Shown here: positions 1-64,000 of the stretch, piece after piece
Layout: every line of letters starts with the position of its first letter
How positions within the stretch are numbered: the stretch's first letter is position 1
Source of the DNA: a phage
Sequence record: PX436236.1
Direction: 5' to 3' (one strand)
Length of the DNA stretch: 64,000 nt
The notes under the pieces: model-generated
Told to the model about the DNA's origin: nothing
Databases searched by the model: none
Seen by the model: the letters and a program-made list of their open reading frames with translations, nothing else
Translations under genes and position numbers: made by a program

Positions 1-950
1 AAAGGACGAATTAAATGATGGTTATCTTGGAAACGCTTGATGTAGTCGTTTTCACCTAAAGTCTTATACATATTCACTACAGCTTGGTAGTTTTCCCAGG
101 CGTACTCGCGGAACCAACCTGAAGTGATTGAGGTACACACTTTCTCAAGAGCCATATAAAAACTTAATGATGGTGAAATATTGAAGTCATTAGGAACCTG
201 TGAACGTTCTAGTGCCAGGACACAAGTTTCTTCATATACACCAGCCAGTTTAATAGCTTCAGGCAAAGCCTCGAACTTCTCACGAGAGGTCATGACTTCA
301 GAACCTTCCTTCATATAAAAGGTATATGCAGGGCGTCCAGCCAATGCTACTGCTTCATGAATAGAGTCATGGTCCAGCGTATAAATGGTATCATTAAAGA
401 ACGATGATTTGTTTACGTCCAATTTAGGGTGAGAATAGCTCAACGTTTCTTTTTGACGTTGCAGCATAATTTCCTGGAGTTCTTCGTTAAGGGTGATACC
501 TTTATTACGAAGGTATTTGATGTGTGACATAGTTTTCAAGAAGAACGGATTATTCTTAAGGAAACGATGAGAGGTTTTGATAGCCAGACAGATATCAGGG
601 GTGGCCCAATAGAAACCAGTAAGACGGTCCTTTTTAATATGATTTTCAGCATATTTCAGGAGACGATAGCTTGAAGTGAAATCTTCGTCTTGAAGCTCAC
701 CGGTAATTTCTCGTACGTTAGTCAGAGCACGAACGATATAAGCTTCAAAATAGGTTTCTTTACCATTATGCATACATTTGAAAGCCTGGACATCAGGATT
801 GTCAACGTGTACATGGGCGCCGAACATACGTGCTTTAAAGTGATTCCATGAGCCTTGGTCGGCAATGAAATCCCAATCAGAATTTTCGATATGCTTACTT
901 TCAATCAGACCAGCGTGGTGCAGTGCACGAGAACCAATAACTAACATCAT
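1..950 (-). CDS. hypothetical early protein, partial (first ~316 aa; 3' end lies beyond window start)
   Basis: Uninterrupted minus-strand frame from ATG at 950 (SD GAGGA ~8 nt upstream) to position 1; absent from ORF track because no stop in window. Begins MMLVIGSRALHHAGLIESKH. Translated by eye. Confidence 0.5.
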   Translation of the reverse strand, partial: MMLVIGSRALHHAGLIESKHIENSDWDFIADQGSWNHFKARMFGAHVHVDNPDVQAFKCMHNGKETYFEAYIVRALTNVREITGELQDEDFTSSYRLLKYAENHIKKDRLTGFYWATPDICLAIKTSHRFLKNNPFFLKTMSHIKYLRNKGITLNEELQEIMLQRQKETLSYSHPKLDVNKSSFFNDTIYTLDHDSIHEAVALAGRPAYTFYMKEGSEVMTSREKFEALPEAIKLAGVYEETCVLALERSQVPNDFNISPSLSFYMALEKVCTSITSGWFREYAWENYQAVVNMYKTLGENDYIKRFQDNHHLIRP

Positions 951-969
951 AATATTTTCCTCAGTAAAC

Positions 970-1209
970 TTAAATTTCAGCGACGTAATCGTTATGCAAT
1001 TCCCACATATCATCAGAATTATTCTTAATGATAGGAATTATCTCATTAGAGATTTCTTCAGCATAAGGGTCATTGATACAGTGGGCATCTTCAAAACGAA
1101 CACCGTAATCAGACTTCTTATAAGAGAAGCCATAAATCTTTTTAAACTTGGCGCGAGTAATGCGTACCGGTTCATTAGACTTATCGGACATCGGAGCGTA
1201 ATACCACAT
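970..1209 (-). CDS. hypothetical small protein (79 aa)
   Basis: ATG start with GAGGAG SD; leader is near-identical to the leader of the ORF at 58083-58373. Confidence 0.45.
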   Translation of the reverse strand: MWYYAPMSDKSNEPVRITRAKFKKIYGFSYKKSDYGVRFEDAHCINDPYAEEISNEIIPIIKNNSDDMWELHNDYVAEI

Positions 1210-1252
1210 ATGTTCTCCTCATGTTTGTGTAGGGTAATAGTAACATGATTTT

Positions 1253-1582
1253 CTAGAGTTGTACATCACTTCTGCAATATTCTAAAAATAATTTATCATT
1301 GTCTACTGTATCCCAACGACGCCAAGACGGGTTCCAGACCAAAGCGTTGTCACCACAATCATTGAGCTTAAAATGGTCGTAGTACATAGCTATGTGTCTA
1401 GTCTCGTCACCAGAGAACCCCAGTATAGGCTCACCGCGGGTGTGATACATATGATGGTGCATTGAGAGGTCGCATTTGTAAAACATCTCACGTTTACCAC
1501 GAACGAACAAGAAGGCCTGTCCATTCATATAGAATTCTTTATTTGTTTTCAAAAGATATTTGAATACTGAATCTTTATGCAT
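1253..1582 (-). CDS. hypothetical protein (~109 aa)
   Basis: ORF-track frame 1253-1603; internal ATG at 1582 (MHKDSVF...) has strong AGGAGG SD and is preferred over ATG at 1603. Confidence 0.5.
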   Translation of the reverse strand: MHKDSVFKYLLKTNKEFYMNGQAFLFVRGKREMFYKCDLSMHHHMYHTRGEPILGFSGDETRHIAMYYDHFKLNDCGDNALVWNPSWRRWDTVDNDKLFLEYCRSDVQL

Positions 1583-1612
1583 AAGTCCTCCTACCACATC
1601 CATGTGGTTAAA

Positions 1613-1840
1613 TTATTTTCCTAACGAAATACGAGTAGGTTTTTTACCGAAATAGTCTTCATAAGAACCATCTAAACGACCTGCTTTAGACCGACAATAT
1701 GAATCGTACTTTTTGTAATAAGTCATCTCAGTATTATAACGCGGGTGTCTATCAGCCATAATAATACTTAACGGCCAACCTTTGGCATAATCGCGAAGAC
1801 CATTTATTTTACGAATGTATCTTTTCTTTAATTTTAGCAT
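1613..1840 (-). CDS. hypothetical small basic protein (75 aa)
   Basis: ATG start overlapping stop of upstream gene; weak SD. Confidence 0.4.
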   Translation of the reverse strand: MLKLKKRYIRKINGLRDYAKGWPLSIIMADRHPRYNTEMTYYKKYDSYCRSKAGRLDGSYEDYFGKKPTRISLGK

Positions 1841-2058
1841 GAGCTCGGATACCAGATTTTACCATCGGCCTGAGCAACGAAGGTGCGACCAGCTTCTTCG
1901 CCATAACACGAGCTATTCAGCCAATCTTCGAGACGAACTTCACCGTCATAATCGTCGAGCTCAACACCAAAACTTTGAGCAGAAGCCATATCTTTTACTT
2001 TCTTATACAGTGCAGCCAGTTCAAGTGCAGCTTTTTCTAATTCATTAATATCAGACAT
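1834..2058 (-). CDS. small acidic protein, member D of C-terminal-Cys paralogue family
   Basis: ATG with AAGGTG SD; ends ...KIWYPSSC. Confidence 0.5.
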   Translation of the reverse strand: MSDINELEKAALELAALYKKVKDMASAQSFGVELDDYDGEVRLEDWLNSSCYGEEAGRTFVAQADGKIWYPSSC

Positions 2059-2069
2059 TTTTTATCACC

Positions 2070-2282
2070 TTAGCAAGACATAGAGGATGTAAACCAGAAA
2101 CCTTCACCTTCCGGAATACCGTAGTCATCACGGACCCATTCGTAATCATCATATTCCGGGTTCTTTGGAGAAATGTATTCTCCACGACCAGAAACACGGA
2201 ACTCTTCACCCGTTTCGTCAGCCACAGACTGGCCTTTACGTACTAATTCACGGATTTGGTTTTCAATTTCATCAATAGTCAT
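2070..2282 (-). CDS. small acidic protein, member C of C-terminal-Cys paralogue family
   Basis: ATG with AAGGAA SD; ends ...GFWFTSSMSC. Confidence 0.5.
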   Translation of the reverse strand: MTIDEIENQIRELVRKGQSVADETGEEFRVSGRGEYISPKNPEYDDYEWVRDDYGIPEGEGFWFTSSMSC

Positions 2283-2291
2283 TTTATTTCC

Positions 2292-2573
2292 TTAACATTC
2301 AGAAGAAGAGGACACCCAACCACCATTTTCTAGGCTGGTAGTGTAATCATGTTGGTTTACAATAGCGTACTGAGCTTCACCGTATTCTTCCCAGTGGGCA
2401 AGGTCGGCTTTCAAGGCGCCAGGAGAATAATAGTCACCGCCCATACCGCGAGCAGGGTATATATTAAAATGAGTCTCATATTTGTTTGCAATTTCCTCGG
2501 CACGACGAATAGCTTTATGGATATCATTTACTGCTTCAGCCAATTCTTTATTTTTATGGTAATCATTCATCAT
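2292..2573 (-). CDS. small acidic protein, member B of C-terminal-Cys paralogue family
   Basis: ATG with AAGGAA SD; ends ...GGWVSSSSEC; clearly related to member A (KY..F...G.YY.PG core). Confidence 0.55.
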   Translation of the reverse strand: MMNDYHKNKELAEAVNDIHKAIRRAEEIANKYETHFNIYPARGMGGDYYSPGALKADLAHWEEYGEAQYAIVNQHDYTTSLENGGWVSSSSEC

Positions 2574-2582
2574 AAAATTTCC

Positions 2583-2873
2583 TTAGCACATTGCCGAAGA
2601 GGAGATCCAAGCACCAACTGTAACGACGCCATTTTCAACTTCACCACCGTTGTTTTCAATTTCATCTTTAAACCACTGGGAGCATTCATAACCGACAGGA
2701 TAATATGTACGGCCTGAACCATAATCACCAGTACCGAATTGGATACCATACTTATCGGCAATAGCTTCACATTCATGTTCGATGGTATTCACTTTATTCA
2801 GAAGAGCATAGATAGCCTTTTCTGCAGATTTCTCATCATTGTGTTCCGGGATTTCAATTTCAATTTTATTCAT
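2583..2873 (-). CDS. small acidic protein, member A of C-terminal-Cys paralogue family
   Basis: ATG with AAGGAA SD; ends ...VGAWISSSAMC. Confidence 0.55.
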   Translation of the reverse strand: MNKIEIEIPEHNDEKSAEKAIYALLNKVNTIEHECEAIADKYGIQFGTGDYGSGRTYYPVGYECSQWFKDEIENNGGEVENGVVTVGAWISSSAMC

Positions 2874-3223
2874 GATTTACATTCCTTAATAAAGGTTTCA
2901 AGGTCATTACGTTTAGTTTGTTTTACATACTCATTATAATTAGCCATAGCTAAAGCATATCTCTTTTTACGTGGCTTGTTTATTTTATTAGTTTGGGCAA
3001 TATCAAAGACCCATGGGATAAAAAATCCTATTAAAGCCGGAACCCAAATCCATGCAAGGCTCATATCTTCAAACGGATGGCGAGGCATACCATTAATAAT
3101 CCCACCGACAAGAAATCCAATTATCCCTGCAGTCATACTAGTAGCAATGCCGAGGAATAAGGAAATAGCTATATCATAATCTGCTAATGCGTAACCAGGG
3201 TCGGTTTTACTAGGCTTATGCAT
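2870..3223 (-). CDS. small membrane protein (two predicted TM helices)
   Basis: ORF-track start at 3259 is TTG; ATG at 3223 (MHKPSK...) has AGAGG SD and abuts upstream stop. Hydrophobic segments GIATSMTAGIIGFLVGGII and LAWIWVPALIGFFIPWVF. Confidence 0.5.
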   Translation of the reverse strand: MHKPSKTDPGYALADYDIAISLFLGIATSMTAGIIGFLVGGIINGMPRHPFEDMSLAWIWVPALIGFFIPWVFDIAQTNKINKPRKKRYALAMANYNEYVKQTKRNDLETFIKECKS

Positions 3224-3752
3224 TTTGAACCTCTTTAGCGTATTCGCGACATTCAGCAATAAAACGATTAAGCTTACGTTGTTGTTTACGACTTTCTAAT
3301 GTGTACTCATTAGCCAAAATAATAAGCTCATCTTTATCGTAATTTTTAATATCAGAGTAAGATGGGCGACGGTCAACCATTCCAAATACATCACCATTTT
3401 CTAAAGCTACATAACATACTAAATGGTAATCATCGTCTGCCATATTAAGAAGCACACAATCAGCGCTCTCGTTTAAAGAATATACCGAATAACGTAGTCC
3501 AGCGAATTCCACTCGTTGAATAGCCAGATTTACGTCAATAATTTCCAAAGCATCTTCAAAAGAAAGGTCTTCAGCTAAAGCAAAAATAAAAGGTAATTTG
3601 GTAGTATCGCCACGGCTAGATGTTCTGCTTAAGAAATCGTTTGAATAGCCTAGGTCTTGGCGAATTCTATAAAGAACTGAATTAGTTTCATGTGAAAGAC
3701 CACTATGCTTAAACCAATCAATATTTGATATCAGGTCGTCATATAAACTCAT
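3216..3752 (-). CDS. hypothetical protein (178 aa)
   Basis: ATG with strong GGAGGAGAGGAG SD. Confidence 0.55.
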   Translation of the reverse strand: MSLYDDLISNIDWFKHSGLSHETNSVLYRIRQDLGYSNDFLSRTSSRGDTTKLPFIFALAEDLSFEDALEIIDVNLAIQRVEFAGLRYSVYSLNESADCVLLNMADDDYHLVCYVALENGDVFGMVDRRPSYSDIKNYDKDELIILANEYTLESRKQQRKLNRFIAECREYAKEVQNA

Positions 3753-3775
3753 AATATTCTCCTCTCCTCCAAATA

Positions 3776-3793
3776 GGGAGACCGAAGTCTCCC
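3776..3793 (-). repeat. intergenic hairpin GGGAGAC-TTCG-GTCTCCC (minus-strand sense)
   Basis: Identical stem to 42259-42276 but inverted orientation; between two minus-strand ORFs. Confidence 0.45.
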
Positions 3794-3800
3794 AGTAACA

Positions 3801-4394
3801 TTACTTAAGTGAATTAATGTAGTCTTCGATATCAGCAGAAGTCGTATCCATTCCAACTTGTGGGCCTTTAAACGTTTCTACACGAAGCAGGGTGTCTTCA
3901 ATATCAATCTTAGTCAATGCAGCGATTTCAACAACATCATCGGCAGTAGCAATACCCAGGGCAGCCATATTACGAGTTTCACGAATGTACTCAAGCTTAA
4001 CCGCTAGTTCCTGGCGAGAGTCATCAAGTTCCTTAACCTTCAGTTTAATTTCATTACGCATTTCGATATAATCATCGGCTTTCTTACGAAGCTGGGTAGC
4101 TGTACGACGATAAAGGAGGCCAAGTTTAGCATGTACCTGGACATCAGCGCCTCCGGCAATCAGTTTACGAATTTCACGTTCTTTAGAAGCAGCGAGCTGG
4201 TCTTTTTCATTAGCCAATGCACGAATACGTTTTTCTTCATTCACAGACTTAACATGAGCAGTCTGGAGTTCAGTGATTTTATCAATCAGAGTAGAAGCAG
4301 CTTTTGTGTATTGGTCTTCGATTGACAGGTTCTGAGCCATTGCGGTGCCCAGTTTAGAACGAATGAATTCAACGATTTTCTTTAAAGTGTTCAT
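3801..4394 (-). CDS. coiled-coil protein (197 aa), weak resemblance to PspA/IM30-type helical proteins
   Basis: ATG with AAGGAA SD; own GTTTAC/TATAAT promoter upstream; sequence predominantly helical and charged. Confidence 0.5.
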
Positions 4395-4437
4395 AGTATT
4401 TCCTTCAGTTGGTTAACGTTTTGTAATCCATGAGGAC

Positions 4438-4467
4438 ATTATACCCTGTCCTCTGAGGTTTGTAAAC
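4438..4467 (-). promoter_or_regulatory. early sigma70-type promoter (GTTTAC -35, TATAAT -10) with overlapping stem-loop
   Basis: Minus strand GTTTAC-N18-TATAAT upstream of 3801-4394; inverted repeat aggaca/tgtcct spans -10. Confidence 0.55.
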
Positions 4468-4470
4468 ATT

Positions 4471-4869
4471 TTATTTCATTTTTGCGAGGCAAATTTCATT
4501 GGCTTCCCATTGAGCTTGCTTAATAATAGCTTTGGATACAGGAGCCCTTTGGCCATAAGTTTTTGACGTTGAGAGAACAATATGTTTGTTTGCTTCATTA
4601 TGCCAGCCCCATGATTTTTCGCCATGAGTACCTTTAACTACAGCTGACACCTCAACAGAGCAACCACCATCAGAAATCTTGGTTTCGACAACCCATTCAT
4701 TTCTCTCAGCAGCTTCAATTTCTAATCTAGTTTTTTCTTCATACATCGCGGCCCAATCAGTTTTTGCCAAGTTGAAAGTAAGAGCTTTCTCTAGTTCTTT
4801 GGCATATTTTTGTTGTTCAGGTGTTAATGAATTATACAACTCTTGCATTTCTTTATCTTCGATATTCAT
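4471..4869 (-). CDS. hypothetical protein (132 aa)
   Basis: ATG with GAGGAG SD; early promoter plus 10-bp inverted repeat upstream. Confidence 0.5.
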   Translation of the reverse strand: MNIEDKEMQELYNSLTPEQQKYAKELEKALTFNLAKTDWAAMYEEKTRLEIEAAERNEWVVETKISDGGCSVEVSAVVKGTHGEKSWGWHNEANKHIVLSTSKTYGQRAPVSKAIIKQAQWEANEICLAKMK

Positions 4870-4894
4870 TATGTTCTCCTCAAATTATGGGCTC

Positions 4895-4924
4895 ATAATA
4901 TCTTAATCATGAGCCCATGTAAAC
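4895..4924 (-). promoter_or_regulatory. early promoter (GTTTAC -35, TATTAT -10) with 10-bp inverted repeat
   Basis: Upstream of 4471-4869; ATGGGCTCAT/ATGAGCCCAT inverted repeat. Confidence 0.5.
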
Positions 4925-4927
4925 GTT

Positions 4928-5191
4928 TTATTTCATATTATTGAAATAATTTTCTGCATCAAAATCATTACCATGGTAAACTTTGGTAGACGATTTGGCG
5001 TAACCTTCAGCTGAGAACATATTAATCACAACTTTAATTGTATACCACTGTCCATCTTCATTACCCATTACTGCATAGGTTTCATACACCGGGTGTTCAG
5101 GACCGATAACCTTAATATCGTTAACTGTGGCACCAAATTCTTCCGGAACACATTTCATAAAGAAATTAAACACTTCACCATAATTATCCAT
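4928..5191 (-). CDS. hypothetical protein (~87 aa)
   Basis: ORF-track start 5206 is GTG; ATG at 5191 (MDNYGEV) has AAGGAG SD. Confidence 0.5.
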   Translation of the reverse strand: MDNYGEVFNFFMKCVPEEFGATVNDIKVIGPEHPVYETYAVMGNEDGQWYTIKVVINMFSAEGYAKSSTKVYHGNDFDAENYFNNMK

Positions 5192-5226
5192 TTTACTCTC
5201 CTTCACTCTGTTGTTTTGATAGGTCT

Positions 5227-5255
5227 ATAGTATCATGTTCTACGAAAGAGTAAAC
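5227..5255 (-). promoter_or_regulatory. early promoter cassette (GTTTAC-N17-TACTAT) containing GGTCTATAG motif
   Basis: Shares gataggtctatagta core with 8315-8352, 8641-8682 and 42579-42617. Confidence 0.55.
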
Positions 5256-5280
5256 ATCTTTTTTAAACCTTTTAGAAACA

Positions 5281-5307
5281 AAAAAGGCCCAACCTTTCGG
5301 AAGGGCC
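5281..5307 (-). terminator. intrinsic terminator (GNRA-loop hairpin plus T-run), repeat copy 1
   Basis: Minus strand GGCCCTTCCGAAAGGTTGGGCC then TTTTT, just after stop of 5313-5867. Confidence 0.6.
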
Positions 5308-5312
5308 TAGAA

Positions 5313-5867
5313 TCAGTTCTTGTAGAACCGGAATGGGTTTATGTGGAAGGCTAACATAGCCTTAGGGATTTTACGAGACAAAAGACTCTTAAGTTTCCAA
5401 CCACAGTATACACGAAGGTAAAAGGTAATCCCACCTACTTTAAGATACGGAACTGAAGCAAAGACTCCCCATGCTTCGTCATTCCACATCCATAACCATC
5501 CATGATGAGCTTTATCAGGAGAACCGGATTCAACGTCAGGATTACCACGATAATGGAATTCTGAGCTACAATCGCGTCCAAGTTTATGGTAAGCAAAGTT
5601 ATAAGCTTTATTTCGCCATAGCCAAGCTACCCTCTGGAGATAAACACCGCCCGGCATTTTCCTGATTTTAGCCCAACGTTTAATATGACCTTTGTCACCG
5701 TCAATTGGATTATCGTATGTCATCATCCAATCAAAGCCGTACGGTAATTTACCTGTCTTTTTATTGTGGAAAGGAACCACAAATGGGGCAAGGATAACAG
5801 CCAGAACCATAGAGATAAAATCTAGTGGGACCAACAGAACCCAACTCAAATATTTTAAAAGTTTCAT
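5313..5867 (-). CDS. membrane protein (N-terminal TM helices), ~184 aa
   Basis: ATG at 5867 lies downstream of the terminator hairpin at 5891-5906; the longer ATG at 5972 would bury that terminator in coding sequence. Hydrophobic N-terminus LSWVLLVPLDFISMVLAVILAPFVV. Confidence 0.5.
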   Translation of the reverse strand: MKLLKYLSWVLLVPLDFISMVLAVILAPFVVPFHNKKTGKLPYGFDWMMTYDNPIDGDKGHIKRWAKIRKMPGGVYLQRVAWLWRNKAYNFAYHKLGRDCSSEFHYRGNPDVESGSPDKAHHGWLWMWNDEAWGVFASVPYLKVGGITFYLRVYCGWKLKSLLSRKIPKAMLAFHINPFRFYKN

Positions 5868-5883
5868 ATATTTCTCTAAGTTA

Positions 5884-5906
5884 ACCAAAAAGCCCCAGAT
5901 GGGGCT
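5884..5906 (-). terminator. intrinsic terminator after internal-protein-like gene
   Basis: AGCCCCA/TGGGGCT hairpin followed by T-run on minus strand. Confidence 0.6.
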
Positions 5907-5910
5907 TTCG

Positions 5911-6375
5911 TTATTTGATTTGTTTAGCAGACCAGATACGGTCTTTGATGATTTTCTGAATATCTTCAACATACTCTAAGTCGTGAGCATGTGGATTATC
6001 TTTGAAGCTATGTGCTCGTGCCAGTTTCTGGCCTTCTGTTTTGATTACTAAAAGCTCTTTAAGAATTGCTTCATACTTAGAAATAATTCCTTTGGCGATA
6101 TTTTTTTCTTGAGCGGCTTTAGGGTCCGCTTTTGACGCAGGTGCTTTACCTGTAGCTTTCTGGAACAATTCACCTGATGCAGCTAGGCTTTTAAAAACTC
6201 GGCTAACAGTATTAGCATTAGTAAAACCTTCGGCTTTAAAATCTTTAATAAAACGGAAACGTTCTTCATCAGAGGCGTCTTTGTAAGAATATTTACCTGC
6301 TTGAATTGCTGCAATCGCAGCGGCTTTTACATCTGAACTAGATTGTTCAGTCAAAAATTCATTGTAAGTTTTCAT
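5911..6375 (-). CDS. internal-protein-like (capsid-targeted) protein, 154 aa
   Basis: N-terminus MKTYNEFLTE matches the T4 internal-protein capsid targeting sequence (MKTYQEFIAE, L/I-x-E cleavage motif); late promoter TATAAATA immediately upstream. Confidence 0.6.
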   Translation of the reverse strand: MKTYNEFLTEQSSSDVKAAAIAAIQAGKYSYKDASDEERFRFIKDFKAEGFTNANTVSRVFKSLAASGELFQKATGKAPASKADPKAAQEKNIAKGIISKYEAILKELLVIKTEGQKLARAHSFKDNPHAHDLEYVEDIQKIIKDRIWSAKQIK

Positions 6376-6401
6376 ATTATTTCCTAAGTTAGTTTACTAC
6401 A

Positions 6402-6409
6402 TATTTATA
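6402..6409 (-). promoter_or_regulatory. T4-type late promoter (TATAAATA)
   Basis: Minus-strand TATAAATA ~27 nt upstream of ATG of 5911-6375. Confidence 0.55.
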
Positions 6410-6410
6410 C

Positions 6411-6438
6411 AAAAAAAGCCCAACCTTTCGGAAGGGCC
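6411..6438 (-). terminator. intrinsic terminator, repeat copy 2 (after tRNA region)
   Basis: Same GCCCTTCCGAAAGGTTGGGC hairpin plus TTTTTTT. Confidence 0.55.
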
Positions 6439-6439
6439 T

Positions 6440-6820
6440 TTAACCTAGGGTAACCTTGTCGGGGTTCCACCTGCTAGGCAAGTGTTTGTACGAAACGCCG
6501 GGATTCGAACCCGGTTATTAAGTAGTTGACGCCACTCAATATTTTTAAAAGGCCATATCTCGACCATATCCGAACGTTCCGTCAAAAACGCTACTCGGCT
6601 TACGGCAAAGATATTTCCTCGAATCGATAATTCGGTGCGCCGTTTCTGCTGTGATGTAAGGGGACGTTAACAGATCGTAAAGATTTGTTAATGCCAGTCC
6701 TTACTCAGGGAACATCAGTCCGACGACTTACCGGTAGCGACCCGGTTTCTTGTTTGTTGCGCCGGTGAATGCTGGTAATCAGTCTTCATACGACGGCTTG
6801 ACTATATAATAGTCTTCATT
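6440..6820 (-). other. ORF-free structured region next to tRNAs, with orphan tRNA-like T-arm (6494-6512)
   Basis: No ORF of 60 aa or more; CCGGG/TTCGAAT/CCCGG T-arm-like hairpin and other stem-loops; position analogous to T4 small stable RNAs. Confidence 0.3.
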
Positions 6821-6895
6821 TGGTATCCCGCCCTGGGATCGAACCAGGACCGCAAACTTAGAAGGATCGTATGCTATCCATTACACCAGCGGGAC
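6821..6895 (-). tRNA. tRNA-Arg (anticodon TCT)
   Basis: Cloverleaf folded by hand: 7-bp acceptor stem, T-arm CCTGG/TTCGATC/CCAGG, anticodon loop CTTCTAA, encoded CCA. Confidence 0.75.
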
Positions 6896-6900
6896 GTAGT

Positions 6901-6977
6901 TGGTGACCCAGACCAGATTTGAACTGGTAACCTTTCCCTTATGAGGGGACTGCTGCTAACCATTGAGCTACAGGGCC
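6901..6977 (-). tRNA. tRNA-Met/Ile (anticodon CAT)
   Basis: T-arm ACCAG/TTCAAAT/CTGGT, anticodon loop CTCATAA, encoded CCA; acceptor stem has one T-T mismatch, D-arm atypical. Confidence 0.6.
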
Positions 6978-6982
6978 TTAAA

Positions 6983-7249
6983 TCAAACTACAAATCCAGC
7001 AGGAGCATTATCATCTTTAGCCATGTGCTGAATTGTATGATAAGTCATTTCTTCAGGAGCAACCAGATAAGCCGCAGCGTTAACTAGTGGAATTATTTTT
7101 GGTTTAGCGAATGTGCTATCGGCAATTGCCATAAAGGGCTCGCCGTCGGTCTCAACTTCACCAAATTGACATTCATACGAAATAGAACAACGTTTGGTAG
7201 TTGTTGTCTTGGTTTCTGGGTCGTAAAAAGCTAATTTTAATACTAACAT
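6983..7249 (-). CDS. hypothetical protein (~88 aa)
   Basis: ORF-track start 7255 is GTG; ATG at 7249 with GAGGTG SD. Confidence 0.4.
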   Translation of the reverse strand: MLVLKLAFYDPETKTTTTKRCSISYECQFGEVETDGEPFMAIADSTFAKPKIIPLVNAAAYLVAPEEMTYHTIQHMAKDDNAPAGFVV

Positions 7250-7428
7250 AAACACCTCAAATAAAATTAAGTAAAGTAAGTTTGATTAATAGACCTTGTC
7301 TATTATGAAAGGCTCTTTGAGGGAAGAACCTTTGGTAATAGAGGGTTACTTAATAATGTTAGAGTAATAATAACACATTACTCTTAAAGCATATTACTAT
7401 TTTTAGGAATAGTCTGGTCAAATTTGAT

Positions 7429-7719
7429 TCATTGTGGCCACATATTAATGTAATCAAGTTTAATAGAAGCAATCTTCAAAGGATTTTTAAAGATGTCGTA
7501 TTCGATCAATCCGTTTTCAGTTGCGGTGTAGAAAGTAAAGTTAACAGAATTATAACGGCGACCATTAACTTTTAGTTTAACGTCGCTTGAACTACGACCA
7601 ATATTAACCTGTTGGACATCAAGCACAGCACCTTTGCCAAAGTTGCGAATCAGTAGCTCTGCTGCAACCTGGTCTGAATTATAGCCATTCTCTGGATTAG
7701 TAACCTTAACGTATAGCAT
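7429..7719 (-). CDS. hypothetical protein (96 aa)
   Basis: ATG start abutting stop of upstream gene. Confidence 0.45.
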   Translation of the reverse strand: MLYVKVTNPENGYNSDQVAAELLIRNFGKGAVLDVQQVNIGRSSSDVKLKVNGRRYNSVNFTFYTATENGLIEYDIFKNPLKIASIKLDYINMWPQ

Positions 7720-8100
7720 TTAACCCTCGTCTACAATAGTATGGGTATTAGCATTAACAATCTGCCACCAGTCAAAACGATTGGAACCGTAAAGAGGGTT
7801 ATTCTCATTTTCTTTAATGATATCGCGCAGTTCATCTTCAGTAGCGGCCTTTGCGATTAAGTCGGCATAACCGCCACGAGGGTAATAGTTATCACCCGCA
7901 AAGAGCAAAAAGTTTGTTTTGATATTCTTGAATTCTTCAAGTGTAATAACGGACCCATTGGGTTGAACAATATCCACATAACTATACCCTAATTCCTGGG
8001 CTTTATCTACCGCCTCAAGCAGGGTGTCGTGTGCCCACCCAATTTGACAATCTGGTTTTTCAGATGGATTTGCCTGATAATCTGCATACACTTTATACAT
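7720..8100 (-). CDS. hypothetical protein (~126 aa)
   Basis: ORF-track start 8148 is TTG; ATG at 8100 (MYKVYADYQ) lies 1 nt after stop of upstream ORF (translational coupling). Confidence 0.5.
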   Translation of the reverse strand: MYKVYADYQANPSEKPDCQIGWAHDTLLEAVDKAQELGYSYVDIVQPNGSVITLEEFKNIKTNFLLFAGDNYYPRGGYADLIAKAATEDELRDIIKENENNPLYGSNRFDWWQIVNANTHTIVDEG

Positions 8101-8101
8101 T

Positions 8102-8287
8102 TTACTCACCTTTAGAGATTTTATCCATAACAAAAGAAATTGAACCAATTAAAAATGCCACTACTAAAGAGATTATATTCTCGGAAGTTGAAAGCATATC
8201 GAGCATGAATCCTGCAAACATACTAAAGCCAAAAGCGGTAACAGCGGCCAGTGCAGTAACATTTCTAATTAATTCACAACGTTTCAT
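8102..8287 (-). CDS. small hydrophobic membrane protein (~61 aa)
   Basis: ATG at 8287 with GGAGA SD (track start 8299 is TTG); single TM-like segment; early promoter at 8324-8352. Confidence 0.4.
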   Translation of the reverse strand: MKRCELIRNVTALAAVTAFGFSMFAGFMLDMLSTSENIISLVVAFLIGSISFVMDKISKGE

Positions 8288-8323
8288 TTTATTCTCCAAT
8301 CACTCATTTGTTTTGATAGGTCT

Positions 8324-8352
8324 ATAGTATCACACCTATAGACCTTGTAAAC
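8324..8352 (-). promoter_or_regulatory. early promoter cassette (GTTTAC-N17-TACTAT) within palindrome
   Basis: ggtctatag...ctatagacc inverted repeat; upstream of 8102-8287. Confidence 0.55.
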
Positions 8353-8354
8353 AA

Positions 8355-8627
8355 TTATTTTAGATAAATTGCATACTTTTTATAACCAGCTGTTTCGTGA
8401 CGCAACCCTTTTTCATTAGCAAAACGTTCAATATTGTTAATTTGATTCTGGTCGAGTTCTGAAGTATCAAAAACAAAAAAGTTTCGCTTATTGCCTAAAG
8501 TTACGTGATTAGTCAAATCGATGTTATAGAGATGATTTATATCATCAATCATAGTCTTAACAGATTTGTTAATTTTTACTTCCTCATTAAGAATAGATTC
8601 AGCGATAAATTCTTGATAAGTTTTCAT
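8355..8627 (-). CDS. ipI: internal protein I-like (capsid-targeted), 90 aa
   Basis: N-terminus MKTYQEFIAE identical to the T4 IPI capsid targeting sequence; position next to 57B as in T4. Confidence 0.65.
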   Translation of the reverse strand: MKTYQEFIAESILNEEVKINKSVKTMIDDINHLYNIDLTNHVTLGNKRNFFVFDTSELDQNQINNIERFANEKGLRHETAGYKKYAIYLK

Positions 8628-8640
8628 TTTGATTTCCGTG

Positions 8641-8682
8641 CGGTTAGTTTGTTTACAAGGTCTATAGTATCATGCCTATAGA
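8641..8682 (-). promoter_or_regulatory. early promoter cassette within 17-bp perfect inverted repeat
   Basis: GTTTACAAGGTCTATAG / CTATAGACCTTGTAAAC separated by 8 bp; minus-strand GTTTAC-N17-TACTAT upstream of IPI-like gene. Confidence 0.6.
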
Positions 8683-8703
8683 CCTTGTAAACACCTTTTT
8701 AAA

Positions 8704-9396
<693 letters not shown>

Positions 9397-9404
<8 letters not shown>

Positions 9405-10158
9405 TTTTATTTCCTAATAATTTATCAATAGTGGTGTATAGTTCAGAAAGAGTGCCGTTATTTTCAATAACAACGTCACCGGGTAAAATTGGTAGACCCG
9501 CTTCAGTGATGTGCGAGTCTTGTACTTGACCGGTTTCAGCGCGAACTACATGAATAATCGTAGCACCCATCGCTCTGAGCGAATCAATTTCGTGTGTTTG
9601 ACGAACATCAGGTACGACATAGTATTTCGCATCAGAGTATATTTTATCAAAATAGTCTAAAGCGAACAACTTAACCCAATACATCTTATCAAATTGGTTA
9701 ACAATAATATCAGTCCCAAGGGTCTGCATGAGACGACGTACTGACCAATTGTTATTTTTATTTATTACTTCAAACAGTTGGTCTTTTGTTTCTTCAGACA
9801 GATACTGGACTGGGGTAAGACCATAATGATATGCGGTACGAACGTCCATTCCTGGAATAGGAAGGATATTATTCAGTTTGACAATAGCATTTTCAAAGAT
9901 ATCAATCACATCATATGGTTTTAAAGGAATGATTTCTTCACGGTCGTAACCGATACCTTCAAAACAGTTAAAATCTAGTTTAGGCATGTAACTACGGTCG
10001 AATACAGGGTCATCAGAGATGTATTCATAGGCTTCAGCCAGATACTTTTTAATAGGACCTGCGAGCTGAAATTTTACCGAATCCATATTTTCGATTACAT
10101 AGTTAGCAACGGTATCCTTACCGCTACGTTTGATTCCTACAATTGATATTAGTTTCAT
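9397..10158 (-). CDS. 1: gp1 deoxynucleoside monophosphate kinase
   Basis: 253 aa; P-loop-like VGIKRSGKDT near N-terminus; synteny. Confidence 0.85.
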
Positions 10159-10748
10159 TATTTTCTCATAGATGGATGCATAGACATACGAGCCACTCGT
10201 TGTTCGGCATACGAATCAATTTGTGGACGACCTGTAACTATTGTACCATCTATTTCTACAGCAAACGATTTGAAGTTGAATGTTGCTGTGGCGATAATCG
10301 CCGGGTCAGAATCCTCTTTATAAGAGTACTGGATTTCCGAGAGGTCGGATGGCCAACCACCGTAGTAATGAATGCTCATTACGATTTTCTGTTTGTTGTT
10401 ATCAAGGATGTGGAGGGTGATAGCTTCCGGTTGACCTTTAGGATGCCAGGCTTCTGAATCATGGGTTACATAGTTGTTTAATGACAACATCCACTTATAA
10501 ACGTCAAGCCACGATTTCAATTCACGGTCCACAAGAAAGTTCACAATCAATGGGTCGAATTCTACAGTAGAACCTGGCAGCTTAGCACGATGTATGCCCT
10601 GGGTCGATCCTGGGACGTCTGAGACCGGAATATGGATACCCGGTAGTGTTACATCTTGTACGTTCAATTTGAATGCCTGCGTCATTCCTGCGTCACTAAC
10701 CTCTAAGATAAAGTTAGTAGTGTTAGTTTGGTTAAATAAACCGTTCAT
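10158..10748 (-). CDS. 3: gp3 tail completion / sheath stabiliser
   Basis: Synteny (1-3-2-4). ORF-track start 10883 is TTG and would overlap gp2 by 53 nt; first ATG at 10748 chosen (196 aa). Confidence 0.65.
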   Translation of the reverse strand: MNGLFNQTNTTNFILEVSDAGMTQAFKLNVQDVTLPGIHIPVSDVPGSTQGIHRAKLPGSTVEFDPLIVNFLVDRELKSWLDVYKWMLSLNNYVTHDSEAWHPKGQPEAITLHILDNNKQKIVMSIHYYGGWPSDLSEIQYSYKEDSDPAIIATATFNFKSFAVEIDGTIVTGRPQIDSYAEQRVARMSMHPSMRK

Positions 10749-10830
10749 AGGGTTCCTATATTGCTTAAGTCCCAGACAGTGTATAATGGTCCTAGGTCTG
10801 TTCCATTCAATAACTGGCTGGGATAATAGA

Positions 10831-11667
10831 TTATGAATTCTTCCATACTTTCTGAGCTGAATAACGCTTACCTTTCGATACAAATTGCTGGAGTGGTAAT
10901 CCTATTACATTAGCCCAATCAGACGGTTTTATCTCTACTAAAGGTCCCTTAATATTTCCAGGGATATAAGCCTTAATCATCACGTCGGCGCCAGCGAATC
11001 CTTTTACCTTACTCCAATCGATTTTTAATTTAGTCGAGTTCGTAATGGTAGGCGTACTCGCGTATTGCTTCAGCAATTCTTCCAGAAATTGCTGACGTGC
11101 TTTAGGTGGAATATAGTGTAAGTTCAGTCCGTACATTAAATTATGCTTACCTAACCCAAGATAAATTATTAAAGGATATTTGTCCCAGTATGGTAGGGTA
11201 TCCTTATGTTTGGCATCATAGATATAAGCATAAAGCTTACCAGGAGACGGTTTAGATACCTGGTGCCCACGAATTCCTTTCTTTAATGTTTCTGTAAACC
11301 ATTTAGCCGATTTATTGTTTACAGCGGCGCCCTCGTTAGCAATCTTATCACGAATACTCTTTCTAAAACTATTCACCAAAATTAATTGACGTTCGGCTTT
11401 GGTTAATTTATTGCCAGGTTTCTTCTGAAGTTTTTCAACCTGTACAGCAGTTTTAATTCGACTCGAGTATCGAGACATCGCAGATGTAAAGCTAGAATAC
11501 TTGATGCCTTTATCTTCAGCGAATTTCTTAGCCGAAACACCTTTAGCCTTAGCGTTGGCATATTCAACGCCTAAAGCTATCCATTGTTGTTCTGAACGAG
11601 TAGGCTTGGAACCTTTTGTAGTTTCAGTAGCCTCGTTGATGTAAGAAAATATACTCATCCTTTCCAT
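10831..11667 (-). CDS. 2: gp2 DNA end-protector protein
   Basis: 278 aa (T4 gp2 ~274 aa); synteny; alternative ATG at 11657 has better SD. Confidence 0.8.
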
Positions 11668-12104
11668 CCTAATTTTTTCAGTGAGTTTTCGGTAATCAAT
11701 CTGAAATTAATTCCCATTTTATCTGCTGTAGCTTTAGCAGCTTTCCATTTATCTTTATTTACACTCCATGTATAATGTTCGTTGATATATCTCTTTTTAG
11801 CAGCTGTAGTCATTTTAGCAGGCGCCGCTGGAGGATGGGTCTCTTTAAAAGGTTTGACTTCGAAAAAGAATTGTTGACCATTGTCGAACTTCACCCAGAA
11901 GTCCATAAAATACCGACGTTTCTTTCCATCAGCGTTACTAAAATATGGAATCACAACCTCTTCCGAGTTCCACTGGACGACATTAGGATGGTTGTCAAGC
12001 CAACGCATAAGCCATGCTTCCCAAGAGGAACGATATTGGATTTTCTTCCAATCACCTTTATATTTTTGTAAGTTTGTAGGTTTAAATTTCCCTGAGTAGG
12101 CCAT
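11655..12104 (-). CDS. 4: gp4 head completion protein
   Basis: 149 aa (T4 gp4 ~150 aa); late promoter TATAAATA and AAGGAGG SD upstream. Confidence 0.8.
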
Positions 12105-12114
12105 AGTGCCTCCT

Positions 12115-12137
12115 TATAAATATTAATATTATTTATA
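12115..12137. promoter_or_regulatory. divergent late promoters (TATAAATA on both strands) for gp4 and gp53, flanked by 9-bp inverted repeat
   Basis: plus TATAAATA 12115-12122, minus TATAAATA 12130-12137; AGTGCCTCC...GGAGGCACT gives identical SD spacing on both sides. Confidence 0.7.
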
Positions 12138-12149
12138 CTCGGAGGCACT

Positions 12150-12752
12150 ATGCTCTTCTCATTTTTCGATCCTATAAATTACGAATCAAAAACAGTCAAG
12201 CCAGATTCCGGCTCATTAACTGATGCCGATGTACTGAGCGTACCGATGACTGATATATTTAGAAACTATAAAGAATATTTTGATAAAGTGGCTAAAAATT
12301 ATACACTTAAAACATATTATATCAGTGGGGCCCCTCGTCCAGAAGAATTAGCCCATCAACTTTATGGTAACGTGCAATTATATTGGGTTTTATTGATGTG
12401 TAATAACGTATACGACCCTTATTACGGCTGGATTACAGGCCAAGAATCTGCGTATCAAGCAGCTATTCAACGTTATGCTACTGCAGGCGGAAACCAAGTC
12501 CTTTATCATGTCAATGAAAAGGGTGAGAAATTCTGGAATCTAGTAAATACTCCGGAAAATCCTTATACTTGGTACGATAAAGGTGATACAGAAAAACGTT
12601 ATCCTCAATATGAAGGTCCTTTGGCTGCAGTAGATATTTACGAGGACGCCATTCGTAAAAATGAATATAAGCGCGAAATAAAGATTATAGACCCTAATGA
12701 CATCGAGTCCTTTGTTTCCGCTTTAATTAGAGAAATGGAAAAAGCGCTATGA
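12150..12752 (+). CDS. 53: gp53 baseplate wedge protein
   Basis: 200 aa; late promoter and GGAGG SD; synteny before gp5. Confidence 0.85.
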   Translation: MLFSFFDPINYESKTVKPDSGSLTDADVLSVPMTDIFRNYKEYFDKVAKNYTLKTYYISGAPRPEELAHQLYGNVQLYWVLLMCNNVYDPYYGWITGQESAYQAAIQRYATAGGNQVLYHVNEKGEKFWNLVNTPENPYTWYDKGDTEKRYPQYEGPLAAVDIYEDAIRKNEYKREIKIIDPNDIESFVSALIREMEKAL

Positions 12753-14536
12753 TTAACATGTCTGATAATGTAAGTTGGTTCGTCGGTGTAGTTGAAGACC
12801 GAATGGACCCACTCCAACAAGGCCGAGTACGCGTGCGCGTATGGGGTATGCATCCCTATGAAAAGGTGCAAGGTCCTGTAAAAGGCCTTCGTACAGAAGA
12901 TTTACCATGGATGTCGGTATTAATGCCTACATCTTCAGCCTCCGTTTCTGGTATCCAAACAGCCATGACTGGTATGGTTCCAGGTACACAGGTTTACGGG
13001 CACTTTCTTGATAAGTGGAAATTAAACGGACTTGTCCTTGGTACATACGGTTCCGCTTCAAGACAAAAGGCTAATCCTAATGAAGGTTTTAGTGACCCGA
13101 CAGGTCAATATCCACTTTATTTAGGTAACGATGCCGCTGCACTAAACCGAGGTGGTGAAGTTGGATATGATGCCACTTCCAACGTAATACAAGATGCAAA
13201 CACCGATGTAGGTATTAATCCTGACGGGTTGGATTTAAGTCAAGTCAAACCAGACGATAATCCTAATTTCACAATAGAAAACATGCTTCATCGTGATGAA
13301 GGGCTTAGACTGAAGGTATATTGGGATACCGAAGGTTATCCTACTATAGGTATAGGCCACCTTATCACACCACAACCTATTAGAGATATGAATCGAATAA
13401 ACAAAATATTATCTAATCAGGTAGGACGAGAAGTTAAAGGTAACCCTGGTGCAATATCAATGGATGAGGCTTCTAAATTATTCCAAGAAGACCTTAAAAA
13501 AGTCCAAAACGATATAGGTCGGCATAGTGTTGTAGGTCCTGTTTACAATAAAGAAAACCGTTCAAGACAAATGGCTCTTGAAAACATGGCTTTCCAAATG
13601 GGATTAGGTGGATTGGCTAAATTCCGTGGAATGCTTAGTGCAATGCTAATAGGCGATTATAAAAAGGCATTTGAGGAAGCTCGTAATTCAGTATGGTTTA
13701 ACCAAACTAAAGGTCGCGCATCAAGGGTGTCAATGATTATCCTCACAGGTAACATGGAATCATATGGTATTATGGCCCCTAAAGAAAGGTCATTTAATGG
13801 CCGTTCGTATAGAATGATTCAAACCTTTGTGGCCCCTACAAATTCAGACCCTGCCGACCCGTGGACTCCAGAAGACACAAGGATTCTTTTTAAAGAACCT
13901 GATTCTAGTTATAAAGGCGAATATCCATATGTCCAAACCATGCAAACTGAAGGCGGGCATATCCAAGAATTCGATAATACCCCAGGGCAAGAACGATACC
14001 GTTTAATCCATCCTACCGGTAGTTATGAAGAAGTTGCTCCTGATGGACGTAAAACTTCTAAGACGGTAGCCGATGGTTATTATATGACCCAAGGCGATTC
14101 AAATACTTATGTTGGCGGTAATAATAAAGTCAACGTTGGCGGCGATGAAACCTATTATAATATGGCAAACGTGCGCCGTCAAACTGATGGGTCTGAAAGC
14201 ATTCATATTCGAGGGAATGAAACCAAAACTGTAGAAGGTAATGGAACTCTGCTTGTTAAAGGAAATGTTAAAATAGTTATTATGGGTACTGCTGATATAA
14301 CTGTTGAACAAGAAGCATATATTACGGTTGAAAAAGATACAACAGTTAATGTCAACCAGAATGCAGATATAAGCGTTAAACAAAAGGCCACAATCAATGC
14401 TCAAAATATGGATGTAAATGTCGAACAAGATTTAAATTTTGCAGCGACGAACATTAATTTAAACGCATCAAATACTGTGCATATGGATGGCGGTTCATTA
14501 GCTAAAGTATCTGGTGGCAACGTACAGGTCGGTTAA
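12749..14536 (+). CDS. 5: gp5 baseplate hub / cell-puncturing spike with lysozyme domain
   Basis: 595 aa; N-terminus ...SWFVGVVEDRMDP...; T4-lysozyme-like motif YWDTEGYPTIGIGHL; C-terminal beta-helix repeats (VxGxxxxx). Confidence 0.9.
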   Translation: MINMSDNVSWFVGVVEDRMDPLQQGRVRVRVWGMHPYEKVQGPVKGLRTEDLPWMSVLMPTSSASVSGIQTAMTGMVPGTQVYGHFLDKWKLNGLVLGTYGSASRQKANPNEGFSDPTGQYPLYLGNDAAALNRGGEVGYDATSNVIQDANTDVGINPDGLDLSQVKPDDNPNFTIENMLHRDEGLRLKVYWDTEGYPTIGIGHLITPQPIRDMNRINKILSNQVGREVKGNPGAISMDEASKLFQEDLKKVQNDIGRHSVVGPVYNKENRSRQMALENMAFQMGLGGLAKFRGMLSAMLIGDYKKAFEEARNSVWFNQTKGRASRVSMIILTGNMESYGIMAPKERSFNGRSYRMIQTFVAPTNSDPADPWTPEDTRILFKEPDSSYKGEYPYVQTMQTEGGHIQEFDNTPGQERYRLIHPTGSYEEVAPDGRKTSKTVADGYYMTQGDSNTYVGGNNKVNVGGDETYYNMANVRRQTDGSESIHIRGNETKTVEGNGTLLVKGNVKIVIMGTADITVEQEAYITVEKDTTVNVNQNADISVKQKATINAQNMDVNVEQDLNFAATNINLNASNTVHMDGGSLAKVSGGNVQVG

Positions 14537-14537
14537 T

Positions 14538-16601
14538 ATGAATTACTACGATAAAGTTGATGAAGTGGTAGGGACTGTAACAAGTCCCTGTGATGACGCA
14601 GTAGGACCCGGTGAATATCGCCGGGTTAAATGGGAATTATATAACCCAACAGGTGCTTTTATTCAACCTGGGAATGGCGTTGAATGGGATACCGAGATTA
14701 TTCCACTAGCTACACATTTATACACACAAAATCCATTTGGTAATAAGTCCGAAACTTTTCCCGCACCTCCCCCACCGGAAGATGGAACAAGTCAAGGTAT
14801 CTGGTGTGCTAAACTCGGAATATTCTTTATTACGCAATTGGATTTAGAAAATTATGTAGAATCGATTGGTGCAACTCTTTTGCCCGGTAATGATTGGTAC
14901 GGCGCTGATTTATCAAAATCTGTATTGTATAAAACATCTATTGAATATGATATGTATCGCATCGAAAACTGTGGCGGTGTATGGACATCACAAGGCCCCA
15001 GAATGGACCCCAGGACGATGATTGCAGTTACGGCTGATTATCATATGTATGTCAACTTTAACGGCCTTGGTGACTCCCGCAGGGCTTATTTGAAGTACTA
15101 TGAGACAAAACCTTGTACTTATGTTGGACTGGTATTAAATCTAGATGTTGATATGAGTATCCCAGGAACTCCGATTCCGGGACCGGTATCCATCGGGTCT
15201 TTACCGCCAGAAATAACCGGGCGAGCCAGGGCAATAAGCTGTGTTCCTTTTACAGCGGAATTCCCTTACAACGGATTGACCAATGCGATTATGGCTTCAT
15301 GGAATACATCTAGGAATTCATTCAAATTATATTGGGATATGCTCCCTGGATGGCCATCATCTGGTGGAACCGATTGGGAAAAATTCTTCGATTCTGGTTA
15401 TAGTAAGCTATCGGTCGCAATGGAAGAGCTAGGCAACTCGGCTGTTGCTATGTGTCAATATGTTCAGCAAATGGCTTTTCTTGCATTTAAAGATGCCATA
15501 TCACAGGTCTTGAATATTGTTGGCGGTGGGTGGGACTTACTTAAAAGCTTTTTACCCTCGATTACTATTATGGGCATGACTATTGACCTAGAAGACCTCT
15601 GCACTTCAGGTGATGGTGTACAGAAATTAAAAGAAGCATGGAAAAACTTTAATTTAGAAGAAACCATCCAATCGATTTATTCTGCCATTGGGTCTGCATA
15701 CGATTATTCGGTTGAACGCGTCAAGATGTATTCGCGTGACCTTATTGATGCAATTACAGACTTGTATGACTGGGCCTGGTCTCAATTGCTTATGGCTGGT
15801 GTTGCATTATCAAAACTGTGTGTAGACCTCGCTCAAATATGGAGTATGCCTCCTATAGTTCCGAACCCAGTTTGGAGCGTTATTACTGCGGTCAAGGAAA
15901 TGATGAAGCAAGTTAAACCACTGGACATGATAATGAGCGGTAACTTTCCAGGATTCACAGCATCAGATGTTTATCAAATGGTTATGGAAAAGGTAGACCA
16001 GAAAATAGACGAAGCTTATGCAATGATTGAGGCTCTTAAAACCCAGGCACTCAATCTGTGGAATGAGATTAAGCTCAAAAAGCAAGAAGTACAAAAACAA
16101 GCTATTGAATTTAAACAATATCTTTCAGGAATGTACGAAAAAGTTACAGACGAGCTAACTGCTCAGAAGGAAGCCGCATTAGCACAAGCTGAAGCTGCAC
16201 TCGAACTTTTAAAGAATAAATATAATCAGATTAAGAACTCTATTACCGAAAGTCAAACCTCCGTTTCTGATGTATTAGATATGGCTTTAGAAGAATTCAA
16301 AAAACTTCCTATTGTGGCTCAAATGGAAGAACTTCTCGGTATGCTCGGAGCTACTGTAGATGATATCATGGTTATATACGAGAACTCAGTAACTAAAGCA
16401 AAATCTTTATATCACGAATTTACTGATGGTTCCAGGTCAATGAAAGACTTGTGCAAATCAATGTATAACCAAATATCAACATTATCCTTAAGTAAGGTGG
16501 TACAATGGATTAATAAGATGCTGGGAATATTCGGTTTAACGATTGCATTTCCATCCCTTTCCATTTGCATACCTTGTTTAGAATCTCCTACTAGGAATTA
16601 A
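14538..16601 (+). CDS. hypothetical protein, 687 aa, occupying the gp5.1-5.4 slot between gp5 and gp6
   Basis: ATG at 14538 one nt after gp5 stop; ends 1 nt before gp6 ATG; no counterpart of this size recalled in T4. Confidence 0.7.
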   Translation: MNYYDKVDEVVGTVTSPCDDAVGPGEYRRVKWELYNPTGAFIQPGNGVEWDTEIIPLATHLYTQNPFGNKSETFPAPPPPEDGTSQGIWCAKLGIFFITQLDLENYVESIGATLLPGNDWYGADLSKSVLYKTSIEYDMYRIENCGGVWTSQGPRMDPRTMIAVTADYHMYVNFNGLGDSRRAYLKYYETKPCTYVGLVLNLDVDMSIPGTPIPGPVSIGSLPPEITGRARAISCVPFTAEFPYNGLTNAIMASWNTSRNSFKLYWDMLPGWPSSGGTDWEKFFDSGYSKLSVAMEELGNSAVAMCQYVQQMAFLAFKDAISQVLNIVGGGWDLLKSFLPSITIMGMTIDLEDLCTSGDGVQKLKEAWKNFNLEETIQSIYSAIGSAYDYSVERVKMYSRDLIDAITDLYDWAWSQLLMAGVALSKLCVDLAQIWSMPPIVPNPVWSVITAVKEMMKQVKPLDMIMSGNFPGFTASDVYQMVMEKVDQKIDEAYAMIEALKTQALNLWNEIKLKKQEVQKQAIEFKQYLSGMYEKVTDELTAQKEAALAQAEAALELLKNKYNQIKNSITESQTSVSDVLDMALEEFKKLPIVAQMEELLGMLGATVDDIMVIYENSVTKAKSLYHEFTDGSRSMKDLCKSMYNQISTLSLSKVVQWINKMLGIFGLTIAFPSLSICIPCLESPTRN

Positions 16602-16602
16602 A

Positions 16603-18561
16603 ATGGCTACTCCTACGAATTACCAATTAACAAGAACCGTTAACGCTATCCCAAAAGTATTTGTGGGAGCTACGTTTGAAGAGATTAAAAAGAATATTAT
16701 CGATTGGCTTTCTAGCCAGGACGAATTTAAGGATTACGATTTCGTTGGTTCGCGAATGAATATCCTGATTGACATGTTAGCTTACAACACCCTGTATATG
16801 CAGCAGTTTGCTAATACCGCGGTATATGAATCTTTCATCGGTACTGCTAACTTGCGTTCCTCCGTCGTCCAGGCTGCACAGGATAACGGCTATTTGCCAA
16901 GTTCTAAATCAGCAGCCAAAACAAGTATCATGTTGACCTGTACCCAAGCCCTGAATGAAAAGAATATTCGTATCCCACGTGGTACTAAATTCTTGGCCTA
17001 TGCCCGTGATACTTCAGCAGACCCGTATGCTTTTGTTACCACGGAAAACGTTATTGCCGTACGTGATGTTAATAACCAATATCTTCCTATCGTATCTTTA
17101 GCACAAGGTCGTATTATCCGTACTGAACTTAAGTATGACCCTAAAACTCCTATTCTTATTCGTGACCCGGATATTGATAGACAGGAAGTTAAACTTTATG
17201 TCGATGGCGCAGAATGGACTAACTGGACTAATAAATCCATGGTTCATGCTGGTAGTACATCAACAATTTACTATATGCGTGAAACCGTAGATGGTAATAC
17301 TGAATTCTTCTTTGGTGAAGGTGTTGCTGAAAAATCAGTTGCAGGTGGGGTATTAGAAGCTAATTATATTGGTGGTTTAAAACCTGTTAAAGATGCTACC
17401 ATTGTTATAGAATACCTTCGTACAGATGGTGAAGTTGCTAACGGGGCAGTGGACTTTAGTTATGCGGATTCTTTGGCATATATTACGGTTGAAAAAATTA
17501 CAGAAAACTACGATGAAAACCCGGATTATGTAGGTGCTGACGGTGGTGGTGACCCTGAAGATATTGAACGTATTCGTGAACTTGCTGTAGTTAAACGTGA
17601 AGCCCAGATGCGTGCTGTAACCGGTACAGATTATGATACATTCGTTTCGGAGCGATTTGGTTCTATTGTACAAGCAGTACAAACCTTTACAGACCCAAAT
17701 AAACCAGGTTATGCCTTTGTTACCATTAAACCTAAATCAGGATTGTATTTGACGGCAGTACAACGCGAAGATATCCAAAATTATCTTTCAGAATTTAACT
17801 TGGCACCTATTACCCCTTCGGTTATTTCTCCTGACTACTTGTTCTTGAAGCATAAAATTAAGGTTTCATATGCACTGAACAAATTACAGGAATCCGAACA
17901 ATGGTTAACGGCTCAAATCCTTTCCCAAATAGACCGTTATTATATTAACGAAGTTGAAATATTCAACCACGGATTTGCCAAGTCTAAAATGCTGACTTAT
18001 ATTGATAATGCAGACCACAGTATCCTTGGCTCTTCGGCTACGGTAACAATGGTTCGCGAGGTATTAAACTTCTTCAAAACACCTGAAGCAGGTATTAAAT
18101 ACTATAATCAATACACCAACCGTTCTGTAACTTCTAGTGAATTTGAGTTCGTCCCAACAAACGTATCTGATGTTGTTAAATCTTACAACGTACGTATTGT
18201 TGCCACAGATAAAGACGAACGAGGCGATGGTAAAATGGTTATAGGTCCTTTCCGACCTGGCGATGTAATTGAAAACCAATACATCCAACCTTACACCGGA
18301 GATGACTTCGATAAAATGGCAGCGCCTGCAGACCAATCGGTCTACTATGTTATTGGCGAAATTGATTATTACTCGGACTTTATTTTCTGGGATATCGCCG
18401 CAATAGGCCTTACTTCCGACCGTTTTGAAGTCCAGTCTATTGAACTTTATGCAGGGCCAGACCAAGACAACATCTTTACCAAAGACGGTTCTTTAATCGT
18501 ATTTGAAGATGACCTTCGTCCTCAGTACACAACTATAGAGTTGGAACCAATTACAATATAA
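16603..18561 (+). CDS. 6: gp6 baseplate wedge protein
   Basis: 652 aa; strong similarity to T4 gp6 as recalled (YQLTRT..NAIP, RSSVVQAAQDNGYLP). Confidence 0.9.
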   Translation: MATPTNYQLTRTVNAIPKVFVGATFEEIKKNIIDWLSSQDEFKDYDFVGSRMNILIDMLAYNTLYMQQFANTAVYESFIGTANLRSSVVQAAQDNGYLPSSKSAAKTSIMLTCTQALNEKNIRIPRGTKFLAYARDTSADPYAFVTTENVIAVRDVNNQYLPIVSLAQGRIIRTELKYDPKTPILIRDPDIDRQEVKLYVDGAEWTNWTNKSMVHAGSTSTIYYMRETVDGNTEFFFGEGVAEKSVAGGVLEANYIGGLKPVKDATIVIEYLRTDGEVANGAVDFSYADSLAYITVEKITENYDENPDYVGADGGGDPEDIERIRELAVVKREAQMRAVTGTDYDTFVSERFGSIVQAVQTFTDPNKPGYAFVTIKPKSGLYLTAVQREDIQNYLSEFNLAPITPSVISPDYLFLKHKIKVSYALNKLQESEQWLTAQILSQIDRYYINEVEIFNHGFAKSKMLTYIDNADHSILGSSATVTMVREVLNFFKTPEAGIKYYNQYTNRSVTSSEFEFVPTNVSDVVKSYNVRIVATDKDERGDGKMVIGPFRPGDVIENQYIQPYTGDDFDKMAAPADQSVYYVIGEIDYYSDFIFWDIAAIGLTSDRFEVQSIELYAGPDQDNIFTKDGSLIVFEDDLRPQYTTIELEPITI

Positions 18562-18588
18562 ACCTCTTCGGAGGTTTAAGGAGATTTA

Positions 18589-21500
18589 ATGTCTGTACAA
18601 GCGCCTTATGTTACTAGTCTGAGAATTGATAAACTCTCGGCTAACCATGTGAGCATTCTTTGGGATGACGTAGGCGCCAACTTCTATTATTTCGTAGAAC
18701 TGGCCCAAACGAAGGATGCGGGTGTAGAAATTCCCGACGATAGATTATTTTGGAGAAATTTAGGTTACACCCCTAATAACGAATGGTTTGAAGAGGCATT
18801 CATTTCTCCTAATTCATTTTATAAAATGCGAGTTGCGGTGGCCGCCCAGGGGTTTGAGCAGTCCGAATGGGTTTACACTGAAGAATTTGAAACTTTCTCT
18901 ACCAACGCATATACATTTGAGCATATGCGCGAATTCACTTTGTCTAATAAATTTATTGAAGAAAAATTCACAAAAAATAATCAGAATTATGTGAACTTTA
19001 ATACCGATGCCATTATGGCTTCCTTAATGACGGAAGATTTTAACTTTACGCCAGCGTATTCGCATTTGTCATCTATATCAAATTATGTTTTAAAAGCCGA
19101 CCGTTTCCATGAAATCCAAGGAAGCATCCAAGCGGTTTGTAAAGACCCTAAACGTTCTATTTTAATGGAACTTGGTGGTGTACTTTACCTTTTAGAAAGA
19201 TTCCAAAGTACTGCTAAGGTTTCTAATGATAAAGGGCAGAACTGGCATTATATCCGTTTGTTTAATGACCGAGTAGGTAACCCTGTTTCGCGTACAGCAC
19301 ATTACCAAACTGAAACTACTACGTATGTTCTAGGTTATGACCAAATATTTTACGGACGTAAATCAAGTGATATTCGTTGGTCTGCTGATGATGTCCGTTT
19401 TAGCTCCCAAGATATAACATTTGCTAAAATAGGTAGTGATATCGACCTTCCATTTGAAATCGAGATATTTGGGTCATATGCAAAACTTCCTTTGCCTATT
19501 TCCACTATTGCTGAAGCTATATGCGCTTCTGATGATTTCATTTATGTTGCAGGTAGAGACAGAGTTTATAAAGCAAAAACATCTGAGGCACCTATAGACA
19601 CCGACCCTAGTTCTCCGACTTATGGAGAGAAGATATTTGAAAGCGGATATTCGACTATCACAGGGAACCCTAAAGCAGTTTGTTATAAATTAGATTCTAT
19701 CCAAGGCCATACATTTGCTTTAATTACAGGTGAAGTTAAAGAAGAAAAAATGGACCCTACGGTCGAATCCAATGTGGTTGATTCTGAATCCAAAGGTGTT
19801 TATTGGTTAGACACTTCAACTGATACATGGACCCGTGTATTTGGAAACACTGAAGAAGAACGTCGTCGTATAGAGCATGGATATACCAGCATGTCTACTG
19901 ATGGAGAGGAATTATTTTTCAGTTCAAGCAACTTTAGATATGAAGTAGAGGTTGATTCTGAGCTTCCTTTGGAATACCCTGAAATTGTCACCTCCGCCGT
20001 TAAATATGTTAAAGATGAACAATGGATTCACGATAAACATTATTTGATGATGAGTTTTAGGTCTAACTCTAAATCCGATTTCAAAGAATTTAAACCTGGG
20101 CGTATGGCTTATTATGCCGAACCATTCTTTAGTTGGTCTCGACGCGATGGAACCCGTTCATGGATTACCACCGGTGACCATGCGATGGTTGTTTATAACG
20201 ATGCTTTATACCAGAAAATTATCGACCTGAACAGTGGTTCTTCACCTGAACGTATTGTTCATGAGATTTGGAGTAAAGGTTTTTGTAAAGTCACATCTCC
20301 TAATATAGAGTTCAACGGCTTTAAGAAATATTCTTCTGGAATGATGATTCACAAATCTACAGGTGAATTGGTTGGATATTTTGAATTTGACTATCGCGTG
20401 CGTGATGAAGTCCGTGTTATTTGGAAGCCTAAAGAAATTATGTTTACGGCAGAATTGCAAAACCAAGAACATGAAATCCCGTGGAAACCTAAAGAGGAAG
20501 TTGGTGAGCAGGACCCAGACCTCCAGCCTTTACTGGTTAAAATGATTCCAGATAGTTATTTGCTTCAAGATAGCAACTTTGAAAAATTCTGTGAATACTA
20601 TCTCCAATTTATTAGTGATGGCTCAGGTACACACTATAATAATTTGTTGAATCTTATTCGTAACCAATACCCACGTGAAGAAGATTCATGGGAATATTTG
20701 TGGTCGGAAATCTATAAGCGTAATATCTATTTGTCGAAAGAAAAACGCGACGAAGTAGTTCGTTTTTTCCAGGCGCGCCAAACCGATTTTTGGTCTACAA
20801 AAGGTACCGAAGCTTCATATAAATTCCTGTTTAAATTGCTTTACAATGAAGATGTAGAAATTGATATCGAGTCCAAGAACTCTATCGAATATGATATCAT
20901 CGTAGAATCTGATAATATCAGTGAAGATATCGTAGGCCAAACGATTTATACTCCTACAGGTCGTAGTAATGTTACTTATATAGAACGAAATTACAAAGAT
21001 GGTAAACTGCAATGGCGTTTAACCATTCATAATCTTTTAGGTCGTTTTATAGTCGGACAGGAAATTAAATCTGAACGTACTTCGTTCAAGGGTATGATTG
21101 TTCAGGGCGTACGTGGTAAAGAGCTTTTGAGTAACAATATCGACTATATCAACCGTAACCGTTCTTATTATGTGATGACCATTAAGTCTAATCTCCCTAC
21201 TTCTCGTTATCGCAACGATGTTTTGAGATTTGTTCATCCAGTAGGTTTCGGCTTTGTAGGTATAACTTTGCTTTCTATGTTCGTTAACGTAGGTTTAACG
21301 CTAAAACATACAGAAACTATTATTAATATCCTTAAGAACTACAAATGGGACTCAGGTTTGCCATCTGAATGGTATGATAGAGTTGCTGTAATAGGTTTTG
21401 ATGGTAATATAGAACGAGACCCTAGAACAGGACTTCCGGTTTATAACGTTGGACCTAAAGCAGGAGAACCGTTTGATATCCCTGCAGATTATGATGCGGA

Positions 21501-21684
21501 AAATGATTTCTCTGTATTCCAAGGTCAATTACCACACGAACGTATTAAAAAGCATAGTCCATTGTTTGACCAAAGTGCTGTGACCTTTGCCAATTGGCGT
21601 GCACTGGTTGATAAGCGTCTTAAAGACGATATTGGAAATCCTAGAGACCCTAAAGTTCCAACTCAGGTAAAAATTAATGATTAA
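18589..21684 (+). CDS. 7: gp7 baseplate wedge protein
   Basis: 1031 aa (T4 gp7 1032 aa); collinear similarity. Confidence 0.9.
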   Translation: MSVQAPYVTSLRIDKLSANHVSILWDDVGANFYYFVELAQTKDAGVEIPDDRLFWRNLGYTPNNEWFEEAFISPNSFYKMRVAVAAQGFEQSEWVYTEEFETFSTNAYTFEHMREFTLSNKFIEEKFTKNNQNYVNFNTDAIMASLMTEDFNFTPAYSHLSSISNYVLKADRFHEIQGSIQAVCKDPKRSILMELGGVLYLLERFQSTAKVSNDKGQNWHYIRLFNDRVGNPVSRTAHYQTETTTYVLGYDQIFYGRKSSDIRWSADDVRFSSQDITFAKIGSDIDLPFEIEIFGSYAKLPLPISTIAEAICASDDFIYVAGRDRVYKAKTSEAPIDTDPSSPTYGEKIFESGYSTITGNPKAVCYKLDSIQGHTFALITGEVKEEKMDPTVESNVVDSESKGVYWLDTSTDTWTRVFGNTEEERRRIEHGYTSMSTDGEELFFSSSNFRYEVEVDSELPLEYPEIVTSAVKYVKDEQWIHDKHYLMMSFRSNSKSDFKEFKPGRMAYYAEPFFSWSRRDGTRSWITTGDHAMVVYNDALYQKIIDLNSGSSPERIVHEIWSKGFCKVTSPNIEFNGFKKYSSGMMIHKSTGELVGYFEFDYRVRDEVRVIWKPKEIMFTAELQNQEHEIPWKPKEEVGEQDPDLQPLLVKMIPDSYLLQDSNFEKFCEYYLQFISDGSGTHYNNLLNLIRNQYPREEDSWEYLWSEIYKRNIYLSKEKRDEVVRFFQARQTDFWSTKGTEASYKFLFKLLYNEDVEIDIESKNSIEYDIIVESDNISEDIVGQTIYTPTGRSNVTYIERNYKDGKLQWRLTIHNLLGRFIVGQEIKSERTSFKGMIVQGVRGKELLSNNIDYINRNRSYYVMTIKSNLPTSRYRNDVLRFVHPVGFGFVGITLLSMFVNVGLTLKHTETIINILKNYKWDSGLPSEWYDRVAVIGFDGNIERDPRTGLPVYNVGPKAGEPFDIPADYDAENDFSVFQGQLPHERIKKHSPLFDQSAVTFANWRALVDKRLKDDIGNPRDPKVPTQVKIND

Positions 21685-22681
21685 TTCTACAGTAGTTTAT
21701 CGTTCTATTGTTACTTCAAAATTTAGAACGGAAAAAATGTACAACTTTTACAGAACAATAGGTGATGGCGAAGACCAGAACACTATGTATGTATCTTTCG
21801 GAAGGGCCCGACCATGGGCCGATAACGAAAATGACCCAGGTTTTGCCCCGCCATATCCTGTAGATGATTCTGAAGGCGTAGAAGACGTCTGGACAAACAT
21901 GATGGGATGCGTTAAGGTTTATAAGAGCATGTTGGATTGTGTTGTCCCGCGCAAAGACTGGGGCGATACCTCTTATCCTAACCCATTTACTTTCCAGATT
22001 GGTGAAATTGTAGTGGCGAACAGCCAGCCGCAAAACCGTACTGATGTCGGTGCCGGGTGGATGGTTTATCGTTGTGTAGATATTCCAGAATCAGGTACAT
22101 GTTCTATTTTGTCCCTTGATAATAAAACCGAGTGTATTAAACTTGGTGGTAAATGGACTTCAAATGTACAGTCGGTTAAAGCCCCTGCAGGACAAGGCGA
22201 TACGGAAGGTATGGTTGATACGGGTGATGGGTATCTCTGGGAATATTTGTATGAGATTCCACCTGATGTAAGTATTAACCGTTGCACTAATGAATATATC
22301 GTGGTTCCATGGCCAGAAGAAATTGCCGAAGACCCGGAACGTTGGGGATACGAGAATAATCTTACTTGGCAGCAAGACGATTATGGATTGATTTATCGTA
22401 TTAAAGGCAATACCATTCGTTTTAAAGCATTCTTAGATTCAGTTTACTTCCCTGAATTTAGTCTTCCTGGTAACAAAGGATTTAGACAGCTTTCGATAAT
22501 CTCTAATCCATTAGAAGCTAAAGCTCACCCATCCGATCCGATCATTAAAGCCGAAAAAGAGTACTATGATGTTATAGACCTCTCCCGCCATTCAGGTGAA
22601 ATGATTTATATGGAAAACCGTCCTCCGGTTATTCGTTCCATGGACCAAACAGAAGAAATTAACATTATCTTCGAATTCTAA
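21677..22681 (+). CDS. 8: gp8 baseplate wedge protein
   Basis: 334 aa, same length as T4 gp8; high similarity. Confidence 0.9.
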   Translation: MINSTVVYRSIVTSKFRTEKMYNFYRTIGDGEDQNTMYVSFGRARPWADNENDPGFAPPYPVDDSEGVEDVWTNMMGCVKVYKSMLDCVVPRKDWGDTSYPNPFTFQIGEIVVANSQPQNRTDVGAGWMVYRCVDIPESGTCSILSLDNKTECIKLGGKWTSNVQSVKAPAGQGDTEGMVDTGDGYLWEYLYEIPPDVSINRCTNEYIVVPWPEEIAEDPERWGYENNLTWQQDDYGLIYRIKGNTIRFKAFLDSVYFPEFSLPGNKGFRQLSIISNPLEAKAHPSDPIIKAEKEYYDVIDLSRHSGEMIYMENRPPVIRSMDQTEEINIIFEF

Positions 22682-22684
22682 TAA

Positions 22685-22708
22685 GGGCCGCAAGGCCCTT
22701 TCGGGTTT
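22685..22708 (+). terminator. terminator hairpin after gp8
   Basis: GGGCC-GCAA-GGCCC then TTTCGGGTTT. Confidence 0.55.
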
Positions 22709-22742
22709 AATAAATACAGTATATCAATAATGAGGCATACCT

Positions 22743-23603
22743 ATGATTAAGCAAACTGGTAAAGAACTAATTGACGTCGGTGAAATTGGTAATGCCAGCA
22801 CCGGCGACATTCTTTATGATGGCGGTGTTAAACTGAACACTGACTTAAACAACATATATAATACTTTCGGCGACCAACGCAAAACTGCTTTAACTGGTGA
22901 ATTAACCGGTCAGAAATTACACGCTACAGGTTATTATCAAAAATTTGGTGATATGGACCAAGCAAGCTCAGTAGATTTAGGCTCTTTGGTGGATATCGAT
23001 GCTTCTACCGGTTCTATCGTATTAACCACTGTAAAAGGTGCAGTCGGTGAAGGAATCGAGATTATCAACTCTAACGGGAGTATTTCTTCCACTAATTATC
23101 TTGAAATCCGTATATTGGATACTTTTGCAAGCCATTCAACTTCGACTTTGCGTATCGTAACACCCTATACACGGGTTCTTTTATGGTGTGTATCGGATAC
23201 AAACGGCGTTGCAGTATGGGATTATTCAATTGAAAGTATGTTTGGTGATAAACGAGTTCCATTAAATAAGACATATAATATATCTTCTGTCGCTCGTGAT
23301 ATTCCGGTGGTTTATTCCGGCCAGTATTCATTGGTCAAACTTTTAGTTACGGCAGTGAATGCCAACGAAACCATTTACAAAGCTTCAGAATATCTTGTGT
23401 TTATCGACAACCAAGCTAAAAAGATTTATTCCACCGAATACGCTGTTATTAAACGTGGGCAAACTTCAGATGATGACGAAATTTATTCCCTAGATTTTAA
23501 ATTCGATACATCAAACTATATTATCGCGACCGCTTCTTCTGTCAATCCTATGAGGCTTGCAATTAAGGTCGTAGAAACCCAAACTATTGGAGTTCCAGTA
23601 TAA
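22743..23603 (+). CDS. 9: gp9 baseplate wedge / long-tail-fibre socket
   Basis: 286 aa; synteny. Confidence 0.85.
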   Translation: MIKQTGKELIDVGEIGNASTGDILYDGGVKLNTDLNNIYNTFGDQRKTALTGELTGQKLHATGYYQKFGDMDQASSVDLGSLVDIDASTGSIVLTTVKGAVGEGIEIINSNGSISSTNYLEIRILDTFASHSTSTLRIVTPYTRVLLWCVSDTNGVAVWDYSIESMFGDKRVPLNKTYNISSVARDIPVVYSGQYSLVKLLVTAVNANETIYKASEYLVFIDNQAKKIYSTEYAVIKRGQTSDDDEIYSLDFKFDTSNYIIATASSVNPMRLAIKVVETQTIGVPV

Positions 23604-25414
23604 TGAAACAAGACTTAAAAGTAGGTTCCGCTGTTGATGACGGGTCCGGTGATTACCTGCGTGCAGGTGGTCTTAAAATTAATAACAACTTCAATGAGCT
23701 TTATTACCAATTAGGTGATGGCAACAACCCTCATGCAGCAGGCGCTTGGAAACAGCATTCTACTGCAGATGGTGCTTTGTTGAACGCTGTAATGGGTCAT
23801 AGCTATACCCTTAATACTCAAGGCGGGCGTATTAACGTTCAGCTTCCTAAAGGCTCTCCTGAAGAATATAACTTTGTTATCCGTGTACGTGATGTGTATT
23901 CCTCATGGCAAGCTAACCCTGTAACCCTAATCCCTGCCACGGGTGATACCATTAAGGGTTCAGCTACTCAAGTAGAAATTGCTCGCAACTTCTCGGACCT
24001 TGAATTAGTTTATTGTGCCCCAGGACGATGGGAATACGTTGAAAATAAGCAAGTAAACCGTATTCCAAATAACGACCTCGCTACTGTAGCAACTAAGCAG
24101 TTTATTGCCACTGAAGGCCAAACAGATTTTCTAGACATTTTCCCAGGGCTTTCTTATAACGTAGCAAGTTTAAGCGTTTCGCAACGTGGTAACAATTTGT
24201 TCTACGGTGTTGATGATATTTTTGATGCGGCTACTGCAGAGTTCGGTTCTCCGGGTGCTCAACCAGGTGAATTGGTTGCCTTGAATGGTAAAGACATCCG
24301 TTTAAAATATCCTTGTGAAGCAGGTGATACTGTTATTATCAAATCATATAATGACGGGCTTGCTCAATGGCGCAGTTCTTATAACCGCCGTGATATAACA
24401 ATCCAAAGTTCAGAATTGACTAAAAACGTTTCTGTTCCTGGTTCTTCTTTCGTGGCTGATTTGAATACTTCGCATGTTATATCGGCCGCAGATTTGAATA
24501 TTTCTGTTAATAGTCCTATCAACCCAAATGCTTGCCAAGTTATGCTGAATAGCACATTACTTCATCAAGCTGGTACGGCAGGACTTCCTTCGTTTTATTG
24601 TGAAGGTGCTGATGGTCGTACTGCTACCGAGTGTTTTAATGCTGGTGGTCAATGGACCCAATCTAAATCAGACTATATTTTTAATTTGACTCCTGAAGAC
24701 AAGATTGAATCCATCGAATTTGGACGTAACTTTGAACATGGCGATATTCTTACAGTAATTTGGTACAATAATGATATCGGTACTACCATGGAAATTGATG
24801 AGATTTTGGATTATACCAACAACATCTATATTTCTAAAGGTCCATCGATTGATATAACAGGGCAGGTTCGTATTACTGATGTAGATAATCCTTTTGCACC
24901 TAACGTTGAACCGGTCGCCGCGTCCAATATTACAATAGATACAGCAGCAACGTTTTTTGATTTGGTCTATCCAATAGGAACCATCTATGAGAATACGGTG
25001 AACCCTAATAACCCTAAAACTTATATGGGCTTTGGTTCATGGAAGCGTTTATCTGATGTGTTCTTGGTAGGTTGGTCTCCAGACGCAGCTTCTTTGTTTA
25101 ATGCAAATAATAACGATCTGGATTCTGCTGGTATTCCACAGTCAACTGCCGGTGGTACTGGTGGTGCTCATGTGGCTAATTTGAAATATGAGAATATCCC
25201 TGAACTTAATACCGATGATAAAGTCCTTATTGCTGATAACGATGGCCCTATTTTTGTAGGTGGATGTTTAGTTGACCCTGATTCACAAGGACCGGCTTAT
25301 ACAAAATATCGTGAAGATAAAGCCAGTATTAATAAGGCTCAAGGAACCACTCCTATCCCGGTTAATACTCTACCACCATACTTAACTGTTCATCGCTGGA
25401 TGAGGATTGCATAA
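23603..25414 (+). CDS. 10: gp10 baseplate wedge protein
   Basis: 603 aa (T4 602); synteny. Confidence 0.85.
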   Translation: MKQDLKVGSAVDDGSGDYLRAGGLKINNNFNELYYQLGDGNNPHAAGAWKQHSTADGALLNAVMGHSYTLNTQGGRINVQLPKGSPEEYNFVIRVRDVYSSWQANPVTLIPATGDTIKGSATQVEIARNFSDLELVYCAPGRWEYVENKQVNRIPNNDLATVATKQFIATEGQTDFLDIFPGLSYNVASLSVSQRGNNLFYGVDDIFDAATAEFGSPGAQPGELVALNGKDIRLKYPCEAGDTVIIKSYNDGLAQWRSSYNRRDITIQSSELTKNVSVPGSSFVADLNTSHVISAADLNISVNSPINPNACQVMLNSTLLHQAGTAGLPSFYCEGADGRTATECFNAGGQWTQSKSDYIFNLTPEDKIESIEFGRNFEHGDILTVIWYNNDIGTTMEIDEILDYTNNIYISKGPSIDITGQVRITDVDNPFAPNVEPVAASNITIDTAATFFDLVYPIGTIYENTVNPNNPKTYMGFGSWKRLSDVFLVGWSPDAASLFNANNNDLDSAGIPQSTAGGTGGAHVANLKYENIPELNTDDKVLIADNDGPIFVGGCLVDPDSQGPAYTKYREDKASINKAQGTTPIPVNTLPPYLTVHRWMRIA

Positions 25415-26079
25415 TGACTTTAACTGAAATGAAAAGCGGGTTAAAATCCCGCTTAGCCGATTATTTGGAATTATCTTACACTAGTGACAAGCCTACTGCT
25501 GTCGCTGACCAACGTCCTATCGGTGGGCCTTCTGCAAACCAAACCCAGAAGGGTGTTTATTTTCCTACAGTCCAAAGTGCAATAGATGATATTGCATTTA
25601 GAACAGAGCTTCCTGTGAACTCTGTTATTATTACCACAGAAAACAGAGCACCTGGATTTATCCAGCAATCTGATAAAATTACATTTACCGGTTCTATTTC
25701 TTCAGGCGGTGAACTTGGCGACCCGGTTATTATTAAAGTGTTCGGACTTCCTGTAGAGGTCTTAGTTGGCGATTCATCTGTATTGGTTGCATCTAAAGTA
25801 AATGATGTGTTTTTAGACGCTATTGCTAATAGCTATATTTTAGCCGAAACTGCTATTGATGCCTTAGACCAATCTACCTTGAATATTAAATACAATGACT
25901 ATCAGAATCATATTTTTTCACCATATAAACAATCGGGTTGTACAATTTCCCATACTATAGTCCAACAGCCAAGGGCTGGATACGGTAAGTGGGAATACTT
26001 AGGTAACTCTACCCAATCGTTAGCAGGTGGTACAGTTAACGGCACGATTCCTTTATATTACTATAAGAGATTATATTAA
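25414..26079 (+). CDS. 11: gp11 baseplate wedge / short-tail-fibre attachment
   Basis: 221 aa (T4 219); synteny. Confidence 0.85.
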   Translation: MTLTEMKSGLKSRLADYLELSYTSDKPTAVADQRPIGGPSANQTQKGVYFPTVQSAIDDIAFRTELPVNSVIITTENRAPGFIQQSDKITFTGSISSGGELGDPVIIKVFGLPVEVLVGDSSVLVASKVNDVFLDAIANSYILAETAIDALDQSTLNIKYNDYQNHIFSPYKQSGCTISHTIVQQPRAGYGKWEYLGNSTQSLAGGTVNGTIPLYYYKRLY

Positions 26080-27605
26080 TGTCAACAAACACACTAAAAC
26101 ACATTAGTGATAAATCGGAATTCAAATCATTCGACCCTACTGGGTCGAATTTCCCGCCTGATATTACTAATGTTCAAGAAGCATTGGCAACTATTTCATT
26201 AATCGGCGTCACAGGTAATGTTCCTTCAGCTACAGAAACATCCCAAGGTATTATTCGTCTTGCAACCACACAAGAAGTAATGGATGGATTGGATGCTTAT
26301 AGTGCGGTGACTCCAGCAACTTTAAAAGCCCGTTTAGATATTCCTACTCAGGCAACAGAAACTTATGTAGGTATCACCCGTTATGCTACTAACGCTGAAG
26401 CTATAGCAGGCACAGAGCCCCAGGCTGCAATCGTAGCAACCTCTTTGAAAGCGGTAATGGATTATACATTTGAGAACCGTTTATCAACAGAGAACGCTAC
26501 AGGCGTTATCAAGATTTCAACTACACCTGCCGCATTAGCTGGTACCGATGATACCACAGCAATGACCCCACTTAAAGTATCTCAGGCAATTGGTGCAGCG
26601 ACGGCCGCGTTACCGGTTTATTCTACAGCAACGACTACAAATGAAGGTTTAGTTCGTTTAGCGACCAATGCAGAGGTTGGTAATGGAAGTCTTTCGGTAG
26701 GTATCGCTATTTCTCCGGCAGGATTAGCCACATTAACTTCCACCGAAGAACGAAGCGGTATTATTAAACTCGCAGGTTGGGATATGGTATCTAATGGTAC
26801 CGACCATACCGCCGCAGTTACACCGGCTTCTTTGTTAGCTCGCACGGGTAATACTGGACGTATTGGGTTGGTTCGTTTATCTACTACTGTAGGCCAAGGC
26901 GATGGTAATACGGCGCTGGCTTATAATGCTAACGTTATTTCTACTTCAGGCGGCGAAATATGGGGTACTTTAAACGTTAATGGAGCATTACGTCGTAATG
27001 GTGTTGATGTTGTTACCCATGACCAATTATCAGATAGCGTTCCGGTGGGTACTATTTGCATGTGGGGTGGCAATGAAGGTAATATACCTGGTAAATGGCG
27101 TGCTTGTGTAGGTGGGACTTACACTGGTGGTGCATATTTAAATGCTGTTGGTGGGCGTTGGGGATGGTGGGGTGCTATTCCAGATTTCCGTGGATTATAT
27201 CCTCGTGGCGCTAACATGGTCGGTGGATATTCTGAAGGCGAAGTTAACCCGCATATTGCCGGTAACCGAGGAGAAGACGGTAAAGGTAAAGCCCGTTTAG
27301 GTAATGGTGTTGGTTCTTTCCCGCAATCTTCCGTTCAAGCCCAAGCATTACGTTATCATAAACATGCTGGTGGTTTTGGTGAACATGATAACTATGGCGC
27401 TTTTGGTAACACCGCTAACTCCGGATATGTTGGTACTCGTAAAGGCCTTGACTGGGATAACCGTAGTTATTATACCAACGAAGGTTTTGAGACCACCGAT
27501 CCTTGGAACCGTGATGGACATACCACATTGAATAGTGAAGGTCTTATTGCCAACGAAACACGTCCATGGACAATGTCCGTTCTTTTTATTATTAAAGTAG
27601 AATAA
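26079..27605 (+). CDS. 12: gp12 short tail fibre
   Basis: 508 aa; Gly/Thr/Ala-rich repeats; synteny. Confidence 0.85.
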   Translation: MSTNTLKHISDKSEFKSFDPTGSNFPPDITNVQEALATISLIGVTGNVPSATETSQGIIRLATTQEVMDGLDAYSAVTPATLKARLDIPTQATETYVGITRYATNAEAIAGTEPQAAIVATSLKAVMDYTFENRLSTENATGVIKISTTPAALAGTDDTTAMTPLKVSQAIGAATAALPVYSTATTTNEGLVRLATNAEVGNGSLSVGIAISPAGLATLTSTEERSGIIKLAGWDMVSNGTDHTAAVTPASLLARTGNTGRIGLVRLSTTVGQGDGNTALAYNANVISTSGGEIWGTLNVNGALRRNGVDVVTHDQLSDSVPVGTICMWGGNEGNIPGKWRACVGGTYTGGAYLNAVGGRWGWWGAIPDFRGLYPRGANMVGGYSEGEVNPHIAGNRGEDGKGKARLGNGVGSFPQSSVQAQALRYHKHAGGFGEHDNYGAFGNTANSGYVGTRKGLDWDNRSYYTNEGFETTDPWNRDGHTTLNSEGLIANETRPWTMSVLFIIKVE

Positions 27606-27614
27606 GGGTAAAAA

Positions 27615-29204
27615 ATGATTAACAAATTGGAACTTAGTGAGTTACCATTTGTTGACGGCGTACCTGATGCTCCTCAAAAGCGTATCCAATGGATACGCGA
27701 GGGTGATTGTATGTCTGCAGCAAAAACAAAATATGGCAATGAAGGTAATTTGAACGCTGCTGCTTTAGGAGTTCAGAAAAACGTTGAAGCTCTTGATGCG
27801 AATGATTTGAAAACCGCAGATAAAGTTAACGAACTGGTAGAAAACGTTAATAATATCAATGATGCCTTAGAAATGGCTACGGATATTTCCGTCATCCAAC
27901 AAATTGAGAAAAACCGTGTTGATATCGTAGAGCTTAAGAGAGTAGAAGGCGAAACCACTACTGGGCTAAACAATTTAACCATAAATTTAGACCACCTAAA
28001 AGAAGACGTTGGTTACCATGACCCTTTACAAGATGGCCCATATTTAACTGTACGTGAAAATATTGTTCTTCTTAAAACCGAAATAGGTCATTATGAAAAC
28101 CAGGATATAAATGGTAATCCGTTGCCTCCTGGTGAAACCAGCGAAGCCACCGGTATGAAACGTCGCATCATTGATAATACCACCCAATTGGTCGACCATC
28201 GTCTTCGCATTGATACCCTTGAAAGGAATTATGAAGATTCTGACGTCGGGCAACTAGGTATTAAATTAAATGAAATTCGTGCTGAACTTGGGCCCCATTC
28301 CGATACGGTAGGTAAACAACAGGCTTATACCCGAATTTCTGTATTAGAAACGGCTGCAATTAATTTCAATACATCTATCGACGAAATTAAGACTAATATT
28401 GATTTCTCCGGTATGCCTATAAAGGACCGAGTAACTACTTTAGAAAGCAAAACTCTTACCCTAGAAAATTCAGTCAACGTTGATTTAAAACCTCGTGTAA
28501 CATCAATTGAAACCCAAATAGGTTCTGAATCAACTCCTACTTCTATTAATGGACGTTTAAGCGGCCTTCGTACTGATGTAAATGACCTTAAAACCATAGT
28601 GGGTGTTAGTTCAAGTGATGGCTTACGTTTCCAAGTTACTGATATCAACCGCCGTTTAGGTAGTGAAGTATCTCCGGCAGCTGGGACCATTAATAAGCGT
28701 TTAAATGACGTTATTATCCAAGCAAACCAATCTACTTCATCTATCCAGGATATTCAAGTAGAAATTGGAAATAACCAATCCGGTATTAAGGGTACTTTAC
28801 TTAAACTCACCAATAAGGTTGACGGGACAAACCCTAACGGTACTACTGTAGAAGAACGTGGTCTTATTAACGCGGTTACTTCTTTAGAAACCCAGATGTT
28901 AGGTAAGTTGAATGATGCCCCTTCCGATGGTAAGCTTTATGCTCGTCGTAATGCTACGTGGACCGAAGTTCCTAACGTTTCTACTGAAATAGGGACCGTT
29001 AAAGCTGATTTAGTTGTTACCGATGGTAATGTGGCAGCTTTAACTTCTAGAGTTACTACAGCAGAAGATAAAATCACTGCATTAGAAACTGAACTTGCTA
29101 AACGTCCACCAGTGGCTCCAGTTGCTGATGGACTTCCATATGTTCTTGTTGATAATGCGTGGGTGCTATTGTCAGATTTTGTGACTTTAAACCCAGCACC
29201 ATAA
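27615..29204 (+). CDS. wac: fibritin (whisker antigen control)
   Basis: 529 aa coiled-coil; C-terminal foldon-like GLPYVLVDNAWVLLSDF. Confidence 0.85.
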   Translation: MINKLELSELPFVDGVPDAPQKRIQWIREGDCMSAAKTKYGNEGNLNAAALGVQKNVEALDANDLKTADKVNELVENVNNINDALEMATDISVIQQIEKNRVDIVELKRVEGETTTGLNNLTINLDHLKEDVGYHDPLQDGPYLTVRENIVLLKTEIGHYENQDINGNPLPPGETSEATGMKRRIIDNTTQLVDHRLRIDTLERNYEDSDVGQLGIKLNEIRAELGPHSDTVGKQQAYTRISVLETAAINFNTSIDEIKTNIDFSGMPIKDRVTTLESKTLTLENSVNVDLKPRVTSIETQIGSESTPTSINGRLSGLRTDVNDLKTIVGVSSSDGLRFQVTDINRRLGSEVSPAAGTINKRLNDVIIQANQSTSSIQDIQVEIGNNQSGIKGTLLKLTNKVDGTNPNGTTVEERGLINAVTSLETQMLGKLNDAPSDGKLYARRNATWTEVPNVSTEIGTVKADLVVTDGNVAALTSRVTTAEDKITALETELAKRPPVAPVADGLPYVLVDNAWVLLSDFVTLNPAP

Positions 29205-29206
29205 TA

Positions 29207-29227
29207 AAAGGGCTTCGGCCCTTTTTT
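29207..29227 (+). terminator. intrinsic terminator after wac
   Basis: GGGC-TTCG-GCCC hairpin then TTTTTT. Confidence 0.7.
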
Positions 29228-29229
29228 GC

Positions 29230-29237
29230 TATAAATA
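29230..29237 (+). promoter_or_regulatory. late promoter (TATAAATA) for gp13
   Basis: TATAAATA 22 nt upstream of ATG 29259. Confidence 0.65.
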
Positions 29238-29258
29238 CGGTTATTAGAGGAATAAACC

Positions 29259-30194
29259 ATGGCAAGTGAATCATATAACCCTAAGCAACTCAAGGACGCA
29301 ATCCTGCGCCGCCTGGGTGCACCGATTACGAATATTGAAGTAACTACAGACCAAGTATACGATTGCATCCAGCGCGCCCTGGAGCTCTACGGTGAGTATC
29401 ATTATAACGGCTATAACAAAGGTTATCAGGCTTTTTATATAGGCCATGATGACGAAGAAAAATTCCGTAACGGCGTATTTGACCTTAAAGGCCGTAATAT
29501 ATTTGCAGTAACACAAATTTTAAGAACTAATGTAGGTTCTTTAACATCTATGGATGGCCAAGCGACTTATCCATGGTTTACTGATTTTGTATTAGGCCTA
29601 GCTGGTATTAACGGCGGTCTTGGAACTTCTTGTAACAGCTTTGGGCCTAATGCCTTTGGTGCTGACCTCGGGTATTTTACACAATTAATGCAATATCGTT
29701 CTATGATGCAGGACCTTTTGGTTCCATTGCCTGATTATTGGTATAACGATGCCACTGAACAGTTGAAGGTAATGGGTAACTTTGTTAAAGGCGATTTTAT
29801 TGTAATTGAAGTTTATACTCGCTCTTTTAATGGGGTCGATTCTATGGTAGGAAATACCGCAGGATATGGATATGCCTCTGGTGGGTGCGACGAAAATGAA
29901 TGGAGCCCCGGAGCTATTTGGGATAACCCGGCTCGTCGTATTTCAGGTATGAGGGCAGGTGAAGACCTTGGTTTGCAAGATGGTTCATATAATAACCGTT
30001 GGGTCAAAGATTATGCGACGGCATTGGTTAAAGAAGTCAATGGTAATATTTTGGCCAAACACCAAGGCATGCAACTTGCGGGTGGAACCACTGTAGATGG
30101 TATTCGATTGATTGAAGAAGCTCGTTTAGAAAAAGAACGCCTTCGCGAAGAATTAGATTTACTCGACCCACCAACACCTATTTTAATTGGATAA
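29259..30194 (+). CDS. 13: gp13 neck protein
   Basis: 311 aa (T4 309); late promoter upstream. Confidence 0.85.
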
Positions 30195-30196
30195 TT

Positions 30197-30970
30197 ATGG
30201 CTACTTTCGATTCGAGTTTATTTGCCAAGCTGGAAAATAATACTGGCTATGCTAACACGAACGAAACTGAAATAATGAATCCGTTCGTCAACTTCTACAA
30301 GCATGAGAATACCCAAACATTGGCTGATGCTTTAGTTGCTGAGTCTATTCAAATGCGTGGTATTGAGCTTTATTATATACCACGTGAATACGTTAATCCA
30401 GACCAGCTATTTGGCGAAGACCTTCAGAACAAATTTACTAAAGCCTGGAAATTTGCAGGTTATTTGGATTCCTTTGAAGGTTATTCCGGTGACAATACTT
30501 ATTTCAGTAAGTTCGGTATGATGGTTAATGACGAAGTAACAATCACAATTAACCCTAACCTTTTTAAACATCAATGCAATGGCACTGAACCTGTTTCAGG
30601 TGATTTGATTTATTTCCCAATGGACAACAGCCTATTCGAAATTAACTGGGTACAACCTTACGACCCATTCTATCAAGTAGGAGCTAACGTCCAGCGGCGC
30701 ATCACCGCTACCAAGTTCATTTACAATGGTGAAGAACTTCGCCCTGAATTACAGAGAAATGAAGGTATTAATATCCCTGAGTTTAGTGAGCTTGATTTAA
30801 TGCCTGTTAAGAATATCGACGGATTGGCTGATATCTCCGACATTCAATATGAAGAGGTCAATGAGATTAATGCTGAAGCGGCGGAATTCGTACATCCTTA
30901 TGTTGTAATTAATGGACGAGGAGAGGATGCTCCTCCTACAGCATTTGATGATGCTTTTTTAGATGATTAA
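30197..30970 (+). CDS. 14: gp14 neck protein
   Basis: 257 aa (T4 256); synteny. Confidence 0.85.
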
Positions 30971-30977
30971 ATAATAC

Positions 30978-31000
30978 ATGGCGCATGGTGCGCCATTTTA
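30978..31000 (+). terminator. intrinsic terminator after gp14
   Basis: ATGGCGCA/TGCGCCAT hairpin then TTTT. Confidence 0.6.
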
Positions 31001-31009
31001 GGAGGTTTG

Positions 31010-31872
31010 ATGTTTGGACATTGGTATAATAGTTCGCTACGTCGCTATATTGTTTTGATGGGTGATTTATTTTCCCATGTTCAAGTAGCACGTCAAAGAG
31101 AAGATACAGGACTTAAATTTATTAAGGTTCCTATTACGTATGCTTCTAAAGAAAGATTTATGGCAAATTTGGGTAAATGGACGGCAGTACAGAATATTCC
31201 AAATCCTAATATGACAGCTAAAGAACGGGCCGAACAAAAAGCTAAAGTGGAAACAGTTCTTCCGCGTATGAACCTCCAAATGGTTGATATGCTTTACAAC
31301 TCACAATATAAAACAGCCCTTCAAAACAGAACACAAATTCAATTTGAGAATGGCGACCCACGTAAGCGTGTCAGCCAATATTCTCCTACTCCGGTTAAAA
31401 TGATTTTCGAACTGGGTATTTACACTAGAACCCAAGATGATATGTTCCAAATTGTAGAACAGATTATGCCTTATTTCCAACCCCACTTCAATACAACTAT
31501 CACTGAACTCTATACAAACGAAATTAAATTTGACCGTGATATCCGTATTGTGTTCCAATCTATAGCAATGGATGAACAATTAGAAGGTGATACCACTTCT
31601 AGACGTCGCTTAGAGTGGTCTATGATGTTTGAGGTTAATGGTTGGTTATATCCTCCTGTGAAGGAAATGGAAGGCGAAATTAAAACCATTTATCTTGATT
31701 TCTTTGCCAACTCAAAGGAACTCGCTCCTGAAGGTAATTTCGAATCGGTTGATAGCGAAGTGGTTCCTAGAGGTGTAGAAGAAAAAGAATGGGACGGTAA
31801 GTCCATTCAAACATATTCACAAGATATTCCAGTGCCTGTCGAGCCAGCGCCTCCAGCACCAAGGAGAAACCC

Positions 31873-31876
<4 letters not shown>
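31010..31876 (+). CDS. 15: gp15 tail sheath stabiliser / tail completion
   Basis: ATG at 31010 with GGAGG SD (track start 31007 is TTG); 288 aa. Confidence 0.85.
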
Positions 31877-34186
<2,310 letters not shown>

Positions 34187-34215
34187 ACAATAAAGCATAA
34201 CCAAGAGGATTCAAA

Positions 34216-36198
34216 ATGTCTTTATTATCACCGGGCATTGAGCTCAAAGAAACGTCCGTACAGAGTACTGTCGTTCGTAACGCAACGGGTCGTGCAGCGC
34301 TGGTTGGTAAATTCCAGTGGGGCCCTGCTTTCCAGGTAACTCAGATTACTAATGAAGTTGAACTGGTCGACTTATTTGGAGGTCCTAATAACGAAGTTGC
34401 TGATTACTTCATGTCGGGTATGAACTTCCTCCAGTATGGTAACGACCTTCGTACTGTTCGTGTTGTTAACCGTGAATTCGCTAAAAACGCGTCTCCGGTA
34501 GCGGGTAACGTCCAAACCACTATTACTACTGCAGGTTCTAACTATGTGGTAGGCGATAAAATTAATATCAAATATAACCAGACTGTTGTTGAATCTGAAG
34601 GTCGTGTGACTTCTGTAGATACGGATGGTAAAATTCTTTCCGTGTTTATCCCATCAGCAAAAATTATTGCTTATGCACGTTCTTTAAACCAGTATCCGAA
34701 CCTCGGCCCGGCATGGACTGCTGAAGTAACTTCTGCCTCTTCAGGTGTTTCTGGTACTATTACCGTTGGTAAAATCGTAACCGATTCCGGTATTCTTTTG
34801 ACCGAAGCAGAGAACAGTGAAGAAGCTATTACTTCCCTAGAATTCCAAGCATCTCTTAAACAGTTTGGTATGCCTGGCGTGGTCGCTCTTTATCCTGGTG
34901 AAATTGGCAGCACCTTAGAAGTAGAAATTGTTTCTAAAGCAGCTTATGATGTCGGTTCTTCTAAAATGCTGGATATTTATCCCGGCGGTGGTACCCGTGC
35001 TTCTATTGCCAAGGCAGTATTTAACTACGGCCCGCAAACAGATGACCAATACGCAATTATTGTTCGTCGTGATGGCGCTATCGTAGAATCTGTCGTACTT
35101 TCTACCAAAGAAGGTGAAAAAGACGTTTACGGTAATAACATTTATCTTGACGACTATTTCGCTAAAGGTACTTCTAACTATATTTTTGCTACCTCTTTGA
35201 ACTGGCCTAAAGGCTTCAGTGGTATCATTAATCTTATGGGTGGTGTATCTGCTAACGATCAGGTTACTGCGAGTGATTTGATGCAGGGTTGGGATTTGTT
35301 TGCCGACCGTGAAGCACTCCATATTAACCTTTTGATTGCTGGTGCCGTTGCCGGTGAAGGTGATGAAGTTGCTTCTACCGTCCAGAAACACGTTGTTAGT
35401 ATTGCTGATGAACGTCAGGATTGCTTGGCATTTATTTCTCCTCCTAAAGGACTGTTGGTTAACGTTCCATTGACTCGTGCAGTAGATAATCTTATCGACT
35501 GGCGTACCGGTGCAGGTACTTTCGATACCAACAACATGAACATTAGCACCACTTATGCTGCTATTGATGGTAACTATAAATATCAGTATGACAAATATAA
35601 TGACGTAAACCGTTGGGTGCCTCTGGCCGCTGATATGGCTGGTTTGTGTGCACGTACTGATGATGTTTCTCAGCCTTGGATGTCTCCGGCAGGTTATAAC
35701 CGTGGCCAGATTCTTAACGTTCTGAAATTGGCAATTGAACCGCGCCAAGCTCAACGTGACCGCATGTACCAAGAAGCTATTAACCCAGTTGTTGGTTTTG
35801 CTGGTGGCGATGGTTTCGTATTGTTTGGTGATAAGACTGCAACCAAAGTTCCATCTCCGATGGACCACATTAACGTTCGCCGTCTGTTCAACATGCTTAA
35901 GAAAAATATCGGTGATGCCTCTAAATATAAACTGTTTGAATTGAACGACAACTTCACTCGTTCAAGCTTCCGTATGGAAGTTTCTCAGTACTTAGATGGT
36001 ATTAAGGCACTTGGTGGGATTTATGAAGGACGTGTGGTTTGTGATACTACAGTGAACACCCCTGCGGTTATCGACCGTAATGAGTTTATTGCTAATATCT
36101 ACGTTAAACCGGCCCGTTCTATTAACTACATCACGTTGAACTTCGTTGCAACGAGCACTGGTGCTGATTTTGATGAATTGATTGGACCTTTAGTATAA
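34216..36198 (+). CDS. 18: gp18 contractile tail sheath
   Basis: 660 aa (T4 659); late promoter upstream. Confidence 0.95.
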   Translation: MSLLSPGIELKETSVQSTVVRNATGRAALVGKFQWGPAFQVTQITNEVELVDLFGGPNNEVADYFMSGMNFLQYGNDLRTVRVVNREFAKNASPVAGNVQTTITTAGSNYVVGDKINIKYNQTVVESEGRVTSVDTDGKILSVFIPSAKIIAYARSLNQYPNLGPAWTAEVTSASSGVSGTITVGKIVTDSGILLTEAENSEEAITSLEFQASLKQFGMPGVVALYPGEIGSTLEVEIVSKAAYDVGSSKMLDIYPGGGTRASIAKAVFNYGPQTDDQYAIIVRRDGAIVESVVLSTKEGEKDVYGNNIYLDDYFAKGTSNYIFATSLNWPKGFSGIINLMGGVSANDQVTASDLMQGWDLFADREALHINLLIAGAVAGEGDEVASTVQKHVVSIADERQDCLAFISPPKGLLVNVPLTRAVDNLIDWRTGAGTFDTNNMNISTTYAAIDGNYKYQYDKYNDVNRWVPLAADMAGLCARTDDVSQPWMSPAGYNRGQILNVLKLAIEPRQAQRDRMYQEAINPVVGFAGGDGFVLFGDKTATKVPSPMDHINVRRLFNMLKKNIGDASKYKLFELNDNFTRSSFRMEVSQYLDGIKALGGIYEGRVVCDTTVNTPAVIDRNEFIANIYVKPARSINYITLNFVATSTGADFDELIGPLV

Positions 36199-36323
36199 TC
36201 TATTATCCCAGGCTGTAATATAAAGAACCTAAAACCATTATACCATGAGTTTGGTTACAGCGTACATCACGTAGAATTGCGCCTGGGATTGATTATTCTT
36301 TAGGAATATGATTTATCAACTGT

Positions 36324-36331
36324 TATAAATA
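36324..36331 (+). promoter_or_regulatory. late promoter (TATAAATA) for gp19, followed by leader hairpin
   Basis: TATAAATA, then GTTCCTGG/CCAGGAAC hairpin, then SD. Confidence 0.6.
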
Positions 36332-36383
36332 AATTAATCAGAACGTTCCTGGTGTGTCCAGGAACTGACTTAAGAGGCATCCC

Positions 36384-36875
36384 ATGGAGTTGACAGATAT
36401 CACTCGTGCGTTTGAGTCAGGTGACTTTGCACGCCCTAACCTTTTCGAAGTGGAAATTCCATTTCTGGGTAAAAACTTTAGCTTTAAATGTAAAGCAGCA
36501 CCTATGCCGGCAGGCATTGTAGAAAAAGTACCGGTTGGCTACATGAACCGTAAAATTAACGTAGCCGGTGACCGTACGTTTGATGATTGGACCATTACCA
36601 TTTATAACGATGATGCACATGACACCCGTCAAGCAATTGTCGATTGGCAGAATCTCTGTCACGGTATGACCAATGAAATTACCGGTGCAGCACCTGCAGA
36701 ATATAAGAAACAAGCAGTAGTTCGCCAGTTCCATCGTGACGGCAAGACTGTGACCAAAGAAGTTACAATTTACGGCTTATGGCCTACTAACGTTGGTGAA
36801 GTCCAGATGGATTGGGACAGCAACAACGAGGTAGAAACTTTCGAATCTACGTTCGCTATCGATTGGTGGGAATGA
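36384..36875 (+). CDS. 19: gp19 tail tube
   Basis: 163 aa, same as T4 gp19. Confidence 0.9.
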   Translation: MELTDITRAFESGDFARPNLFEVEIPFLGKNFSFKCKAAPMPAGIVEKVPVGYMNRKINVAGDRTFDDWTITIYNDDAHDTRQAIVDWQNLCHGMTNEITGAAPAEYKKQAVVRQFHRDGKTVTKEVTIYGLWPTNVGEVQMDWDSNNEVETFESTFAIDWWE

Positions 36876-36876
36876 G

Positions 36877-36884
36877 TATAAATA
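36877..36884 (+). promoter_or_regulatory. late promoter (TATAAATA) for gp20, followed by TTCG-loop hairpin
   Basis: TATAAATA then AAGGAGC-TTCG-GCTCCTT at 36892-36909. Confidence 0.6.
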
Positions 36885-36932
36885 GAATTATCAAGGAGCT
36901 TCGGCTCCTTATCCCATTCATCGGAGACTCTA

Positions 36933-38507
36933 ATGGCAAACTTTAATACAATATTAAGTTTTCTTAAGCCATGGGCTAATGAAGACGAAAAAGAATATAA
37001 ACAACAAATTAATAACAATTTAGAGTCTGTCACCGCACCTAAGCTTGATGATGGCGCTCGCGAAATTGAGACACAAGAGCAAAATATTCCTTATAATGCT
37101 CTTATGCAACAGATGTTTGGTAGTAATGAGCCTGAAGTTAAAAATACCAGGGAACTTATTGATACCTACCGTAATTTAATGAACAACTATGAAGTCGACA
37201 ACGCCGTACAGGAAATTGTGTCTGACGCTATTGTCTATGAGGATGATAAAGAAGTAGTTGCATTGAATTTAGACGGGACAGAATTTAGTCAAGCAATTAA
37301 AGATAAAATCTTGGCCGAATTCAGTGAAGTTTTAAACCTTTTAAATTTCCAACGTAAAGGTACTGACCATTTCCAACGCTGGTATGTAGACTCAAGAATT
37401 TTCTTTCATAAAATTATAAACCCTAAAAAAATGAAAGATGGCGTACAAGAGCTTCGTCGCTTAGACCCACGCCAAGTCCAATATATTCGTGAAATCGTTA
37501 CACGTATGGAAGATGGCGTTAAAGTTGTAGACGGATATCGCGAGTTTTTCGTTTATGATACAGGCCATGAAAGTTATTGCGCTGATGGACGCATTTATTC
37601 AGCCGGGACTAAAGTTAAAATTCCTCGTGCTGCAGTGGTTTATGCTCATTCTGGATTATTAGATTGTTGTGGTAAAAACATCATTGGCTATTTGCAACGT
37701 GCTATTAAGCCTGCAAACCAGCTTAAATTGATGGAAGACGCAATGGTCATCTACCGTATTACACGTGCTCCTGACCGTCGTGTGTTTTATATCGATACAG
37801 GTAATATGCCTTCACGTAAGGCTGCAGCACAAATGCAACATATCATGAACACGATGAAAAACCGTGTGGTGTATGATGCTTCGACAGGTAAAATTAAAAA
37901 CCAACAACACAATATGTCCATGACTGAAGACTATTGGTTGCAACGTCGTGATGGTAAAGCGGTAACAGAAGTTGATACAATGCCAGGTGCTACTGGTATG
38001 AGTGATATGGATGACGTTCTTTATTTCCGCACAGCACTTTACCGTGCGTTGCGTGTTCCTGAATCACGTATCCCTAGCGAGTCTAATTCTGGTGTTATGT
38101 TTGATGCCGGTACAGCAATCACTCGTGACGAATTAAAATTCTCTAAATGGATTCGTCAACTACAAAACAAATTTGAAGAAATTTTCCTAGACCCGTTAAA
38201 AACAAACCTCATTCTTAAAAAGATTATTACAGAAGATGAGTGGGAAAAGGAAATAAATAATATTAAAGTTACGTTTAACCGTGATAGCTATTTCAGTGAA
38301 ATGAAAGATGCTGAAATCATGGAACGCAGAATCAATATGCTAACGATGGCTGAACCATTTATTGGTAAGTATATTTCACATCAAACGGCTATGAAAGATT
38401 TCCTCCAAATGACCGACGAAGAAATTAATCAAGAAGCTAAGCAAATTGAAGAAGAGTCTAAAGAGGCTCGTTTCCAAAACCCAGATGAAGAAGAAGAGGA
38501 TTTCTAA
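36933..38507 (+). CDS. 20: gp20 portal vertex protein
   Basis: 524 aa, same as T4 gp20; acidic C-terminus ...DEEEEDF. Confidence 0.95.
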
Positions 38508-38752
38508 TGGAAGATTTAATCGAAGCTATTAAATCAAACGACCTCGTAGCAGTTCGTAAAGCAGCAGCCCCGCTTATCGAATCTCGAGTAACCGCTTTGA
38601 TTGAAGCCCGTAAAGCAGAAATTGCTCGCTCCGTTATGATTGAAGGCGAAGAAGCTGACGAAGATGACGAAGACGACGAAAAATCCGATAAAGCAGATAA
38701 GAAAGACAAAAAAGAATCTGACGATGCGGATGATGACGAGGACGACGAATAA
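38507..38752 (+). CDS. 67: gp67 prohead core protein
   Basis: 81 aa with highly acidic C-terminal tail. Confidence 0.8.
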
Positions 38753-39180
38753 TGTTCCTTATCCCTGATGATTACGAATTAACTCTAGAAAGCGTAGAGG
38801 CCAAAATTCCAGAAGCACAGGGACGTTTTGCTGCTCTTTCTGAAGCGCTCGAGAAAAGCGATATAAATAATCTTGTAGAGAACATGATTGCTGAAGGCGA
38901 TATCGAATGTGCTATCGCTCTTGGTTCTTTAAATGAATCAATGGCTCTTAACGAATTTATCGTTAAACACGTTTCCTCTAAAGGTGAGCTTACTCGTACT
39001 AAAGATATTAAAACCCGTCAACGTAATGCGTTCCAAACGACAGGTTTATCTAAAGCAAAACGCCGTCAGATTGCTCGTAAAGCATCTAAAACCAAACGTG
39101 CTAATCCGTCTACTCAAGTACGTGCCGAACGTAAGCGTAAGAAAGCCCGTTCTAAACGTAAAGCTTTTGGACTTAACTAA
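38752..39180 (+). CDS. 68: gp68 prohead core protein
   Basis: 142 aa; basic C-terminus; synteny. Confidence 0.75.
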
Positions 39181-39815
39181 TGAAACCTGAATTGCTCATC
39201 GAACATTGGGGACAACCAGGTGAAATTATCGATGGGGTTCCTATGTTGGAATCTCATGATGGAAAAAATTCTGGGCTTGCTCCCGGCCTTTATATAGAAG
39301 GCATTTTCATGCAAGCAGAGGTAGTTAACCGTAATAAACGGCTTTACCCAAAACCTATTTTGGAAAAAGCCGTTGCCGATTATATGGCAGAACAGGTTGC
39401 TACTAAACAAGCTTTAGGAGAATTAAACCACCCACCTCGTGCTAACGTTGACCCTATGCAAGCTGCTATCATTATTGAAGATATGTGGTGGAAAGGTAAT
39501 GATGTTTATGGACGTGCACGTATCATCGAAGGTGACCATGGCCCTGGTGATAAACTAGCTGCAAATATCCGAGCCGGCTGGGTTCCTGGTGTTAGTTCTC
39601 GCGGTCTTGGTTCTTTAACTGAAACCAATAAAGGATATAAGCGTGTAAACGAAGGTTATAAATTAACCGTCGGTGTTGATGCAGTATGGGGACCATCTGC
39701 TCCTGATGCTTATGTAACTCCGAAGCAAATTACAGAATCACAAACGGTAGAAACCGATACCAGTGCCGATGACGCCTTTATGGCTCTCGCAGAGGCCATG
39801 AAAAAAGCGTTATAA
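39180..39815 (+). CDS. 21: gp21 prohead core protease
   Basis: 211 aa (T4 212); synteny. Confidence 0.9.
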   Translation: MKPELLIEHWGQPGEIIDGVPMLESHDGKNSGLAPGLYIEGIFMQAEVVNRNKRLYPKPILEKAVADYMAEQVATKQALGELNHPPRANVDPMQAAIIIEDMWWKGNDVYGRARIIEGDHGPGDKLAANIRAGWVPGVSSRGLGSLTETNKGYKRVNEGYKLTVGVDAVWGPSAPDAYVTPKQITESQTVETDTSADDAFMALAEAMKKAL

Positions 39816-39818
39816 ATA
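39811..39818 (+). promoter_or_regulatory. late promoter (TATAAATA) for gp22
   Basis: TATAAATA ~28 nt upstream of ATG 39846. Confidence 0.6.
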
Positions 39819-39845
39819 TTATTATCTAAACAACAGGACTACAAA

Positions 39846-40661
39846 ATGCTTAAAGAACAACTGATCGCCGAAGCACAGAATATTGATGCTTCCGTTGCTC
39901 TTGACAGTATTTTCGAATCAGTTAATATTTCTCCGGAAGCAAAAGAAACTTTCGGCACTGTATTCGAAGCTACCGTCAAGCAACACGCCGTGAAACTGGC
40001 TGAATCTCACATCGCTAAAATCGCTGAAAAAGCGGAAGAAGAAGTCGAGAAAAATAAAGAAGAAGCTGAAGAAAAAGCCGATAAGAAAATCCAAGAAGCT
40101 GCCGGTCGTTTCCTTGACCACGTTGCTAAAGAATGGATGGCTGAAAACCAGCTGGCTGTTGATAAAGGTATTAAAGCCGAACTGTTCGAATCCATGTTGA
40201 TGGGTATGAAAGAACTGTTTGTTGAACACAATGTGGTTGTTCCAGAAGAAGCAGTAGATGTTGTTGCTGAAATGGAAGAAGAACTCCAAGAGCAGAAAGA
40301 TGAAACCGCTCGTCTGTTCGAAGAAGTTGGTAAGCGCGACGCGTATATTAATTACGTACAGCGTGAAGTTGCTGTTACGGAAGCAACTAAAGACCTGACT
40401 GAATCCCAAAAAGAAAAAGTTAGTTCTCTGGTAGAAGGCATGGATTATTCCGATGCATTCGGTAGAAAAATTGGCGCTATTGTTGAAATGGTTAAAGGTC
40501 AGTCTGACGTTGAAAACCCAATCACCGAAGCCGCTATAAATAAAAATGTAGACGATGCTGCGGCACTGAATTACATTTCAGAAGCAGTTGAAGAAAAAGG
40601 CGCTAAGCCTACCCTGTCCTTCGCGGACCTGTCTGCAATCGCAGCATCACGAATTTCTTAA
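39846..40661 (+). CDS. 22: gp22 prohead core scaffold
   Basis: 271 aa; acidic helical; late promoter upstream. Confidence 0.85.
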   Translation: MLKEQLIAEAQNIDASVALDSIFESVNISPEAKETFGTVFEATVKQHAVKLAESHIAKIAEKAEEEVEKNKEEAEEKADKKIQEAAGRFLDHVAKEWMAENQLAVDKGIKAELFESMLMGMKELFVEHNVVVPEEAVDVVAEMEEELQEQKDETARLFEEVGKRDAYINYVQREVAVTEATKDLTESQKEKVSSLVEGMDYSDAFGRKIGAIVEMVKGQSDVENPITEAAINKNVDDAAALNYISEAVEEKGAKPTLSFADLSAIAASRIS

Positions 40662-40682
40662 TTTAATAAGGTTATACAACAC

Positions 40683-42242
40683 ATGAAAAAGAATGCATTA
40701 GTTCAAAAATGGTCCGCTCTGCTGGAAAACGAAGCCCTTCCTGAAATCGTGGGTGCTTCTAAACAAGCTATCATCGCTAAAATTTTCGAAAACCAGGAAC
40801 AAGACATCCTGACTGCCCCGGAATACCGTGATGAAAAAATCTCTGAAGCATTTGGTTCTTTCCTGACCGAAGCTGAAATTGGTGGTGACCACGGTTATGA
40901 TGCTACCAATATCGCAGCTGGCCAGACTTCTGGTGCTGTAACTCAGATTGGGCCGGCAGTAATGGGTATGGTTCGTCGTGCTATTCCTCATCTGATTGCT
41001 TTTGATATTTGTGGTGTTCAGCCTCTGAATAACCCTACCGGCCAGGTATTTGCCCTGCGCGCAGTTTATGGTAAAGACCCTGTCGCTGCTGGCGCTAAAG
41101 AAGCTTTCCACCCGATGTATTCTCCGGACTCTATGTTCTCTGGTCAGGGTGCTGCTGAATCTTTCGAAGCACTGGCTGCAAGCAAAGTTCTGGAAGTTGG
41201 TAAAATTTATTCTCACTTCTTCGAAGCTACCGGTGCTGCACACTTCCAGGCTGTTGAAGCCGTAACCGTTGATGCTGCTGCTACCGATGCCGCTAAACTG
41301 GATGCCGCTGTTACCGCTTTGATTGAAGCTGGTAAGTTGGCTGAATTGGCTGAAGGTATGGCTACTTCTATCGCTGAACTTCAGGAAGGCTTTAACGGTT
41401 CTACCGATAACCCGTGGAACGAAATGGGCTTCCGCATCGACAAACAAGTTATCGAAGCTAAATCCCGTCAGCTGAAAGCAAGCTATTCTATCGAACTGGC
41501 ACAGGACCTTCGTGCAGTACACGGTATGGATGCAGATGCTGAACTGTCCGGTATCCTTGCTACCGAAATTATGCTCGAAATCAACCGTGAAGTTATCGAT
41601 TGGATTAACTACTCTGCACAGGTTGGTAAATCTGGTATGACCAACACCGTTGGCGCTAAAGCTGGTGTGTTTGACTTCCAGGACCCGATTGATATCCGTG
41701 GTGCTCGTTGGGCCGGTGAGAGCTTTAAAGCCCTTCTGTTCCAGATTGATAAAGAAGCAGCCGAAATCGCTCGTCAGACCGGTCGTGGTGCTGGTAACTT
41801 CATCATCGCTTCCCGTAACGTAGTTAACGTACTGGCTGCAGTTGATACTTCTGTAAGTTATGCAGCTCAAGGTCTGGGTCAAGGTTTCAACGTTGACACA
41901 ACCAAAGCAGTATTTGCCGGTGTTCTTGGTGGTAAATATCGCGTTTACATCGACCAGTATGCACGTTCCGATTACTTCACCATCGGTTATAAAGGCGCTA
42001 ACGAAATGGACGCAGGTATCTACTATGCTCCGTACGTTGCACTGACCCCGCTGCGTGGTTCCGATCCGAAGAACTTCCAACCGGTAATGGGCTTCAAAAC
42101 TCGTTACGGTATCGGTATCAACCCGTTCGCTGACCCTGCTGCTCAGGCTCCTACCAAACGTATCCAGAATGGTATGCCTGACATCGTTAACAGCCTTGGT
42201 CTGAATGGTTACTTCCGTCGCGTATATGTTAAAGGTATCTAA
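40683..42242 (+). CDS. 23: gp23 major capsid protein
   Basis: 519 aa (T4 521); biased codon use (stop-free antisense frame). Confidence 0.95.
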   Translation: MKKNALVQKWSALLENEALPEIVGASKQAIIAKIFENQEQDILTAPEYRDEKISEAFGSFLTEAEIGGDHGYDATNIAAGQTSGAVTQIGPAVMGMVRRAIPHLIAFDICGVQPLNNPTGQVFALRAVYGKDPVAAGAKEAFHPMYSPDSMFSGQGAAESFEALAASKVLEVGKIYSHFFEATGAAHFQAVEAVTVDAAATDAAKLDAAVTALIEAGKLAELAEGMATSIAELQEGFNGSTDNPWNEMGFRIDKQVIEAKSRQLKASYSIELAQDLRAVHGMDADAELSGILATEIMLEINREVIDWINYSAQVGKSGMTNTVGAKAGVFDFQDPIDIRGARWAGESFKALLFQIDKEAAEIARQTGRGAGNFIIASRNVVNVLAAVDTSVSYAAQGLGQGFNVDTTKAVFAGVLGGKYRVYIDQYARSDYFTIGYKGANEMDAGIYYAPYVALTPLRGSDPKNFQPVMGFKTRYGIGINPFADPAAQAPTKRIQNGMPDIVNSLGLNGYFRRVYVKGI

Positions 42243-42258
42243 GATATAACCTTATTAT

Positions 42259-42276
42259 GGGAGACTTCGGTCTCCC
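42259..42276. terminator. bidirectional terminator hairpin between gp23 and convergent ORF
   Basis: GGGAGAC-TTCG-GTCTCCC; same stem in opposite orientation at 3776-3793. Confidence 0.55.
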
Positions 42277-42291
42277 ATTCTTGTTTCTGTA

Positions 42292-42573
42292 TTATGCAAT
42301 CTTAACTCGGCGGTTGATGATATCACGGAAGTCAATACGATTTTCTTGGATTTTCAGCCAGTTACCAGATTTGTCTTTGGTATGGGTAGAGTATTCACCG
42401 TTCCACCAGAAGTCGGTAGCATAAGCCATGGCTTCGTATTTCTTAACTAAGGCATTCACTGCATTACCATTAGGATTGTTACCGAATTTTTCTACCAGAG
42501 CTTTGATGTCTTTATCAAGAGCGGAAAGAGTAGTACGAATAAAGTTTAACTTGTTCATTTTTAATCTCCTCAT
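42292..42573 (-). CDS. hypothetical small protein (93 aa) at the position of T4 segD
   Basis: ATG start; own GTTTAC/TACTAT early-type promoter; convergent with gp23. Confidence 0.5.
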   Translation of the reverse strand: MRRLKMNKLNFIRTTLSALDKDIKALVEKFGNNPNGNAVNALVKKYEAMAYATDFWWNGEYSTHTKDKSGNWLKIQENRIDFRDIINRRVKIA

Positions 42574-42587
42574 GTTTTGATAGGTCT

Positions 42588-42617
42588 ATAGTAACATGTG
42601 AGAATCTTGCTGTAAAC
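42588..42617 (-). promoter_or_regulatory. early promoter cassette (GTTTAC-N18-TACTAT) inside late capsid gene cluster
   Basis: Same gataggtctatagta core; upstream of minus-strand ORF 42292-42573. Confidence 0.55.
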
Positions 42618-42623
42618 AACTTT

Positions 42624-42631
42624 TATAAATA
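42624..42631 (+). promoter_or_regulatory. late promoter (TATAAATA) for gp24
   Basis: TATAAATA ~29 nt upstream of ATG 42660. Confidence 0.65.
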
Positions 42632-42659
42632 AACATATACCCTCAATAAGGAAAGCGCA

Positions 42660-43943
42660 ATGGCAAAGATTAACGAATTACTGCGCGAGTCAACAACTAC
42701 TTCCAGCAACTCATTGGGTCGCCCTAATCTTGTTGCTTTGACCCGTGCTACAACCAAATTGATTTACCGTGATATTATCGCCGAACAACGTACTAGCCAG
42801 CCTATTGCTGCACTGTATGGTGTCAAATATCTTACCCCTGATAATGAATTTAGTTTCCAGACAGGTGCCTCTTATGGTGGTGAAGTTGGTTCTAAAGACC
42901 GTGAAACTATCCCAGAACTCACAGATAAGGCCCAGGCGATTGCTCAGGGTGAATATTTCAAGTACCAGAATGTGGTTTATAAGGCTCTTAAAGCAAGCCC
43001 ACTCGCGTCCACTAGCGCCACAGAATTGGCTGATGCTCTTCAAGAAGGTTTAGTGTCATTAACATGTCGTCTGGTTCCTGATGCTGCCCATACCACTAAA
43101 TTTGAAGCGAGTGATGTAGAAATCTCTGATGCTGTATTCCAGGTTAATAAATGGAATGCTCCGGTTAAGACCCGTAAATTGAAGACGGCTTTGACTGTAG
43201 AATTAGCGCAGGATATGGAATCAAATGGCTTTGACGCGCCGGCGTTCTTAGAAGACCTCTTGGCTACAGTAATGGCAGATGAAATTAATAAAGACGTTCT
43301 GCAATCTCTAATAACCGTATCCAAACGTTATAAAGTTACTGGTGTATCTGATAACGGCATCATCGATTTGTCTTATGACAGTGCTCCTGAATCTGCACGT
43401 AAACTTTATGAACTCGTTTGTGAGATGAATTCTGAAATCCAGAAAACTACTTCTTATTCTGGCACGTTTGTTGTGGCTTCAAGTCGTGTGGCTGCAATGC
43501 TTGCAGGTTCTGGCTGGTTAAAACATAAACCCGAAGATAATAATTGGCTTCCGGAAACTGCATACGGATATTTGTTGAATGGTCTGCCTCTGTTTTGTGA
43601 CGTTAACAGTCCATTAGATTATGTTACCGTTGGTGTTAAAGAGAATTACGGCGGTAATGAAGTTGTCGGTTCTATTTTCTACGCTCCCTATACCGAAGGC
43701 TTAGATTTAGATGACCAAGAACACGTCGGTGCTTATAAGGTTATTGTTGACCCGGATTCATTACAACCTTCTATTTCTCTGATGGTTCGTTATGCACTAT
43801 CAGCTAACCCGTACACCGTGGCTAAAGACGATAAAGAAGCTCGTGTTATCGATGCAACCAATATGGATTTAATGGCTGGACAGAGCAATATGTCTTATCT
43901 GGTTGGCGTTAAACTTCCGGCAATTATTTACGAGGCTGATTAA
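42660..43943 (+). CDS. 24: gp24 capsid vertex protein (copy 1)
   Basis: 427 aa; late promoter upstream; gp23/gp24 fold family. Confidence 0.9.
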   Translation: MAKINELLRESTTTSSNSLGRPNLVALTRATTKLIYRDIIAEQRTSQPIAALYGVKYLTPDNEFSFQTGASYGGEVGSKDRETIPELTDKAQAIAQGEYFKYQNVVYKALKASPLASTSATELADALQEGLVSLTCRLVPDAAHTTKFEASDVEISDAVFQVNKWNAPVKTRKLKTALTVELAQDMESNGFDAPAFLEDLLATVMADEINKDVLQSLITVSKRYKVTGVSDNGIIDLSYDSAPESARKLYELVCEMNSEIQKTTSYSGTFVVASSRVAAMLAGSGWLKHKPEDNNWLPETAYGYLLNGLPLFCDVNSPLDYVTVGVKENYGGNEVVGSIFYAPYTEGLDLDDQEHVGAYKVIVDPDSLQPSISLMVRYALSANPYTVAKDDKEARVIDATNMDLMAGQSNMSYLVGVKLPAIIYEAD

Positions 43944-45223
43944 TGTCTAAGATTGTAGACCTAATTAAAGAATCCACATTGACGGCTGCCAACTCGGTTG
44001 GCCGTCCTGCTCTTCTTTCATACACCCAAGCAACTAATAAACGAATCTTTAAAGCCCTAGTTGCTGAACAAAAAACAAATCAACCGGTTGCTGCTCTGTA
44101 TGGGGTACGTGTACTGAATCCTGACGACAAAATGACTTATCTTGGTGGAGCAACATTTGCGGGCCAGATTGGTATGACGGAACGTGAAAATATTCCAGAA
44201 TTTACTGATTCATCTACAGCTTATGCGGTCGGTGATATGTTCCAGTTTGAAAGCGTAGTGTTTAAAGTTCTAGAAGCATCTCCTTTCGCCGGAACCACAG
44301 AAACCAACCTCAGCGAAGTTATTTCTGAAGCAGTGGCAGCCGGCCATATCCGTATGGTGTCGGATGCTGCTATTACTTCTAAATTTGAACAAGGCCATCC
44401 TGAAATTGCTGAAACCGGATTCCGTATCGACAAATGGCAATCTGAAGTTAAATCACGTAAACTGAAAACTTCATTGACAGTCGAATTAGCCCAAGACCTA
44501 GAATCTAACGGGTTTAATGCTCCTAATTTTGTTGAAAATCTGCTAGGCATTCAAATGGCAGAAGAAATTAATAAGGATGTATTACAGTCATTAATTACCG
44601 TGAGCTCTCGTTTTAAAGTCCAGGGTGTTTCTGAAAAGGGTGTATTAGACCTTACCAACCCTCGCTACGATAATGCCCAGGACCGTGCTCGCACATTATA
44701 TTATTATATGTGTGAGATGAACTCTGCCGTCCAACGACAGACTTCTTTTGCCGGGACTTATGCAGTAGCTAGTTCTCGTTGTGCTGCTATTCTCGCCGCC
44801 TCTGGTTGGGTTGAGAAAAAGGAAGACCAGGACGAATTGGCTTATGGTATATTAAAGAATGGCCTACCACTTTATGCTGATATGAATAGTCCATGTGATT
44901 ATGTTATTGTTGGTGTAAATGCCCAGATGGGTGAAGGACAGACGGTCGCATCTTTATATTATGCGCCTTATACGGAAGGTTTGAATGTGGTTGACGAAGA
45001 AGGTGATACTTCAGTTGGTGAATTTAAGGTTATTGTTGACCCGGAAAGCTTACAACCTACAGTAGCATTGCTTGCTCGTTATGCATTGTCTGCAAACCCT
45101 TATACCGTCGCTAAGGACGATAAAGAAGCCCGCATTATTGATGGTTCTGATATGGACAAAATGGCTAATCAAAGTCAATTGAGTTCTTATCTCGGCGTAA
45201 AATTACCGCCTTTAGAAAAATAA
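43943..45223 (+). CDS. 24: gp24 capsid vertex protein paralogue (copy 2)
   Basis: 426 aa; roughly half-identical to copy 1 by eye, collinear. Confidence 0.85.
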   Translation: MSKIVDLIKESTLTAANSVGRPALLSYTQATNKRIFKALVAEQKTNQPVAALYGVRVLNPDDKMTYLGGATFAGQIGMTERENIPEFTDSSTAYAVGDMFQFESVVFKVLEASPFAGTTETNLSEVISEAVAAGHIRMVSDAAITSKFEQGHPEIAETGFRIDKWQSEVKSRKLKTSLTVELAQDLESNGFNAPNFVENLLGIQMAEEINKDVLQSLITVSSRFKVQGVSEKGVLDLTNPRYDNAQDRARTLYYYMCEMNSAVQRQTSFAGTYAVASSRCAAILAASGWVEKKEDQDELAYGILKNGLPLYADMNSPCDYVIVGVNAQMGEGQTVASLYYAPYTEGLNVVDEEGDTSVGEFKVIVDPESLQPTVALLARYALSANPYTVAKDDKEARIIDGSDMDKMANQSQLSSYLGVKLPPLEK

Positions 45224-45246
45224 AAGGGACCGTAAGGTCCCTTTAT
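45224..45246. terminator. bidirectional terminator between gp24 copy 2 and rnlB
   Basis: AGGGACC-GTAA-GGTCCCT flanked by A/T runs. Confidence 0.6.
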
Positions 45247-45249
45247 CGT

Positions 45250-46257
45250 TTATTTGGATACTAGTTCAATCCATACATGTCTTAATGTTTCTTTTACGCA
45301 CTCAATGAGCTGCTTTTTAACTTCAACGGGATTTTCCGCATCAGTTAATTCCAATTCTTCACGGGCGGCTTCTTCAAGGATATCCTGGACTGTCAAGCCC
45401 ATCACCTTTCCGAAATCCTTCGGCGATACTTCGCCAATCTTACTGATGACATTGTTAATGCGGTTAACAGTCACATAATCGGTGAATTGCCACATCAAAT
45501 CCATATCGTCTTGGGACAATACCACTGCAACTTTAATAGGCTTATCAGACTTTTTCTTCTCGCTGAATTTAGAGTTCTTACATTTAATCGCCACACGATT
45601 TCCGTTTGGAAGCCAGGTAGGAACATCAGGTTTCAATACAAAGCCTTCAGCCGTGAATACCTTACCTTCTACCTTAGGAATAAAATCGGTTGAGTTTGCA
45701 ATAGTTAAGCCTGCGTTATCCACTGCAAAATTATAATCAGGAACAACTGAATCAAAATCATTAGGAAGTTTAATAAGGTCTTCAAAGCTACCGGTGGCCA
45801 GACATGGAGCTACCTTAAACTTATGGATAATACAGAAGGCTTCCATCAATGTATCGGTTAGAACAGATTCTGAGCCATCTTCTTTAGTAACTCGGATATC
45901 GAACACATAAAAGTCTTTATCACCATAGTCCACATTCTTCTGGATACCTGGCCCAGCGAATTCGCCGTAAATCTGATATGACTGGTAATTAATCGATTCG
46001 ATTAGATGTTGAACAGATTTAATAGAATCAGCATAGTTCTTAAGTACAATTTCATAGCCATAGAAATCTTCAGCAGGGAGGATAGGGCCAGTGCGCTTGG
46101 CGCATGTGACTGCGTCACGTTCTATGATTAAACTAAAGTTGGTTCCATGAATCTTCTCACGTGCTACCCATTCACCACCAGTCAAACCGTTAGTACGGAG
46201 TTTTTCGATAAACTTACTGTTGTAGTGGTTTTCGAGACTGCTATATTTCTTGAACAT
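45250..46257 (-). CDS. rnlB: RNA ligase 2
   Basis: 335 aa; [20 protein letters not shown] and KIHGTN ligase motif as in T4 Rnl2. Confidence 0.9.
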
Positions 46258-46343
46258 AAATCACCATAATAAATATAATTAAATAGAAGAGCTAGTAGTC
46301 TTCTGTCACCAAGCCAAATGGTTTAACGGAAGGACCTAGACCC

Positions 46344-46376
46344 ATTATATCACACCTAAATTTAAAGCATATTACT
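46344..46376 (-). promoter_or_regulatory. possible MotA-dependent middle promoter (ATGCTTTA box, spacer, TATAAT) upstream of rnlB
   Basis: Minus strand AGTAATATGCTTTAA-N13-TATAAT; 15-mer repeated at 7384-7398. Confidence 0.35.
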
Positions 46377-46620
46377 TTGAACTAGAACGCGCTTTGCGCC
46401 GAACCTTGTTGTTCAATCTTTTACGATAAACAACCTTTTCTTTCGCTTTAAATTTGGCCTTGGCTTGTTCTACATCAACCCATGCTTTGGCCATGTCCTT
46501 AGCGGTCCCGCCCATTTTTTTAGCAATTTCTATAAAATTCAACCCAGATTCGTGTAAAAAATGTACTTTAACCTTATCCATAACAATTCTCTCGTTGAGT
46601 TGGTAAACCCATCTTAACAT
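46372..46620 (-). CDS. small basic helix-turn-helix-like protein
   Basis: 82 aa; alternative ATG at 46581 (MDKVKVHF...); occupies T4 24.2/24.3 position. Confidence 0.45.
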   Translation of the reverse strand: MLRWVYQLNERIVMDKVKVHFLHESGLNFIEIAKKMGGTAKDMAKAWVDVEQAKAKFKAKEKVVYRKRLNNKVRRKARSSSK

Positions 46621-46654
46621 AGAATTTTTAACTTGTAAACAGGAATTTTGTACT

Positions 46655-46680
46655 TTAATGCAAAATGGGCCTTGCGGCCC
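46655..46680 (-). terminator. terminator after hoc
   Basis: GGGCC-TTGC-GGCCC hairpin 5 nt after hoc stop, followed by ATTTTG on minus strand. Confidence 0.5.
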
Positions 46681-46684
46681 ATTA

Positions 46685-47533
46685 TTAATAAATGTAATCG
46701 TATATAATACCAGCTTCTAAAGCGGTGCGATGAATAATTCGACCATTACGAGATTCTTGTACATCAACCTCTGAATAGTCGGTAATCATTTTTTGAAGTG
46801 TATATCGGTGCAAATAATACGGGCTATCCGGGTCATCTGTTTTCCAGTCTTTGCCTTCAAGAGTCATTTTCTGGATTTCATCCATAACCCACCAACCAAC
46901 CCAAATATATGCTGAATTACGAACAGGGAGTGGATGAACGTAAGGTAATTCGCCATCCGGAACCGGTGCGACTTTAGCCGTGACTGTTACATTACCGGTT
47001 TTTGTGACAGTCGCCGGGTTATAATCAGTCGCCGAAACCACAACAGAAACTTCAATAACCTGTGAACCTTCAGTGCTTGTATCGATTGCTAGAGTATCCG
47101 TGGTGCCAACTACAGGAGAACCGTCTTTCTTCCAAGAATAGGCAAAAGTAGCACCAGCAGGAGCGCCGACCACATTCGCTTTAAAAGAAGCTGGAGTGCC
47201 TTCCGGAACATTAATCGAAGCTGGGGTTAATGTCACAGAAACACCGGAAATGGTTTTATTCTGGATAGTTAAAGTTGTTTCGGCTTCAGCTGTTTCTGGT
47301 TCGCCGTCCGCCGGTGTAGTTGTTGCAACAACTTTAATAGTCTTGCTGCCTGCCGGGCCAACAGCAACATAATCCATTGCAGCAGTCACAGAAGATTGAG
47401 GAACGCCATCAACAGTCCAGACAAATGATTCAGTACCTTCAGCTGCAGCACCGGAACCGGTCGCAGTGAAATTGGTTGTTGCTCCAATAACGGCCGTAGC
47501 CGCCAAAGGAGCCATATCTACGGTATAAGCCAT
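46685..47533 (-). CDS. hoc: Hoc highly immunogenic outer capsid protein
   Basis: 282 aa; Ig-like repeats and conserved C-terminal capsid-binding region (ELPYVHPLP...WVMDEIQKMT). Confidence 0.85.
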   Translation of the reverse strand: MAYTVDMAPLAATAVIGATTNFTATGSGAAAEGTESFVWTVDGVPQSSVTAAMDYVAVGPAGSKTIKVVATTTPADGEPETAEAETTLTIQNKTISGVSVTLTPASINVPEGTPASFKANVVGAPAGATFAYSWKKDGSPVVGTTDTLAIDTSTEGSQVIEVSVVVSATDYNPATVTKTGNVTVTAKVAPVPDGELPYVHPLPVRNSAYIWVGWWVMDEIQKMTLEGKDWKTDDPDSPYYLHRYTLQKMITDYSEVDVQESRNGRIIHRTALEAGIIYDYIY

Positions 47534-47542
47534 AATAAACCC

Positions 47543-48214
47543 TTATTTTAAAGTGACAAAAGATGAGTTACGAGTTTCACGTACTAATACTGAACCATTA
47601 CGATTAATGTAATAAATCAGACTAAATAATGTTTGGTGGGCAGAAGGATGTTGGAAAGCAGTTGGACGTTCTTTCCAATCCGGAGTCTCAGAAATCCATT
47701 GGTAAATCCACCAAGGAACGGTGCAATAACCTGGGTTCTTACCGATAAGCAAAAGATTAGGACTGAAGTTTTCAGGTAAAGAGAATACAGGTTTTTCAGA
47801 TTCAACAACCTTGGCTATAGCCCCTTTGAATTTCTCTTCGTCAAATGGAACATCCTCTTCGATAATCTCTACCTTAGGAAGTTCGGCTACCTCAACGACT
47901 TCTACTGCAGCCTCAGGGGCATCGAACAACAGGGTGGCTTCTTCTTTAGCTGGTTCAGCACCATCAACAAATTCGTTAGCACCTGTAAGTTCGTCGGCAG
48001 CATCAATCAAATCAGAAATGGACAACCCTTCGGTTTCTGGGAGTGGTTCGTCAGCCAAGGCTTTAAGGCCTTCAGAGATATCGATAATCAAATTATCAAA
48101 CGAACGGGTTTTCTTAAGTTTTAAACCGAACTGTTCGCCGTATTCGATTAACTTAGCTTTAGCTTCTTTTTTATCTTCGAGTGCACGAAGCTCTTCAATA
48201 TATTGAGTATCCAT
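47543..48214 (-). CDS. inh: Inh inhibitor of prohead protease
   Basis: 223 aa (T4 ~226); synteny. Confidence 0.75.
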   Translation of the reverse strand: MDTQYIEELRALEDKKEAKAKLIEYGEQFGLKLKKTRSFDNLIIDISEGLKALADEPLPETEGLSISDLIDAADELTGANEFVDGAEPAKEEATLLFDAPEAAVEVVEVAELPKVEIIEEDVPFDEEKFKGAIAKVVESEKPVFSLPENFSPNLLLIGKNPGYCTVPWWIYQWISETPDWKERPTAFQHPSAHQTLFSLIYYINRNGSVLVRETRNSSFVTLK

Positions 48215-48233
48215 AATTAGTCTCTTGTTGGTG

Positions 48234-48255
48234 TATAAATATAACTATATTTATA
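48234..48255. promoter_or_regulatory. divergent late promoters for inh (minus) and uvsW (plus)
   Basis: plus TATAAATA 48234-48241; minus TATAAATA 48248-48255. Confidence 0.55.
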
Positions 48256-48269
48256 ACTGAGAATTACTT

Positions 48270-49766
48270 ATGCAAATTCAAGTACATTTTGATAATTTTA
48301 GTCATGTCCGTATTGAATGCGATGAATCTACATTCTACGAACTCAGAGACTATTTTAGCTTTGAAGCTGATGGATATAAATTCAACCCTAAATTTCGTTA
48401 TGGTCAATGGGACGGACGTATTCGCCTTCTGGATTACAACCGTAAACTTCCTTATGGATTGGTCCCTCAAATTAAAAAGTTCGCTGAACAATTTGAATAC
48501 TCTCTGTGGATTGACCCACGTATTCTTGAACAGGAAGATATTTCTCGTGAAGATTTTGATTCATGGGTGGCTTCTCAAGAAATTTATTCAGGGTCTACCA
48601 AGATTGAGCCTCATTGGTATCAGAATGAAGCCGTATACAACGGCCTGACAAAACGTCGCGCAATTCTGAATTTACCTACATCTGCAGGTAAATCATTAAT
48701 CCAGGCACTCCTGAGTCGATATTACGTTGAGAACTATGAAGGTAAAATCCTCATCTTAGTTCCTACTACTGCACTTGTCGACCAGATGATTAACGACTTC
48801 ATCGATTATCGTCTGTTCCCTAAAGCCGCAATGCTTGGTATTCGTTCAGGTACTGCTCGTGATTCCGATGCAATGATTTATGTTTCAACTTATCAAACCG
48901 CTATCAAGCAACCTAAAGAATGGTTTGCTCAGTTCGGTATGTTTATGAACGACGAATGCCATTTGGCTACAGGTAAATCTATTTCTACTATCATCGAAGG
49001 CCTAACCAACTGTATGTTTAAATTCGGTTTGTCGGGTTCTTTAAAAGATGGTAAAGCTAATTTAATGCAATATATGGGCTTGTTTGGTGATGTGTTTAAG
49101 CCAGTATCCACCTCCCAATTAATGGAAGAAGGACAGGTTACTGACCTTAAAATCAACAGTATTTTCCTTCGATACCCAGACGAATTCACGGTTAAAATGA
49201 AAGGTAAAGATTACCAATCAGAAATCAAGGTCATTACTAAGGCTACTCGTCGTAATAAATGGGTTGCTAATTTAGCTGTTAAACTCGCTAAGAAAGAAGA
49301 GAACGTATTCCTGATGTTTAAAAACATCGAACACGGTAAAACTCTTTTTGAAATGGTTAAAGAGCAACATAAAGAAGTTTATTACGTATCAGGTGAAGTT
49401 AATACCGAAACGCGTAATGCTCTGAAGGTAATGGCGGAAAATGGTAAGGGTATTATTGTTGTGGCAAGTTATGGTGTGTTCTCTACAGGTATTTCCGTTA
49501 AGAACCTTCACCACGTTGTATTTGCCCATCCAGTAAAATCTAAAATCATTGTACTCCAGACAATTGGTCGTGTACTCCGTAAACATGCCTCTAAATCAAC
49601 AGCACAGGTGTGGGATATCATCGACGACATGGGTGTTAAGCCTAAATCAGCTACGGCTAAAAAGAAATATGTTCATTTGAACTACGCCCTCAAACACGCT
49701 TTAGAACGTATTCAACGTTATGCTGATGAGAAATTTAATTACGTAATGAAACAGGTGGATTTATGA
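48270..49766 (+). CDS. uvsW: UvsW DNA/RNA helicase
   Basis: 498 aa; helicase motifs (NLPTSAGKS Walker A, DECH); high similarity to T4 UvsW. Confidence 0.9.
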   Translation: MQIQVHFDNFSHVRIECDESTFYELRDYFSFEADGYKFNPKFRYGQWDGRIRLLDYNRKLPYGLVPQIKKFAEQFEYSLWIDPRILEQEDISREDFDSWVASQEIYSGSTKIEPHWYQNEAVYNGLTKRRAILNLPTSAGKSLIQALLSRYYVENYEGKILILVPTTALVDQMINDFIDYRLFPKAAMLGIRSGTARDSDAMIYVSTYQTAIKQPKEWFAQFGMFMNDECHLATGKSISTIIEGLTNCMFKFGLSGSLKDGKANLMQYMGLFGDVFKPVSTSQLMEEGQVTDLKINSIFLRYPDEFTVKMKGKDYQSEIKVITKATRRNKWVANLAVKLAKKEENVFLMFKNIEHGKTLFEMVKEQHKEVYYVSGEVNTETRNALKVMAENGKGIIVVASYGVFSTGISVKNLHHVVFAHPVKSKIIVLQTIGRVLRKHASKSTAQVWDIIDDMGVKPKSATAKKKYVHLNYALKHALERIQRYADEKFNYVMKQVDL

Positions 49767-49990
49767 AAACCTTTAAAGAAGTTATTCAAGAAGCATCTAT
49801 TGAAAGCTTCATGGCTAAAATTGGTTCTTGTCAGACTATGGACGGTCTGAAGGAACTAGAGAAGTATTACAAAACTCGTAGTAAGGAAGCTGAACTTCGT
49901 GATTCGGACGATATTAGCGTGCGTGATGCATTGGCTGGTAAGAGAGCTGAATTGGAGTCGATGGACGACGAGGAAGAGGAAGATTTCTAA
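49763..49990 (+). CDS. uvsW.1: UvsW.1-like small protein
   Basis: 75 aa; position after uvsW; CTS-like N-terminus MKTFKEVIQE and acidic C-terminus DEEEEDF. Confidence 0.6.
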   Translation: MKTFKEVIQEASIESFMAKIGSCQTMDGLKELEKYYKTRSKEAELRDSDDISVRDALAGKRAELESMDDEEEEDF

Positions 49991-50017
49991 ACAAAAAAGG
50001 CCCAACCTTTCGGAAGG
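49990..50017 (-). terminator. intrinsic terminator, repeat copy 3 (after uvsY operon; also abuts uvsW.1 stop)
   Basis: Same hairpin plus T-run on minus strand. Confidence 0.55.
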
Positions 50018-50049
50018 GCCAATAACCATAAATGGCTATACACACTAGA

Positions 50050-50217
50050 CTAAAGTAGTAATTGGGTTTCGTTCAGCTGTTCTTCAGTGTTTTCCGTAAC
50101 AGGCAGGCTTTGAACGTAATTATAGCATGAGCCCGGATGAACCGGACCTTTTTCTGTTTCAACAACCAATGCAGCATCGATTGGAGTTTTACAGACAACG
50201 CAAATCTTATCTGACAT
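50050..50217 (-). CDS. small Cys-containing protein (55 aa), uvsY.-2 position
   Basis: Below ORF-track cutoff; ATG with AAGGAG SD; CVVCK...C spacing suggests metal binding. Confidence 0.35.
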   Translation of the reverse strand: MSDKICVVCKTPIDAALVVETEKGPVHPGSCYNYVQSLPVTENTEEQLNETQLLL

Positions 50218-50245
50218 GATTGTCTCCTTAGTTTAACTTACATAC

Positions 50246-50350
50246 CTATTTATTACTTGCTAAAGCAGCATTAATGAATTTTTGGAGTTCGTCCATCCGC
50301 TCTTTAGATGGTTTAGGGCATTTATTGATGACTGGTTTACGATAACTCAT
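50246..50350 (-). CDS. small protein (34 aa), uvsY.-1 position
   Basis: ATGA start/stop overlap with uvsY. Confidence 0.3.
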   Translation of the reverse strand: MSYRKPVINKCPKPSKERMDELQKFINAALASNK

Positions 50351-50781
50351 TTGCCCGCCTCAAATTGTCTCATCTCATGCATGGTCTTAAGGTTAAAACC
50401 ACGAGCCTTAATAGCATCAAGTGCTGAACTACAAAAGTCTTGTAATAAAGCCCAATACTGAATTGATGTGTCGATTTTAATTACACTAGAATCCGCAGCC
50501 ATAACGGTCTTTAATTCAGATTTCTCATATTGGTCCATACAAACCTCATCACCAGGCTCTCCACGTCCCGTGTAGAAATCTAATCGCTTCTTAAGTGAGG
50601 TCTTTTTCTGGATTTCTAATCTCATTATTTCTTTCTTACAATTCGTATACAGCCTTAGCCATTTGCTGTGCAGCAAAACGTTGTTCTGTACTTCATATTG
50701 TAAACGAGTTCCATCAATCTTTAAATCTTCATCCAAAGCATCTTGAAACGACTCCAACTTGTACTCAATCTCTTTACTCAT
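50347..50781 (-). CDS. uvsY: UvsY recombination mediator
   Basis: Strong similarity to T4 UvsY; ATG at 50781 with AGGAAA SD chosen over the longer track ORF. Confidence 0.85.
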   Translation of the reverse strand: MSKEIEYKLESFQDALDEDLKIDGTRLQYEVQNNVLLHSKWLRLYTNCKKEIMRLEIQKKTSLKKRLDFYTGRGEPGDEVCMDQYEKSELKTVMAADSSVIKIDTSIQYWALLQDFCSSALDAIKARGFNLKTMHEMRQFEAGK

Positions 50782-50839
50782 CGCATGTTTCCTGTGTAAT
50801 AACCATAGGACCATTATACACTATTCATTTGAACAGCAA

Positions 50840-51229
50840 TTAACCACTCTGTGAGAGCTGGATTCTAATTTGCTCTAATGTATCCGGGTCATCAACGATA
50901 CTAAACTGAACGGTCACGATAATCGAGTTATCATCGTACACAGGTGTCACACCTACAGCTAGAGCAGAAATTCTGGGTTCGAAGTTCCGCACTGCGGAAA
51001 CTATATTACGCTTAATGGTATCCGTGATTAATGGAGTAATATTCTCAAACAATTGGTTGCTGATGTCACAACCGAATTCAGGCATAAAAGGGCGCGAACC
51101 CTTGCGAGTAGTAATAATGCCTAACAAACTATTTTTTACTGCGCGAGCACCTGTAGCTTTAGCGACGTCTCTATTCCAAGACGTCCTCATTTCAGGGTCT
51201 AAATCTGAATACATTTTATTGATATTCAT
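50840..51229 (-). CDS. 25: gp25 baseplate wedge protein
   Basis: 129 aa; synteny. Confidence 0.85.
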   Translation of the reverse strand: MNINKMYSDLDPEMRTSWNRDVAKATGARAVKNSLLGIITTRKGSRPFMPEFGCDISNQLFENITPLITDTIKRNIVSAVRNFEPRISALAVGVTPVYDDNSIIVTVQFSIVDDPDTLEQIRIQLSQSG

Positions 51230-51852
51230 TACATCACCTTAAAGAACTCTTTAAGTCCCTCAATAACGTGGACGGTGTGTTCACCACATTCACAAGAAAT
51301 AGGTATAGCCAAAATAGGCTTAGGGGCGACTAGTGCATCATAAACTTCTTTTATATCTTTTTCTGTTATCACAGAATAAAGGTCATCAAGTTCCGCATCG
51401 CTTAAATCGGAAAGAAGAAGCTTTTCGCCTGCAGAAGTTAAAATATAATCGATACACCCTGCGACCATCATAGCTCTATTTTTATCTTCAAAGAGTTTAG
51501 GATATCTGAAAACAATTTTAAAGTTGCCAAAGTCTTTAATAACATCCGGCTCTTTACCCAATGTTGCTCGAGTTAGTGTCATAGGGACAACCTGTGAGCG
51601 ACCACAACTACAACTCCACTCACGTTCTATATTCACTTCAGCTAATGAATGGGCCCACAGGTTTATCACCAGGAGCTCAGATTCTTGCTTGTTTAAATCA
51701 CGAGCATCTGTGCAATTCGAAATGAGTTCATTGATAAAGGACTCTATTCTGCCTTCTAATTTAGCTTGGAGCAAGTCCTTATACTCTCTGAGGGTAAATG
51801 CTCTGCATTTTATGGTTTTGTTTTTAATTTTTACGTCAAAAGTATAATTCAT
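51229..51852 (-). CDS. 26: gp26 baseplate hub protein
   Basis: 207 aa (T4 208); late promoter and AAGGAG SD. Confidence 0.8.
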   Translation of the reverse strand: MNYTFDVKIKNKTIKCRAFTLREYKDLLQAKLEGRIESFINELISNCTDARDLNKQESELLVINLWAHSLAEVNIEREWSCSCGRSQVVPMTLTRATLGKEPDVIKDFGNFKIVFRYPKLFEDKNRAMMVAGCIDYILTSAGEKLLLSDLSDAELDDLYSVITEKDIKEVYDALVAPKPILAIPISCECGEHTVHVIEGLKEFFKVM

Positions 51853-51870
51853 TGTCTTCTCCTTTAAGCT

Positions 51871-51882
51871 TATTTATAAATA
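51871..51882. promoter_or_regulatory. overlapping divergent late promoters (TATTTATAAATA) for gp26 and gp51
   Basis: 12-bp palindrome read as TATAAATA on both strands; SDs on each side. Confidence 0.6.
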
Positions 51883-51902
51883 CATCAATAAGAGGACACC
51901 CT

Positions 51903-52655
51903 ATGGCTAATATAGTACGTTGTGAAATGCCTGATGGAGTCCACCGATTTAAACCTTTTACAGTAGCTGATTATCGTGATTTTATTTTGATTCGAAATGA
52001 CATGAATAATAAATCGCCTGAAGAGCAAAAACAAATTTTAGATGAGTTACTGGAAGAATACTTCGGTGAATATCCTATGTCATGGCGCCCATATATGTTC
52101 ATTGAACTTTATACGTCATCACTCGGCAAGACCAAAATTCCTATCCGATACACTTGTAGTAAGTGTGAAAAGGATAGACAAGTTTTATTCAATTTGAAAC
52201 AGACCAAGTTAGATAATCCCACAATTGAAGTGGCCGGCTTGAAGCTAACATTCAAATTTCCGGAAATAGAATATCAAGACAAATCCGAATTGATTCTGAA
52301 CACCCTCCAAACCGTGGAAGATGAAAACGGGAAATATAATTGGACTGACCTTTCTGAAGAAGACCAATTAGCCGTAATAGATGCTATAGACTTATCCACT
52401 TTAGAGGATATAGTCAAACAAACTAGCCCTATTAATTTTGAACTAAAATATGGATGCTGTAATCGTAGAACAATTACGTATACCGATATTTTAGAGGTGT
52501 TTAAGCTTATAGTCAACCCGGATGAGATATTTTTATTTTACCAAATAAACCATTTACTGGTAAAGAACAATTATTCATTAGAAAGCATTATGCAGATGAT
52601 TCCAATCGAACGCGGTATTGCTTTGTCTTTGGTTGAAAAGGACCTTAAGAAATGA
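51903..52655 (+). CDS. 51: gp51 baseplate hub assembly protein
   Basis: ATG at 51903 (MANIVRC...) after TATAAATA and AGAGGA SD; track start 51852 is TTG. Confidence 0.8.
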
Positions 52656-53821
52656 GTTCAAAAACTATGCAACGTGAAGGCTTTCCTAATATTAGTATAC
52701 GCCTTTACGAAGATTATGACGCCTGGTTAGAGCATCGTTTTGTTGAACTAGGCGCGACATTTACTACTCTAACAATGCGAGATGGGCTTTACGGTAGTAA
52801 TGAAGGGTTGCTTCAGTTTTATGATGCAAAGAACCTTCATACTAAAATGGATGGTGAGCAGATTATTCAAATTTCTGTTAAGAATGCTAACTCTGAACGT
52901 ACCCAATCAAGAATTTATGGAAGTAAACACTTTGCTGTAGGAGTGGATTCGAAGGGCGACAATATCATAACAATACAACTCGCCCCAATCCACTTTTTAG
53001 AGAATCTTAAATTTAGTCGTATGTTCTTCCCGAGTGTTCAAGAAACATTAACTGAAATGATTGGTGTTATTTATCAAGACCGTCCGCTTCTTGCTCCTCC
53101 TTTGAACGGGATAAACGTTTACGTTCCTAATGTTCCTTGGTGTGATTCAATGGACCGTTATATGGAATTTGTACGAGAAGTAGGTATGGCCGTTGAATCT
53201 GATAAATTTGTATTTGTCTGGGAAGATATAGATGGTATTTCTATCATGGACTACGAATTTATGGTTAACCAAGAGCCTATTAATTTTGTAGTGGGTGAGC
53301 CGCGATTAATAGGTCAATACGTTCAAGATATGGATACACCTATCGCATTTGATTTTGAATGGTTAACTAAAGCCAACCAACATTCCAGAAAACCATATGA
53401 AAACGCTACTGTATACGCCCACTCTTTCTTAGACAAAAACGCCACACGAATTACTTTTGGTGACGGGCAAAACAGTATATTGGTTTCTCGCTCCGGTGGA
53501 TATTCTGATTATACCTACCGAAACGGTTTTGAAGAAGCCGATAGATTAGTTACTATGGCCCAATACGATGGATACGCTCATTGTAAGGTATATGGTAACT
53601 TTGAACTAACTCCAGGCGATAAGATTAATTTCTATGACCCTAAAAACCAATTCCAGTACGATTTTTATGTAGACGAAGTTATTCATGAAGTGAGTAACAA
53701 TACATCAATTACAAACCTTTATATGTTTACTAATGGTAAGCCTATTAAGATTGAAGAACCGCCGAAGGTTAAAAATGAACTTAAAACTGATACTCCCGAT
53801 CAAGAAAATAACGCTGGGTGA
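52652..53821 (+). CDS. 27: gp27 baseplate hub
   Basis: 389 aa (T4 391); synteny. Confidence 0.85.
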
Positions 53822-54302
53822 CAAAGAGATTTCCATTCCTAAATTGGGTCTTAAACACCAGAAATTGGTTAAAGATGAAAAGGACCCTTACAAGGCCCTC
53901 TATATGACAATGGAATCCATTTGTAAAGGACTGTCTGCAGCAGAAACAGATTTTGCTGCTTTACACCTTTTAGAATTCAACGGACGATTAAAAGAAAAAG
54001 TAACTAAAGATGGATTCACATATAATTTAAATGACCTTTATATTTGCCAACGACTTGAATTCCAGTTCCAAGGTAAGACATTTAAATTTAAATCACACGA
54101 ACCATTTCAAACATTTGGTCCTGTTGATAGTGTACTACAATCTCTTTATCTTGGTGATGATGTACCAGATTTTCTGGATATGCCTGCCTTTGTTGCTACA
54201 TGGGCCGACGATATAACTTCTACTGTAGCTATCCCTGGTCCTAATGGTCCTATCAAAGGATTGCTTAAAATCATGGATATCTTAAATGAAGAACGAATCT
54301 AA
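53775..54302 (+). CDS. 28: gp28 baseplate hub distal subunit
   Basis: ATG at 53775 with GAAGG SD gives 175 aa (T4 177); the ATG at 53733 has no SD. Confidence 0.75.
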
Positions 54303-56022
54303 TCAGAATAGTTTTCGTCGCAATAAACTGATTGAAGAAATGGCTCCTCAGCGTCGTGCTGAGGCGCTAGCCCAAACTCAGAACGACGAATTAGGAAATA
54401 TATCAGATGTTTTATCCGATTCCCAGGCGGCGTCTGAATTGCTCTCTGAAGTTGTTGAGACAAAGTCTAACCAGATTATTAATTCTGTAGACCGAGTAGA
54501 CAAAAGCGTCCAAGATGTTGTCGCTGGAACAGAATTAACGGCTGAAGCCATATCAGAACAAACCCAACAGTCTAAAGCTCTTTCGGATGCATTAAACGAA
54601 AAGATTAATAAGCTTTCTAATATGTTGGAGGCTAAATTTTCTGGTATTTCTATTCCACCGGAAGGGAGCTCATTAAAGGTTATTGAAGACTCTATTCCAG
54701 AAGAACCTAAGGCCGAAACTCCTAAAGTTCCTGCTGTTGTTGAAGATATTCTTCCACCTGAAGATAATAAACCTGACGCCGAATTTATGCCTGAGCCTCC
54801 TAAAAATTCAGATGAAGGTAAAGAAGGTGATAAGACTTCTCTTTCCGAGAAAATCGAAGCCCTTACTAAAATAACTGAAAAGGGATTTAAAGCTTCTATA
54901 GGCGTCGCTGATAGAATTTCAGGCATGCTTTTTAAGTATACCATTACCGCTGCCGCTGAAGCTGCTAAACTCGCAGCAGGTTTAGTCCTTTTAATATTTG
55001 GTATAGATGCCATTCGCGTATACTTCCAATATTTCATGGACCAATTTGAGTCAGGGTGGAAAGAATTTAACGATAAGTTTAAAGAGTGGGGACCATTACT
55101 TGAAGGGCTAATGACATGGGCCAAGAATGCTGAAGCCATGTTTAGTGAAGGAAACTGGTTAGGTCTGGCTGAAGCTATTATTCGTGGTATGGTTAATCTT
55201 ACCAAAAATATGGCACAACTTTTAATGCTTGGTATTTCTAAGTTGATTTCTGCTATTTTAAGTAAAATACCTGGTATGGGTGATTTAGCTGAAAACGTAG
55301 AGGCTTCTGCTTTAATGTCATATCAGCAAAATACCGGAGCCACTTTGGACGATGAAGACCAAACTAAAGTGGCCAAGTACCATGATAGACGTTCAGCCGA
55401 GGCTTTAGAAACAGCCGAGAAAATGAATAAGAAGTATAAGGATAAACCTGAGCTTATAAACCAGGCAGAGAAATACGGTAATCTTACTAAAGAACAAGCC
55501 GACCAATTACGCGCAGGTGGAATTGACACAAGCTTCCGTGACCTCCCTGAAGAAGAACGTTTAGAGTATTTCAAGAAACGTGATAAAGCTCAGGCTGATA
55601 TTATTCGTTTGACACAAACCGCTGATAATATAATGAAGCCAGATTCTAAAGATATCGAAAATGCTAAAGCATTTAAAGCTGATATCGAGAAACAATTGGC
55701 CGACCCTATTATGGCTAAAGGTGGGGCACCGAAAGACCTTAATATCCAGCAATTACTTGATAAGATGAATAAATCTTTAGAGAAATTTAATGAAGCTGAA
55801 AAGCCTAAACCTGCTTCTGTAGCGGAATCTCCTGAAAATACCCAGGTTAAAAAGGTTGATGAGCAAATGAGAGCAAAGGAAAATGCTAAATATAGTCAGC
55901 AAGCTCCAACTCAAATAAATCAGCAAACGAATATCAAGAAAACGAGTAAGACAAGCTATAATATGCCCCCACAGTCCTCTACTCCTGCTCCTGGTATGCG
56001 TCAAGCTACTAAAGTTAATTAG
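54286..56022 (+). CDS. 29: gp29 tail tape measure / baseplate hub
   Basis: 578 aa; synteny. Confidence 0.85.
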   Translation: MKNESNQNSFRRNKLIEEMAPQRRAEALAQTQNDELGNISDVLSDSQAASELLSEVVETKSNQIINSVDRVDKSVQDVVAGTELTAEAISEQTQQSKALSDALNEKINKLSNMLEAKFSGISIPPEGSSLKVIEDSIPEEPKAETPKVPAVVEDILPPEDNKPDAEFMPEPPKNSDEGKEGDKTSLSEKIEALTKITEKGFKASIGVADRISGMLFKYTITAAAEAAKLAAGLVLLIFGIDAIRVYFQYFMDQFESGWKEFNDKFKEWGPLLEGLMTWAKNAEAMFSEGNWLGLAEAIIRGMVNLTKNMAQLLMLGISKLISAILSKIPGMGDLAENVEASALMSYQQNTGATLDDEDQTKVAKYHDRRSAEALETAEKMNKKYKDKPELINQAEKYGNLTKEQADQLRAGGIDTSFRDLPEEERLEYFKKRDKAQADIIRLTQTADNIMKPDSKDIENAKAFKADIEKQLADPIMAKGGAPKDLNIQQLLDKMNKSLEKFNEAEKPKPASVAESPENTQVKKVDEQMRAKENAKYSQQAPTQINQQTNIKKTSKTSYNMPPQSSTPAPGMRQATKVN

Positions 56023-56030
56023 GATTAATA

Positions 56031-57119
56031 ATGAAAGTAAAAGAACTTGACTTTGATGTAGCCTCCTTGTTTAAAGGAGGTTCAAAGACCTCCGCAGGTC
56101 AATCTAAAACACCACCAATAAAAACCACGGTAACCGCTCAGTATCCAGCTGAGCGGGCTTCAGGTAATGATACCTCAACCGATATGGTATTAAACGACCT
56201 CTATAAAAATGGATTGCTTTTTACCGCATATAATTTTAGTTCTCGTGTATCTCCGGATTTGCGTAACGACCGTTCGAGTCAAATGACTAAAAAGTTCTCA
56301 AGTGCAGCCAGCAAATTAACAGGCAATAGTGGAACATATAGTGCTGTTAAAAACTTATTTGGTGGAAATACTAAGGGCGTTAAATTTGATACCCAAGCCT
56401 TAGCTAATATCCTTTTACCTCGTTCTAAATCTGATGTGGATTCCGTGTCACATAAATTTAATGATGTTGGTGAGTCCTTAATTACTAAAGGCGGTGGTAC
56501 TGCTACAGGTATTTTAAGTAACGTTGCTAGTACCGCGGTATTTGGTGCATTAGAATCTGTGACCAACGGCGTAATGGCTGATTCAGGCGAACAGATATAC
56601 ACTACAGCTCGTAGTATGTACGCCGGTCCGGATAACCGTACTAAGGTATTCACTTGGGAAATGACTCCACGAAATGCCCAAGACCTTATCCAGATTATTA
56701 AAATATACGAAATCTTCAACTATTATTCTTACGGCGAAACGGGTAATTCGGCTTTCGCAGGTGAATTAAAAGAGAAGATTGATACTTGGTATCGTTCTAC
56801 ATTTAAAAAAGAAGCTATTGACAAGTTTGATGGTAAGCTATTAGGGGAAAGTATTACAAGCTTCCTTTCTAATGTTATTGTGGTAAGTAACCCAACCATT
56901 TGGTATATCCGAAACTTTGGTGATAGCAGTTCATATGATGGTCGTGAAGATATTTTTGGCCCATGCCAAATCCAGAGTATCCGTTTTGATAAAACTCCGG
57001 ACGGTCATTTTAACGGATTGGCTATTGCTCCTAACTTACCATCTACGTTTAGTTTAGAAGTTACTTTCCGTGAAATTATTACTCTGAACCGTGGCTCACT
57101 TTATACGGAAGGATTCTAA
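56031..57119 (+). CDS. 48: gp48 baseplate tail-tube cap
   Basis: 362 aa (T4 364). Confidence 0.85.
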   Translation: MKVKELDFDVASLFKGGSKTSAGQSKTPPIKTTVTAQYPAERASGNDTSTDMVLNDLYKNGLLFTAYNFSSRVSPDLRNDRSSQMTKKFSSAASKLTGNSGTYSAVKNLFGGNTKGVKFDTQALANILLPRSKSDVDSVSHKFNDVGESLITKGGGTATGILSNVASTAVFGALESVTNGVMADSGEQIYTTARSMYAGPDNRTKVFTWEMTPRNAQDLIQIIKIYEIFNYYSYGETGNSAFAGELKEKIDTWYRSTFKKEAIDKFDGKLLGESITSFLSNVIVVSNPTIWYIRNFGDSSSYDGREDIFGPCQIQSIRFDKTPDGHFNGLAIAPNLPSTFSLEVTFREIITLNRGSLYTEGF

Positions 57120-58048
57120 TGTATACTTTACAAGAATTTCAGAATCAGGCAATTAATATTGACCTACAAAGGAATAACCTGTTTAGTGTGGTATTTGCCA
57201 CAGTTCCTTCTTCTAAATCTCAGACGCTCCTCGACCAGTTCGGTGGAGCTTTATTTAACAATATCCCATTGAATAGCGATTTGTTTGGTATTACACAAGG
57301 AGAGTTGACCCAAGGTGTTACGACATTAGTGACAGCGGGCACTCAGAAGTTGATTCGTAAGTCAGGCATAAGTAAATATTTGATTGGAGCTATGTCATCC
57401 AGGGTTGTGCAGAGCTTACTAGGAGAGTTTGAAGTAGGTACATATCTGATGGATTTTTTCAATATGGCCTATCCTACGGCAGGTCTTTTAGTCCACGCCG
57501 TTAAAATCCCGGATAATACTTTGAACTATGAAATGGATTTGAACCACAACTCACCTAACATCAAAATTACCGGAAGAGAATATTCTCCATTAGTATTAAG
57601 CTTCCGTATGGATTCTGAAGCTGCTAACTACCGTGCTTTTAATGATTGGGTCAATAGTGTTCAAGACCCTATTACACAATTAAGAGCATTACCGGAGGAT
57701 GTTGAAGCTGACATTCAAGTCAACCTTCATTCCCGTAATGGATTACCACATACGGTAGTAATGCTTAATGGTTGCGTTCCAATGAGCGTATCTTCCCCGG
57801 AATTATCTTACGACGGTGATAACCAAATTGCTTCATTTGATGTTACATTTGCTTATAGAAGTGTACAGACTGGTGCAGTTGGCAAACAAGCTGCTTATGA
57901 ATGGTTGGAAGATAAAGTCCTTAAAGGCGTGGCGGGTATAAGTGAGAGCAATTCCCTGAGTTCTTCAGTAGCTAAATTAAGCCGACTTTCAGGAGCTTCT
58001 AGTGGATTAACAGGATTGGTTAATAGTGGAATATCGAGGTTGTTATAA
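57119..58048 (+). CDS. 54: gp54 baseplate tail-tube initiator
   Basis: 309 aa; synteny. Confidence 0.85.
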   Translation: MYTLQEFQNQAINIDLQRNNLFSVVFATVPSSKSQTLLDQFGGALFNNIPLNSDLFGITQGELTQGVTTLVTAGTQKLIRKSGISKYLIGAMSSRVVQSLLGEFEVGTYLMDFFNMAYPTAGLLVHAVKIPDNTLNYEMDLNHNSPNIKITGREYSPLVLSFRMDSEAANYRAFNDWVNSVQDPITQLRALPEDVEADIQVNLHSRNGLPHTVVMLNGCVPMSVSSPELSYDGDNQIASFDVTFAYRSVQTGAVGKQAAYEWLEDKVLKGVAGISESNSLSSSVAKLSRLSGASSGLTGLVNSGISRLL

Positions 58049-58053
58049 CAAAA

Positions 58054-58075
58054 AAGGAGAGCATATGCTCTCCTT
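58054..58075. terminator. bidirectional terminator between gp54 and convergent ORF
   Basis: Perfect 22-bp palindrome AAGGAGAGCAT/ATGCTCTCCTT flanked by A and T runs. Confidence 0.6.
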
Positions 58076-58082
58076 TAGGGGT

Positions 58083-58373
58083 TTATTTACGGAACGAAAT
58101 GAAACCTGCTGTGGTCATTAGTGGTTGCTTTTTAACAAACACCGTAACCGAAATAGGAGCTTCGGATTCGAGTTGTCCTGTCACTACACCGTTAAAAATG
58201 TTTTCGGTTTGTTCTGGATAAGAAAAATTCTCAACAGGTCGGATATCAAACTGTTTGTCTTCACCGAAAACTCGACGTAATTCATTACCCACTGCACTGT
58301 CAAACTCTTCAGAAGCAGGGATAACGTTTTCAACTACCAGTTCTTGACCATTAAAACGGAATGCAGATTTCAT
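58083..58373 (-). CDS. hypothetical small protein (96 aa) downstream of alt cluster
   Basis: ATG with GAGGAG SD; own GTTTAC/TACTAT promoter. Confidence 0.45.
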   Translation of the reverse strand: MKSAFRFNGQELVVENVIPASEEFDSAVGNELRRVFGEDKQFDIRPVENFSYPEQTENIFNGVVTGQLESEAPISVTVFVKKQPLMTTAGFISFRK

Positions 58374-58401
58374 AATGTTCTCCTCATGTTTGTGTAAGGT
58401 A

Positions 58402-58431
58402 ATAGTACCACATCCTTGTGGTGTTGTAAAC
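58402..58431 (-). promoter_or_regulatory. early promoter (GTTTAC-N18-TACTAT) plus conserved leader
   Basis: Upstream of 58083-58373; leader matches 1210-1245. Confidence 0.5.
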
Positions 58432-60554
58432 TACATTTTGAATTTATTTGATAAAGAAGAGATATCCAAAGACGCTGCAAGGATTTCCATAGCCTCGTTG
58501 CTTTCAGAAACAGATTCATTAACCAAGAATTGACTGAACCCATCCATCAGGCGAACTTCACCAGTTTCCATCAAATGGTCACCATCGTAAACAGATTCGC
58601 TGAGCTCTGAAGGAGGCGTTACGGTAGCTTCCATAAGGTATTTGTGAGATACTCTATCATTCATGGCAAAAGCCGCTACTTTATCAACCTTCAACAATAA
58701 TCCACGCGGAAGGATAATTTCTGCTTCTTCGGCATATTCTGTAAGGTCACCAGGAGCGATAACTTTAACTGCTTCAGCACCTCGAATAACCATACCAATT
58801 TCAGCAATTCTATCTGCAGGACCTTCAGGTGCAATTGGATTACCAAACTCGTCTTCTTCCCATTCTACCTCTTCGTCATCGACTTCACCCACATCAGATG
58901 AACTACCACTAGCCAATTTAAACAACTCATCAGCGGAGGACAAAGAACCTTCACCACCAACAAAAACGGCTTGGTTGTCGAGGGCCATATAATTTTTACC
59001 GAATTCACCAAAGATGTTAGGCTTTAATGAGGCTGACACAAAGTTCTTAAAGTAAAATGTTTTGTTATCGATATTATGGCGCAGAATTTTGTATGGCAAA
59101 TCCTGACCACGATACAAAATAGTACCCTTAGGAAGTTTAATACCCTTAGTAAATGCTGAGTCTAAATCCTTAATCAATTTAATAGCCGTTGTATTGTTTT
59201 CGGATTCAGGTTTACCTAAAAGGAATAAGTTCATAGGAGCATATTCAGCCGCGCAATATTCAATAATAGCATTGCTTTCATCTTTGGTTAGGTCCTTAGG
59301 TTTAATGAGCTCGCCTGAATAAGCATATGCATCACTAATAGAATCGTTAATCAGTTTATAAACGGCTTCCATAGCGAAAGCAATTCGAGATGCTTTCTCT
59401 GAAGGGGAACCCTTAAAACGGGTACTCAGGTTATTAACAATTTTCTTAATAATATCCAGACTATTGGTTGTATTGATTTGCGAAAGGCCACTTAAAAGTC
59501 TATCGACTTCTGTATTAAAAAATGCCATATTATTAGAGTAAATTTCAAACCCTTGTTTATCTCTATTAGCATAATTTAGTTTAAATTTACTATCAGTCAT
59601 TAAAGCGTGTGTGAGAGCAATAGTGTATCTAAAGTTGGCAAGGTCCTCGCTCTTAGATTTAAACTGAGAAGCCTGACGCATTTTAGTAATGGCACCTTTT
59701 TTAAAGTTCTGACTAATCTGTTCAATACCTTCGTTCTCAGGGCCTTCAGCCGTGTGAACCGGTACAGAAGCTTCAAACTCGTTATAAACCTGCAATTCTT
59801 TAGGGGACAAAGTTTCAGGCTCAGCAGTAGAATACTGCGCCGCCGCTGCCATACGACGCGAAATCTTAGTACGAGTAATGACAGCCTTATCAGTACGTTT
59901 CTCTTCAACTTGTGCAATAGATGCCGCTACGGCTTCGACCTTACTTACAGCCTGGCCGGTTTTCTTAGAAACATACACTTCGCCAACTTTAGACTCAACT
60001 TTAGTATAAAGATCGGCATTAATTTCAGGCATACCCTTGATATCTTCAATATTAGCACCACGACGTACTAAAAGAACGTAGGTATGTTTTCCGCTGAATT
60101 GGAACATGTCGTCAACAACTTTAAACTTACCACCGGTACGAGCCATAGCCAAGCGAGCTAATACGCGCTGAACGGTAGGACCTTTACCTTTCATTTTCTT
60201 AGTAGGGAAACGGAACAAAACCGCGTCCATTTTAAGTTTGTTTATTTGTTCATATATGGTATCGAAAATGGTGTTCAGTGTACCGAGTGGATCGGTACCC
60301 AAACCACCCTTGAGTTCTGCCGGGGCGCCTTTAGCAGATAAACTCATTAGGATGACATGGACGTACTTATCGCCTGGCTTAACCATTTTAATAGCGTCTC
60401 CTTGAGACGCATAAGATACCATACGAGCAACCAGATTATCATTACCTGGTGCTTGGATAGAGAAAATCTGTGGAATACCGGAACCCGGTTTAAGATTTGT
60501 TACTGGATAGTTTTTAGCGGAATCACTATCAAAAACCTCATTTAAATTTTCCAT
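58431..60554 (-). CDS. alt: Alt-like ADP-ribosyltransferase, paralogue 1
   Basis: 707 aa; conserved N-terminal ~240 aa shared with paralogue 2; C-terminal R-S-E ART motifs (LYRGQ, SASL, EEAEIILPRG). Confidence 0.8.
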   Translation of the reverse strand: MENLNEVFDSDSAKNYPVTNLKPGSGIPQIFSIQAPGNDNLVARMVSYASQGDAIKMVKPGDKYVHVILMSLSAKGAPAELKGGLGTDPLGTLNTIFDTIYEQINKLKMDAVLFRFPTKKMKGKGPTVQRVLARLAMARTGGKFKVVDDMFQFSGKHTYVLLVRRGANIEDIKGMPEINADLYTKVESKVGEVYVSKKTGQAVSKVEAVAASIAQVEEKRTDKAVITRTKISRRMAAAAQYSTAEPETLSPKELQVYNEFEASVPVHTAEGPENEGIEQISQNFKKGAITKMRQASQFKSKSEDLANFRYTIALTHALMTDSKFKLNYANRDKQGFEIYSNNMAFFNTEVDRLLSGLSQINTTNSLDIIKKIVNNLSTRFKGSPSEKASRIAFAMEAVYKLINDSISDAYAYSGELIKPKDLTKDESNAIIEYCAAEYAPMNLFLLGKPESENNTTAIKLIKDLDSAFTKGIKLPKGTILYRGQDLPYKILRHNIDNKTFYFKNFVSASLKPNIFGEFGKNYMALDNQAVFVGGEGSLSSADELFKLASGSSSDVGEVDDEEVEWEEDEFGNPIAPEGPADRIAEIGMVIRGAEAVKVIAPGDLTEYAEEAEIILPRGLLLKVDKVAAFAMNDRVSHKYLMEATVTPPSELSESVYDGDHLMETGEVRLMDGFSQFLVNESVSESNEAMEILAASLDISSLSNKFKM

Positions 60555-60557
60555 TAT

Positions 60558-62639
60558 TTACCCTTGGATGAATTTTTCTGGGATGTCATAGAGGTCTATG
60601 CATGAAGCCAAAAGAGGCAGTACATCAAACCGTGTAGATTTAACAAATGAATCAAAAGATACAGGGCTTTCGGAAGTATCGAAGTCATCTTGATATACGA
60701 CCAACTCGCCGGTTTCCATTAGTACGTCACCATCATATACCACAGATTCTTGAAGCTCATCTGTTGTCATAACTTCAGCTTGGATGAGTTTTGTATTACT
60801 AGATGTTGTTCCATCATTATTAGAAGCATCTGTTATTTTATTAACTTTGACCATTAATCCACGTGGTAGAATAACTTCAGCTTCAGTTGCTATTCCGAGA
60901 TTTCCTGGATATACGACATTAACTTTATGAGCTCCATCAATCGCCCATCCTATTTGAACTTTAACATAATCAGGATTTTCTTTATATGCTCTTATTTCAT
61001 TAGGATTAATAGTTATTCCTTCTTCATTTTTATCAACTGTCAATTCGTTGCGAACTTCCGGTTCTAAAAGACCAATACCAGCGTGCGTAACACCAAAACG
61101 TCCGAAAATTATAGGAGTTAAAGAAGTAGATACAAAATTTCTAAAATAAAACACTTTATTTTTAACTAGTGCTTCGTATATAGGAGCAGTCATACTCTGT
61201 GCACGATAAACTGTAATGCCTTCCGGTATACGGTCACCATTTTCAAAAGCTGAATCTAAATTATTTACAGCGGATTCGATATCTTTTTCGCTCATAACCT
61301 CATAGTTCTGAGGATTATAACGTCCTAAAAGAAGATTATTTATGTCTGTATATCCTGAACCACAATATTCTCTGATACCACGCTTTTGTGATGGAGTATA
61401 TTTAGAACCTTCACGAGCAATAGTAATATCAACCATAATACCACCACCCACACCAGCAAAACTATACACGCGTTTTTTAATGAACTTAGTCTTGGCTGCT
61501 TTCCACTTGGCCTCTGTCAATTCGTTCCAAAGGTCATCAGGTTGGCCTTTACGAGTTCTGTTATGGATAGCCAGCCACTCGCCTTTATATTCTTCGAAAA
61601 TGGTATTAATAGCAGAGGCATATTTTTCTAGAGCTTTAACAGATGTCAAAGGTTCGTTTTTTATTGCTGTAAGAATTTTCTCTTTAATTTTCTCTTGGAT
61701 TTCGCCAATACCGTGAAGTGGGAACATTTTATAATCGTAATGCAATTCTTCAGCAGTGCCTTCAGCCACTATATTAGCAACCTTATTTTTAGCCGCAGGA
61801 GAATTGTTATTAGTGACCATTTCCTGGGCCTCAGGGATTAATGGAACTGTTGCCGGTTTATTAAAATCTACTGCAGTAGCTTCATATTTCTTAAACAGCT
61901 CACTTTCATTACGATAAGATTCTAACGATTGACTTGCTGCAATAGCACGTCGAGAAATCTTAGTCTTGGTTATAACCATTTTATCAGTGCGACGTTCTTC
62001 AACCTTAGCAATACTACCGGCGATAGCAGTTTCTTTAGTAACCTGCACGCCTTCTTTTTTAGAAATATAAACTTCACCGACATCAGAATCTACCTTAGTA
62101 TACAATTCAGCATTAATTCCAGGCATACCTTTGATATCTTCTATATCAGCTTGTTTACGAACTACCAGGATGTAAGTATGTTTACCGGTAAATTGGTACA
62201 TAGCCGGAACTACTTTAAAACGTCCACCTGTTTTCTGTGCTACCAAACGTTGGATAATCCGTTGAACGATAGGGCCTTGACCTTTCATTTTCTTAGTAGG
62301 GAAACGGAACATCACGGCATCCATACGAAGCTTTTTAACTTGGTCATAAACCACATCAAAAATAGTATTAATCGCATCTACGGGAGTAGGGCCTAGGCCA
62401 CCTTTAAGTTCGGCAGGCGAACCTTTAGCTGAAAGGCTCATAAGGATAACGTGGGCATATTTATCACCCATCTTAACCTGTTTAATAGCATCACCTTCAG
62501 AAGCATAGGATACCATACGTGCTACTAACTGAGACTCCGCGTCTCCAATCTTCCAAATCTGAGGTACTTTAAGTTTTGGGTTCAAGTTCACAACAGGCAG
62601 TGTACCTTCGGACTCGAACACTTCATTTAATTGGGTCAT
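60558..62639 (-). CDS. alt: Alt-like ADP-ribosyltransferase, paralogue 2
   Basis: 693 aa; ART motifs VYRAQ, STSL, TEAEVILPRG. Confidence 0.8.
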   Translation of the reverse strand: MTQLNEVFESEGTLPVVNLNPKLKVPQIWKIGDAESQLVARMVSYASEGDAIKQVKMGDKYAHVILMSLSAKGSPAELKGGLGPTPVDAINTIFDVVYDQVKKLRMDAVMFRFPTKKMKGQGPIVQRIIQRLVAQKTGGRFKVVPAMYQFTGKHTYILVVRKQADIEDIKGMPGINAELYTKVDSDVGEVYISKKEGVQVTKETAIAGSIAKVEERRTDKMVITKTKISRRAIAASQSLESYRNESELFKKYEATAVDFNKPATVPLIPEAQEMVTNNNSPAAKNKVANIVAEGTAEELHYDYKMFPLHGIGEIQEKIKEKILTAIKNEPLTSVKALEKYASAINTIFEEYKGEWLAIHNRTRKGQPDDLWNELTEAKWKAAKTKFIKKRVYSFAGVGGGIMVDITIAREGSKYTPSQKRGIREYCGSGYTDINNLLLGRYNPQNYEVMSEKDIESAVNNLDSAFENGDRIPEGITVYRAQSMTAPIYEALVKNKVFYFRNFVSTSLTPIIFGRFGVTHAGIGLLEPEVRNELTVDKNEEGITINPNEIRAYKENPDYVKVQIGWAIDGAHKVNVVYPGNLGIATEAEVILPRGLMVKVNKITDASNNDGTTSSNTKLIQAEVMTTDELQESVVYDGDVLMETGELVVYQDDFDTSESPVSFDSFVKSTRFDVLPLLASCIDLYDIPEKFIQG

Positions 62640-62647
62640 AATCTATC

Positions 62648-64000
62648 CTATTTAAATAAATTTGCTAATTTTTCCATAGAATCTTCATACATAATTCTAT
62701 CATAATTTCCAAACGAGAATCCGGTGCTATATGAATTTTCCTCTGTGATTTGCTCGGTAGCTACAACTTCACATTCCACTAAAACATATTTACCAATTGA
62801 ACCCATAGGTCCCTTGGAAGCACCGTATACTTTATTAATCTTAAGCATAACCCCACGAGGAAGAATTACTTCGGTTTCTGTAGACCAATTAGCCAAGTCA
62901 CCGGGCACAATAACCTTAATTTTATCAGCACCTTTAATAATTAACCCTAGCTTAATGGTATCTCTAGCACTTCCGGTCGCACTTTTAATGGTGTCTTCAA
63001 GATTACTATCTATATCGCTAGAAAGAGCTTCAGGGTCTAAGTTGGATTGAGCATGACCCATTTCACCGAAAATATTAGGAGCCAATGAAGTTGATGCAAA
63101 AATAGGAAGATACATCACCTTATGTTTTATAGAATTCAAAGCCATTTCGGTAGGCATTATCTGAGAACGATACACTATGGTTCCTTTAGGAAGTTTTGTA
63201 CCATTTTCAAATGTAGAATCCAACTCACCAATCATTTTTATCATTTCATCGGTGGTATCTGTTTTACCTAGCAAAAAGTTGTTTATATGGTTGTAGCCGC
63301 CACGAGTATACTTTTTGACTGCCTCTTCTTGAGGTTTGGATAAATTAGGATTATCAGATATCTTAAACAATGGTTGGATAGATTTTGTATAAACTGCTAC
63401 TAAGGATTTTATTACTTCCTTGATTTTAGATTCTCTAGCCCAAGTACCTTTAACTGAATCATCTAAAAGGGCCGCAGCGACTAGTCTAAGAATGTCTACA
63501 TTAGATTTACCTGATTTTAAAGCCTCTATGACACTATTAGATTTATCTAAAGAATCTGATGCCTCTAAAGCAAACTTTATATCAGCAATTAGTTTAAGTT
63601 TGCGCTCGTCTACTTCAAATGATGGATTAACACCGTTAAAAATATAATCCAAATATTCTGCCATTTCTTTAGAGGCGTCTTTTAATATTTTATTACTGGC
63701 TAAAGCTATTTGGCTTTCTTTAGAATCTTCAGAAGAATGAACGGAACTAGTAGCAGAATAATCTGCATAAGCTTTTTTGTGCTCTGCCGAAAATTTACTC
63801 AATCCTGTAGGCTCGGCGGTAGAATATAACGCATTTATAGCGGCCCGTTTAGAAACCTTAGTCTTGGTTATAACCATTTTATCAGAACGTGATTTTTCTA
63901 TTTCGTCTATAGACTTAGCTATAGCTTCTAATTTGGTAACATCTTCGCCTGTTTTCTTTGAAACATACACATCACCGACTTCAGATTCGACTTTAGTATA
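62648..64000 (-). CDS. alt: Alt-like ADP-ribosyltransferase, paralogue 3 (partial; N-terminus beyond window end)
   Basis: Frame homologous to paralogues 1 and 2 up to window edge; ART motifs VYRSQ, STSL, TETEVILPRG. Confidence 0.75.
   Translation of the reverse strand, partial: YTKVESEVGDVYVSKKTGEDVTKLEAIAKSIDEIEKSRSDKMVITKTKVSKRAAINALYSTAEPTGLSKFSAEHKKAYADYSATSSVHSSEDSKESQIALASNKILKDASKEMAEYLDYIFNGVNPSFEVDERKLKLIADIKFALEASDSLDKSNSVIEALKSGKSNVDILRLVAAALLDDSVKGTWARESKIKEVIKSLVAVYTKSIQPLFKISDNPNLSKPQEEAVKKYTRGGYNHINNFLLGKTDTTDEMIKMIGELDSTFENGTKLPKGTIVYRSQIMPTEMALNSIKHKVMYLPIFASTSLAPNIFGEMGHAQSNLDPEALSSDIDSNLEDTIKSATGSARDTIKLGLIIKGADKIKVIVPGDLANWSTETEVILPRGVMLKINKVYGASKGPMGSIGKYVLVECEVVATEQITEENSYSTGFSFGNYDRIMYEDSMEKLANLFK

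Follow-up and report, generated by a model that had tools for sequence, protein, structure and literature searches.

The 64-kb stretch of DNA analysed here (sequence record PX436236.1, hereafter referred to as the window) is from a Dhakavirus, a T4-like phage, and the region is 99.5% identical to Escherichia phage vB_EcoM-E33, 99.4% to WG01 and 92.5% to Bp7 (Dhakavirus, Tevenvirinae). Four consecutive minus-strand ORFs of 96, 93, 70 and 74 aa, named paralogues A to D in the following, are located in the early minus-strand e.2-e.6 hyperplastic region of this phage (Table 1). They correspond to EpBp7_0005-0008 in the annotation of Bp7, where an e.6 / e.5-like / e.3-like block flanks them on one side and e.2 on the other, among the early genes of the minus strand; the corresponding region of T4 is composed of e.2, e.3, e.4, e.5 and e.6, with nothing similar between them. 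About 0.9 kb downstream of the four genes, past three small ORFs and in the same transcription direction, starts a gene for a predicted nucleotidyltransferase of about 310-319 aa (MLVIGSRAL...SDWDFI), its start, MLVIGSRAL..., being at 947 with an alternative ATG at 950. The Bp7 orthologues of the three intervening ORFs match phrog_7065, phrog_9796 and phrog_3723, and the family of the 79-aa ORF is present at only 12 of the 80 enzyme-anchored loci described below. Upstream of e.6, a consensus scan retrieved a candidate early-type promoter. No convincing minus-strand terminator was found by the same kind of scan between this candidate and the nucleotidyltransferase gene: the sole consensus match is a weak 5-bp stem within paralogue C, and terminator-like sites are fewer than in shuffled sequences (2 observed vs 3.4 in shuffles). 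Transcription from the candidate promoter may thus run through the small genes and as far as the nucleotidyltransferase gene.

Table 1. Genes, C-terminal motifs and candidate promoter of the studied region, with positions in the window.
Feature	Position	Strand	Observations
DUF7277-DUF7275 nucleotidyltransferase gene (phrog_2141)	1..947	-	last ~4 codons beyond window edge
Three intervening small ORFs	970..1840	-	putatively same transcription unit; lineage-specific; outside conserved pair
Intervening ORF, 79 aa	970..1209	-	ORF list
Intervening ORF, 116 aa	1253..1603	-	ORF list
Intervening ORF, 75 aa	1613..1840	-	ORF list
Paralogue D, 74 aa, pI 4.2	1834..2058	-	phrog_899 E 1.4e-9; dN/dS 0.03-0.26
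Terminal tail of paralogue D, ...K-I-W-Y-P-S-S-C	W..C at 1837..1854	-	2 residues shorter
Internal second motif of paralogue D, W-L-N-S-S-C-Y-G-E	W..C at 1906..1923	-	
Paralogue C, 70 aa, pI 4.2	2070..2282	-	phrog_899 E 6.2e-14; dN/dS 0.14-0.19
Tail of paralogue C, G-F-W-F-T-S-S-M-S-C	encoded 2073..2096	-	
Paralogue B, 93 aa, pI 5.0	2292..2573	-	phrog_899 E 2.4e-20; dN/dS 0.17-0.41
Tail of paralogue B, G-G-W-V-S-S-S-S-E-C	encoded 2295..2318	-	
Paralogue A, 96 aa, pI 4.4	2583..2873	-	phrog_899 E 2.8e-23; dN/dS 0.04-0.24
Tail of paralogue A, G-A-W-I-S-S-S-A-M-C	encoded 2586..2609	-	
Candidate early-type promoter, TTTACA-17-TATAAT	4438..4466	-	upstream of e.6; consensus scan, pattern match only

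The four reading frames and their C-termini are exactly those described in the first-pass annotation of this DNA, and the Shine-Dalgarno sequences that it gave are present as well, AAGGAA 5' of the first three ATGs and AAGGTG 5' of the fourth. In each case, the stop codon behind the terminal Cys is contained in the TAAGGA or TAAGGT of the next gene. The same annotation had proposed a diversified paralogous family in a T4-like early region, and homology searches and alignment agree with this proposal: all four proteins match the whole-protein profile of phrog_899, a family of unknown function (E-values from 3e-23 to 1e-9), the other three are 22-30% identical to the 96-aa one in pairwise comparison, as for diverged paralogues, and eight positions of the four-member alignment are invariant (F46, Y51, W67, G77, W89, S92, S93 and C96), a resemblance that is not due to chance. 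The KY..F...G.YY.PG core previously noted in two members is roughly right for the 96-aa (DKYGIQF...RTYYPVG) and 93-aa (NKYETHF...GDYYSPG) proteins, and corresponds to the block IAD..G..F....YG.GG.YYP shared family-wide; paralogue B displays it as a GMGGDYYSPG loop. The coding signal, on which the annotation had made its claim depend, was evaluated by comparison with orthologues from further genomes of Dhakavirus, Gaprivervirus and Mosigvirus and gave dN/dS values of 0.03-0.41; as judged from these sequence comparisons, the four ORFs are under purifying selection and are real proteins. The family HMM run over the whole window identified these four members only. Their N-termini (MNKIEIEIPE, MMNDYHKNKE, MTIDEIENQI and MSDINELEKA) are devoid of an MKTYxEFxxE-type capsid-targeting sequence and of an L-x-E cleavage site, and an identity as T4 internal head proteins was rejected. 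A genuine T4 internal-head-protein signal occurs at another site of the window (5911..6375). The four proteins gave no significant match in scans with Pfam, NCBIfam (none above cut-off) and PADLOC; PADLOC-DB, none of whose models was matched, is composed of defence proteins and anti-defence families are outside its scope. The role in host takeover or anti-defence initially put forward for these genes appears as a generic guess to which none of these scans lends support.

The family extends far beyond this locus. A word-seeded search retrieved 36 clusters, each ending in W-x-x-S-S-(x-x)-C, and a profile search run exhaustively over 1.84 billion representatives retrieved 396 clusters at E <= 0.001, the family thus comprising at least 396 clusters at 50% identity. 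Conservation of the last residue in homologues had been singled out as decisive in the first-pass annotation, and this residue is Cys in 174 of 184 homologues, most of the others having one residue beyond the Cys. Among 177 of these 184 homologues, with tails aligned on the last Cys (which is consequently the anchor residue of the statistics), a Trp is found exactly seven residues before the Cys in 167 (a Trp-to-Cys distance of 5 being found in 8), a Ser at -4 in 169, a Ser at -3 in 163 and a Gly at -9 in 111, and 89 of the 177 have no second Cys. On the basis of these alignments, a C-terminal tail of the form G-x-W-x-S-S-S-x-x-Cys is the almost invariant signature of the family. The bodies are far more variable than the tail and the proteins are acidic, with a median pI of 4.45. 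Three window members (A, B and C) have the full form of the tail; the fourth, D, has a shorter form together with an internal second motif, and this double-motif type is also found in Pseudomonas and metagenomic phages as well as in those of the phAPEC8-like group. In the latter group, types A, C and D all recur, which indicates that these types are old. A search for proteins in which a small-family member is naturally fused to the enzyme found none, the longer proteins having N-terminal coiled-coil extensions or alternative starts. Nothing relevant was retrieved from the literature for phrog_899, phrog_2141, DUF7275, DUF7277, the ORF names of RB69 or MenT-like enzymes of phages, and neither the C-terminal signature nor the phrog_899-phrog_2141 linkage was described in the literature searched. 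The earlier assertion that no such family had been described is therefore only partly right: no paper was found, but the family is already catalogued as phrog_899 and is uncharacterised rather than unseen.

The AlphaFold2 model of the 96-aa paralogue A (pLDDT 91.3) is composed of a helix (residues 14-42), a small sheet, a second helix (66-74), three further strands and a short C-terminal turn, with the conserved Trp in the last beta-strand and a mean pLDDT of 80 for residues 91-96 vs 97 for residues 81-90. The small protein is accordingly modelled as a folded acidic alpha/beta domain, in which a long helix at the N-terminus is combined with a small sheet and a loop rich in Gly and Tyr. A search for solved structural relatives of this model found none, and no fold similarity to MenA1 or AbiEi was detected.

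The Bp7 orthologue of the downstream enzyme matches DUF7277 (E 1.7e-26), DUF7275 (E 2.8e-77) and phrog_2141. Since the Pfam scan of the enzyme gives PF23942 and PF23940 only, its membership of DUF1814 was rejected, as was an identity with RlaP, which belongs to a different Pfam family (PF10127) not matched by the enzyme. Thirty diverse homologues (44-75% identity to the reference) share the invariant pattern hhIGSxAL...DxD[FY]I...hEh, D-x-D-[FY]-I being located 13-17 residues after h-h-I-G-S-x-A-L, and many Lys, His, Asp, Arg and Cys residues of the helical DUF7275 lobe are also invariant across the 30. From its sequence, this pattern is recognizable as a Pol-beta nucleotidyltransferase signature. 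The closest structural relatives of the AlphaFold2 enzyme model (pLDDT 91.5, pTM 0.84) are the tRNA-nucleotidyltransferase toxins MenT1, MenT3 and MenT4, with an identity of 5-13% across nucleotidyltransferase structure matches (7% to MenT1), and the resemblance of the model to MenT does not go beyond the fold; searched by profile against PDB sequences, the enzyme had no match, the MenTs included. The small-molecule nucleotidyltransferases ANT(2'') and LnuA score nearly as well as the MenTs, so that the substrate of the enzyme may be of another class, and the presence of tRNA genes within 6 kb at just 6 of 51 loci outside Tevenvirinae is not convincing for a tRNA substrate. Among 50,697 deposited phage genome records, 734 contain the enzyme, and they range from T4-likes to jumbo phages and actinophages.

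The association of the two genes was analysed in 80 viral loci retrieved with the enzyme as anchor, their enzymes being 38-94% identical to the query. The small-family HMM detected one to six members at 71 of these loci, and inspection added four positive ones, so that the small family accompanies the enzyme at 75 or more of the 80 (at least 75/80). Every HMM match is on the strand of the enzyme and nearly all are within 2 kb upstream of it. Many of these loci are closely related, and about 50 of them, derived from a variety of metagenomes, have an enzyme with less than 60% identity to the query. In an all-vs-all clustering of the ORFs, the small family was the only one to accompany the enzyme gene broadly. 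This clustering showed no co-travelling RNA ligase family, and an RNA ligase is nearby at one examined locus only (Streptomyces phage Annadreamy). Among 185,579 species genomes, the enzyme was found at five loci only, all on MAG contigs and all five with small genes directly upstream, so that the module seems to be essentially restricted to phages. The linkage is also observed in the reverse direction, a DUF7275 gene being adjacent for four of five arbitrarily chosen distant representatives of the small family, while the contig of the fifth was too short.

The pair is found in Tevenvirinae, in Aeromonas and Acinetobacter T4-likes, in phAPEC8-like phages, in jumbo phages and on phage-like MAG contigs, and its genomic context differs among them: e.2-e.3 in Tevenvirinae, nrdD-nrdC.2 in Aeromonas phage 25, gp41-gp61 in the T4-like Acinetobacter phage Berthold and DprA-methylase in phAPEC8. 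The enzyme gene also follows the small genes in VR7, WFK, PG7 and Aeromonas phage 25, and in metagenomic phages the small genes often abut or overlap it; on one metagenomic contig, a small gene is downstream of the enzyme gene. RB69 carries both components (ORF134c for the enzyme, ORF136c-139c for the small genes). In T4, the regions 1-76 kb and 120-169 kb, which make up about 74% of the genome, were scanned with both HMMs and neither gene was detected; T4 nrdC.3, of similar size, was considered and is not a homologue. Actinophage homologues of the enzyme do not have the small family and carry instead a different pair of small genes downstream, whose products were evaluated as a diverged branch of the family and showed no detectable relation to it (hhalign probability 0.2%). 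The linkage with a MenT-like nucleotidyltransferase gene, absent from the first-pass annotation, is the most informative fact about these four genes.

Given this tight bidirectional linkage, the small proteins are better viewed as a component of an enzyme module than as independent effectors. The strongest statement supported by the data is that the Cys-tailed proteins and the nucleotidyltransferase probably form one functional module, and we consider it rather likely that the four genes of the window encode the small-protein component of a two-component phage module with a MenT-like Pol-beta nucleotidyltransferase. Several observations count against it, namely the three unrelated ORFs (0.9 kb) that here separate the small genes from the enzyme gene, the actinophage enzyme homologues devoid of the family and the restriction of the MenT similarity to the fold level; conserved synteny could instead reflect co-regulation or a shared pathway without contact. 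What the data establish is the membership of the family, the conserved tail, purifying selection, the linkage of the genes and the nucleotidyltransferase fold with its catalytic signature; a physical interaction, a function of the tail and any chemistry are inferred. The fixed-length S-S-S-x-x-Cys-COOH tail would project from the last strand, the variable body would confer its own role on each paralogue and the invariant tail would be the common handle presented to the catalytic cleft of the enzyme. A variable acidic body, a Trp-containing strand and a Ser-Ser-x-x-Cys-COOH tail of fixed length are indeed what would be expected of a common handle lying in the cleft of a partner.

Our tentative preference is for the tail as an acceptor, the Ser-Ser or the Cys of which would be nucleotidylylated by the enzyme, the paralogues being a set of substrates tagged by one enzyme. 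This role is slightly preferred to that of an antitoxin-like pseudo-substrate because the types recurring in T4-like and phAPEC8-like phages, and the duplication of the motif in D, fit several distinct proteins sharing one tag; an adaptor role or mere synteny is also possible. A precedent by analogy may be offered by the HEPN/MNT type VII toxin-antitoxin systems, said to have been reported by Songailiene et al. and by Yao et al. in 2020, in which the MNT protein reportedly oligo-AMPylates the HEPN partner encoded next to it. There, a minimal nucleotidyltransferase transfers AMP to a side-chain hydroxyl of its partner, but the acceptor is a Tyr on an HEPN RNase, whereas the candidates in the phage proteins are the Ser-Ser or the Cys of the tail, on a partner without HEPN features. 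MenT active sites can also transfer phosphate to Ser/Thr of proteins, including their own (PMC11375011).

In the close alternative, possible if not likely, the tail is a pseudo-substrate and the small proteins are antitoxin-like inhibitors or regulators, by which a MenT/AbiEii-type toxin (extending tRNA 3' ends, for example) would be switched off or timed; the acidic proteins would bind an electropositive cleft and the Ser-Ser...Cys tail would mimic a tRNA 3' end. The toxins MenT1, MenT3 and MenT4 are after all the closest structural relatives of the enzyme, and MenTs, which add nucleotides to tRNA 3' ends, are controlled by partners encoded upstream, such as MenA1, a small helical protein of 68 aa encoded upstream of MenT1 that binds across and blocks its active sites (PMC10435456). 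The small genes of the phages are likewise upstream of the enzyme gene on the same strand, which they often abut or overlap in metagenomic phages in the manner of antitoxin genes, and the acidity of their products suits the proposed binding. Compared with the MenAT systems, the Pol-beta fold with its catalytic GS / DxD / third carboxylate is shared by the phage enzyme, and a same-strand upstream partner gene is shared by at least 75 of the 80 loci, with the reservation that unrelated genes intervene in this phage. The phage enzyme is however ~120 residues longer than MenT1 of Mycobacterium tuberculosis and is a DUF7277/DUF7275 protein, MenT being DUF1814, and the phage small proteins are alpha/beta, without detectable similarity to MenA1, which lacks the invariant Cys tail. 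Moreover, MenAT1 is located on a bacterial chromosome, whereas the phage module has one to six paralogues and is hosted by lytic phages, to which an addiction logic is inapplicable. Three to six anciently diverged paralogues for a single enzyme would be unusual for antitoxins, and a tail far more conserved than the body is the opposite of what they usually display. AbiEii and the MenT toxins are members of one nucleotidyltransferase family, DUF1814 (bioRxiv 10.64898/2026.01.19.700257), and AbiE is also a two-gene operon with the partner gene first, as in the phage module; AbiEi, to which the small proteins have no more fold similarity than to MenA1, is nevertheless a winged-helix plus kinase-like protein of ~200 aa, and AbiE is a host defence system and not a phage module. 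RlaP proteins (PF10127; defined in bioRxiv 10.64898/2025.12.29.696909) are Pol-beta nucleotidyltransferases often found in large phages, with RNA ends as their proposed site of action (PMC7824862), but they are linked to RNA ligases and the present enzyme to the Cys-tailed small proteins. The catalogue entries to which the window genes belong by profile match (phrog_899, phrog_2141, DUF7277 and DUF7275) carry no function.

The remaining explanations are less probable. If the small proteins were specificity adaptors, the tail would tether each paralogue to the enzyme and the body would recruit a different target (tRNAs, RNAs or host proteins); a common handle on diversified bodies, the retention of old types across distant phage groups and a copy number of 1 to 6 per enzyme gene agree with such a role, which we nonetheless regard as improbable, given that bodies so small (about 60-85 residues) and acidic are unlikely RNA binders and that tRNA genes are near the cassette at only the 6 of 51 loci mentioned above. 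Adaptor subunits have, to our knowledge, no precedent among enzymes of the MenT type. Little probability is likewise given to independent effectors merely syntenic with the enzyme, acting in host takeover or anti-defence or as nucleotide sponges, with a tail binding a conserved host component or a small ligand. Small, acidic and early-expressed proteins would resemble many phage inhibitors, the conserved aromatic, Gly and Ser residues (F, Y, Y, W, W, GMGG, SS) would be in keeping with a nucleotide pocket and one cassette lies two genes from an Acb2/Tad1-like gene, but this explanation does not account for a family that follows the enzyme through at least five unrelated genome contexts, nor for the failure to detect either gene in the scanned regions of T4, and with hosts ranging from enterobacteria to Acinetobacter, Aeromonas and Pseudomonas the host target would have to be universal. 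Aminovinyl-cysteine (AviCys) rings of epidermin-type peptides are formed with a Ser three residues before a C-terminal Cys, an arrangement also seen in the tail, and one enzyme with several precursors resembles RiPP clusters, hence the consideration of RiPP-like precursors in which the C-terminal S-x-x-C would be dehydrated and cyclised to a lanthionine or an aminovinyl-cysteine-type ring. The chance of this is close to negligible, and the lanthipeptide or AviCys-type reading was rejected: no dehydratase, cyclase, flavoprotein decarboxylase (LanD-type) or radical-SAM family is found among the neighbours, the only conserved one being the nucleotidyltransferase, the proteins are confidently folded domains (pLDDT 91) and not leader-core peptides, and type D, ending in S-S-C, has lost the spacing.

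The module is widespread and strongly conserved, yet it has no assigned function, and its small component has no Pfam family. By its link with an enzyme, what were four hypothetical proteins becomes a two-component system that can be tested, for which RB69 (ORF134c-139c), having the module, provides a genetic handle, and T4, appearing to be without it, an apparently module-free background. It could show by what means lytic phages keep a tRNA/RNA-modifying nucleotidyltransferase under control, or else bring to light a new tag for protein nucleotidylylation. Going further than the preferred acceptor role, and more doubtfully, the module could be a protein-tagging system in which the enzyme nucleotidylylates the tail, or polymerises nucleotides on it, to give protein-nucleotide conjugates such as tRNA-end or nucleic-acid mimics serving as decoys or effectors. 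If true, such tagging would represent a new class of viral post-translational modification pathway, defined by a C-terminal G-W-x-S-S-S-x-x-C acceptor tag.

In several GenBank genomes, the small acidic proteins with a terminal cysteine (the Cys-tailed family) or the MenT-like nucleotidyltransferase (the enzyme) are named "tail completion protein", "major capsid protein", "prohead assembly scaffold protein", "DNA helicase" or "baseplate hub subunit", labels which look like annotation-transfer errors. The type-A gene of RB69, equivalent to the 96-aa paralogue of the window, is apparently split into two overlapping annotated ORFs, ORF138c and ORF139c, suggesting a frameshift or a sequencing error.

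Besides the Cys tail, the short ending of the e.3/e.5 type is a second C-terminal signature recurring in the region. The window e.3-like and e.5-like proteins have similar C-termini (...ETFIKECKS and ...NRFIAECREYAKEVQNA), and a similar motif is found in e.3 (...EFVIDCRKIK) and e.5 (...EKFVKECREYV...) of T4, with a looser resemblance in T4 e.4 (...KFVKESRCKSQS). Further along the window, a 154-aa ORF starts with a capsid-targeting sequence of the type known from T4 internal head proteins and likely encodes an internal protein of the phage. Upstream of the array of small genes, at a distance of about 4 kb, are two tRNA genes.

Features in the window and in the compared loci (own coordinates for each locus)
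Feature	Locus	Coordinates	Strand	Remark
e.3-like gene	window	2870..3259	-	
e.5-like gene	window	3216..3752	-	
154-aa ORF	window	5911..6375	-	N-terminus MKTYNEFLTE
tRNA-Arg(tct)	window	6821..6895	-	
tRNA-Met(cat)	window	6901..6977	-	
ORF138c + ORF139c	RB69 (L101)	11735..12041		33 aa and 71 aa
Acb2/Tad1-hairpin Pfam match	L102	3510..3752		two genes from cassette
tmRNA-like gene + eight tRNA genes	L099	7547..9632		
Paralogous small-protein pair	Streptomyces phage Annadreamy (L089)	4630..5322		
Paralogous small-protein pair	Gordonia phage Cucurbita (L090)	4600..5357		
60-aa ORF	L068, L071, L085	~6677..6898		contains ..GGWYKSHHT..; C-terminus ...EEIKCKK

The cassette formed by the enzyme gene and its Cys-tailed neighbour was also retrieved in contigs of other origins. 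In the metagenomic contig L102, the Cys-tailed gene is found downstream, not upstream, of the enzyme gene, and a nearby protein matches a Pfam family of anti-CBASS/anti-Thoeris sponges. In the phage-like contig L099, binned as Thermosynechococcus, the cassette is followed at about 2 kb on its downstream side by a tmRNA-like gene and eight tRNA genes.

Cys-tailed genes are absent beside the enzyme homologues of the actinophages Annadreamy and Cucurbita, where the enzyme gene is followed by those of two paralogous small proteins with the motif KTGYY[DN]SWD / NGWYQSYSG. Comparison of these proteins with the Cys-tailed family by hhalign revealed no significant relation, and they may constitute an alternative partner family of the enzyme. 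At three other enzyme-anchored loci without a detected Cys-tailed gene, a 60-aa ORF lies directly downstream of the enzyme gene and may represent another variant partner.

Follow-up and report, generated by a model that had tools for sequence, protein, structure and literature searches.

Probable PeSL-type early-promoter cassettes in the e.6-e.8/tRNA/internal-protein region of a Dhakavirus phage

Introduction

Promoter-early-stem-loop elements (PeSLs) have been described in phages RB49 and phi1, with their definition, the positions of their stem-loops, reporter evidence from phi1 for both promoter and terminator activity, and mini-circles (Arbiol et al., 2010, PMC2839356). The same work, in a passage citing Repoila et al. 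(1994), reports PeSL-like elements at T-even internal-protein loci and regards these as analogues, not homologues, of the RB49/phi1 elements (PMC2839356). PeSLs of PST and T4 follow the consensus TTTACW-N17-TAYWAT (Comeau et al., 2014, PMC4122927). The T4 early 'uber' promoters, built of UP, -35, TGn and -10 elements, show conservation beyond their hexamers that has been read as polymerase contacts, and the searched text of their descriptions makes no mention of complementarity between spacer and discriminator or leader (Hinton, 2010, PMC2988021; Nolan et al., 2006, PMC1524935). A promoter nested within an RNA hairpin has been described for T4 genes e, soc, 49 and I-TevI (Uzan and Miller, 2010, PMC3014915).

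Comparison of the locus with described elements

The window, that is, the whole 64,000-nucleotide stretch of phage DNA analyzed (PX436236.1), comes from a Dhakavirus (a JS98-type, T4-like coliphage), and the region considered here is the Dhakavirus e.6-e.8/tRNA/internal-protein hyperplastic segment (Table 1). Five sites in this segment, P1 to P5, represent a known kind of element, the PeSL, met in a new phage group rather than a new kind. The PeSL reading proposed in the initial annotation is supported, as the cassettes match all sequence-level features of published PeSLs and gene-content junctions in relatives lie at them. Their location also favors this reading, because T-even internal-protein loci reportedly carry PeSL-like elements and the region is such a locus.

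Like the RB49/phi1 PeSLs (PMC2839356), the cassettes are intergenic composites of the upstream stop codon in an AT-rich stretch, a -35 element, an N17 spacer, a -10 element, a stem-loop, a Shine-Dalgarno (SD) sequence and an ATG, with stem-loops inside promoters. Both form direct-orientation repeats around small accessory ORFs of hyperplastic regions and coincide with indels between close relatives. In contrast, the RB49/phi1 promoters are near-perfect TTGACA/TATAAT with polyG/polyC stems, whereas those of the window are of the T-even GTTTAC...TAYWAT type with TGn, and their stems are AT-rich or mixed. The RB49/phi1 elements were studied by reporter and mini-circle experiments, the window cassettes by sequence analysis.

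The PST/T4 PeSLs (PMC4122927) have the promoter consensus in common with the window. Together with the T-even internal-protein elements they also share its neighborhood, an internal-protein locus beside 57B and the e-tRNA region, and its association with gene replacements. However, PST stem-loops lie, according to a figure legend, just upstream of the promoter in the form AGNA-loop-TCNT (PMC4122927), whereas four of the five in the window lie inside it; P3 alone is preceded by a stem-loop, and that one is a full terminator. Similarities to T4 early promoters (PMC2988021; PMC1524935) comprise GTTTAC (-36 to -31), an A-rich tract (-40 to -44), GT-rich or TGn sequence ahead of the -10 element, additional conserved positions beyond the hexamers, and a location in front of early genes and novel ORFs, always in the early-gene orientation.

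Table 1. Cassettes, genes and other elements of the region and of the rest of the window. Gene names within 3801..9159 (-) are taken from annotated relatives.
Feature	Position	Strand	Details
Cassette P1	8628..8703	(-)	between 57B (stop 8704) and Ip9 (ATG 8627)
P1 promoter	-35 GTTTAC 8687-8692; TGn and -10 TACTAT 8664-8669	(-)	predicted start near 8657
P1 inverted repeat	8650-8667 / 8676-8693		18 nt, 100% complementary, 8-nt loop; RNA fold -28.5 kcal/mol, z -7.7
Cassette P2	8288..8354	(-)	between Ip9 (stop 8355) and trna.4 (ATG 8287)
P2 promoter	-35 8347-8352; -10 8324-8329	(-)	
P2 inverted repeat	8318-8327 / 8336-8345		10 nt, 100% complementary; RNA fold -18.1 kcal/mol, z -4.0
Cassette P3	5192..5312	(-)	upstream of e.8 (ATG 5191); includes A-rich UP region
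P3 promoter	-35 5250-5255; -10 5227-5232	(-)	
P3 canonical intrinsic terminator	stem 5286-5307; six T 5280-5285	(-)	stem GGCCCTTCCGAAAGGTTGGGCC
Cassette P4	4870..4927	(-)	between e.8 (stop 4928) and ORF 4471-4869 (ATG 4869)
P4 promoter	-35 4919-4924; -10 TATTAT 4895-4900	(-)	
P4 inverted repeat	4887-4899 / 4906-4918		13 nt, 92% complementary, one G:T; RNA fold -20.1 kcal/mol, z -5.5
Cassette P5	4395..4470	(-)	between ORF 4471-4869 (stop 4471) and e.6 (ATG 4394)
P5 promoter	-35 4462-4467; -10 TATAAT 4438-4443	(-)	conserved ATGGATTACAAA box downstream
P5 inverted repeat	4447-4453 / 4432-4438		GAGGACA / TGTCCTC, 7 nt; RNA fold -15.5 kcal/mol, z -1.5 (weak stem)
Further early-promoter cassette	42555..42629	(-)	same TACTATAGACCTATCAAAAC box; spacer partly (weakly) complementary to own SD
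Further early-promoter cassette	58370..58443	(-)	upstream of alt.-3 homologue; 75% identity to 1210-1278 copy with degenerate -35
e.6	3801-4394	(-)	
ORF	4471-4869	(-)	
e.8	4928-5191	(-)	
ORF	5313-5866	(-)	
Intrinsic terminator	5887..5908	(-)	AAAGCCCC-ATCT-GGGGCTTT and T run, after ORF 5911-6375
IP-like ORF	5911-6375	(-)	
Late-promoter motif TATAAATA	6402-6409	(-)	after 6411..6438 terminator
Terminator	6411..6438	(-)	second GGCCCTTCCGAAAGGTTGGGC copy and T7; ends tRNA/rnaD/rnaC unit
rnaC/rnaD homologues	about 6490-6753	(-)	
tRNA-Arg	6821-6895	(-)	
tRNA-Met	6901-6977	(-)	
ORF	6983-7249	(-)	
19-bp imperfect hairpin	7299-7342	(-)	after MotA-box-like motif
MotA-box middle-promoter-like motif	7367-7391	(-)	TGCTTTA-N12-TATTAT
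trna.2	7429-7719	(-)	
trna.3	7720-8100	(-)	
trna.4	8102-8287	(-)	
Ip9	8355-8627	(-)	
57B	8704-9159	(-)	

Promoter motif and cassette anatomy

The motif GTTTAC-N16-18-TAYWAT occurs seven times in the 64-kb window against 0.25 +/- 0.5 expected (none of 100 shuffles reaches seven), and all seven matches are intergenic and on the minus strand. Five of them fall within 4438-8692 (4438-4467, 4895-4924, 5227-5255, 8324-8352 and 8664-8692). The search of the window thus bears out the earlier claim of minus-strand promoter motifs between the small ORFs. Relaxed matches in coding sequence lack the adjoining upstream stop codon and the SD and ATG that accompany the five sites. JS98 holds 32 strict matches, all on the minus strand, and T4 holds 30, including sites at matching positions before ipI, trna.4, e.8 and e.6. 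The five sites are probably T-even-type early promoters that would be transcribed by the host sigma-70 RNA polymerase; the consensus and the T4 counterparts suggest early initiation at them.

Each cassette occupies an entire intergenic gap and follows one order: the upstream stop codon within an A-rich UP region, GTTTAC, a spacer of 17-18 nt (with TGn in P1-P3), TAYWAT, a conserved discriminator/start box, SD and ATG. The upstream stop lies at most 30 nt before each promoter, and the SD and ATG lie 20-45 nt downstream. The core GATAGGTCTATAGTA is indeed present in the three copies first noticed (5203-5235, 8300-8332 and 8640-8672), with a fourth at 42564-42596. However, it is a genus-wide early-promoter -10 and start-site box, found in 12 of 32 JS98 promoters, rather than a special local repeat. 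The Dhakavirus start-site box, AGACCTATCAA, differs from that of T4, ACAACTATCAA.

Complementarity of the spacer to the sequence running from the -10 element to roughly the start site (as far as +8 in P1) is seen in four of the five cassettes. The stem-loops of P1, P2 and P4 are strong and that of P5 is weak. As initially annotated, inverted repeats accompany the promoters; they are embedded in P1, P2, P4 and P5. The P3 promoter (5227-5255) contains none (RNA fold -8.5 kcal/mol, z +0.28) and has a canonical terminator 24 nt upstream; it shows weak pairing of TTTACTCT with AGAGTAAA beside the SD. The last cassette is on the minus strand as described, but its repeat spans 8650-8693 rather than 8641-8682, about 10 nt away, so that an end at 8682 cuts through the cassette. 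The repeat is perfect, although 18 nt long instead of 17.

Predicted hairpins on read-through transcripts

Because the spacer holds the 5' arm of the hairpin, this arm is missing from the promoter's own transcript, and folding of a stem-loop inside the promoter requires read-through RNA started at a promoter farther upstream. We consider it probable that these are T-even-type early promoters in PeSL-type cassettes, with the hairpin acting on read-through RNA and with the cassettes and other short repeats serving gene shuffling. The hairpins lie 10-18 nt beyond the upstream stop codon, where they may function as attenuators or as 3'-end/insulator hairpins. P3, lacking an embedded hairpin, comes after a canonical terminator.

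The T4 e, soc, 49 and I-TevI hairpins offer a parallel, since there too the 5' arm lies upstream of the internal promoter and only transcripts started upstream fold, the proximal transcript being free of the structure (PMC3014915). Their internal promoters belong to the late class and the ribosome-binding site is masked by the hairpin (PMC3014915), whereas the window promoters are of the early type. Moreover, the P1, P2, P4 and P5 hairpins end 15-30 nt before the SD and hide nothing; only P3 and the 42.6-kb cassette pair weakly with the SD region. At other sites in JS98 and T4, such an arrangement would occlude the SD, and this spacer/SD class of early promoters (e.g., TTCTCCTCATG / CATGAGGAGAA) follows the logic of the T4 genes.

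The embedded hairpins could alternatively be intrinsic terminators, possibly bidirectional, of the upstream transcript or of plus-strand antisense transcripts. A simple scan does call the P1 hairpin, followed by CCTTTTTAAA, a plus-strand terminator, and one phi1 PeSL stem-loop alone lowered lacZ as much as rrnB T1 (PMC2839356). However, the T run on the plus strand corresponds to the A-rich UP element of the promoter itself, and on the transcribed minus strand no U tract follows the hairpins (P1 is followed by AAACUAACC, P2 by AUCAAAAC, P4 by AAUUUGAGG and P5 by AUGGAUUAC), so they are not canonical intrinsic terminators. True U-tract terminators stand separately in the same region, and we regard this alternative as highly improbable.

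A reading of the palindromes as operators, bound by a dimeric repressor to silence early promoters a few minutes after infection, has similarly little to commend it. The repeats do overlap the -35/-10 region, a position from which polymerase would be blocked by a repressor, and reviews describe the shut-off of T4 early promoters as unexplained (PMC2988021; PMC3014915). Yet arm sequences are not common across promoters, the repeats differ in arm length, in loop size and in register, roughly half of the promoters lack a repeat, and the second class, pairing spacer with SD, makes sense in RNA only.

Specificity of spacer/downstream complementarity

Complementarity between spacer and downstream sequence is promoter-specific across the three genomes. 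The mean longest stem was greater for native than for swapped combinations in the window (8.43 vs 5.69 nt, p=0.0016), JS98 (6.19 vs 4.78 nt, p<5e-5) and T4 (5.57 vs 4.61 nt, p<5e-5). Pooling the 68 promoters gave 6.18 vs 4.74 nt for reverse-complement pairing (p<0.0002), the only enriched orientation; direct, reverse-only and complement-only controls were flat. Perfect stems of at least 6 bp occur in 32 of 58 promoters, against 10.6 +/- 2.7 after spacer shuffling, with axes clustered at -14.5, -11.5 and -7. Unlike stem sequences share the same geometry (GAGGACA/TGTCCTC, TGGGACC/GGTCCCA, AGAGCC/GGCTCT, GGTCTAT/ATAGACC and AAGGCTAT/ATAGCCTT).

These observations bear on a simpler account, in which the promoters are ordinary, the repeats are functionless by-products (of the self-complementary -10 sequence CTATAG, of gene conversion between promoters or of template-switch mutations completing palindromes), and junctions lie there only because intergenic DNA tolerates them. 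CTATAG, its own reverse complement, is the core of the P1 and P2 stems. The 18-nt form of P1 occurs in MX01 only among 13 relatives, the rest having ACCTATCAAAAC and a 10-nt stem; it is one complex change from the common allele (ATCAAAAC to TGTAAAC) that reproduces the other arm exactly, a pattern fitting templated mutation over selection. Stemless P3 apparently works, and pairing in the fixed register at -11.5 is not significant among all TACTAT-type promoters (43.9% vs 43.8%). However, an excess of native over swapped pairing in three genomes, confined to the reverse complement, is not expected of a consensus artefact, nor is one geometry retained by unrelated stem sequences. We therefore judge the by-product account unlikely.

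Comparison of alleles is consistent with retained pairing. The trna.4 promoter (P2) has four alleles among relatives, three of which have mutually complementary spacer and discriminator in the same geometry (AGGTCTATAG/CTATAGACCT, GGGCTNTAG/CTATAGCCC and GATAGGGTA/TACCCTATC). One P4 stem position reads U-A in the window, U.G in JS98 and C-G in AnYang, and in JS98 and T4 promoters paralogous to P5 retain the stem while its sequence differs. In the fixed register at -14.5, 55.2% of cells are paired vs 49.7 +/- 1.1% when shuffled (0/500) and 30-43% with the partner slid, although independent events are fewer than cells because many covarying cells are orthologues of one allele. Stem-internal mismatches on the sense strand comprise eight G:T and no A:C, a small and not fully independent count in which two cases have the consensus GGTA/TACT in common; this bias speaks against mere by-products. 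So does the background-level pairing of the nine promoters preceded by an intrinsic terminator (mean stem 4.89 vs 6.37, Mann-Whitney p about 0.03, a post hoc test with n=9).

Gene-content junctions in relatives

Across 13 relatives, small genes have been gained, lost or swapped at or beside cassettes. Phage 005 lacks ORF 4471-4869, with the junction in a 21-nt repeat common to both flanking promoters; the divergence of E33 lies within the trna.4 promoter; and alleles of the e.8 cassette (P3) are recombinant combinations of terminator, UP and spacer modules, with recombinants in phages 005 and IME341. The proposed match between cassette boundaries and indel breakpoints is thus borne out in these cases. 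Not all junctions lie inside cassettes, however: some are in repeated leaders, terminators and the internal-protein targeting sequence. The Ip8 indel falls within targeting-sequence codons and the loss of ORF 5911-6375 in a repeated leader, both outside promoters. Junction clustering in intergenic DNA is partly explained by selection against intragenic junctions.

The boxes common to the cassettes are 20-45 bp long and directly repeated. They and other short repeats (leaders, terminators and targeting-sequence codons) may serve as sites for phage homologous recombination, which would delete, insert or swap the intervening small genes. Alternatively, the repeats could act in DNA by extruding as cruciforms or hairpins. 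A recombination enzyme, be it endonuclease VII, gp46/47 or an unknown site-specific factor, would then cut or bind these structures, and the cassettes would be active recombination hotspots. Genes for endonuclease VII and gp46/47 are present in JS98, the possible involvement of a specific DNA-binding protein was considered by Arbiol et al. (PMC2839356, discussion), and junctions do lie in or beside cassettes. Nevertheless, no mapped junction falls in a stem or loop; those mapped are in the -35/UP repeat, in leaders and terminators, and in targeting-sequence codons. The stems are short (7-13 bp) except in P1, their sequences vary by cassette and so provide no common recognition site, and the strand-specific G:T vs A:C asymmetry (8:0) is not predicted by DNA cruciforms. 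Recombination through DNA structure is accordingly very unlikely in our estimation.

The description of the small ORFs as independent, exchangeable units agrees with the junctions at cassettes but is too broad. Neither ORF 5313-5866 nor ORF 5911-6375 has its own early promoter, and a single one serves trna.4/.3/.2, so not every small ORF is an independent unit.

The element at 7299..7391 resembles the PmSL middle-promoter variant of the PST/T4 PeSLs (PMC4122927) and is a possible middle-promoter counterpart of the cassettes. An indel junction lies at 7394/7402 in JS98, UGJNEcP3 and IME281.

Early promoters of the accessory region

Early-promoter cassettes on the minus strand, here called P1 to P5, punctuate the accessory segment between e.6 and 57B. 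The motif GTTTAC-N16-18-TAYWAT has seven matches in the 64-kb window, where 0.25 would be expected, always on the minus strand; five of the seven are clustered in a 4.3-kb part of the e.6-to-57B accessory segment (4438-8692), which confirms the five minus-strand promoter sites of the initial annotation. All seven matches are intergenic. A sigma-70 consensus scan of the window was uninformative (27 sites versus 23 expected); it is the T-even-specific motif that discriminates.

P1 to P5 all fit GTTTAC-N17/18-TAYWAT. The matches fill the intergenic gaps. The stop codon of the preceding gene sits within an A-rich stretch and, for P1, P2, P4 and P5, comes 3-12 nt before the promoter. The five -35 boxes are preceded by AATAATTTAAAAAGGT, CTAAAATAATT, TTTAAAAAAGAT, GAAATAAAAC and GAAATAAAAT. 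TG precedes the -10 box in P1, P2 and P3 (P3: ATGATACTAT), whereas P4 and P5 lack TGn but have better -10 hexamers. An SD-like GGA/GAGG and an ATG follow 20-45 nt after the -10 box in all five. T4-type early promoters are characterized by a GTTTAC -35 box, a TGn extended -10 box, an A-rich UP element and early-gene orientation (PMC2988021, PMC1524935). These features recur here, with P1 to P5 all on the early-gene strand. A literature search found no usable T4 start-site RNA-seq data; P1 to P5 would be active promoters, as we infer from the consensus and from T4 promoters at matching positions.

The same strict motif occurs 32 times in the 150 kb of JS98 that were fetched, each time on the minus strand. 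A reading of 'GATAGGTCTATAGTA' as a repeat specific to this region must be abandoned: TACTATAGACCTATC is present in 12 of the 32 JS98 promoters, genome-wide, and the core is therefore a genus consensus made up of the -10 box plus the discriminator/start box. Its T4 counterpart is TACTATACAACTATCAAC. Elsewhere in the window, 1210-1278 is a copy of the promoter cassette at 58375-58443 (75% identical) with a degenerate -35 box (ATGTAC), and is possibly a decayed 'half' cassette.

Embedded hairpins and the PeSL model

The promoter-early stem-loop (PeSL) cassette was defined as an early promoter with an AT-rich region, a stem-loop and SD/ATG (Arbiol et al., PMC2839356). Its stem-loop takes five positions, most commonly the interval separating the boxes or a site that overlaps the -10 box; reporters revealed promoter and terminator activity, mini-circles were detected, and PeSL-like elements at T-even IP loci were pointed out in the same study (Arbiol et al., PMC2839356). 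The PST/T4 PeSL consensus is TTTACW-N17-TAYWAT, and middle-promoter versions exist too (Comeau et al., PMC4122927).

Inverted repeats were previously proposed at every promoter. P1 has a perfect repeat of 18 nt at 8650-8693 (RNA fold -28.5 kcal/mol, z -7.7), longer by one than the 17 bp first reported and placed about 10 nt too low at that time. P2 has a perfect repeat of 10 nt (-18.1 kcal/mol, z -4.0), P4 one of 13 nt with one G:T (-20.1 kcal/mol, z -5.5), and P5 only a weak one of 7 nt (-15.5 kcal/mol, z -1.5). P3 is the exception, with no embedded stem (RNA fold z +0.3) and a canonical terminator stem-loop 24 nt upstream. Compared with the PeSL positions, the strong stems of P1, P2 and P4 overlap the -10 box, that of P5 is weak, and the P3 stem is upstream only, as a terminator. 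The promoter, the A-rich stop-codon region, the stem-loop, the SD/ATG and the repeated intergenic placement before small ORFs are all found. Every sequence-level feature of a PeSL is thus present in the window, and supports the PeSL interpretation of its cassettes.

The hairpins start 10-18 nt past the upstream stop codon, with the 5' arm in the promoter spacer and the 3' arm running from the -10 box to about the start site (in P1, to +8). The hairpin is absent from the promoter's own transcript and can form only in upstream read-through RNA or single-stranded DNA. On the transcribed strand, no U tract follows the embedded hairpins of P1, P2, P4 and P5, as an intrinsic terminator would require; a GC-rich hairpin with a direct U tract is found instead in separate elements at 5280-5307, 5887-5908 and 6411-6438. 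One terminator, GGCCCTTCCGAAAGGTTGGGCC followed by a T run, is present in three copies (80-89% identical) at 5271-5315, 6402-6446 and 49984-50028, and gene-content junctions coincide with two of the three. The P1 hairpin was also considered as a plus-strand terminator, which was rejected because its T run belongs to the UP element of the promoter itself and the site is not the end of any plus-strand gene.

The perfect P1 palindrome has a possible origin. Phage 04086 shares the 57B-P1-Ip9 arrangement of the window; its P1 cassette and those of other relatives carry ACCTATCAAAAC where the window and MX01 carry ACCTTGTAAAC, and the changed bases are the complement of the opposite arm. One templated change completing a quasi-palindrome would explain this pattern.

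Promoter-specific complementarity

The pairing between spacer and downstream region is specific to each promoter. When spacers and downstream regions were exchanged among promoters, the longest stem fell from 8.43 nt (native) to 5.69 nt (swapped) in the window (p=0.0016), from 6.19 to 4.78 nt in JS98 (p<5e-5) and from 5.57 to 4.61 nt across 30 T4 promoters (p<5e-5). Among 68 pooled promoters the native excess appeared in the reverse-complement orientation only; direct, reverse-only and complement-only controls displayed none. Perfect stems of at least 6 bp were found in 32 of 58 promoters, versus 10.6 ± 2.7 with shuffled spacers, and the stem axes cluster at -14.5, -11.5 and -7. In the -7 class, also found in T4, the spacer pairs with the Shine-Dalgarno region (e.g., TTCTCCTCATG/CATGAGGAGAA and ATCTCCTGTAG/CTACAGGAGAT). 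In both JS98 and T4, the spacer of many early promoters can pair with the SD region of the same promoter, for example at JS98 7810, 56816, 59124 and 168084 (record coordinates) and T4 65413, 62797 and 53943; no such pairing is seen where the promoter comes after an intrinsic terminator.

The geometry is the same from promoter to promoter while the stem sequences differ. The lack of any sequence common to the arms led us to discard an operator/repressor reading of the repeats. Among the relatives, three of four trna.4-promoter alleles have matching changes on both arms, and one stem position of P4 is U-A in the window, U.G in JS98 and C-G in AnYang. An exact-pattern scan of IMG/VR for further P4 orthologues returned only four contigs, apparently the already compared IME281, QL01, IME341 and JS98; orthologue-based covariation is therefore confined to the 13 relatives. 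Fixed-register pairing was counted over all 46 distinct TACTAT-type promoters. At axis -14.5, 55.2% of positions paired; shuffling gave 49.7 ± 1.1 (0/500) and sliding the partner 30-43%. Many of the covarying positions at this axis come from orthologues of a single allele. At axis -11.5 covariation in these 46 promoters was not significant, and consequently weight is given only to register -14.5 and to the comparison of native and swapped stems in free register.

Mismatches within stems on the sense strand comprise eight G:T and no A:C, small numbers that point to RNA rather than DNA. In the nine promoters located after an intrinsic terminator, pairing is at background level (mean stem 4.89 versus 6.37, p about 0.03, in a post hoc comparison), which would be compatible with terminator and hairpin having a role in common. 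Together, the sequence comparisons add a suggestive feature, a promoter-specific complementarity, apparently at the RNA level, that is common to T4. The available portions of the reviews of T4 early promoters contain no mention of spacer/leader complementarity (PMC2988021, PMC1524935), and in those of the early-promoter reviews and PeSL papers no description of genome-wide spacer/discriminator-or-SD pairing in JS98 or T4 promoters was found. A literature search yielded no usable earlier description of hairpins overlapping T4 early promoters.

A tentative reading, which we regard as possible without favoring it, is that the T-even PeSL stem-loop may be a selected RNA element within the promoter. 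Selection would preserve pairing of the untranscribed spacer with either the discriminator/start region or the SD of its own gene, so that only upstream read-through RNA folds; the promoter-plus-gene unit would be insulated transcriptionally or translationally, and the element would substitute for an intrinsic terminator. The pairing pattern extends across the genomes of JS98 and T4 itself (68 promoters). T4 e, soc, 49 and I-TevI are known cases of a hairpin with a promoter inside (PMC3014915). If true, the RNA-element reading would extend this logic to early promoters, and the PeSL stem-loop would acquire a defined function open to testing. The spacer/discriminator and spacer/SD complementarity, which T4 has too, makes the role of the stem-loop experimentally accessible.

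Gene order and junctions among relatives

The 4.8 kb around the cassettes has matches in 899 phage records. The best come from coliphages of the genus Dhakavirus (JS98-like, Straboviridae) and are 92-99% identical; none covers the full stretch at 99% identity or more. Dhakavirus phages are widely isolated for phage therapy. In T-even genomes this region is the hyperplastic segment e-tRNA-IP. Its genes are all on the minus strand, and the relatives' annotation lists its ORFs as 'hypothetical' or internal head proteins. For this poorly annotated accessory region the cassettes would supply a transcription-unit map, and the PeSL model gains a further T4-like lineage. Gene order and names were taken from the ORF list of the window and the annotation of 13 relatives.

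Genes and early-promoter cassettes of the accessory region, from high to low coordinates
Feature	Position	Strand	Basis
57B	8704-9159	-	ORF list and relatives' annotation
P1 cassette	8628-8703	-	
Ip9	8355-8627	-	ORF list and relatives' annotation
P2 cassette	8288-8354	-	
trna.4	8102-8287	-	ORF list and relatives' annotation
trna.3	7720-8100	-	ORF list and relatives' annotation
trna.2	7429-7719	-	ORF list and relatives' annotation
ORF	6983-7249	-	ORF list
tRNA-Met, then tRNA-Arg	between ORF 6983-7249 and rnaD/rnaC homologues	-	
rnaD/rnaC homologues (T4)	between tRNA-Arg and ORF 5911-6375		
ORF	5911-6375	-	ORF list
ORF	5313-5866	-	ORF list
P3 cassette	5192-5312	-	
e.8	4928-5191	-	ORF list and relatives' annotation
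P4 cassette	4870-4927	-	
ORF	4471-4869	-	ORF list
P5 cassette	4395-4470	-	
e.6	3801-4394	-	ORF list and relatives' annotation

Cassettes were aligned across relatives, with junctions expressed in window coordinates. Indel or replacement junctions lie in or adjoin the elements in 005, in E33, at the JS98-type junctions and in P3 module recombinants. Phage 005 lacks the ORF between P5 and P4; its junction (4482/4918) falls in a 21-nt repeat common to both, TGTAAAC(A/G)TTTTATTTCAT (plus strand), in which the -35 box is combined with the last part of the upstream ORF. E33 resembles the window from trna.4 to 8339, inside P2, and has a different gene and terminator beyond. JS98, KIT01, AnYang and IME281 have an additional ORF, whose junction at 5267/5281 falls in the stretch separating the terminator from P3. 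Terminator A with spacer 1 and terminator B with spacer 2 are two forms of the P3 cassette, and phages 005 and IME341 carry the recombinant of terminator A with spacer 2.

The comparison with relatives thus places breakpoints in or beside cassettes for 005, E33 and the JS98 type; other junctions fall in leaders and in targeting-sequence codons. The Ip8 gene of QL01-type phages is absent from the window, with the junction in 12 identical nt, GATAAATTCTTG (plus strand), within codons of the common N-terminal targeting sequence (MKTYQEFI). Six relatives lack ORF 5911-6375, and here the junction falls in a leader that is repeated and about 25 nt long. The trna.4-to-57B interval holds one to four genes, varying by phage. 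Direct repeats that agree at 38 of 40 positions flank Ip9; together with the loss in 005 of the ORF between P5 and P4, this is indirectly compatible with excision or deletion by recombination between neighbouring cassettes. As a rule the junctions therefore make use of short repeats, regulatory or leader, promoter boxes included. Non-promoter repeats in leaders, terminators and internal-protein capsid-targeting codons act as junctions too, and the cassettes would account for isolate-to-isolate differences in gene content. The pattern owes something as well to selection against junctions within genes, and an intergenic bias may play a part.

Several minor features accompany the segment. The 154-aa ORF 5911-6375 (minus strand) starts MKTYNEFLTE, resembling the internal-protein capsid-targeting leader (Ip9: MKTYQEFIAE); the region's only late-promoter motif, TATAAATA (6402-6409), precedes it, and a terminator follows. 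Downstream of tRNA-Arg, 6407-6756 (minus strand; about 6490-6628 and 6635-6753) shares 90% identity with the T4 stable RNAs rnaC/rnaD, which lack an Rfam family, and an rnaC-sized block (6487-6630) is missing from JS98, 005, MX01, AnYang, IME281 and IME341. Rfam 15 covariance models (E<=0.1) found two tRNAs only in 4200-9000, the cassettes matching no curated RNA family. A MotA-box middle-promoter-like TGCTTTA-N12-TATTAT followed by a 19-bp imperfect hairpin lies at 7299-7391 (minus strand), and a 477-bp extra ORF in JS98, UGJNEcP3 and IME281 is joined just upstream of it, at 7394/7402. A gap of 5 nt separates tRNA-Arg from tRNA-Met (6901-6904), and at or next to it LHE83, AnYang and IME341 carry a homing-endonuclease gene; in T4, segB adjoins tRNA-Arg. 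Diverged direct repeats at 59851-63898 (2094-bp spacing, 66-82% identity) are probably tandem alt paralogues, because JS98 has two adjacent alt genes. In most relatives the centre of trna.3 (7905-8059) has been replaced or has diverged strongly between flanks of 92-97% identity, a mosaic junction in coding sequence distant from any cassette.

What the first reader, a model, noticed from the sequence alone, without database searches (positions are those of the whole stretch)
5911..8627. Two internal-protein candidates with T4-type capsid targeting sequences and different promoter types
The ORF at 8355-8627 starts with MKTYQEFIAE, identical to the T4 IPI capsid targeting sequence cleaved by the gp21 prohead protease. 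The ORF at 5911-6375 starts with the variant MKTYNEFLTE. Their mature parts are unrelated to each other. The first has a GTTTAC-type early promoter, the second a TATAAATA late promoter. T4 IPI is an injected anti-restriction protein, so these are candidates for packaged, injected anti-defence proteins with unknown targets.
Basis: partly seen in the sequence, partly recalled or inferred. Interest (0 to 1): 0.5.

Follow-up and report, generated by a model that had tools for sequence, protein, structure and literature searches.

The report
Two capsid-packaged phage internal protein genes
A T4-like phage carries two genes whose products start with the short tag that T4 uses to load proteins into its head for injection. 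One is the known internal protein Ip9, and the other belongs to a widespread family that databases list only as "hypothetical", so it is a plausible but untested injected anti-defence protein.

Summary
Both ORFs exist at the stated coordinates, on the minus strand, in a Dhakavirus-like T-even phage. ORF 8355-8627 is Ip9, 79% identical to RB15 Ip9 (Repoila 1994). It sits in the classical polymorphic ipI locus (trna.4 | Ip9 | 57B/Acb1), between repeated palindromic GTTTAC early promoters. Its leader MKTYQEFIAE matches T4 IPII and IPIII exactly, not IPI, which starts MKTFKEF. The window lacks the Ip8 gene of its closest relatives, and the junction lies inside the leader-coding repeat. Leaderless copies of the Ip9 mature domain occur in siphoviruses, and a fused copy occurs in a Kuttervirus protein.

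ORF 5911-6375 (154 aa, MKTYNEFLTE) keeps every experimentally defined leader position (Y4, F7, L8, E10). It has its own TATAAATA late promoter and terminator. Its mature part is basic and lysine-rich like IPII and IPIII. It belongs to a family found in more than 500 Tevenvirinae genomes, always annotated "hypothetical", at a third locus (rnaC/e.8) that is empty in T4.

The prohead protease gp21 is encoded in the same window. Packaging and injection are therefore likely for both proteins. The anti-defence role is inferred by analogy, and neither fold nor sequence suggests a target. Ip9 is already known, and the 154-aa family is a new member of a known kind.

The parts
8355..8627 (-). Ip9 gene (90 aa plus stop). 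Leader codons 8598-8627 encode MKTYQEFIAE. A second possible gp21 site, LNE, lies at residues 13-15. The conserved mature domain covers roughly residues 17-90.
   Evidence: ORF list. 98% identical to QL01 'Ip9 gene product'. 79% identical to RB15 Ip9, Q38376. phrog_7673 'internal head protein', E 2e-56.
8650..8693 (-). Palindromic early promoter upstream of Ip9: GTTTAC, 17 nt, TACTAT at 8664-8692, inside an 18-bp perfect inverted repeat.
   Evidence: (I4). Aligns with the promoters upstream of T4 ipI, ipII and ipIII and of QL01 Ip8.
8266..8360 (-). Downstream copy of the flanking repeat, containing a second GTTTAC early promoter (8324-8352) that precedes trna.4.
   Evidence: Direct-repeat family D1, 8266-8360 vs 8606-8700, 72% over 95 nt. 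Promoter scan.
8606..8700 (-). Upstream copy of the flanking repeat. It covers the start of the Ip9 leader, the ribosome-binding site and the promoter. The promoter and the first 24 nt of coding sequence are of the 'Ip8 type' seen in QL01 and UGJNEcP3.
   Evidence: The alignment switches from Ip8-type to Ip9-type sequence within CAAGAATTTATC of the leader-coding stretch.
5911..6375 (-). 154-aa ORF with leader MKTYNEFLTE (codons 6346-6375). Predicted mature protein of 144 aa, 15.9 kDa, pI 9.5, 14.6% Lys. It has an N-terminal helical domain (residues 13-67), a K/A/P-rich linker (68-84) and a C-terminal helical hairpin (85-151).
   Evidence: AF2 model with mean pLDDT 72.6. phrog_2280 'unknown function', E 6e-53. 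511 phage records hold a homolog; every annotation shown (40 records; cluster members) reads 'hypothetical'.
6402..6409 (-). T4-type late promoter TATAAATA, 26 nt upstream of the ATG of the 154-aa ORF.
   Evidence: the only exact minus-strand match in window positions 1-12,000. Conserved at the same position in Tequatrovirus homologs KarlGJung and AR1.
6411..6441 (-). Terminator hairpin and T-run at the 3' end of the rnaC-like RNA, immediately upstream of the late promoter.
   Evidence: Read from the sequence. Homologous to the T4 rnaC 3' end.
5887..5908 (-). Terminator hairpin (AAAGCCCC-ATCT-GGGGCTTT plus T-run) 3 nt after the stop codon of the 154-aa ORF. It closes a self-contained late transcription unit.
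39180..39815 (+). Gene 21 prohead core protease, the enzyme expected to cleave both leaders after the L/I-x-E motif. Neighbours are gp20 portal (36933-38507), gp22 scaffold (39846-40661) and gp23 (40683-42242).
   Evidence: Pfam Peptidase_S77 E 6e-103, T4_CASP, Portal_T4 and Gp23.

Best explanation
Both genes most likely encode T4-type internal proteins.

**Proposed mechanism.** The 10-residue N-terminal capsid targeting sequence binds the gp22 scaffolding core while the prohead assembles. The gp21 protease then cuts after the Glu of the L/I-x-E motif: IAE in Ip9 and LTE in the 154-aa protein. The mature protein stays in the head with the DNA and is injected with it, so it acts before any phage gene is expressed.

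**ORF 8355-8627.** This is the known protein Ip9, at the recombination-prone ipI locus. The locus is built from cassettes of palindromic early promoter, leader and variable body. In this phage a crossover inside the leader-coding repeat removed the neighbouring Ip8 gene.

**ORF 5911-6375.** This belongs to a conserved, unannotated family at a different locus, between rnaC and DUF7338/e.8. It is made only late, from its own TATAAATA promoter, at the time heads assemble.

**What is shown and what is inferred.**
- Shown: the leaders, promoters, repeats, homologies and the presence of gp21.
- Inferred: packaging and cleavage.
- Inferred by analogy only: that the mature parts disarm host defences such as modification-dependent nucleases.

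The basic, lysine-rich 154-aa protein could instead, or additionally, act like IPII and IPIII as a DNA-associated head component.

The confidence given (0.7) is for both proteins being leader-targeted, gp21-processed head proteins. It is higher for Ip9 and lower for the 154-aa protein. The anti-defence role on its own I would put at about 0.4-0.5.
For: - **Leaders.** Ip9's is identical to that of T4 IPII and IPIII. The 154-aa ORF keeps Y4, F7, L8 and E10, the positions defined by amber-suppression analysis of IPIII (PMC9026906). Exactly MKTYNEFLTE occurs on an IPII-family protein, P0084.
- **Conservation of the leader.** M1, K2, Y4, F7 and E10 are invariant in close homologs of the 154-aa protein. 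An aromatic at position 4, F7 and a nearby L/I-x-E persist in relatives only 34-47% identical overall: MLKFNEFLAE, MLEYSEFLKE, MISFNEFVDGNLITE and MKFKEFLIE.
- **Chance.** About 0.0001 such starts are expected in the window and 2 are seen.
- **Assembly machinery.** gp21, gp22, gp20 and gp23 are in the same window.
- **Timing.** The late promoter lies 26 nt upstream and is conserved in Tequatrovirus homologs. The gene also has its own terminator.
- **Composition.** The mature 154-aa protein has pI 9.5 and 14.6% Lys, against IPII at 9.56 and 15.6% and IPIII at 9.65 and 13.7%.
- **Ip9 identity and locus.**. Flanking promoter repeats. Recombinant 5' end.
- **Dispensability.** The ortholog bas37_0244 is non-essential, as internal proteins are (29 of 34 TA sites disrupted).
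- **Precedent for function.** Ip1, Ip2 and Ip3 each inhibit a distinct GmrSD (PMC12373910). Bas37_0260, in the same locus, inhibits McrBC.
Against: - I found no virion proteomics for either protein.
- The 154-aa ORF lies outside the two classical ip loci and lacks their flanking early-promoter repeats.
- Its ortholog bas37_0244 showed no fitness effect in the two clinical-strain comparisons I read (log2FC -0.11 and -0.30, q=1).
- Neither mature part resembles IPI, IPII, IPIII or Bas37_0260. The similarity to IPII vanishes once the leader is removed (hhalign probability 84% falls to 0.9%).
- No exact late promoter lies near Ip9. The nearest on its strand is 3.5 kb upstream, so late supply depends on early-made protein or read-through.
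- Mature Ip9 is near neutral (pI 6.8), unlike the basic T4 internal proteins.
- Leaderless Ip9-domain homologs in other phages show that the domain does not need packaging to be useful.
Confidence: 0.7

Rival explanations
1. The 154-aa protein is packaged through its leader, but its job is structural or physical rather than anti-defence. It would be a lysine-rich, DNA-associated head filler or an aid to head assembly, as proposed for T4 IPII and IPIII before 2025. IPIII mutants assemble heads more slowly.
For: - Basic, lysine-rich composition close to IPII and IPIII.
- A predicted K/A/P-rich flexible linker and long helices with no recognisable fold.
- Strict late expression.
- High conservation across three genera, unlike the hypervariable ip loci.
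- No conditional phenotype of bas37_0244 in two clinical hosts.
- The IPIII role in assembly rate is described in PMC9026906.
Against: - IPII and IPIII, the models for this idea, are now shown to be specific GmrSD inhibitors (PMC12373910).
- The gene is absent from T4 and non-essential in Bas37, so it is not needed for head assembly as such.
- The C-terminal half is swapped for an unrelated one in the Yersinia, Klebsiella and Serratia phage relatives. That pattern is more typical of an arms-race protein.
Confidence: 0.25
2. The 154-aa protein is a late cytoplasmic protein that is not packaged. Its leader-like start would be a by-product of recombination that copied a translation-initiation region plus leader-coding stretch from an ip gene.
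For: - The leader-coding DNA of the two ORFs is a 33-nt direct repeat at 79% identity (family D3).
- Recombination within leader-coding DNA demonstrably occurs in this lineage.
- The ORF lies outside the classical ip loci.
Against: - A relic would decay. Instead the functionally defined positions are kept in relatives as low as 34-47% identical overall.
- In the T4 system the first 10 residues of the IPIII leader suffice to target foreign proteins into heads (PMC9026906). A late-made protein carrying such a leader would therefore be expected to be packaged.
Confidence: 0.1
3. The Ip9 domain acts on a target other than a restriction or defence nuclease, for example a host metabolic or envelope function. 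It is a general phage accessory module that T-even phages happen to deliver by injection.
For: - Leaderless homologs exist in small early-gene clusters of siphoviruses: Bas70_0057 at 51% identity and Seuratvirus KS_A3 at 44%.
- A further copy forms the C-terminal ~80 residues of a 983-aa Kuttervirus protein with a weak, sub-threshold CobT/VWA-like match.
- The predicted fold is a generic alpha/beta sandwich with no informative neighbour.
Against: - All four characterised proteins that carry this leader inhibit modification-dependent nucleases.
- Ip9 sits next to Acb1/57B, an anti-CBASS gene.
- Early gene clusters of siphoviruses are also where anti-defence genes typically lie (general knowledge).
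Confidence: 0.2

Closest known systems
[not shown]
   Same: ORF 8355-8627 has the same length (90 aa) and is 79% identical. It has the same kind of leader, lies in the same locus between 57B and trna.4, and has the same kind of upstream GTTTAC palindromic early promoter.
   Different: Locus content differs. RB15 has Ip5-Ip9-Ip7-Ip8, QL01 has Ip8-Ip9, and this window has Ip9 alone. Its promoter and the first 24 coding nt are taken from an Ip8-type cassette. The function of Ip9 is unknown in every phage.
T4 IPII and IPIII (internal proteins with the leader MKTYQEFIAE; GmrSD inhibitors per Silas et al. 2025, PMC12373910)
   Same: Ip9 has the identical 10-residue leader. The 154-aa ORF has a 7-of-10 identical leader with all key positions kept. 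The mature 154-aa protein has a similar basic, lysine-rich composition. Like these proteins, its ortholog is non-essential.
   Different: The mature parts share no detectable homology: hhalign gives 0.9% after leader removal, and there is no PF26874 hit. The 154-aa gene lies at another locus and is driven by a late promoter rather than a GTTTAC early promoter.
T4 IPI
   Same: It occupies the same genomic slot as Ip9, between 57B and trna.4, and has the same promoter architecture.
Bas37_0260 (phage KarlGJung), a leader-bearing McrBC inhibitor in the ipI locus (HIDEN-SEQ preprint, 10.1101/2025.11.20.689424)
   Same: It has the same leader (MKTYQEFIAE), lies in the same locus and is a similarly small protein.
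   Different: The mature sequence is unrelated and falls in a different PHROG: 8111 against 7673 for Ip9. Its McrBC activity therefore cannot be transferred to Ip9.

Membership tests
T4-type internal proteins (capsid-targeted, gp21-processed) | N-terminal capsid targeting sequence with the experimentally critical positions: aromatic residue at 4 and Phe at 7 for targeting, L/I at 8 and Glu at 10 for processing | tested here: met
   Ip9 has MKTYQEFIAE, identical to IPII and IPIII. The 154-aa ORF has MKTYNEFLTE with Y4, F7, L8 and E10. Criteria are from PMC9026906.
T4-type internal proteins (capsid-targeted, gp21-processed) | The same genome encodes a T4-type prohead core, with gp21 protease and gp22 scaffold | tested here: met
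   Peptidase_S77 at 39180-39815 and T4_CASP at 39846-40661.
T4-type internal proteins (capsid-targeted, gp21-processed) | Gene lies in one of the two polymorphic ip loci, flanked by ~70-bp repeats carrying an early promoter with an overlapping inverted repeat (my recollection of the Repoila 1994 abstract; paper not held) | tested here: inconclusive
   Met for Ip9. Not met for the 154-aa ORF, which sits between rnaC and DUF7338/e.8 with a late promoter and no such repeats.
T4-type internal proteins (capsid-targeted, gp21-processed) | Processed protein present in purified virions and injected with the DNA | not testable with these tools
   No virion proteomics was found for Ip9 or for the 154-aa family in the held literature.
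T4-type internal proteins (capsid-targeted, gp21-processed) | Dispensable for growth on standard laboratory hosts | tested here: met
   From published transposon data. The ortholog bas37_0244 is 'Non-essential' (29 of 34 TA sites), as are bas37_0260 and bas37_0261. Ip9 itself is not present in Bas37.
Ip9 family (phrog_7673) | Full-length sequence homology to RB15 Ip9 | tested here: met
   79% identity over 90 of 90 residues to Q38376. phrog_7673 E 2e-56 covering positions 1-90 of 90.
T4 IPII family (Pfam PF26874) | Homology of the mature part of the 154-aa ORF to IPII | tested here: not met
   No PF26874 hit at E<=0.1. BLASTP and hhalign similarity is confined to residues 1-44 and collapses to 0.9% probability once the leaders are removed.
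Injected inhibitors of modification-dependent (type IV) restriction enzymes | Homology to a characterised inhibitor (IPI*, Ip2, Ip3, Bas37_0260) or a demonstrated rescue of phage growth | tested here: not met
   No sequence or fold similarity to any of them. Functional rescue cannot be tested with these tools.

The most novel reading that the evidence does not exclude
The 154-aa family would be a previously unrecognised class of T-even internal protein, encoded at a third locus. That locus is a late-promoter cassette between the stable-RNA/tRNA cluster and e.8, and it is present in hundreds of Tequatrovirus, Mosigvirus and Dhakavirus genomes, with C-terminal swaps in Yersinia, Klebsiella and Serratia relatives. 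The protein would be injected to neutralise a host defence not yet linked to internal proteins. In parallel, the Ip9 body would be a portable anti-defence domain that different phage groups deliver in three ways: injected with a leader in T-evens, expressed early without a leader in siphoviruses, and fused to a large protein in Kuttervirus.
Probability: 0.35. Interest if true: 0.55.

Novelty: new member of a known kind. Interest (0 to 1): 0.38.

Why it matters
Work from 2025 showed that T-even internal proteins are injected, highly specific inhibitors of modification-dependent nucleases. Only four of a dozen or more have a known target.

Ip9 and the 154-aa family are ready-made candidates for the next targets. 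The 154-aa family is missed by current annotation in more than 500 genomes, so leader-based scans of T-even genomes would probably enlarge the catalogue of injected proteins.

The leaderless Ip9 homologs give a simple experimental handle, because the same domain can be tested by plasmid expression.

The Ip8 deletion junction inside the leader-coding repeat documents how these cassettes are shuffled. None of this changes the known concept.

Tried and rejected
- **Family and sequence searches.** Pfam, NCBIfam and PDB sequence searches gave nothing significant for either protein.
- **The 154-aa protein as a diverged IPII.** BLASTP (34% over 44 aa), phrog_7857 and hhalign (84%) suggested this. I rejected it because the signal disappears when the leaders are stripped.
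- **A PPR-like repeat hit.** P0031 matched the N-terminal domain at E 1.7e-4 across six repeats. I treated it as helical-hairpin similarity and did not pursue it.
- **Ip9 as the McrBC inhibitor Bas37_0260.** I rejected this. Bas37 (KarlGJung) carries Ip5 and a different 77-aa protein in the locus.
- **Late promoter for Ip9.** I searched for one and found none within 3.5 kb.
Full report
**Source and layout.** The window comes from a T-even phage of the Dhakavirus group. The region 5700-8800 matches Escherichia phages QL01, UGJNEcP3/4, fDHCT2, PSD2002 and WG01 at 94-98% identity, and QL01 and UGJNEcP3 are classified in Dhakavirus. All genes here are on the minus strand. Read in transcription order, from high to low coordinates:

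| Coordinates | Feature |
|---|---|
| 9397-10158 | gene 1 (dNMP kinase) |
| 9159-9404 | 57A |
| 8704-9159 | 57B, the anti-CBASS nuclease Acb1 (PF23474, E 9e-59) |
| 8355-8627 | the 90-aa ORF |
| 8102-8299 | trna.4 |
| 7720-8100 | trna.3 |
| 7429-7719 | trna.2 |
| 6983-7255 | small ORF |
| 6901-6977 | tRNA-Met |
| 6821-6895 | tRNA-Arg |
| 6411-6820 | about 400 nt of rnaC/rnaD-like sequence |
| 5911-6375 | the 154-aa ORF |
| 5313-5867 | a DUF7338 gene |
| below 5313 | e.8-like genes |

**Check of the observation.** Both ORFs and their N-termini are as reported.
- They are the only two Met-started reading frames in the window that match M[KR][TS][YF]x[ED][FYL][LI]xE. About 1e-4 are expected from the window's own amino-acid composition.
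- The mature parts share nothing.
- The promoter statements hold. GTTTAC-N17-TACTAT lies at 8664-8692, embedded in an 18-bp perfect palindrome. An exact TATAAATA lies at 6402-6409, 26 nt before the ATG of the 154-aa ORF. It is the only exact minus-strand copy in the first 12 kb.
- One statement is wrong. MKTYQEFIAE is the leader of T4 IPII and IPIII (also PMC8442874). T4 IPI begins MKTFKEFTSTTTPVSTITE.

**The 90-aa ORF is Ip9.**
- It matches phrog_7673 'internal head protein' end to end (E 2e-56).
- It occupies the slot that ipI occupies in T4, between 57B and trna.4.
- A 95-nt direct repeat flanks the gene (8266-8360 and 8606-8700). Its core is the palindromic early promoter. The same element precedes T4 ipI, ipII and ipIII, follows T4 ipI, and precedes every ip gene of RB15.

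This is the cassette architecture that, as I recall it, Repoila et al. 1994 described for the polymorphic ip loci. The paper is not held. PMC12373910 cites it for more than 10 leader-bearing Ips. An early GTTTAC promoter is therefore the norm for ip genes, not a peculiarity.

**Locus polymorphism and a recombination junction.**
- RB15 carries 57B | Ip5-Ip9-Ip7-Ip8 | trna.4.
- QL01 and UGJNEcP3 carry 57B | Ip8-Ip9 | trna.4.
- This window carries Ip9 alone.

I aligned the 5' ends. The window's promoter, ribosome-binding site and first 24 coding nucleotides (ATGAAAACTTATCAAGAATTTATC) are those of the relatives' Ip8 cassette. From GCTGAATCT onward the sequence is Ip9. The relatives' own Ip9 starts ATGAAATCATACCAA (MKSY...). 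The simplest reading is a crossover within the leader-coding repeat that removed Ip8; in QL01 the two leader regions are 76% identical over 50 nt. The leader-coding DNA, as well as the promoter repeat, therefore serves as a recombination site.

**The Ip9 body outside T-even phages.** tblastn found homologs of residues ~17-90 that lack the leader.
- Bas70_0057 is a 72-aa protein, 51% identical. It is the first gene of a cluster of small genes next to the replication and regulatory region of a 43-kb phage with siphovirus relatives.
- A 74-aa protein occurs in Seuratvirus KS_A3.
- The last ~80 residues of a 983-aa Kuttervirus protein (SilasIsHot gp71) also match. That protein has a weak CobT/VWA-like match below Pfam's cut-off and lies downstream of an AAA ATPase gene (phrog_7673 E 3e-8 over profile positions 16-74).
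- Motifs such as GNKRNFFxFD and RFANxKGLRxExAGYKK are shared.
- Ip7 is a distant relative of the C-terminal half (H125).

Ip9 thus looks like a widespread phage accessory domain onto which T-even phages grafted the packaging leader. The AF2 model (pLDDT 80, helix-strand-strand-helix-strand-strand) has only generic structural neighbours. No function can be read from it.

**The 154-aa ORF.**
- *Leader.* MKTYNEFLTE keeps the four positions that amber-suppression experiments on IPIII identified: 4 and 7 for targeting, 8 and 10 for processing (PMC9026906). It ends in L-x-E, the gp21 cleavage motif. The identical leader occurs on an IPII-family protein, P0084.
- *Distribution.* Homologs occur in 511 phage records. 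They are 157 aa in Tequatrovirus of the RB32, AR1 and KarlGJung type, with the leader MKSYAQFLNEAVLNE that offers two L-x-E sites. They are 154 aa in Mosigvirus and Dhakavirus. They always lie between the stable-RNA/tRNA cluster and e.8. T4 has only about 280 nt of non-coding DNA there.
- *Annotation.* About 300 cluster members and all sampled GenBank records call it 'hypothetical' or 'uncharacterized', and its PHROG has no function.
- *Distant relatives.* An exhaustive profile search found Yersinia fHe-Yen9-01 g153 and metagenomic proteins at 34-47% identity. They keep a leader of the same type, and some have an unrelated C-terminal half.
- *Transcription unit.* The gene is self-contained. 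The rnaC terminator hairpin (6411-6441) is followed by TATAAATA (6402-6409), a ribosome-binding site, the ORF and its own hairpin terminator (5887-5908). The late promoter is conserved in Tequatrovirus homologs.
- *Properties.* The predicted mature protein is 15.9 kDa with pI 9.5 and 14.6% Lys, close to IPII and IPIII. The AF2 model (pLDDT 72.6) shows a small helical N-domain, a K/A/P-rich linker and a long helical hairpin, with no PDB neighbour.
- *Relation to IPII.* The apparent similarity is confined to residues 1-44 and vanishes when the leaders are removed. It is not an IPII homolog.

**Machinery.** The same window encodes the gp20 portal, gp21 prohead protease (Peptidase_S77, E 6e-103), gp22 scaffold, gp23 and gp24. 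The system that recognises and cleaves such leaders in T4 is therefore present.

**Mechanism and function.** The best-supported explanation has four steps.
1. The leader binds the scaffolding core.
2. gp21 cleaves after Glu10.
3. The mature protein is retained in the head.
4. It is ejected with the DNA.

This rests on the T4 experiments summarised in PMC9026906 and PMC3012670. It is an inference for these two proteins, for which I found no virion proteomics.

The anti-defence role is an analogy. T4 Ip1, Ip2 and Ip3 each block a different GmrSD enzyme (PMC12373910). Bas37_0260, a leader-bearing protein in the same locus as Ip9, blocks McrBC. Bas37_0260 is not Ip9.

Published transposon data classify bas37_0244, the ortholog of the 154-aa ORF, as non-essential. 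It showed no fitness effect in the two clinical-host comparisons I read (log2FC -0.11 and -0.30). That fits an accessory protein but gives no target. A structural, DNA-associated role remains a serious rival for the 154-aa protein.

**Verdict.** Ip9 is already known and annotated. What this work adds is its recombinant junction and its leaderless relatives. The 154-aa family is a credible, apparently unrecognised member of the internal-protein class, at a new locus and under late-only control. The concept is established, so overall interest is moderate. The practical value is two concrete candidates for injected anti-defence proteins.

Noticed in passing
window 5313-5867 (-): A DUF7338 / phrog_2143 membrane-protein gene lies directly downstream of the 154-aa ORF. 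Its Bas37 ortholog bas37_0243 is scored 'Essential' in published transposon data (1 of 48 TA sites hit), although T4 has no such gene at this position.
   Followed up: partly
window 8704-9159 (-): Gene 57B is Acb1, the anti-CBASS nuclease (PF23474, E 9e-59). It lies immediately upstream of Ip9, so the ipI locus sits next to a proven anti-defence gene. Related records still annotate it as 'RNA ligase'.
   Followed up: partly
window 6411-6820 (-): About 400 nt without ORFs lie between tRNA-Arg and the late promoter. The 3' part aligns by eye with T4 rnaC (species 1 RNA), including its terminator. No Rfam family matches, so the T4 stable RNAs C and D appear to have no covariance model.
   Followed up: partly
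window 6821-6977 (-): The tRNA cluster is reduced to two genes, Arg-tct and Met-cat. T4 has 8 and Tequatrovirus AR1 and KarlGJung have 10 in the same position.
   Followed up: no
window 8598-8703 (-); L001 5392-5760; L002 4802-5168: Relative to QL01 and UGJNEcP3 the window lacks Ip8. The Ip9 gene here has the Ip8-type promoter and first 24 coding nt, which points to a crossover inside the leader-coding repeat.
   Followed up: yes
L009 4143-7094 (Salmonella phage SilasIsHot gp71); L007 2507-2725 (Bas70_0057); L010 1992-2216 (KS_A3): The Ip9 mature domain occurs without a leader as a stand-alone ~72-aa early protein in siphoviruses. It also forms the C-terminal ~80 residues of a 983-aa Kuttervirus protein that has a weak, sub-threshold CobT/VWA-like match and lies downstream of an AAA ATPase gene. 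These records label the small proteins 'internal head protein' purely by PHROG transfer, which is probably wrong for phages that lack the T4 packaging system.
   Followed up: partly
protein P0009 (metagenome, 94 aa); compare window 7720-8100 and 5911-6005: One metagenomic protein fuses a trna.3-like N-terminus to the last 31 residues of the 154-aa protein. This implies a deletion variant that removes the whole tRNA and stable-RNA region.
   Followed up: no
L011 5364-5621 (bas37_0261) and L012 82-339 (RB15 Ip5): bas37_0261 is identical to RB15 Ip5. In one clinical-strain comparison of the HIDEN-SEQ supplement it shows a significant fitness defect (log2FC -2.09, q about 0). This hints at a host-specific role that the preprint's main text does not discuss.
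   Followed up: no
window 5857-5883 and 6365-6391: The translation-initiation regions of the DUF7338 gene and the 154-aa ORF form a 27-nt direct repeat at 74% identity (TAACTTAG[A]GAAATA[T]ATGAAA). It may be chance or a shared late-gene initiation context.
   Followed up: no

Follow-up and report, generated by a model that had tools for sequence, protein, structure and literature searches.

T4 species 1 and species 2 RNA orthologs beside two phage tRNA genes, and a predicted tRNA-shaped fold of rnaC supported by covariation

What does a phage keep in an interval that lies next to its tRNA genes and carries a perfect tRNA T-arm, yet gives no tRNA with ARAGORN or Rfam? Positions 6440-6820 of the 64,000-nt phage sequence analyzed here (record PX436236.1; the whole stretch is referred to as the window) pose this question. 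An earlier note, made from the letters of this DNA, had described the interval as lacking ORFs and had suggested that it might be a tRNA remnant or a small stable RNA like the species 1 and species 2 RNAs of T4. The interval indeed holds only trivial ORFs, one of 46 aa that starts with TTG and two more of 34 and 27 aa, and the record of phage QL01 has no CDS there. The suggestion of a small stable RNA was borne out, since the region consists of orthologs of these already known T4 RNAs, rnaC and rnaD, in T4 order and position. As a finding this is ordinary. Sequences of the T4 species 1 and species 2 RNAs date from the 1970s, and what rnaC and rnaD do has been a question for about fifty years.

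The locus and its relatives

In the comparative alignment with related phages that the note had proposed, the minus strand of 6407-6756 aligned with the T4 stretch annotated as rnaD (species 2) and rnaC (species 1). Over its whole annotated length rnaC is identical to T4 rnaC at 137 of 139 positions (98.6%), with both differences keeping pairing, and rnaD is identical to T4 rnaD at 106 of 121 (87.6%). As in T4, the two lie behind tRNA-Arg and ahead of the terminator. The flanking genes showed 70-82% identity to those of T4 (local blastn for the 75% upstream stretch), and the Dhakavirus phages QL01 and WG01 showed 100% identity to the window. All features of 6411-6977 are on the minus strand, in the order tRNA-Ile(CAU), tRNA-Arg(UCU), a 66-nt insert, rnaD, rnaC, a trailer hairpin, and a terminator (Table 1), and together they very probably make up the tRNA/stable-RNA operon of a T-even relative of the JS98 type (Dhakavirus).

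Table 1 Features of the locus, in the order in which they are read along the minus strand
Feature	Position	Strand	Basis or remark
Candidate middle-promoter region	7301-7397	-	75% homologous to the T4 stretch from trna.2 to the first tRNA (local blastn)
MotA-box-like TGCTTTA	7385-7391	-	Sequence reading; 12 nt upstream of TATTAT (7367-7372)
tRNA-Ile, anticodon CAU	6901-6977	-	ARAGORN; Rfam RF00005, 53.9 bits; alignment with T4 tRNA-Ile and the T6 CAT tRNA
tRNA-Arg(UCU), AGA reader	6821-6895	-	ARAGORN; Rfam RF00005, 48.8 bits; alignment with T4 tRNA-Arg
66-nt insert	6750-6815	-	Alignment; between 'CCA-AAUGA' and the conserved rnaD start
rnaD, conserved core	6634-6749	-	T4 annotation; alignment; RNAalifold; fold
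rnaC, 139 nt, tRNA-shaped (predicted)	6489-6627	-	T4 homology; covariance model R1; structure test
rnaC P1, 5' strand of acceptor-like stem, CGAUUCG	6620-6626	-	Pairs with 6491-6497
rnaC long arm P2-P3-P4, in D-arm position	6550-6619	-	RNAfold on 13 homologs
rnaC P5, 10-bp hairpin in anticodon-arm position	6516-6541	-	Compensatory changes in 9 of 10 pairs
rnaC T-arm, CCGGG-UUCGAAU-CCCGG	6498-6514	-	5 bp kept in 21 of 21 sequences, one covarying pair
rnaC P1, 3' strand, CGUUUCG	6491-6497	-	Directly after the T-stem, as in tRNA
3' trailer hairpin, CACUUGC-CUA-GCAGGUG	6468-6484	-	Sequence reading; between rnaC and terminator
Operon terminator, GGCCCUUCC-GAAA-GGUUGGGCU, then U7	6411-6439	-	Alignment; homolog of the T4 terminator after species 1

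The two tRNA genes were the only convincing ones, in agreement with the earlier note: ARAGORN found these two minus-strand genes and no others in the 64 kb, and in the Rfam scan nothing but these two reached the gathering score. Their bodies match those of T4 tRNA-Ile and tRNA-Arg at 100% identity. The reduced tRNA set, correctly remarked upon in that note, is an ordinary and published property of JS98-type phages, for which three tRNA genes have been reported, with none in RB49 (PMC2993671). Here tRNA-Arg starts 5 nt downstream of tRNA-Ile, whereas T4 and Dhakavirus IME540 have the homing-endonuclease gene segB between the two; the CCA of tRNA-Ile is encoded in this phage but not in T4. T4 tRNA-Ile(CAU) reads AUA after lysidine modification, and AUA and AGA are both rare codons in E. 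coli. AUA accounts for 17.5% of the Ile codons in the ORFs of the window, and AGA for 14.8% of the Arg codons.

In T4, the tRNAs and the two stable RNAs are carried on a single transcript of ~1.75 kb that terminates after species I (PMC2330249). Upstream of the tRNAs in this phage, TGCTTTA and TATTAT together suggest a candidate middle promoter of the operon, judging from the letters; a sigma-70 consensus scan of 6300-7500 reported no promoter. The terminator was missed by a consensus terminator scan because its stem has two U·U mismatches here. The trailer hairpin is conserved in T4-type phages and is retained in IME540 although rnaC is missing there. The RNAs would be excised from a single polycistronic transcript by host enzymes of tRNA maturation. 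On the 5' side of the acceptor-like stem of rnaC, the cut would be made by RNase P, only 5-6 A/U-rich nt past the CCA-like sequence that ends the upstream tRNA or rnaD, and exonucleases would trim the 3' ends. The mature RNA ends predicted for this phage are transferred from the T4 annotation.

rnaC, a phage-restricted RNA with a tRNA-shaped fold

rnaC is a member of a phage-restricted RNA family of ~147 nt. The covariance model R1 gave 162 bits at 6485-6630, its sole match in the window. Homologs are present in tRNA clusters from at least eight Tevenvirinae genera (Tequatro-, Dhaka-, Moon-, Karam-, Kanagawa-, Kagamiyama-, and Gelderlandvirus, together with Marfa-like Klebsiella phages). These homologs score 130-170 bits with R1, occur as one copy per locus, and lie in constant orientation inside or at the end of the tRNA cluster; four are flanked directly by tRNAs, namely those of EcS1 (Phe/Trp) and of fGh-Ecl01, Melville, and COW86c (Trp/Gly). 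A second R1 match in phage Moon (25 bits) proved to be tRNA-Gln. In Dhakavirus IME540, rnaC is precisely absent, which implies that it is dispensable at least on some hosts.

We found no evidence for a cellular origin. No match was obtained in 5,426 E. coli genomes, and although a strict pattern of the rnaC end motifs matched 98 bacterial or archaeal contigs, the 80 scored with R1 all had 16 bits or less. Pattern matches on viral contigs (L021-23, L027-32, L034-38, L146, and L150) were judged by eye or by the model to be due to chance. No Rfam family matches rnaC or rnaD, whether in the window or in its relatives, and automated pipelines will therefore keep missing them. Both are unannotated in the QL01 and WG01 records, and many other phage records give this stretch as a 'hypothetical protein' or a pseudo-tRNA.

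The structure of rnaC was tested on 21 distinct sequences with 33 pairs (693 cells), using 500 shuffles and slid controls. Pairing was kept in 98% of the 693 cells and 16 of the 33 pairs had compensatory double changes, while only 35-47% of cells were paired in the slid controls. None of the 500 shuffles reached the observed percentage paired, the number of pairs or of cells with double changes, or the covariation score; 27 of them reached the count of further pair types. The folding energy of the window copy was also lower than that of shuffles (z = -3.4). The predicted tRNA-shaped fold of rnaC is thus supported by covariation.

The T-arm in this fold is the one reported in the earlier note, which had correctly recognized it but had placed it at 6494-6512 instead of the minus-strand site given in Table 1. 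Its core pattern GGTTCRANYCC occurs three times in the window against 0.40 expected, a count reached in 0 of 100 shuffles. Two of the sites are the T-arms of rnaC and tRNA-Arg; the third (57535-57545) lies inside a 309-aa ORF, has no stem, and is a chance match. The T-loop is non-canonical in the Kanagawavirus MY742 group (UGCAUGC), and classical T-loop recognition is therefore not universally required.

The note had also stated that the T-arm lacked a foldable acceptor. This does not hold, as the two ends of the 139-nt RNA form an acceptor-like stem, P1, whose strands are ~120 nt apart, so that the stem is not visible beside the T-arm. Watson-Crick pairing holds in all 21 sequences at five of its seven positions, one of which covaries (A-U in 6 sequences, G-C in 15); the other two are invariant U·U mismatches. 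P1 is followed by U-ACA here and in T4, and by U-CCA only in the Klebsiella-phage clade. In the T4 annotation, rnaC starts 1 nt before the predicted stem, and its 3' end, ...GUA, lacks CCA; both suggest that maturation is not strictly tRNA-like. An internal acceptor pairing of CGGAACG (6575-6581) with the same 3' strand, which was picked by tRNA finders, was rejected in favor of P1: only 81% of its cells were paired, no better than in shuffles, with no compensatory changes and with one position unpaired in 13 of the 21 sequences. The hairpin that the note had pointed out near 6622 (CGAAU-UAUCG-AUUCG) is present at 6620-6634. It straddles the junction of rnaD and rnaC, and its 3' arm is the 5' strand of P1; it is not conserved outside the T4-type group and is weakened even in T4.

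The remaining two arms may contact each other. P5 has a loop of 6 nt, CGUCAA (6526-6531). The long arm has the base helix AGG/CCU and ends in the loop UUGACG (6580-6585), and all four pairs of its P4 helix covary. The two loops are complementary with pairing 100% kept, and in the Klebsiella-phage clade both have changed together to UUGGCG and CGCCAA (A-U to G-C). A GG in an internal loop (6553-6554) is a candidate partner of T-loop positions 55/56. The loop-loop pairing and the GG/T-loop contact are candidate interactions, each suggested by a single clade-level change. The comparative model thereby gives specific testable features, namely a terminal stem with U·U mismatches, a T-arm, complementary loops, and a possible GG/T-loop contact.

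rnaD and the 66-nt insert

A second structured RNA, separate from rnaC and less widely distributed, is rnaD. As defined for T4, it would be a stable RNA of ~119 nt in infected cells; its T4-equivalent 5' end is at 6754 here, so that rnaD would span ~6754-6634. It has a 5' hairpin, ACCGG-GUCGCUA-CCGGU, followed by a long irregular stem that is closed by GUCGUCG and CGGCG-C-AC and carries a variable distal hairpin. RNAalifold showed compensatory changes in 10 of 33 pairs, and the fold had z = -2.6 against shuffles. The 5' hairpin, the basal stem, the 3' end ...GGCGCACC, and the site between tRNA-Arg and rnaC are all common to the T4 and window copies. However, T4 encodes ...CACCA where the window has ...CACCG, and the distal hairpin has diverged from T4, matching copies of the Tequatrovirus sb3 type at 98% instead.

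In T4, the 5' end of rnaD directly follows the CCA of tRNA-Arg, whereas here the 66-nt insert intervenes. The insert, which seems specific to the Dhakavirus lineage, was found in only 27 records and is almost invariant (98.8-100% identity); the records whose taxonomy was checked (QL01 and IME540) are Dhakavirus. Two hairpins are predicted in it, with a fold z of -3.0 against shuffles, and in this phage rnaD may be extended by it at the 5' end. The insert and rnaD have the motifs AAGYCGUCG, GACUGAU, and CGGCGCA in matching order. A shortened duplicate of rnaD was nevertheless rejected, as the global alignment score of 51.5 was within that of shuffles (47.9 ± 4.3, maximum 61) and not significant.

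Possible roles and comparison with known RNAs

In T4, RNAC and RNAD are late RNAs by northern blot with unknown function (PMC9697503, PMC3014915), and T4-infected cells accumulate rnaC as a stable species of ~140 nt (PMC9697503). We tentatively propose that rnaC persists as a non-decoding tRNA mimic with a hidden 'anticodon' loop. As modelled, its role might be that of a decoy or competitor for a factor that recognizes tRNA shape, for example a host defence that targets tRNAs or an enzyme that processes or binds them, a role that is possible rather than probable. More doubtful is the broader proposal that rnaC founds an uncatalogued, phage-only family of 'blind' tRNAs in T4-like phages of enterobacteria. 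Enzymes of tRNA processing would still mature these RNAs, which would be non-decoding and would act in trans as decoys or competitors for such a factor, perhaps a host defence that cleaves tRNAs or a tRNA-maturation enzyme. In them an arm inserted in the D-loop would fold back and pair with the loop in the anticodon position. If true, such a decoy would explain why rnaC travels with phage tRNA genes, and also the convergent host-adaptation mutation in the neighbouring rnaD, a SNP that arose during the adaptation of a T4-like phage to a semi-permissive host (PMC12685909).

Alternatively, the two RNAs could be cis-only processing or stability elements, with 3' structured 'caps' and RNase sites that would protect the polycistronic tRNA precursor and steer its maturation, the excised RNAs being by-products. 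The co-orientation of the element with tRNAs, its usual place close to or at the 3' end of the cluster before a terminator, the constant distance of 5-6 nt from the upstream CCA, and the dispensability of rnaC in IME540 would all suit this explanation. We nevertheless consider it unlikely, because in EcS1, fGh-Ecl01, Melville, and COW86c the element lies between tRNAs and not at the 3' end, its loops and single-stranded segments are invariant to a degree that a protective hairpin would by no means require, and discrete stable species accumulate in T4 (PMC9697503). A trans-acting sRNA (rnaC, rnaD, or both) that base-pairs with host or phage mRNAs through the conserved loops or the A-rich linker is decidedly unlikely. 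UUGACG, CGUCAA, and an AAAAU linker are invariant and unpaired, the literature loosely speaks of 'small regulatory RNAs' (PMC9697503), and the SNP in rnaD is both convergent and adaptive (PMC12685909). However, the mutual complementarity of the two invariant loops and their joint change in one clade fit an internal contact better than an external target, and T4 has no known functional trans-acting sRNA (PMC3014915).

The reading of the region as one or more decaying tRNA pseudogenes, left without a function of their own after the loss of six of the eight T4-type tRNAs, is largely refuted and very improbable. It draws on the perfect T-arm, on the gain and loss of genes in the T-even tRNA region (PMC2330249), on the lack of rnaC in IME540, on a 94-nt 'tRNA-Stop(tta)' called by ARAGORN on one rnaC variant, and on GenBank records that label rnaC tRNA-OTHER or tRNA-Lys. 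Against this, T4 has all eight tRNAs and yet both RNAs at the same place, rnaC is far better conserved than the flanking genes, the internal 'acceptor' pairing is without covariation, and T4 rnaC is a stable RNA by northern blot (PMC9697503). The compensatory changes across several phage genera also speak against the tRNA remnant suggested earlier. That the interval encodes small proteins, as the 'hypothetical protein' entries placed here in many phage records imply, can be practically dismissed: the three ORFs exist, but they are short, have TTG starts, and correspond to nothing annotated in QL01 or T4, substitutions track RNA pairing and not codon positions, and T4 makes stable RNAs from the corresponding DNA.

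Among these explanations, the decoy role of a tRNA-shaped rnaC is our tentative best guess. Of the known systems with which rnaC can be compared, the closest is T4, whose rnaC is on the same strand, is the last RNA gene of the tRNA operon, and has the same terminator, T-arm, and (by homology) ends. The T4 operon differs in having eight tRNAs and segB and no insert before rnaD, compared with two tRNAs, no segB, and the 66-nt insert in this phage. With canonical tRNA (RF00005), the modelled rnaC shares a four-way junction, a terminal stem abutting a 5-bp T-stem with a UUCGAAU loop, a GG placed for T-loop contact, co-transcription with tRNAs, and tRNA-like spacing. Unlike tRNA, it is 139 nt long, with an arm of ~70 nt replacing the D-arm and 1 nt replacing the variable loop; it has a 6-nt loop complementary to another loop instead of a free 7-nt anticodon loop, two U·U mismatches in the acceptor stem, and no CCA encoded in this phage. 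ARAGORN called no tRNA on the rnaC of this phage and RF00005 scored below its 29-bit threshold; the best match of the tRNA clan on the region was tRNA-Sec, with 16.6 bits against a gathering score of 47.

No tmRNA was found by ARAGORN or among Rfam matches at E <= 10, and rnaC has neither a tag ORF nor G3·U70. YrlA gave no Rfam match at E <= 10 in 6300-7100, and E. coli, which is in the host range, largely lacks the Ro partner of YrlA. mascRNA gave a partial match of 14 bits, to the T-arm alone. What the tRNA-like domain of tmRNA, YrlA, and viral or lncRNA tRNA-like structures such as mascRNA have in common with rnaC is the general idea of an acceptor/T-arm module that is attached to domains other than those of tRNA and is acted on by tRNA enzymes.

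Orthologs of the T4 species 1 and species 2 RNAs

A search of phage records with positions 6380-7000 matched about a thousand T-even relatives. In the T4 record, "rnaD, species 2 RNA" and "rnaC, species 1 RNA" are annotated on the aligned stretch, directly downstream of tRNA-Arg, and the pairwise alignment of the window with T4 was collinear over the whole stretch between the rnaD start and the terminator. The ends of both RNAs were obtained by transferring the T4 coordinates through this alignment. The window's rnaC and rnaD are orthologs of the T4 species 1 and 2 RNAs, so that the small stable RNA proposed in the earlier note by likeness to these species was correct as orthology. The feature is already known in T4 and is merely unannotated in the genome of the window.

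Since the tRNAs lie on the minus strand, the features described earlier are read on that strand, which puts the interval 6820-6440 downstream of the tRNAs. Only trivial ORFs were present in this interval, where the earlier note saw none. The T-arm that it called an orphan is real and belongs to rnaC, but is located at 6498-6514, not at 6494-6512. The T-arm core motif occurred three times in the window (0.4 expected). The third match, a T-loop-like GGTTCAAATCC at 57535-57545 on the minus strand, was dismissed as chance because it had no flanking stem; the site falls within a 309-aa ORF of the opposite strand.

Features of the tRNA and small RNA locus
Feature	Position	Strand	Description
Late-promoter motif	6402-6409	minus	perfect T4 motif TATAAATA, directly after the operon terminator
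rnaC	6489-6627	minus	137/139 positions identical to T4
P1 (rnaC)			acceptor-like terminal stem of the RNA's two ends, CG(A/G)UUCG with CGUU(U/C)CG; all sequences retain 5 Watson-Crick pairs
T-arm (rnaC)	6498-6514	minus	abuts the 5' side of the P1 3' strand, a tRNA-like arrangement; all sequences retain the 5 bp
P5 (rnaC)			10-bp hairpin in the anticodon position, one nucleotide before the T-arm; 9/10 pairs covary; 6-nt loop CGUCAA
P2-P4 (rnaC)			long arm in the D-arm position; two sequence types; terminal loop always contains UUGACG
rnaD	6634-6754	minus	106/121 positions identical to T4; differences mostly in the distal hairpin
66-nt insert	6750-6815	minus	between CCA-AAUGA and the conserved rnaD start, by alignment with T4
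tRNA-Arg(UCU)	6821-6895	minus	ARAGORN and Rfam; body same as T4 tRNA-Arg
tRNA(CAU)	6901-6977	minus	ARAGORN and Rfam; body same as T4 tRNA-Ile
90-aa ORF	6983-7255	minus	QL01_138, hypothetical; flanked by the first tRNA and a candidate T4-like promoter region

The tRNAs and both RNAs of T4 share one ~1.75-kb transcript, with termination after species I (PMC2330249). Northern blots have confirmed RNAC and RNAD as late RNAs "of yet unknown function" (PMC9697503; also PMC3014915), and when a T4-like phage was evolved on a semi-permissive host, all three lines gained the same rnaD SNP (PMC12685909). Within 4000-8300, the RNA cassette was 91-100% identical to T4, compared with 70-82% for the flanking e.6, e.8, trna.3, and trna.4, and the rnaD-rnaC stretch shared 98% identity with the Tequatrovirus Shigella phage sb3. 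This conservation reflects either very strong selection on the RNA genes or recent exchange between genera. The remaining value of the locus lies in the comparative structure and in documenting a missing Rfam family.

Covariation-supported fold of rnaC and structure of rnaD

Single-sequence folding gave a four-way junction common to 13 rnaC homologs. The structure was named on an alignment of 21 distinct rnaC sequences and its pairs were then counted, with 500 shuffles and slid partners as controls. Standard pairs filled 98.0% of 693 cells, compared with 88% in the shuffles and 35-47% with slid partners, and 16 of the 33 pairs had changes on both sides. None of the 500 shuffles reached the observed percentage paired, the counts of pairs or cells with double changes, or the covariation score, while 27 reached the observed count of further pair types.

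The earlier note saw no foldable acceptor; an acceptor-like stem (P1) does exist, built by the distant ends of the RNA. One of its pairs switched between A-U and G-C, and its two U·U mismatches were invariant. The T-arm had one covarying pair, and all four tested pairs of P4 covaried. The loops UUGACG and CGUCAA were perfectly complementary in 21 of 21 sequences. Throughout the Klebsiella-phage clade the pair is UUGGCG with CGCCAA. This change, a single evolutionary event, is compensatory and points to a tertiary or kissing contact between the loops. In the same clade (retrieved sequences L039, L040, and L147-L149), rnaC ends in CGUUCCG-U-CCA with CCA encoded; in all other clades the 3' end is U-ACA.

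The long arm has at its base an internal-loop GG (6553-6554) whose placement resembles that of G18-G19 in tRNA. In the MY742 group, the one clade with a non-canonical T-loop (UGCAUGC), the first G of this GG is replaced by C and T-loop position 55 by G. This co-change, noticed post hoc, is suggestive only and hints at a possible contact.

The internal "acceptor" chosen by tRNA finders was unsupported on testing and was rejected. The calls resting on it included a tRNA-Sec (16.6 bits) and a 94-nt "tRNA-Stop(tta)" that ARAGORN placed on an rnaC variant lacking 1 nt (980-1073 of retrieved sequence L015).

The fold of rnaD comprises a 5' hairpin and a long stem whose basal helix is invariant and whose distal part is variable or replaced, with compensatory changes in 10 of 33 pairs. 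The adjacent 66-nt insert was limited to 27 phage records, which hardly differed in its sequence; the two with taxonomy checked, QL01 and IME540, are both Dhakavirus. It is predicted to form two hairpins, folds better than shuffles (z = -3.0), and contains the rnaD basal-stem motifs AAGYCGUCG, GACUGAU, and CGGCGCA in the same order; the overall similarity between insert and rnaD was not significant.

Distribution of rnaC and its possible roles

rnaD was restricted to Tequatrovirus- and Dhakavirus-type phages, whereas rnaC was far more widespread. Copies of rnaC were retrieved from Kagamiyamavirus EcS1, Karamvirus fGh-Ecl01, Gelderlandvirus Melville, Kanagawavirus (MY742, IME523, KLB31, and Kosakonia phage 305), Moonvirus Moon and NM4.3, Erwinia phage COW86c, Citrobacter phage Ursula, Marfa-like Klebsiella phages, and viral metagenome contigs. 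A covariance model built from the 21 distinct sequences detected a single copy at each locus, with scores of 130-170 bits; its only match in the window (6485-6630) scored 162 bits. Always in the orientation of the tRNA cluster, rnaC takes up precisely the space separating two tRNA genes in EcS1, fGh-Ecl01, Melville, and COW86c; elsewhere it comes last, ahead of a terminator or CDS. A constant 5-6 A/U-rich nucleotides separate the upstream CCA (or CACC end of rnaD) from the first base of its terminal stem.

No relative of rnaC was found outside phages: E. coli genomes gave no match, and in bacteria and archaea the 80 contigs scored with the model (of 98 with end motifs) all remained at or below 16 bits. 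The model also found no rnaC in Dhakavirus IME540. Compared with window positions 6440-6760, rnaC is precisely missing from IME540 (1488-1660 of the retrieved sequence), where GGCGCACCGAA is followed directly by CACUUGCC, and tRNA-Arg, the 66-nt insert, rnaD, and the trailer are kept. IME540 represents either a natural clean deletion of the rnaC module or an empty site. No Rfam family matched rnaC, whether the window's copy or those of three distant relatives. GenBank phage records often label rnaC/rnaD DNA as one to three "hypothetical proteins", tRNA-OTHER, or tRNA-Lys, a systematic mis-annotation that we attribute to the missing RNA family model.

Kanagawavirus tRNA clusters contained additional conserved ORF-free stretches (MY742, 1142-1426 and 1653-1760 of the retrieved sequence; L042 and L046, two other retrieved sequences, downstream of rnaC). 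One is the gap of 285 nt that separates tRNA-His from tRNA-Met in MY742, and the sequence AUUUAUGAUUUGUGUGGUGAAAUUUGGUAGACACGACUGG after rnaC is common to MY742, KLB31, and Kosakonia phage 305. Neither the gap nor the AUUUAUGAUUUGUGUGGUGAAAUUUGGUAGACACGACUGG stretch gave a tRNA or Rfam match; these stretches may be additional small RNAs.

The operon layout, together with established tRNA biology, suggests that the tRNA-maturation machinery would release the RNAs from the polycistronic transcript. P1 stacked on the T-arm could form a minihelix recognised by RNase P and 3' trimming enzymes, and the spacing of rnaC to the upstream CCA end is tRNA-like. According to work reported in the 1970s-80s, the T-loop of species 1 carries T and pseudouridine, and RNase P is involved in species 1 maturation. 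Mature rnaC would be shaped like a tRNA yet unable to decode, since its anticodon-position loop has 6 nt and is already occupied.

For such a molecule we tentatively prefer a role as mimic or decoy for a factor recognising tRNA shape, which we regard as possible and not as likely. That rnaC acts solely in cis, in the processing or stability of its precursor, seems improbable, and that it is a base-pairing regulator slightly more so. Two points count against an essential role: rnaC is naturally absent in IME540, and T4 phages deleted for the tRNA region remain viable on laboratory hosts.

The tRNA locus compared with T4

The window matches the Dhakavirus phages QL01 and WG01 at 100% identity. 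ARAGORN and Rfam agreed on exactly two tRNAs in the 64 kb, bearing out the earlier count, and both are on the minus strand. The same CAU and UCU pair was found again in several related contigs. The codons they read, AUA and AGA, are rare in E. coli; in the long ORFs of the window, AUA accounts for 17.5% of Ile codons and AGA for 14.8% of Arg codons.

Positions 7301-7397 were 75% identical to the region upstream of the first T4 tRNA. Upstream of the 90-aa ORF, a MotA-box-like TGCTTTA followed 12 nt later by TATTAT can be read within 7367-7391 on the minus strand, a candidate promoter for the tRNAs. The late-promoter motif TATAAATA precedes a 154-aa ORF at 5911-6375.

Only 5 nt (6896-6900) separate tRNA-Ile from tRNA-Arg, whereas segB lies between them in T4 (1928-2593 of the retrieved sequence) and IME540 (685-1350), indicating that the window carries a segB-less allele. 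The matches of KIT01 and LHE83 had ~0.6-0.7 kb of extra DNA in this gap, with a homing endonuclease annotated there in LHE83. SegB has been reported to recognise tRNA T-arm DNA (PMC2330249), and this motif is also present in rnaC. T4 has six further tRNAs and the segB homing-endonuclease gene, all missing from the window locus, and no counterpart of the 90-aa ORF at that position. The reduced tRNA set pointed out earlier is a published trait, with three tRNA genes in JS98-type phages and none in RB49 (PMC2993671).
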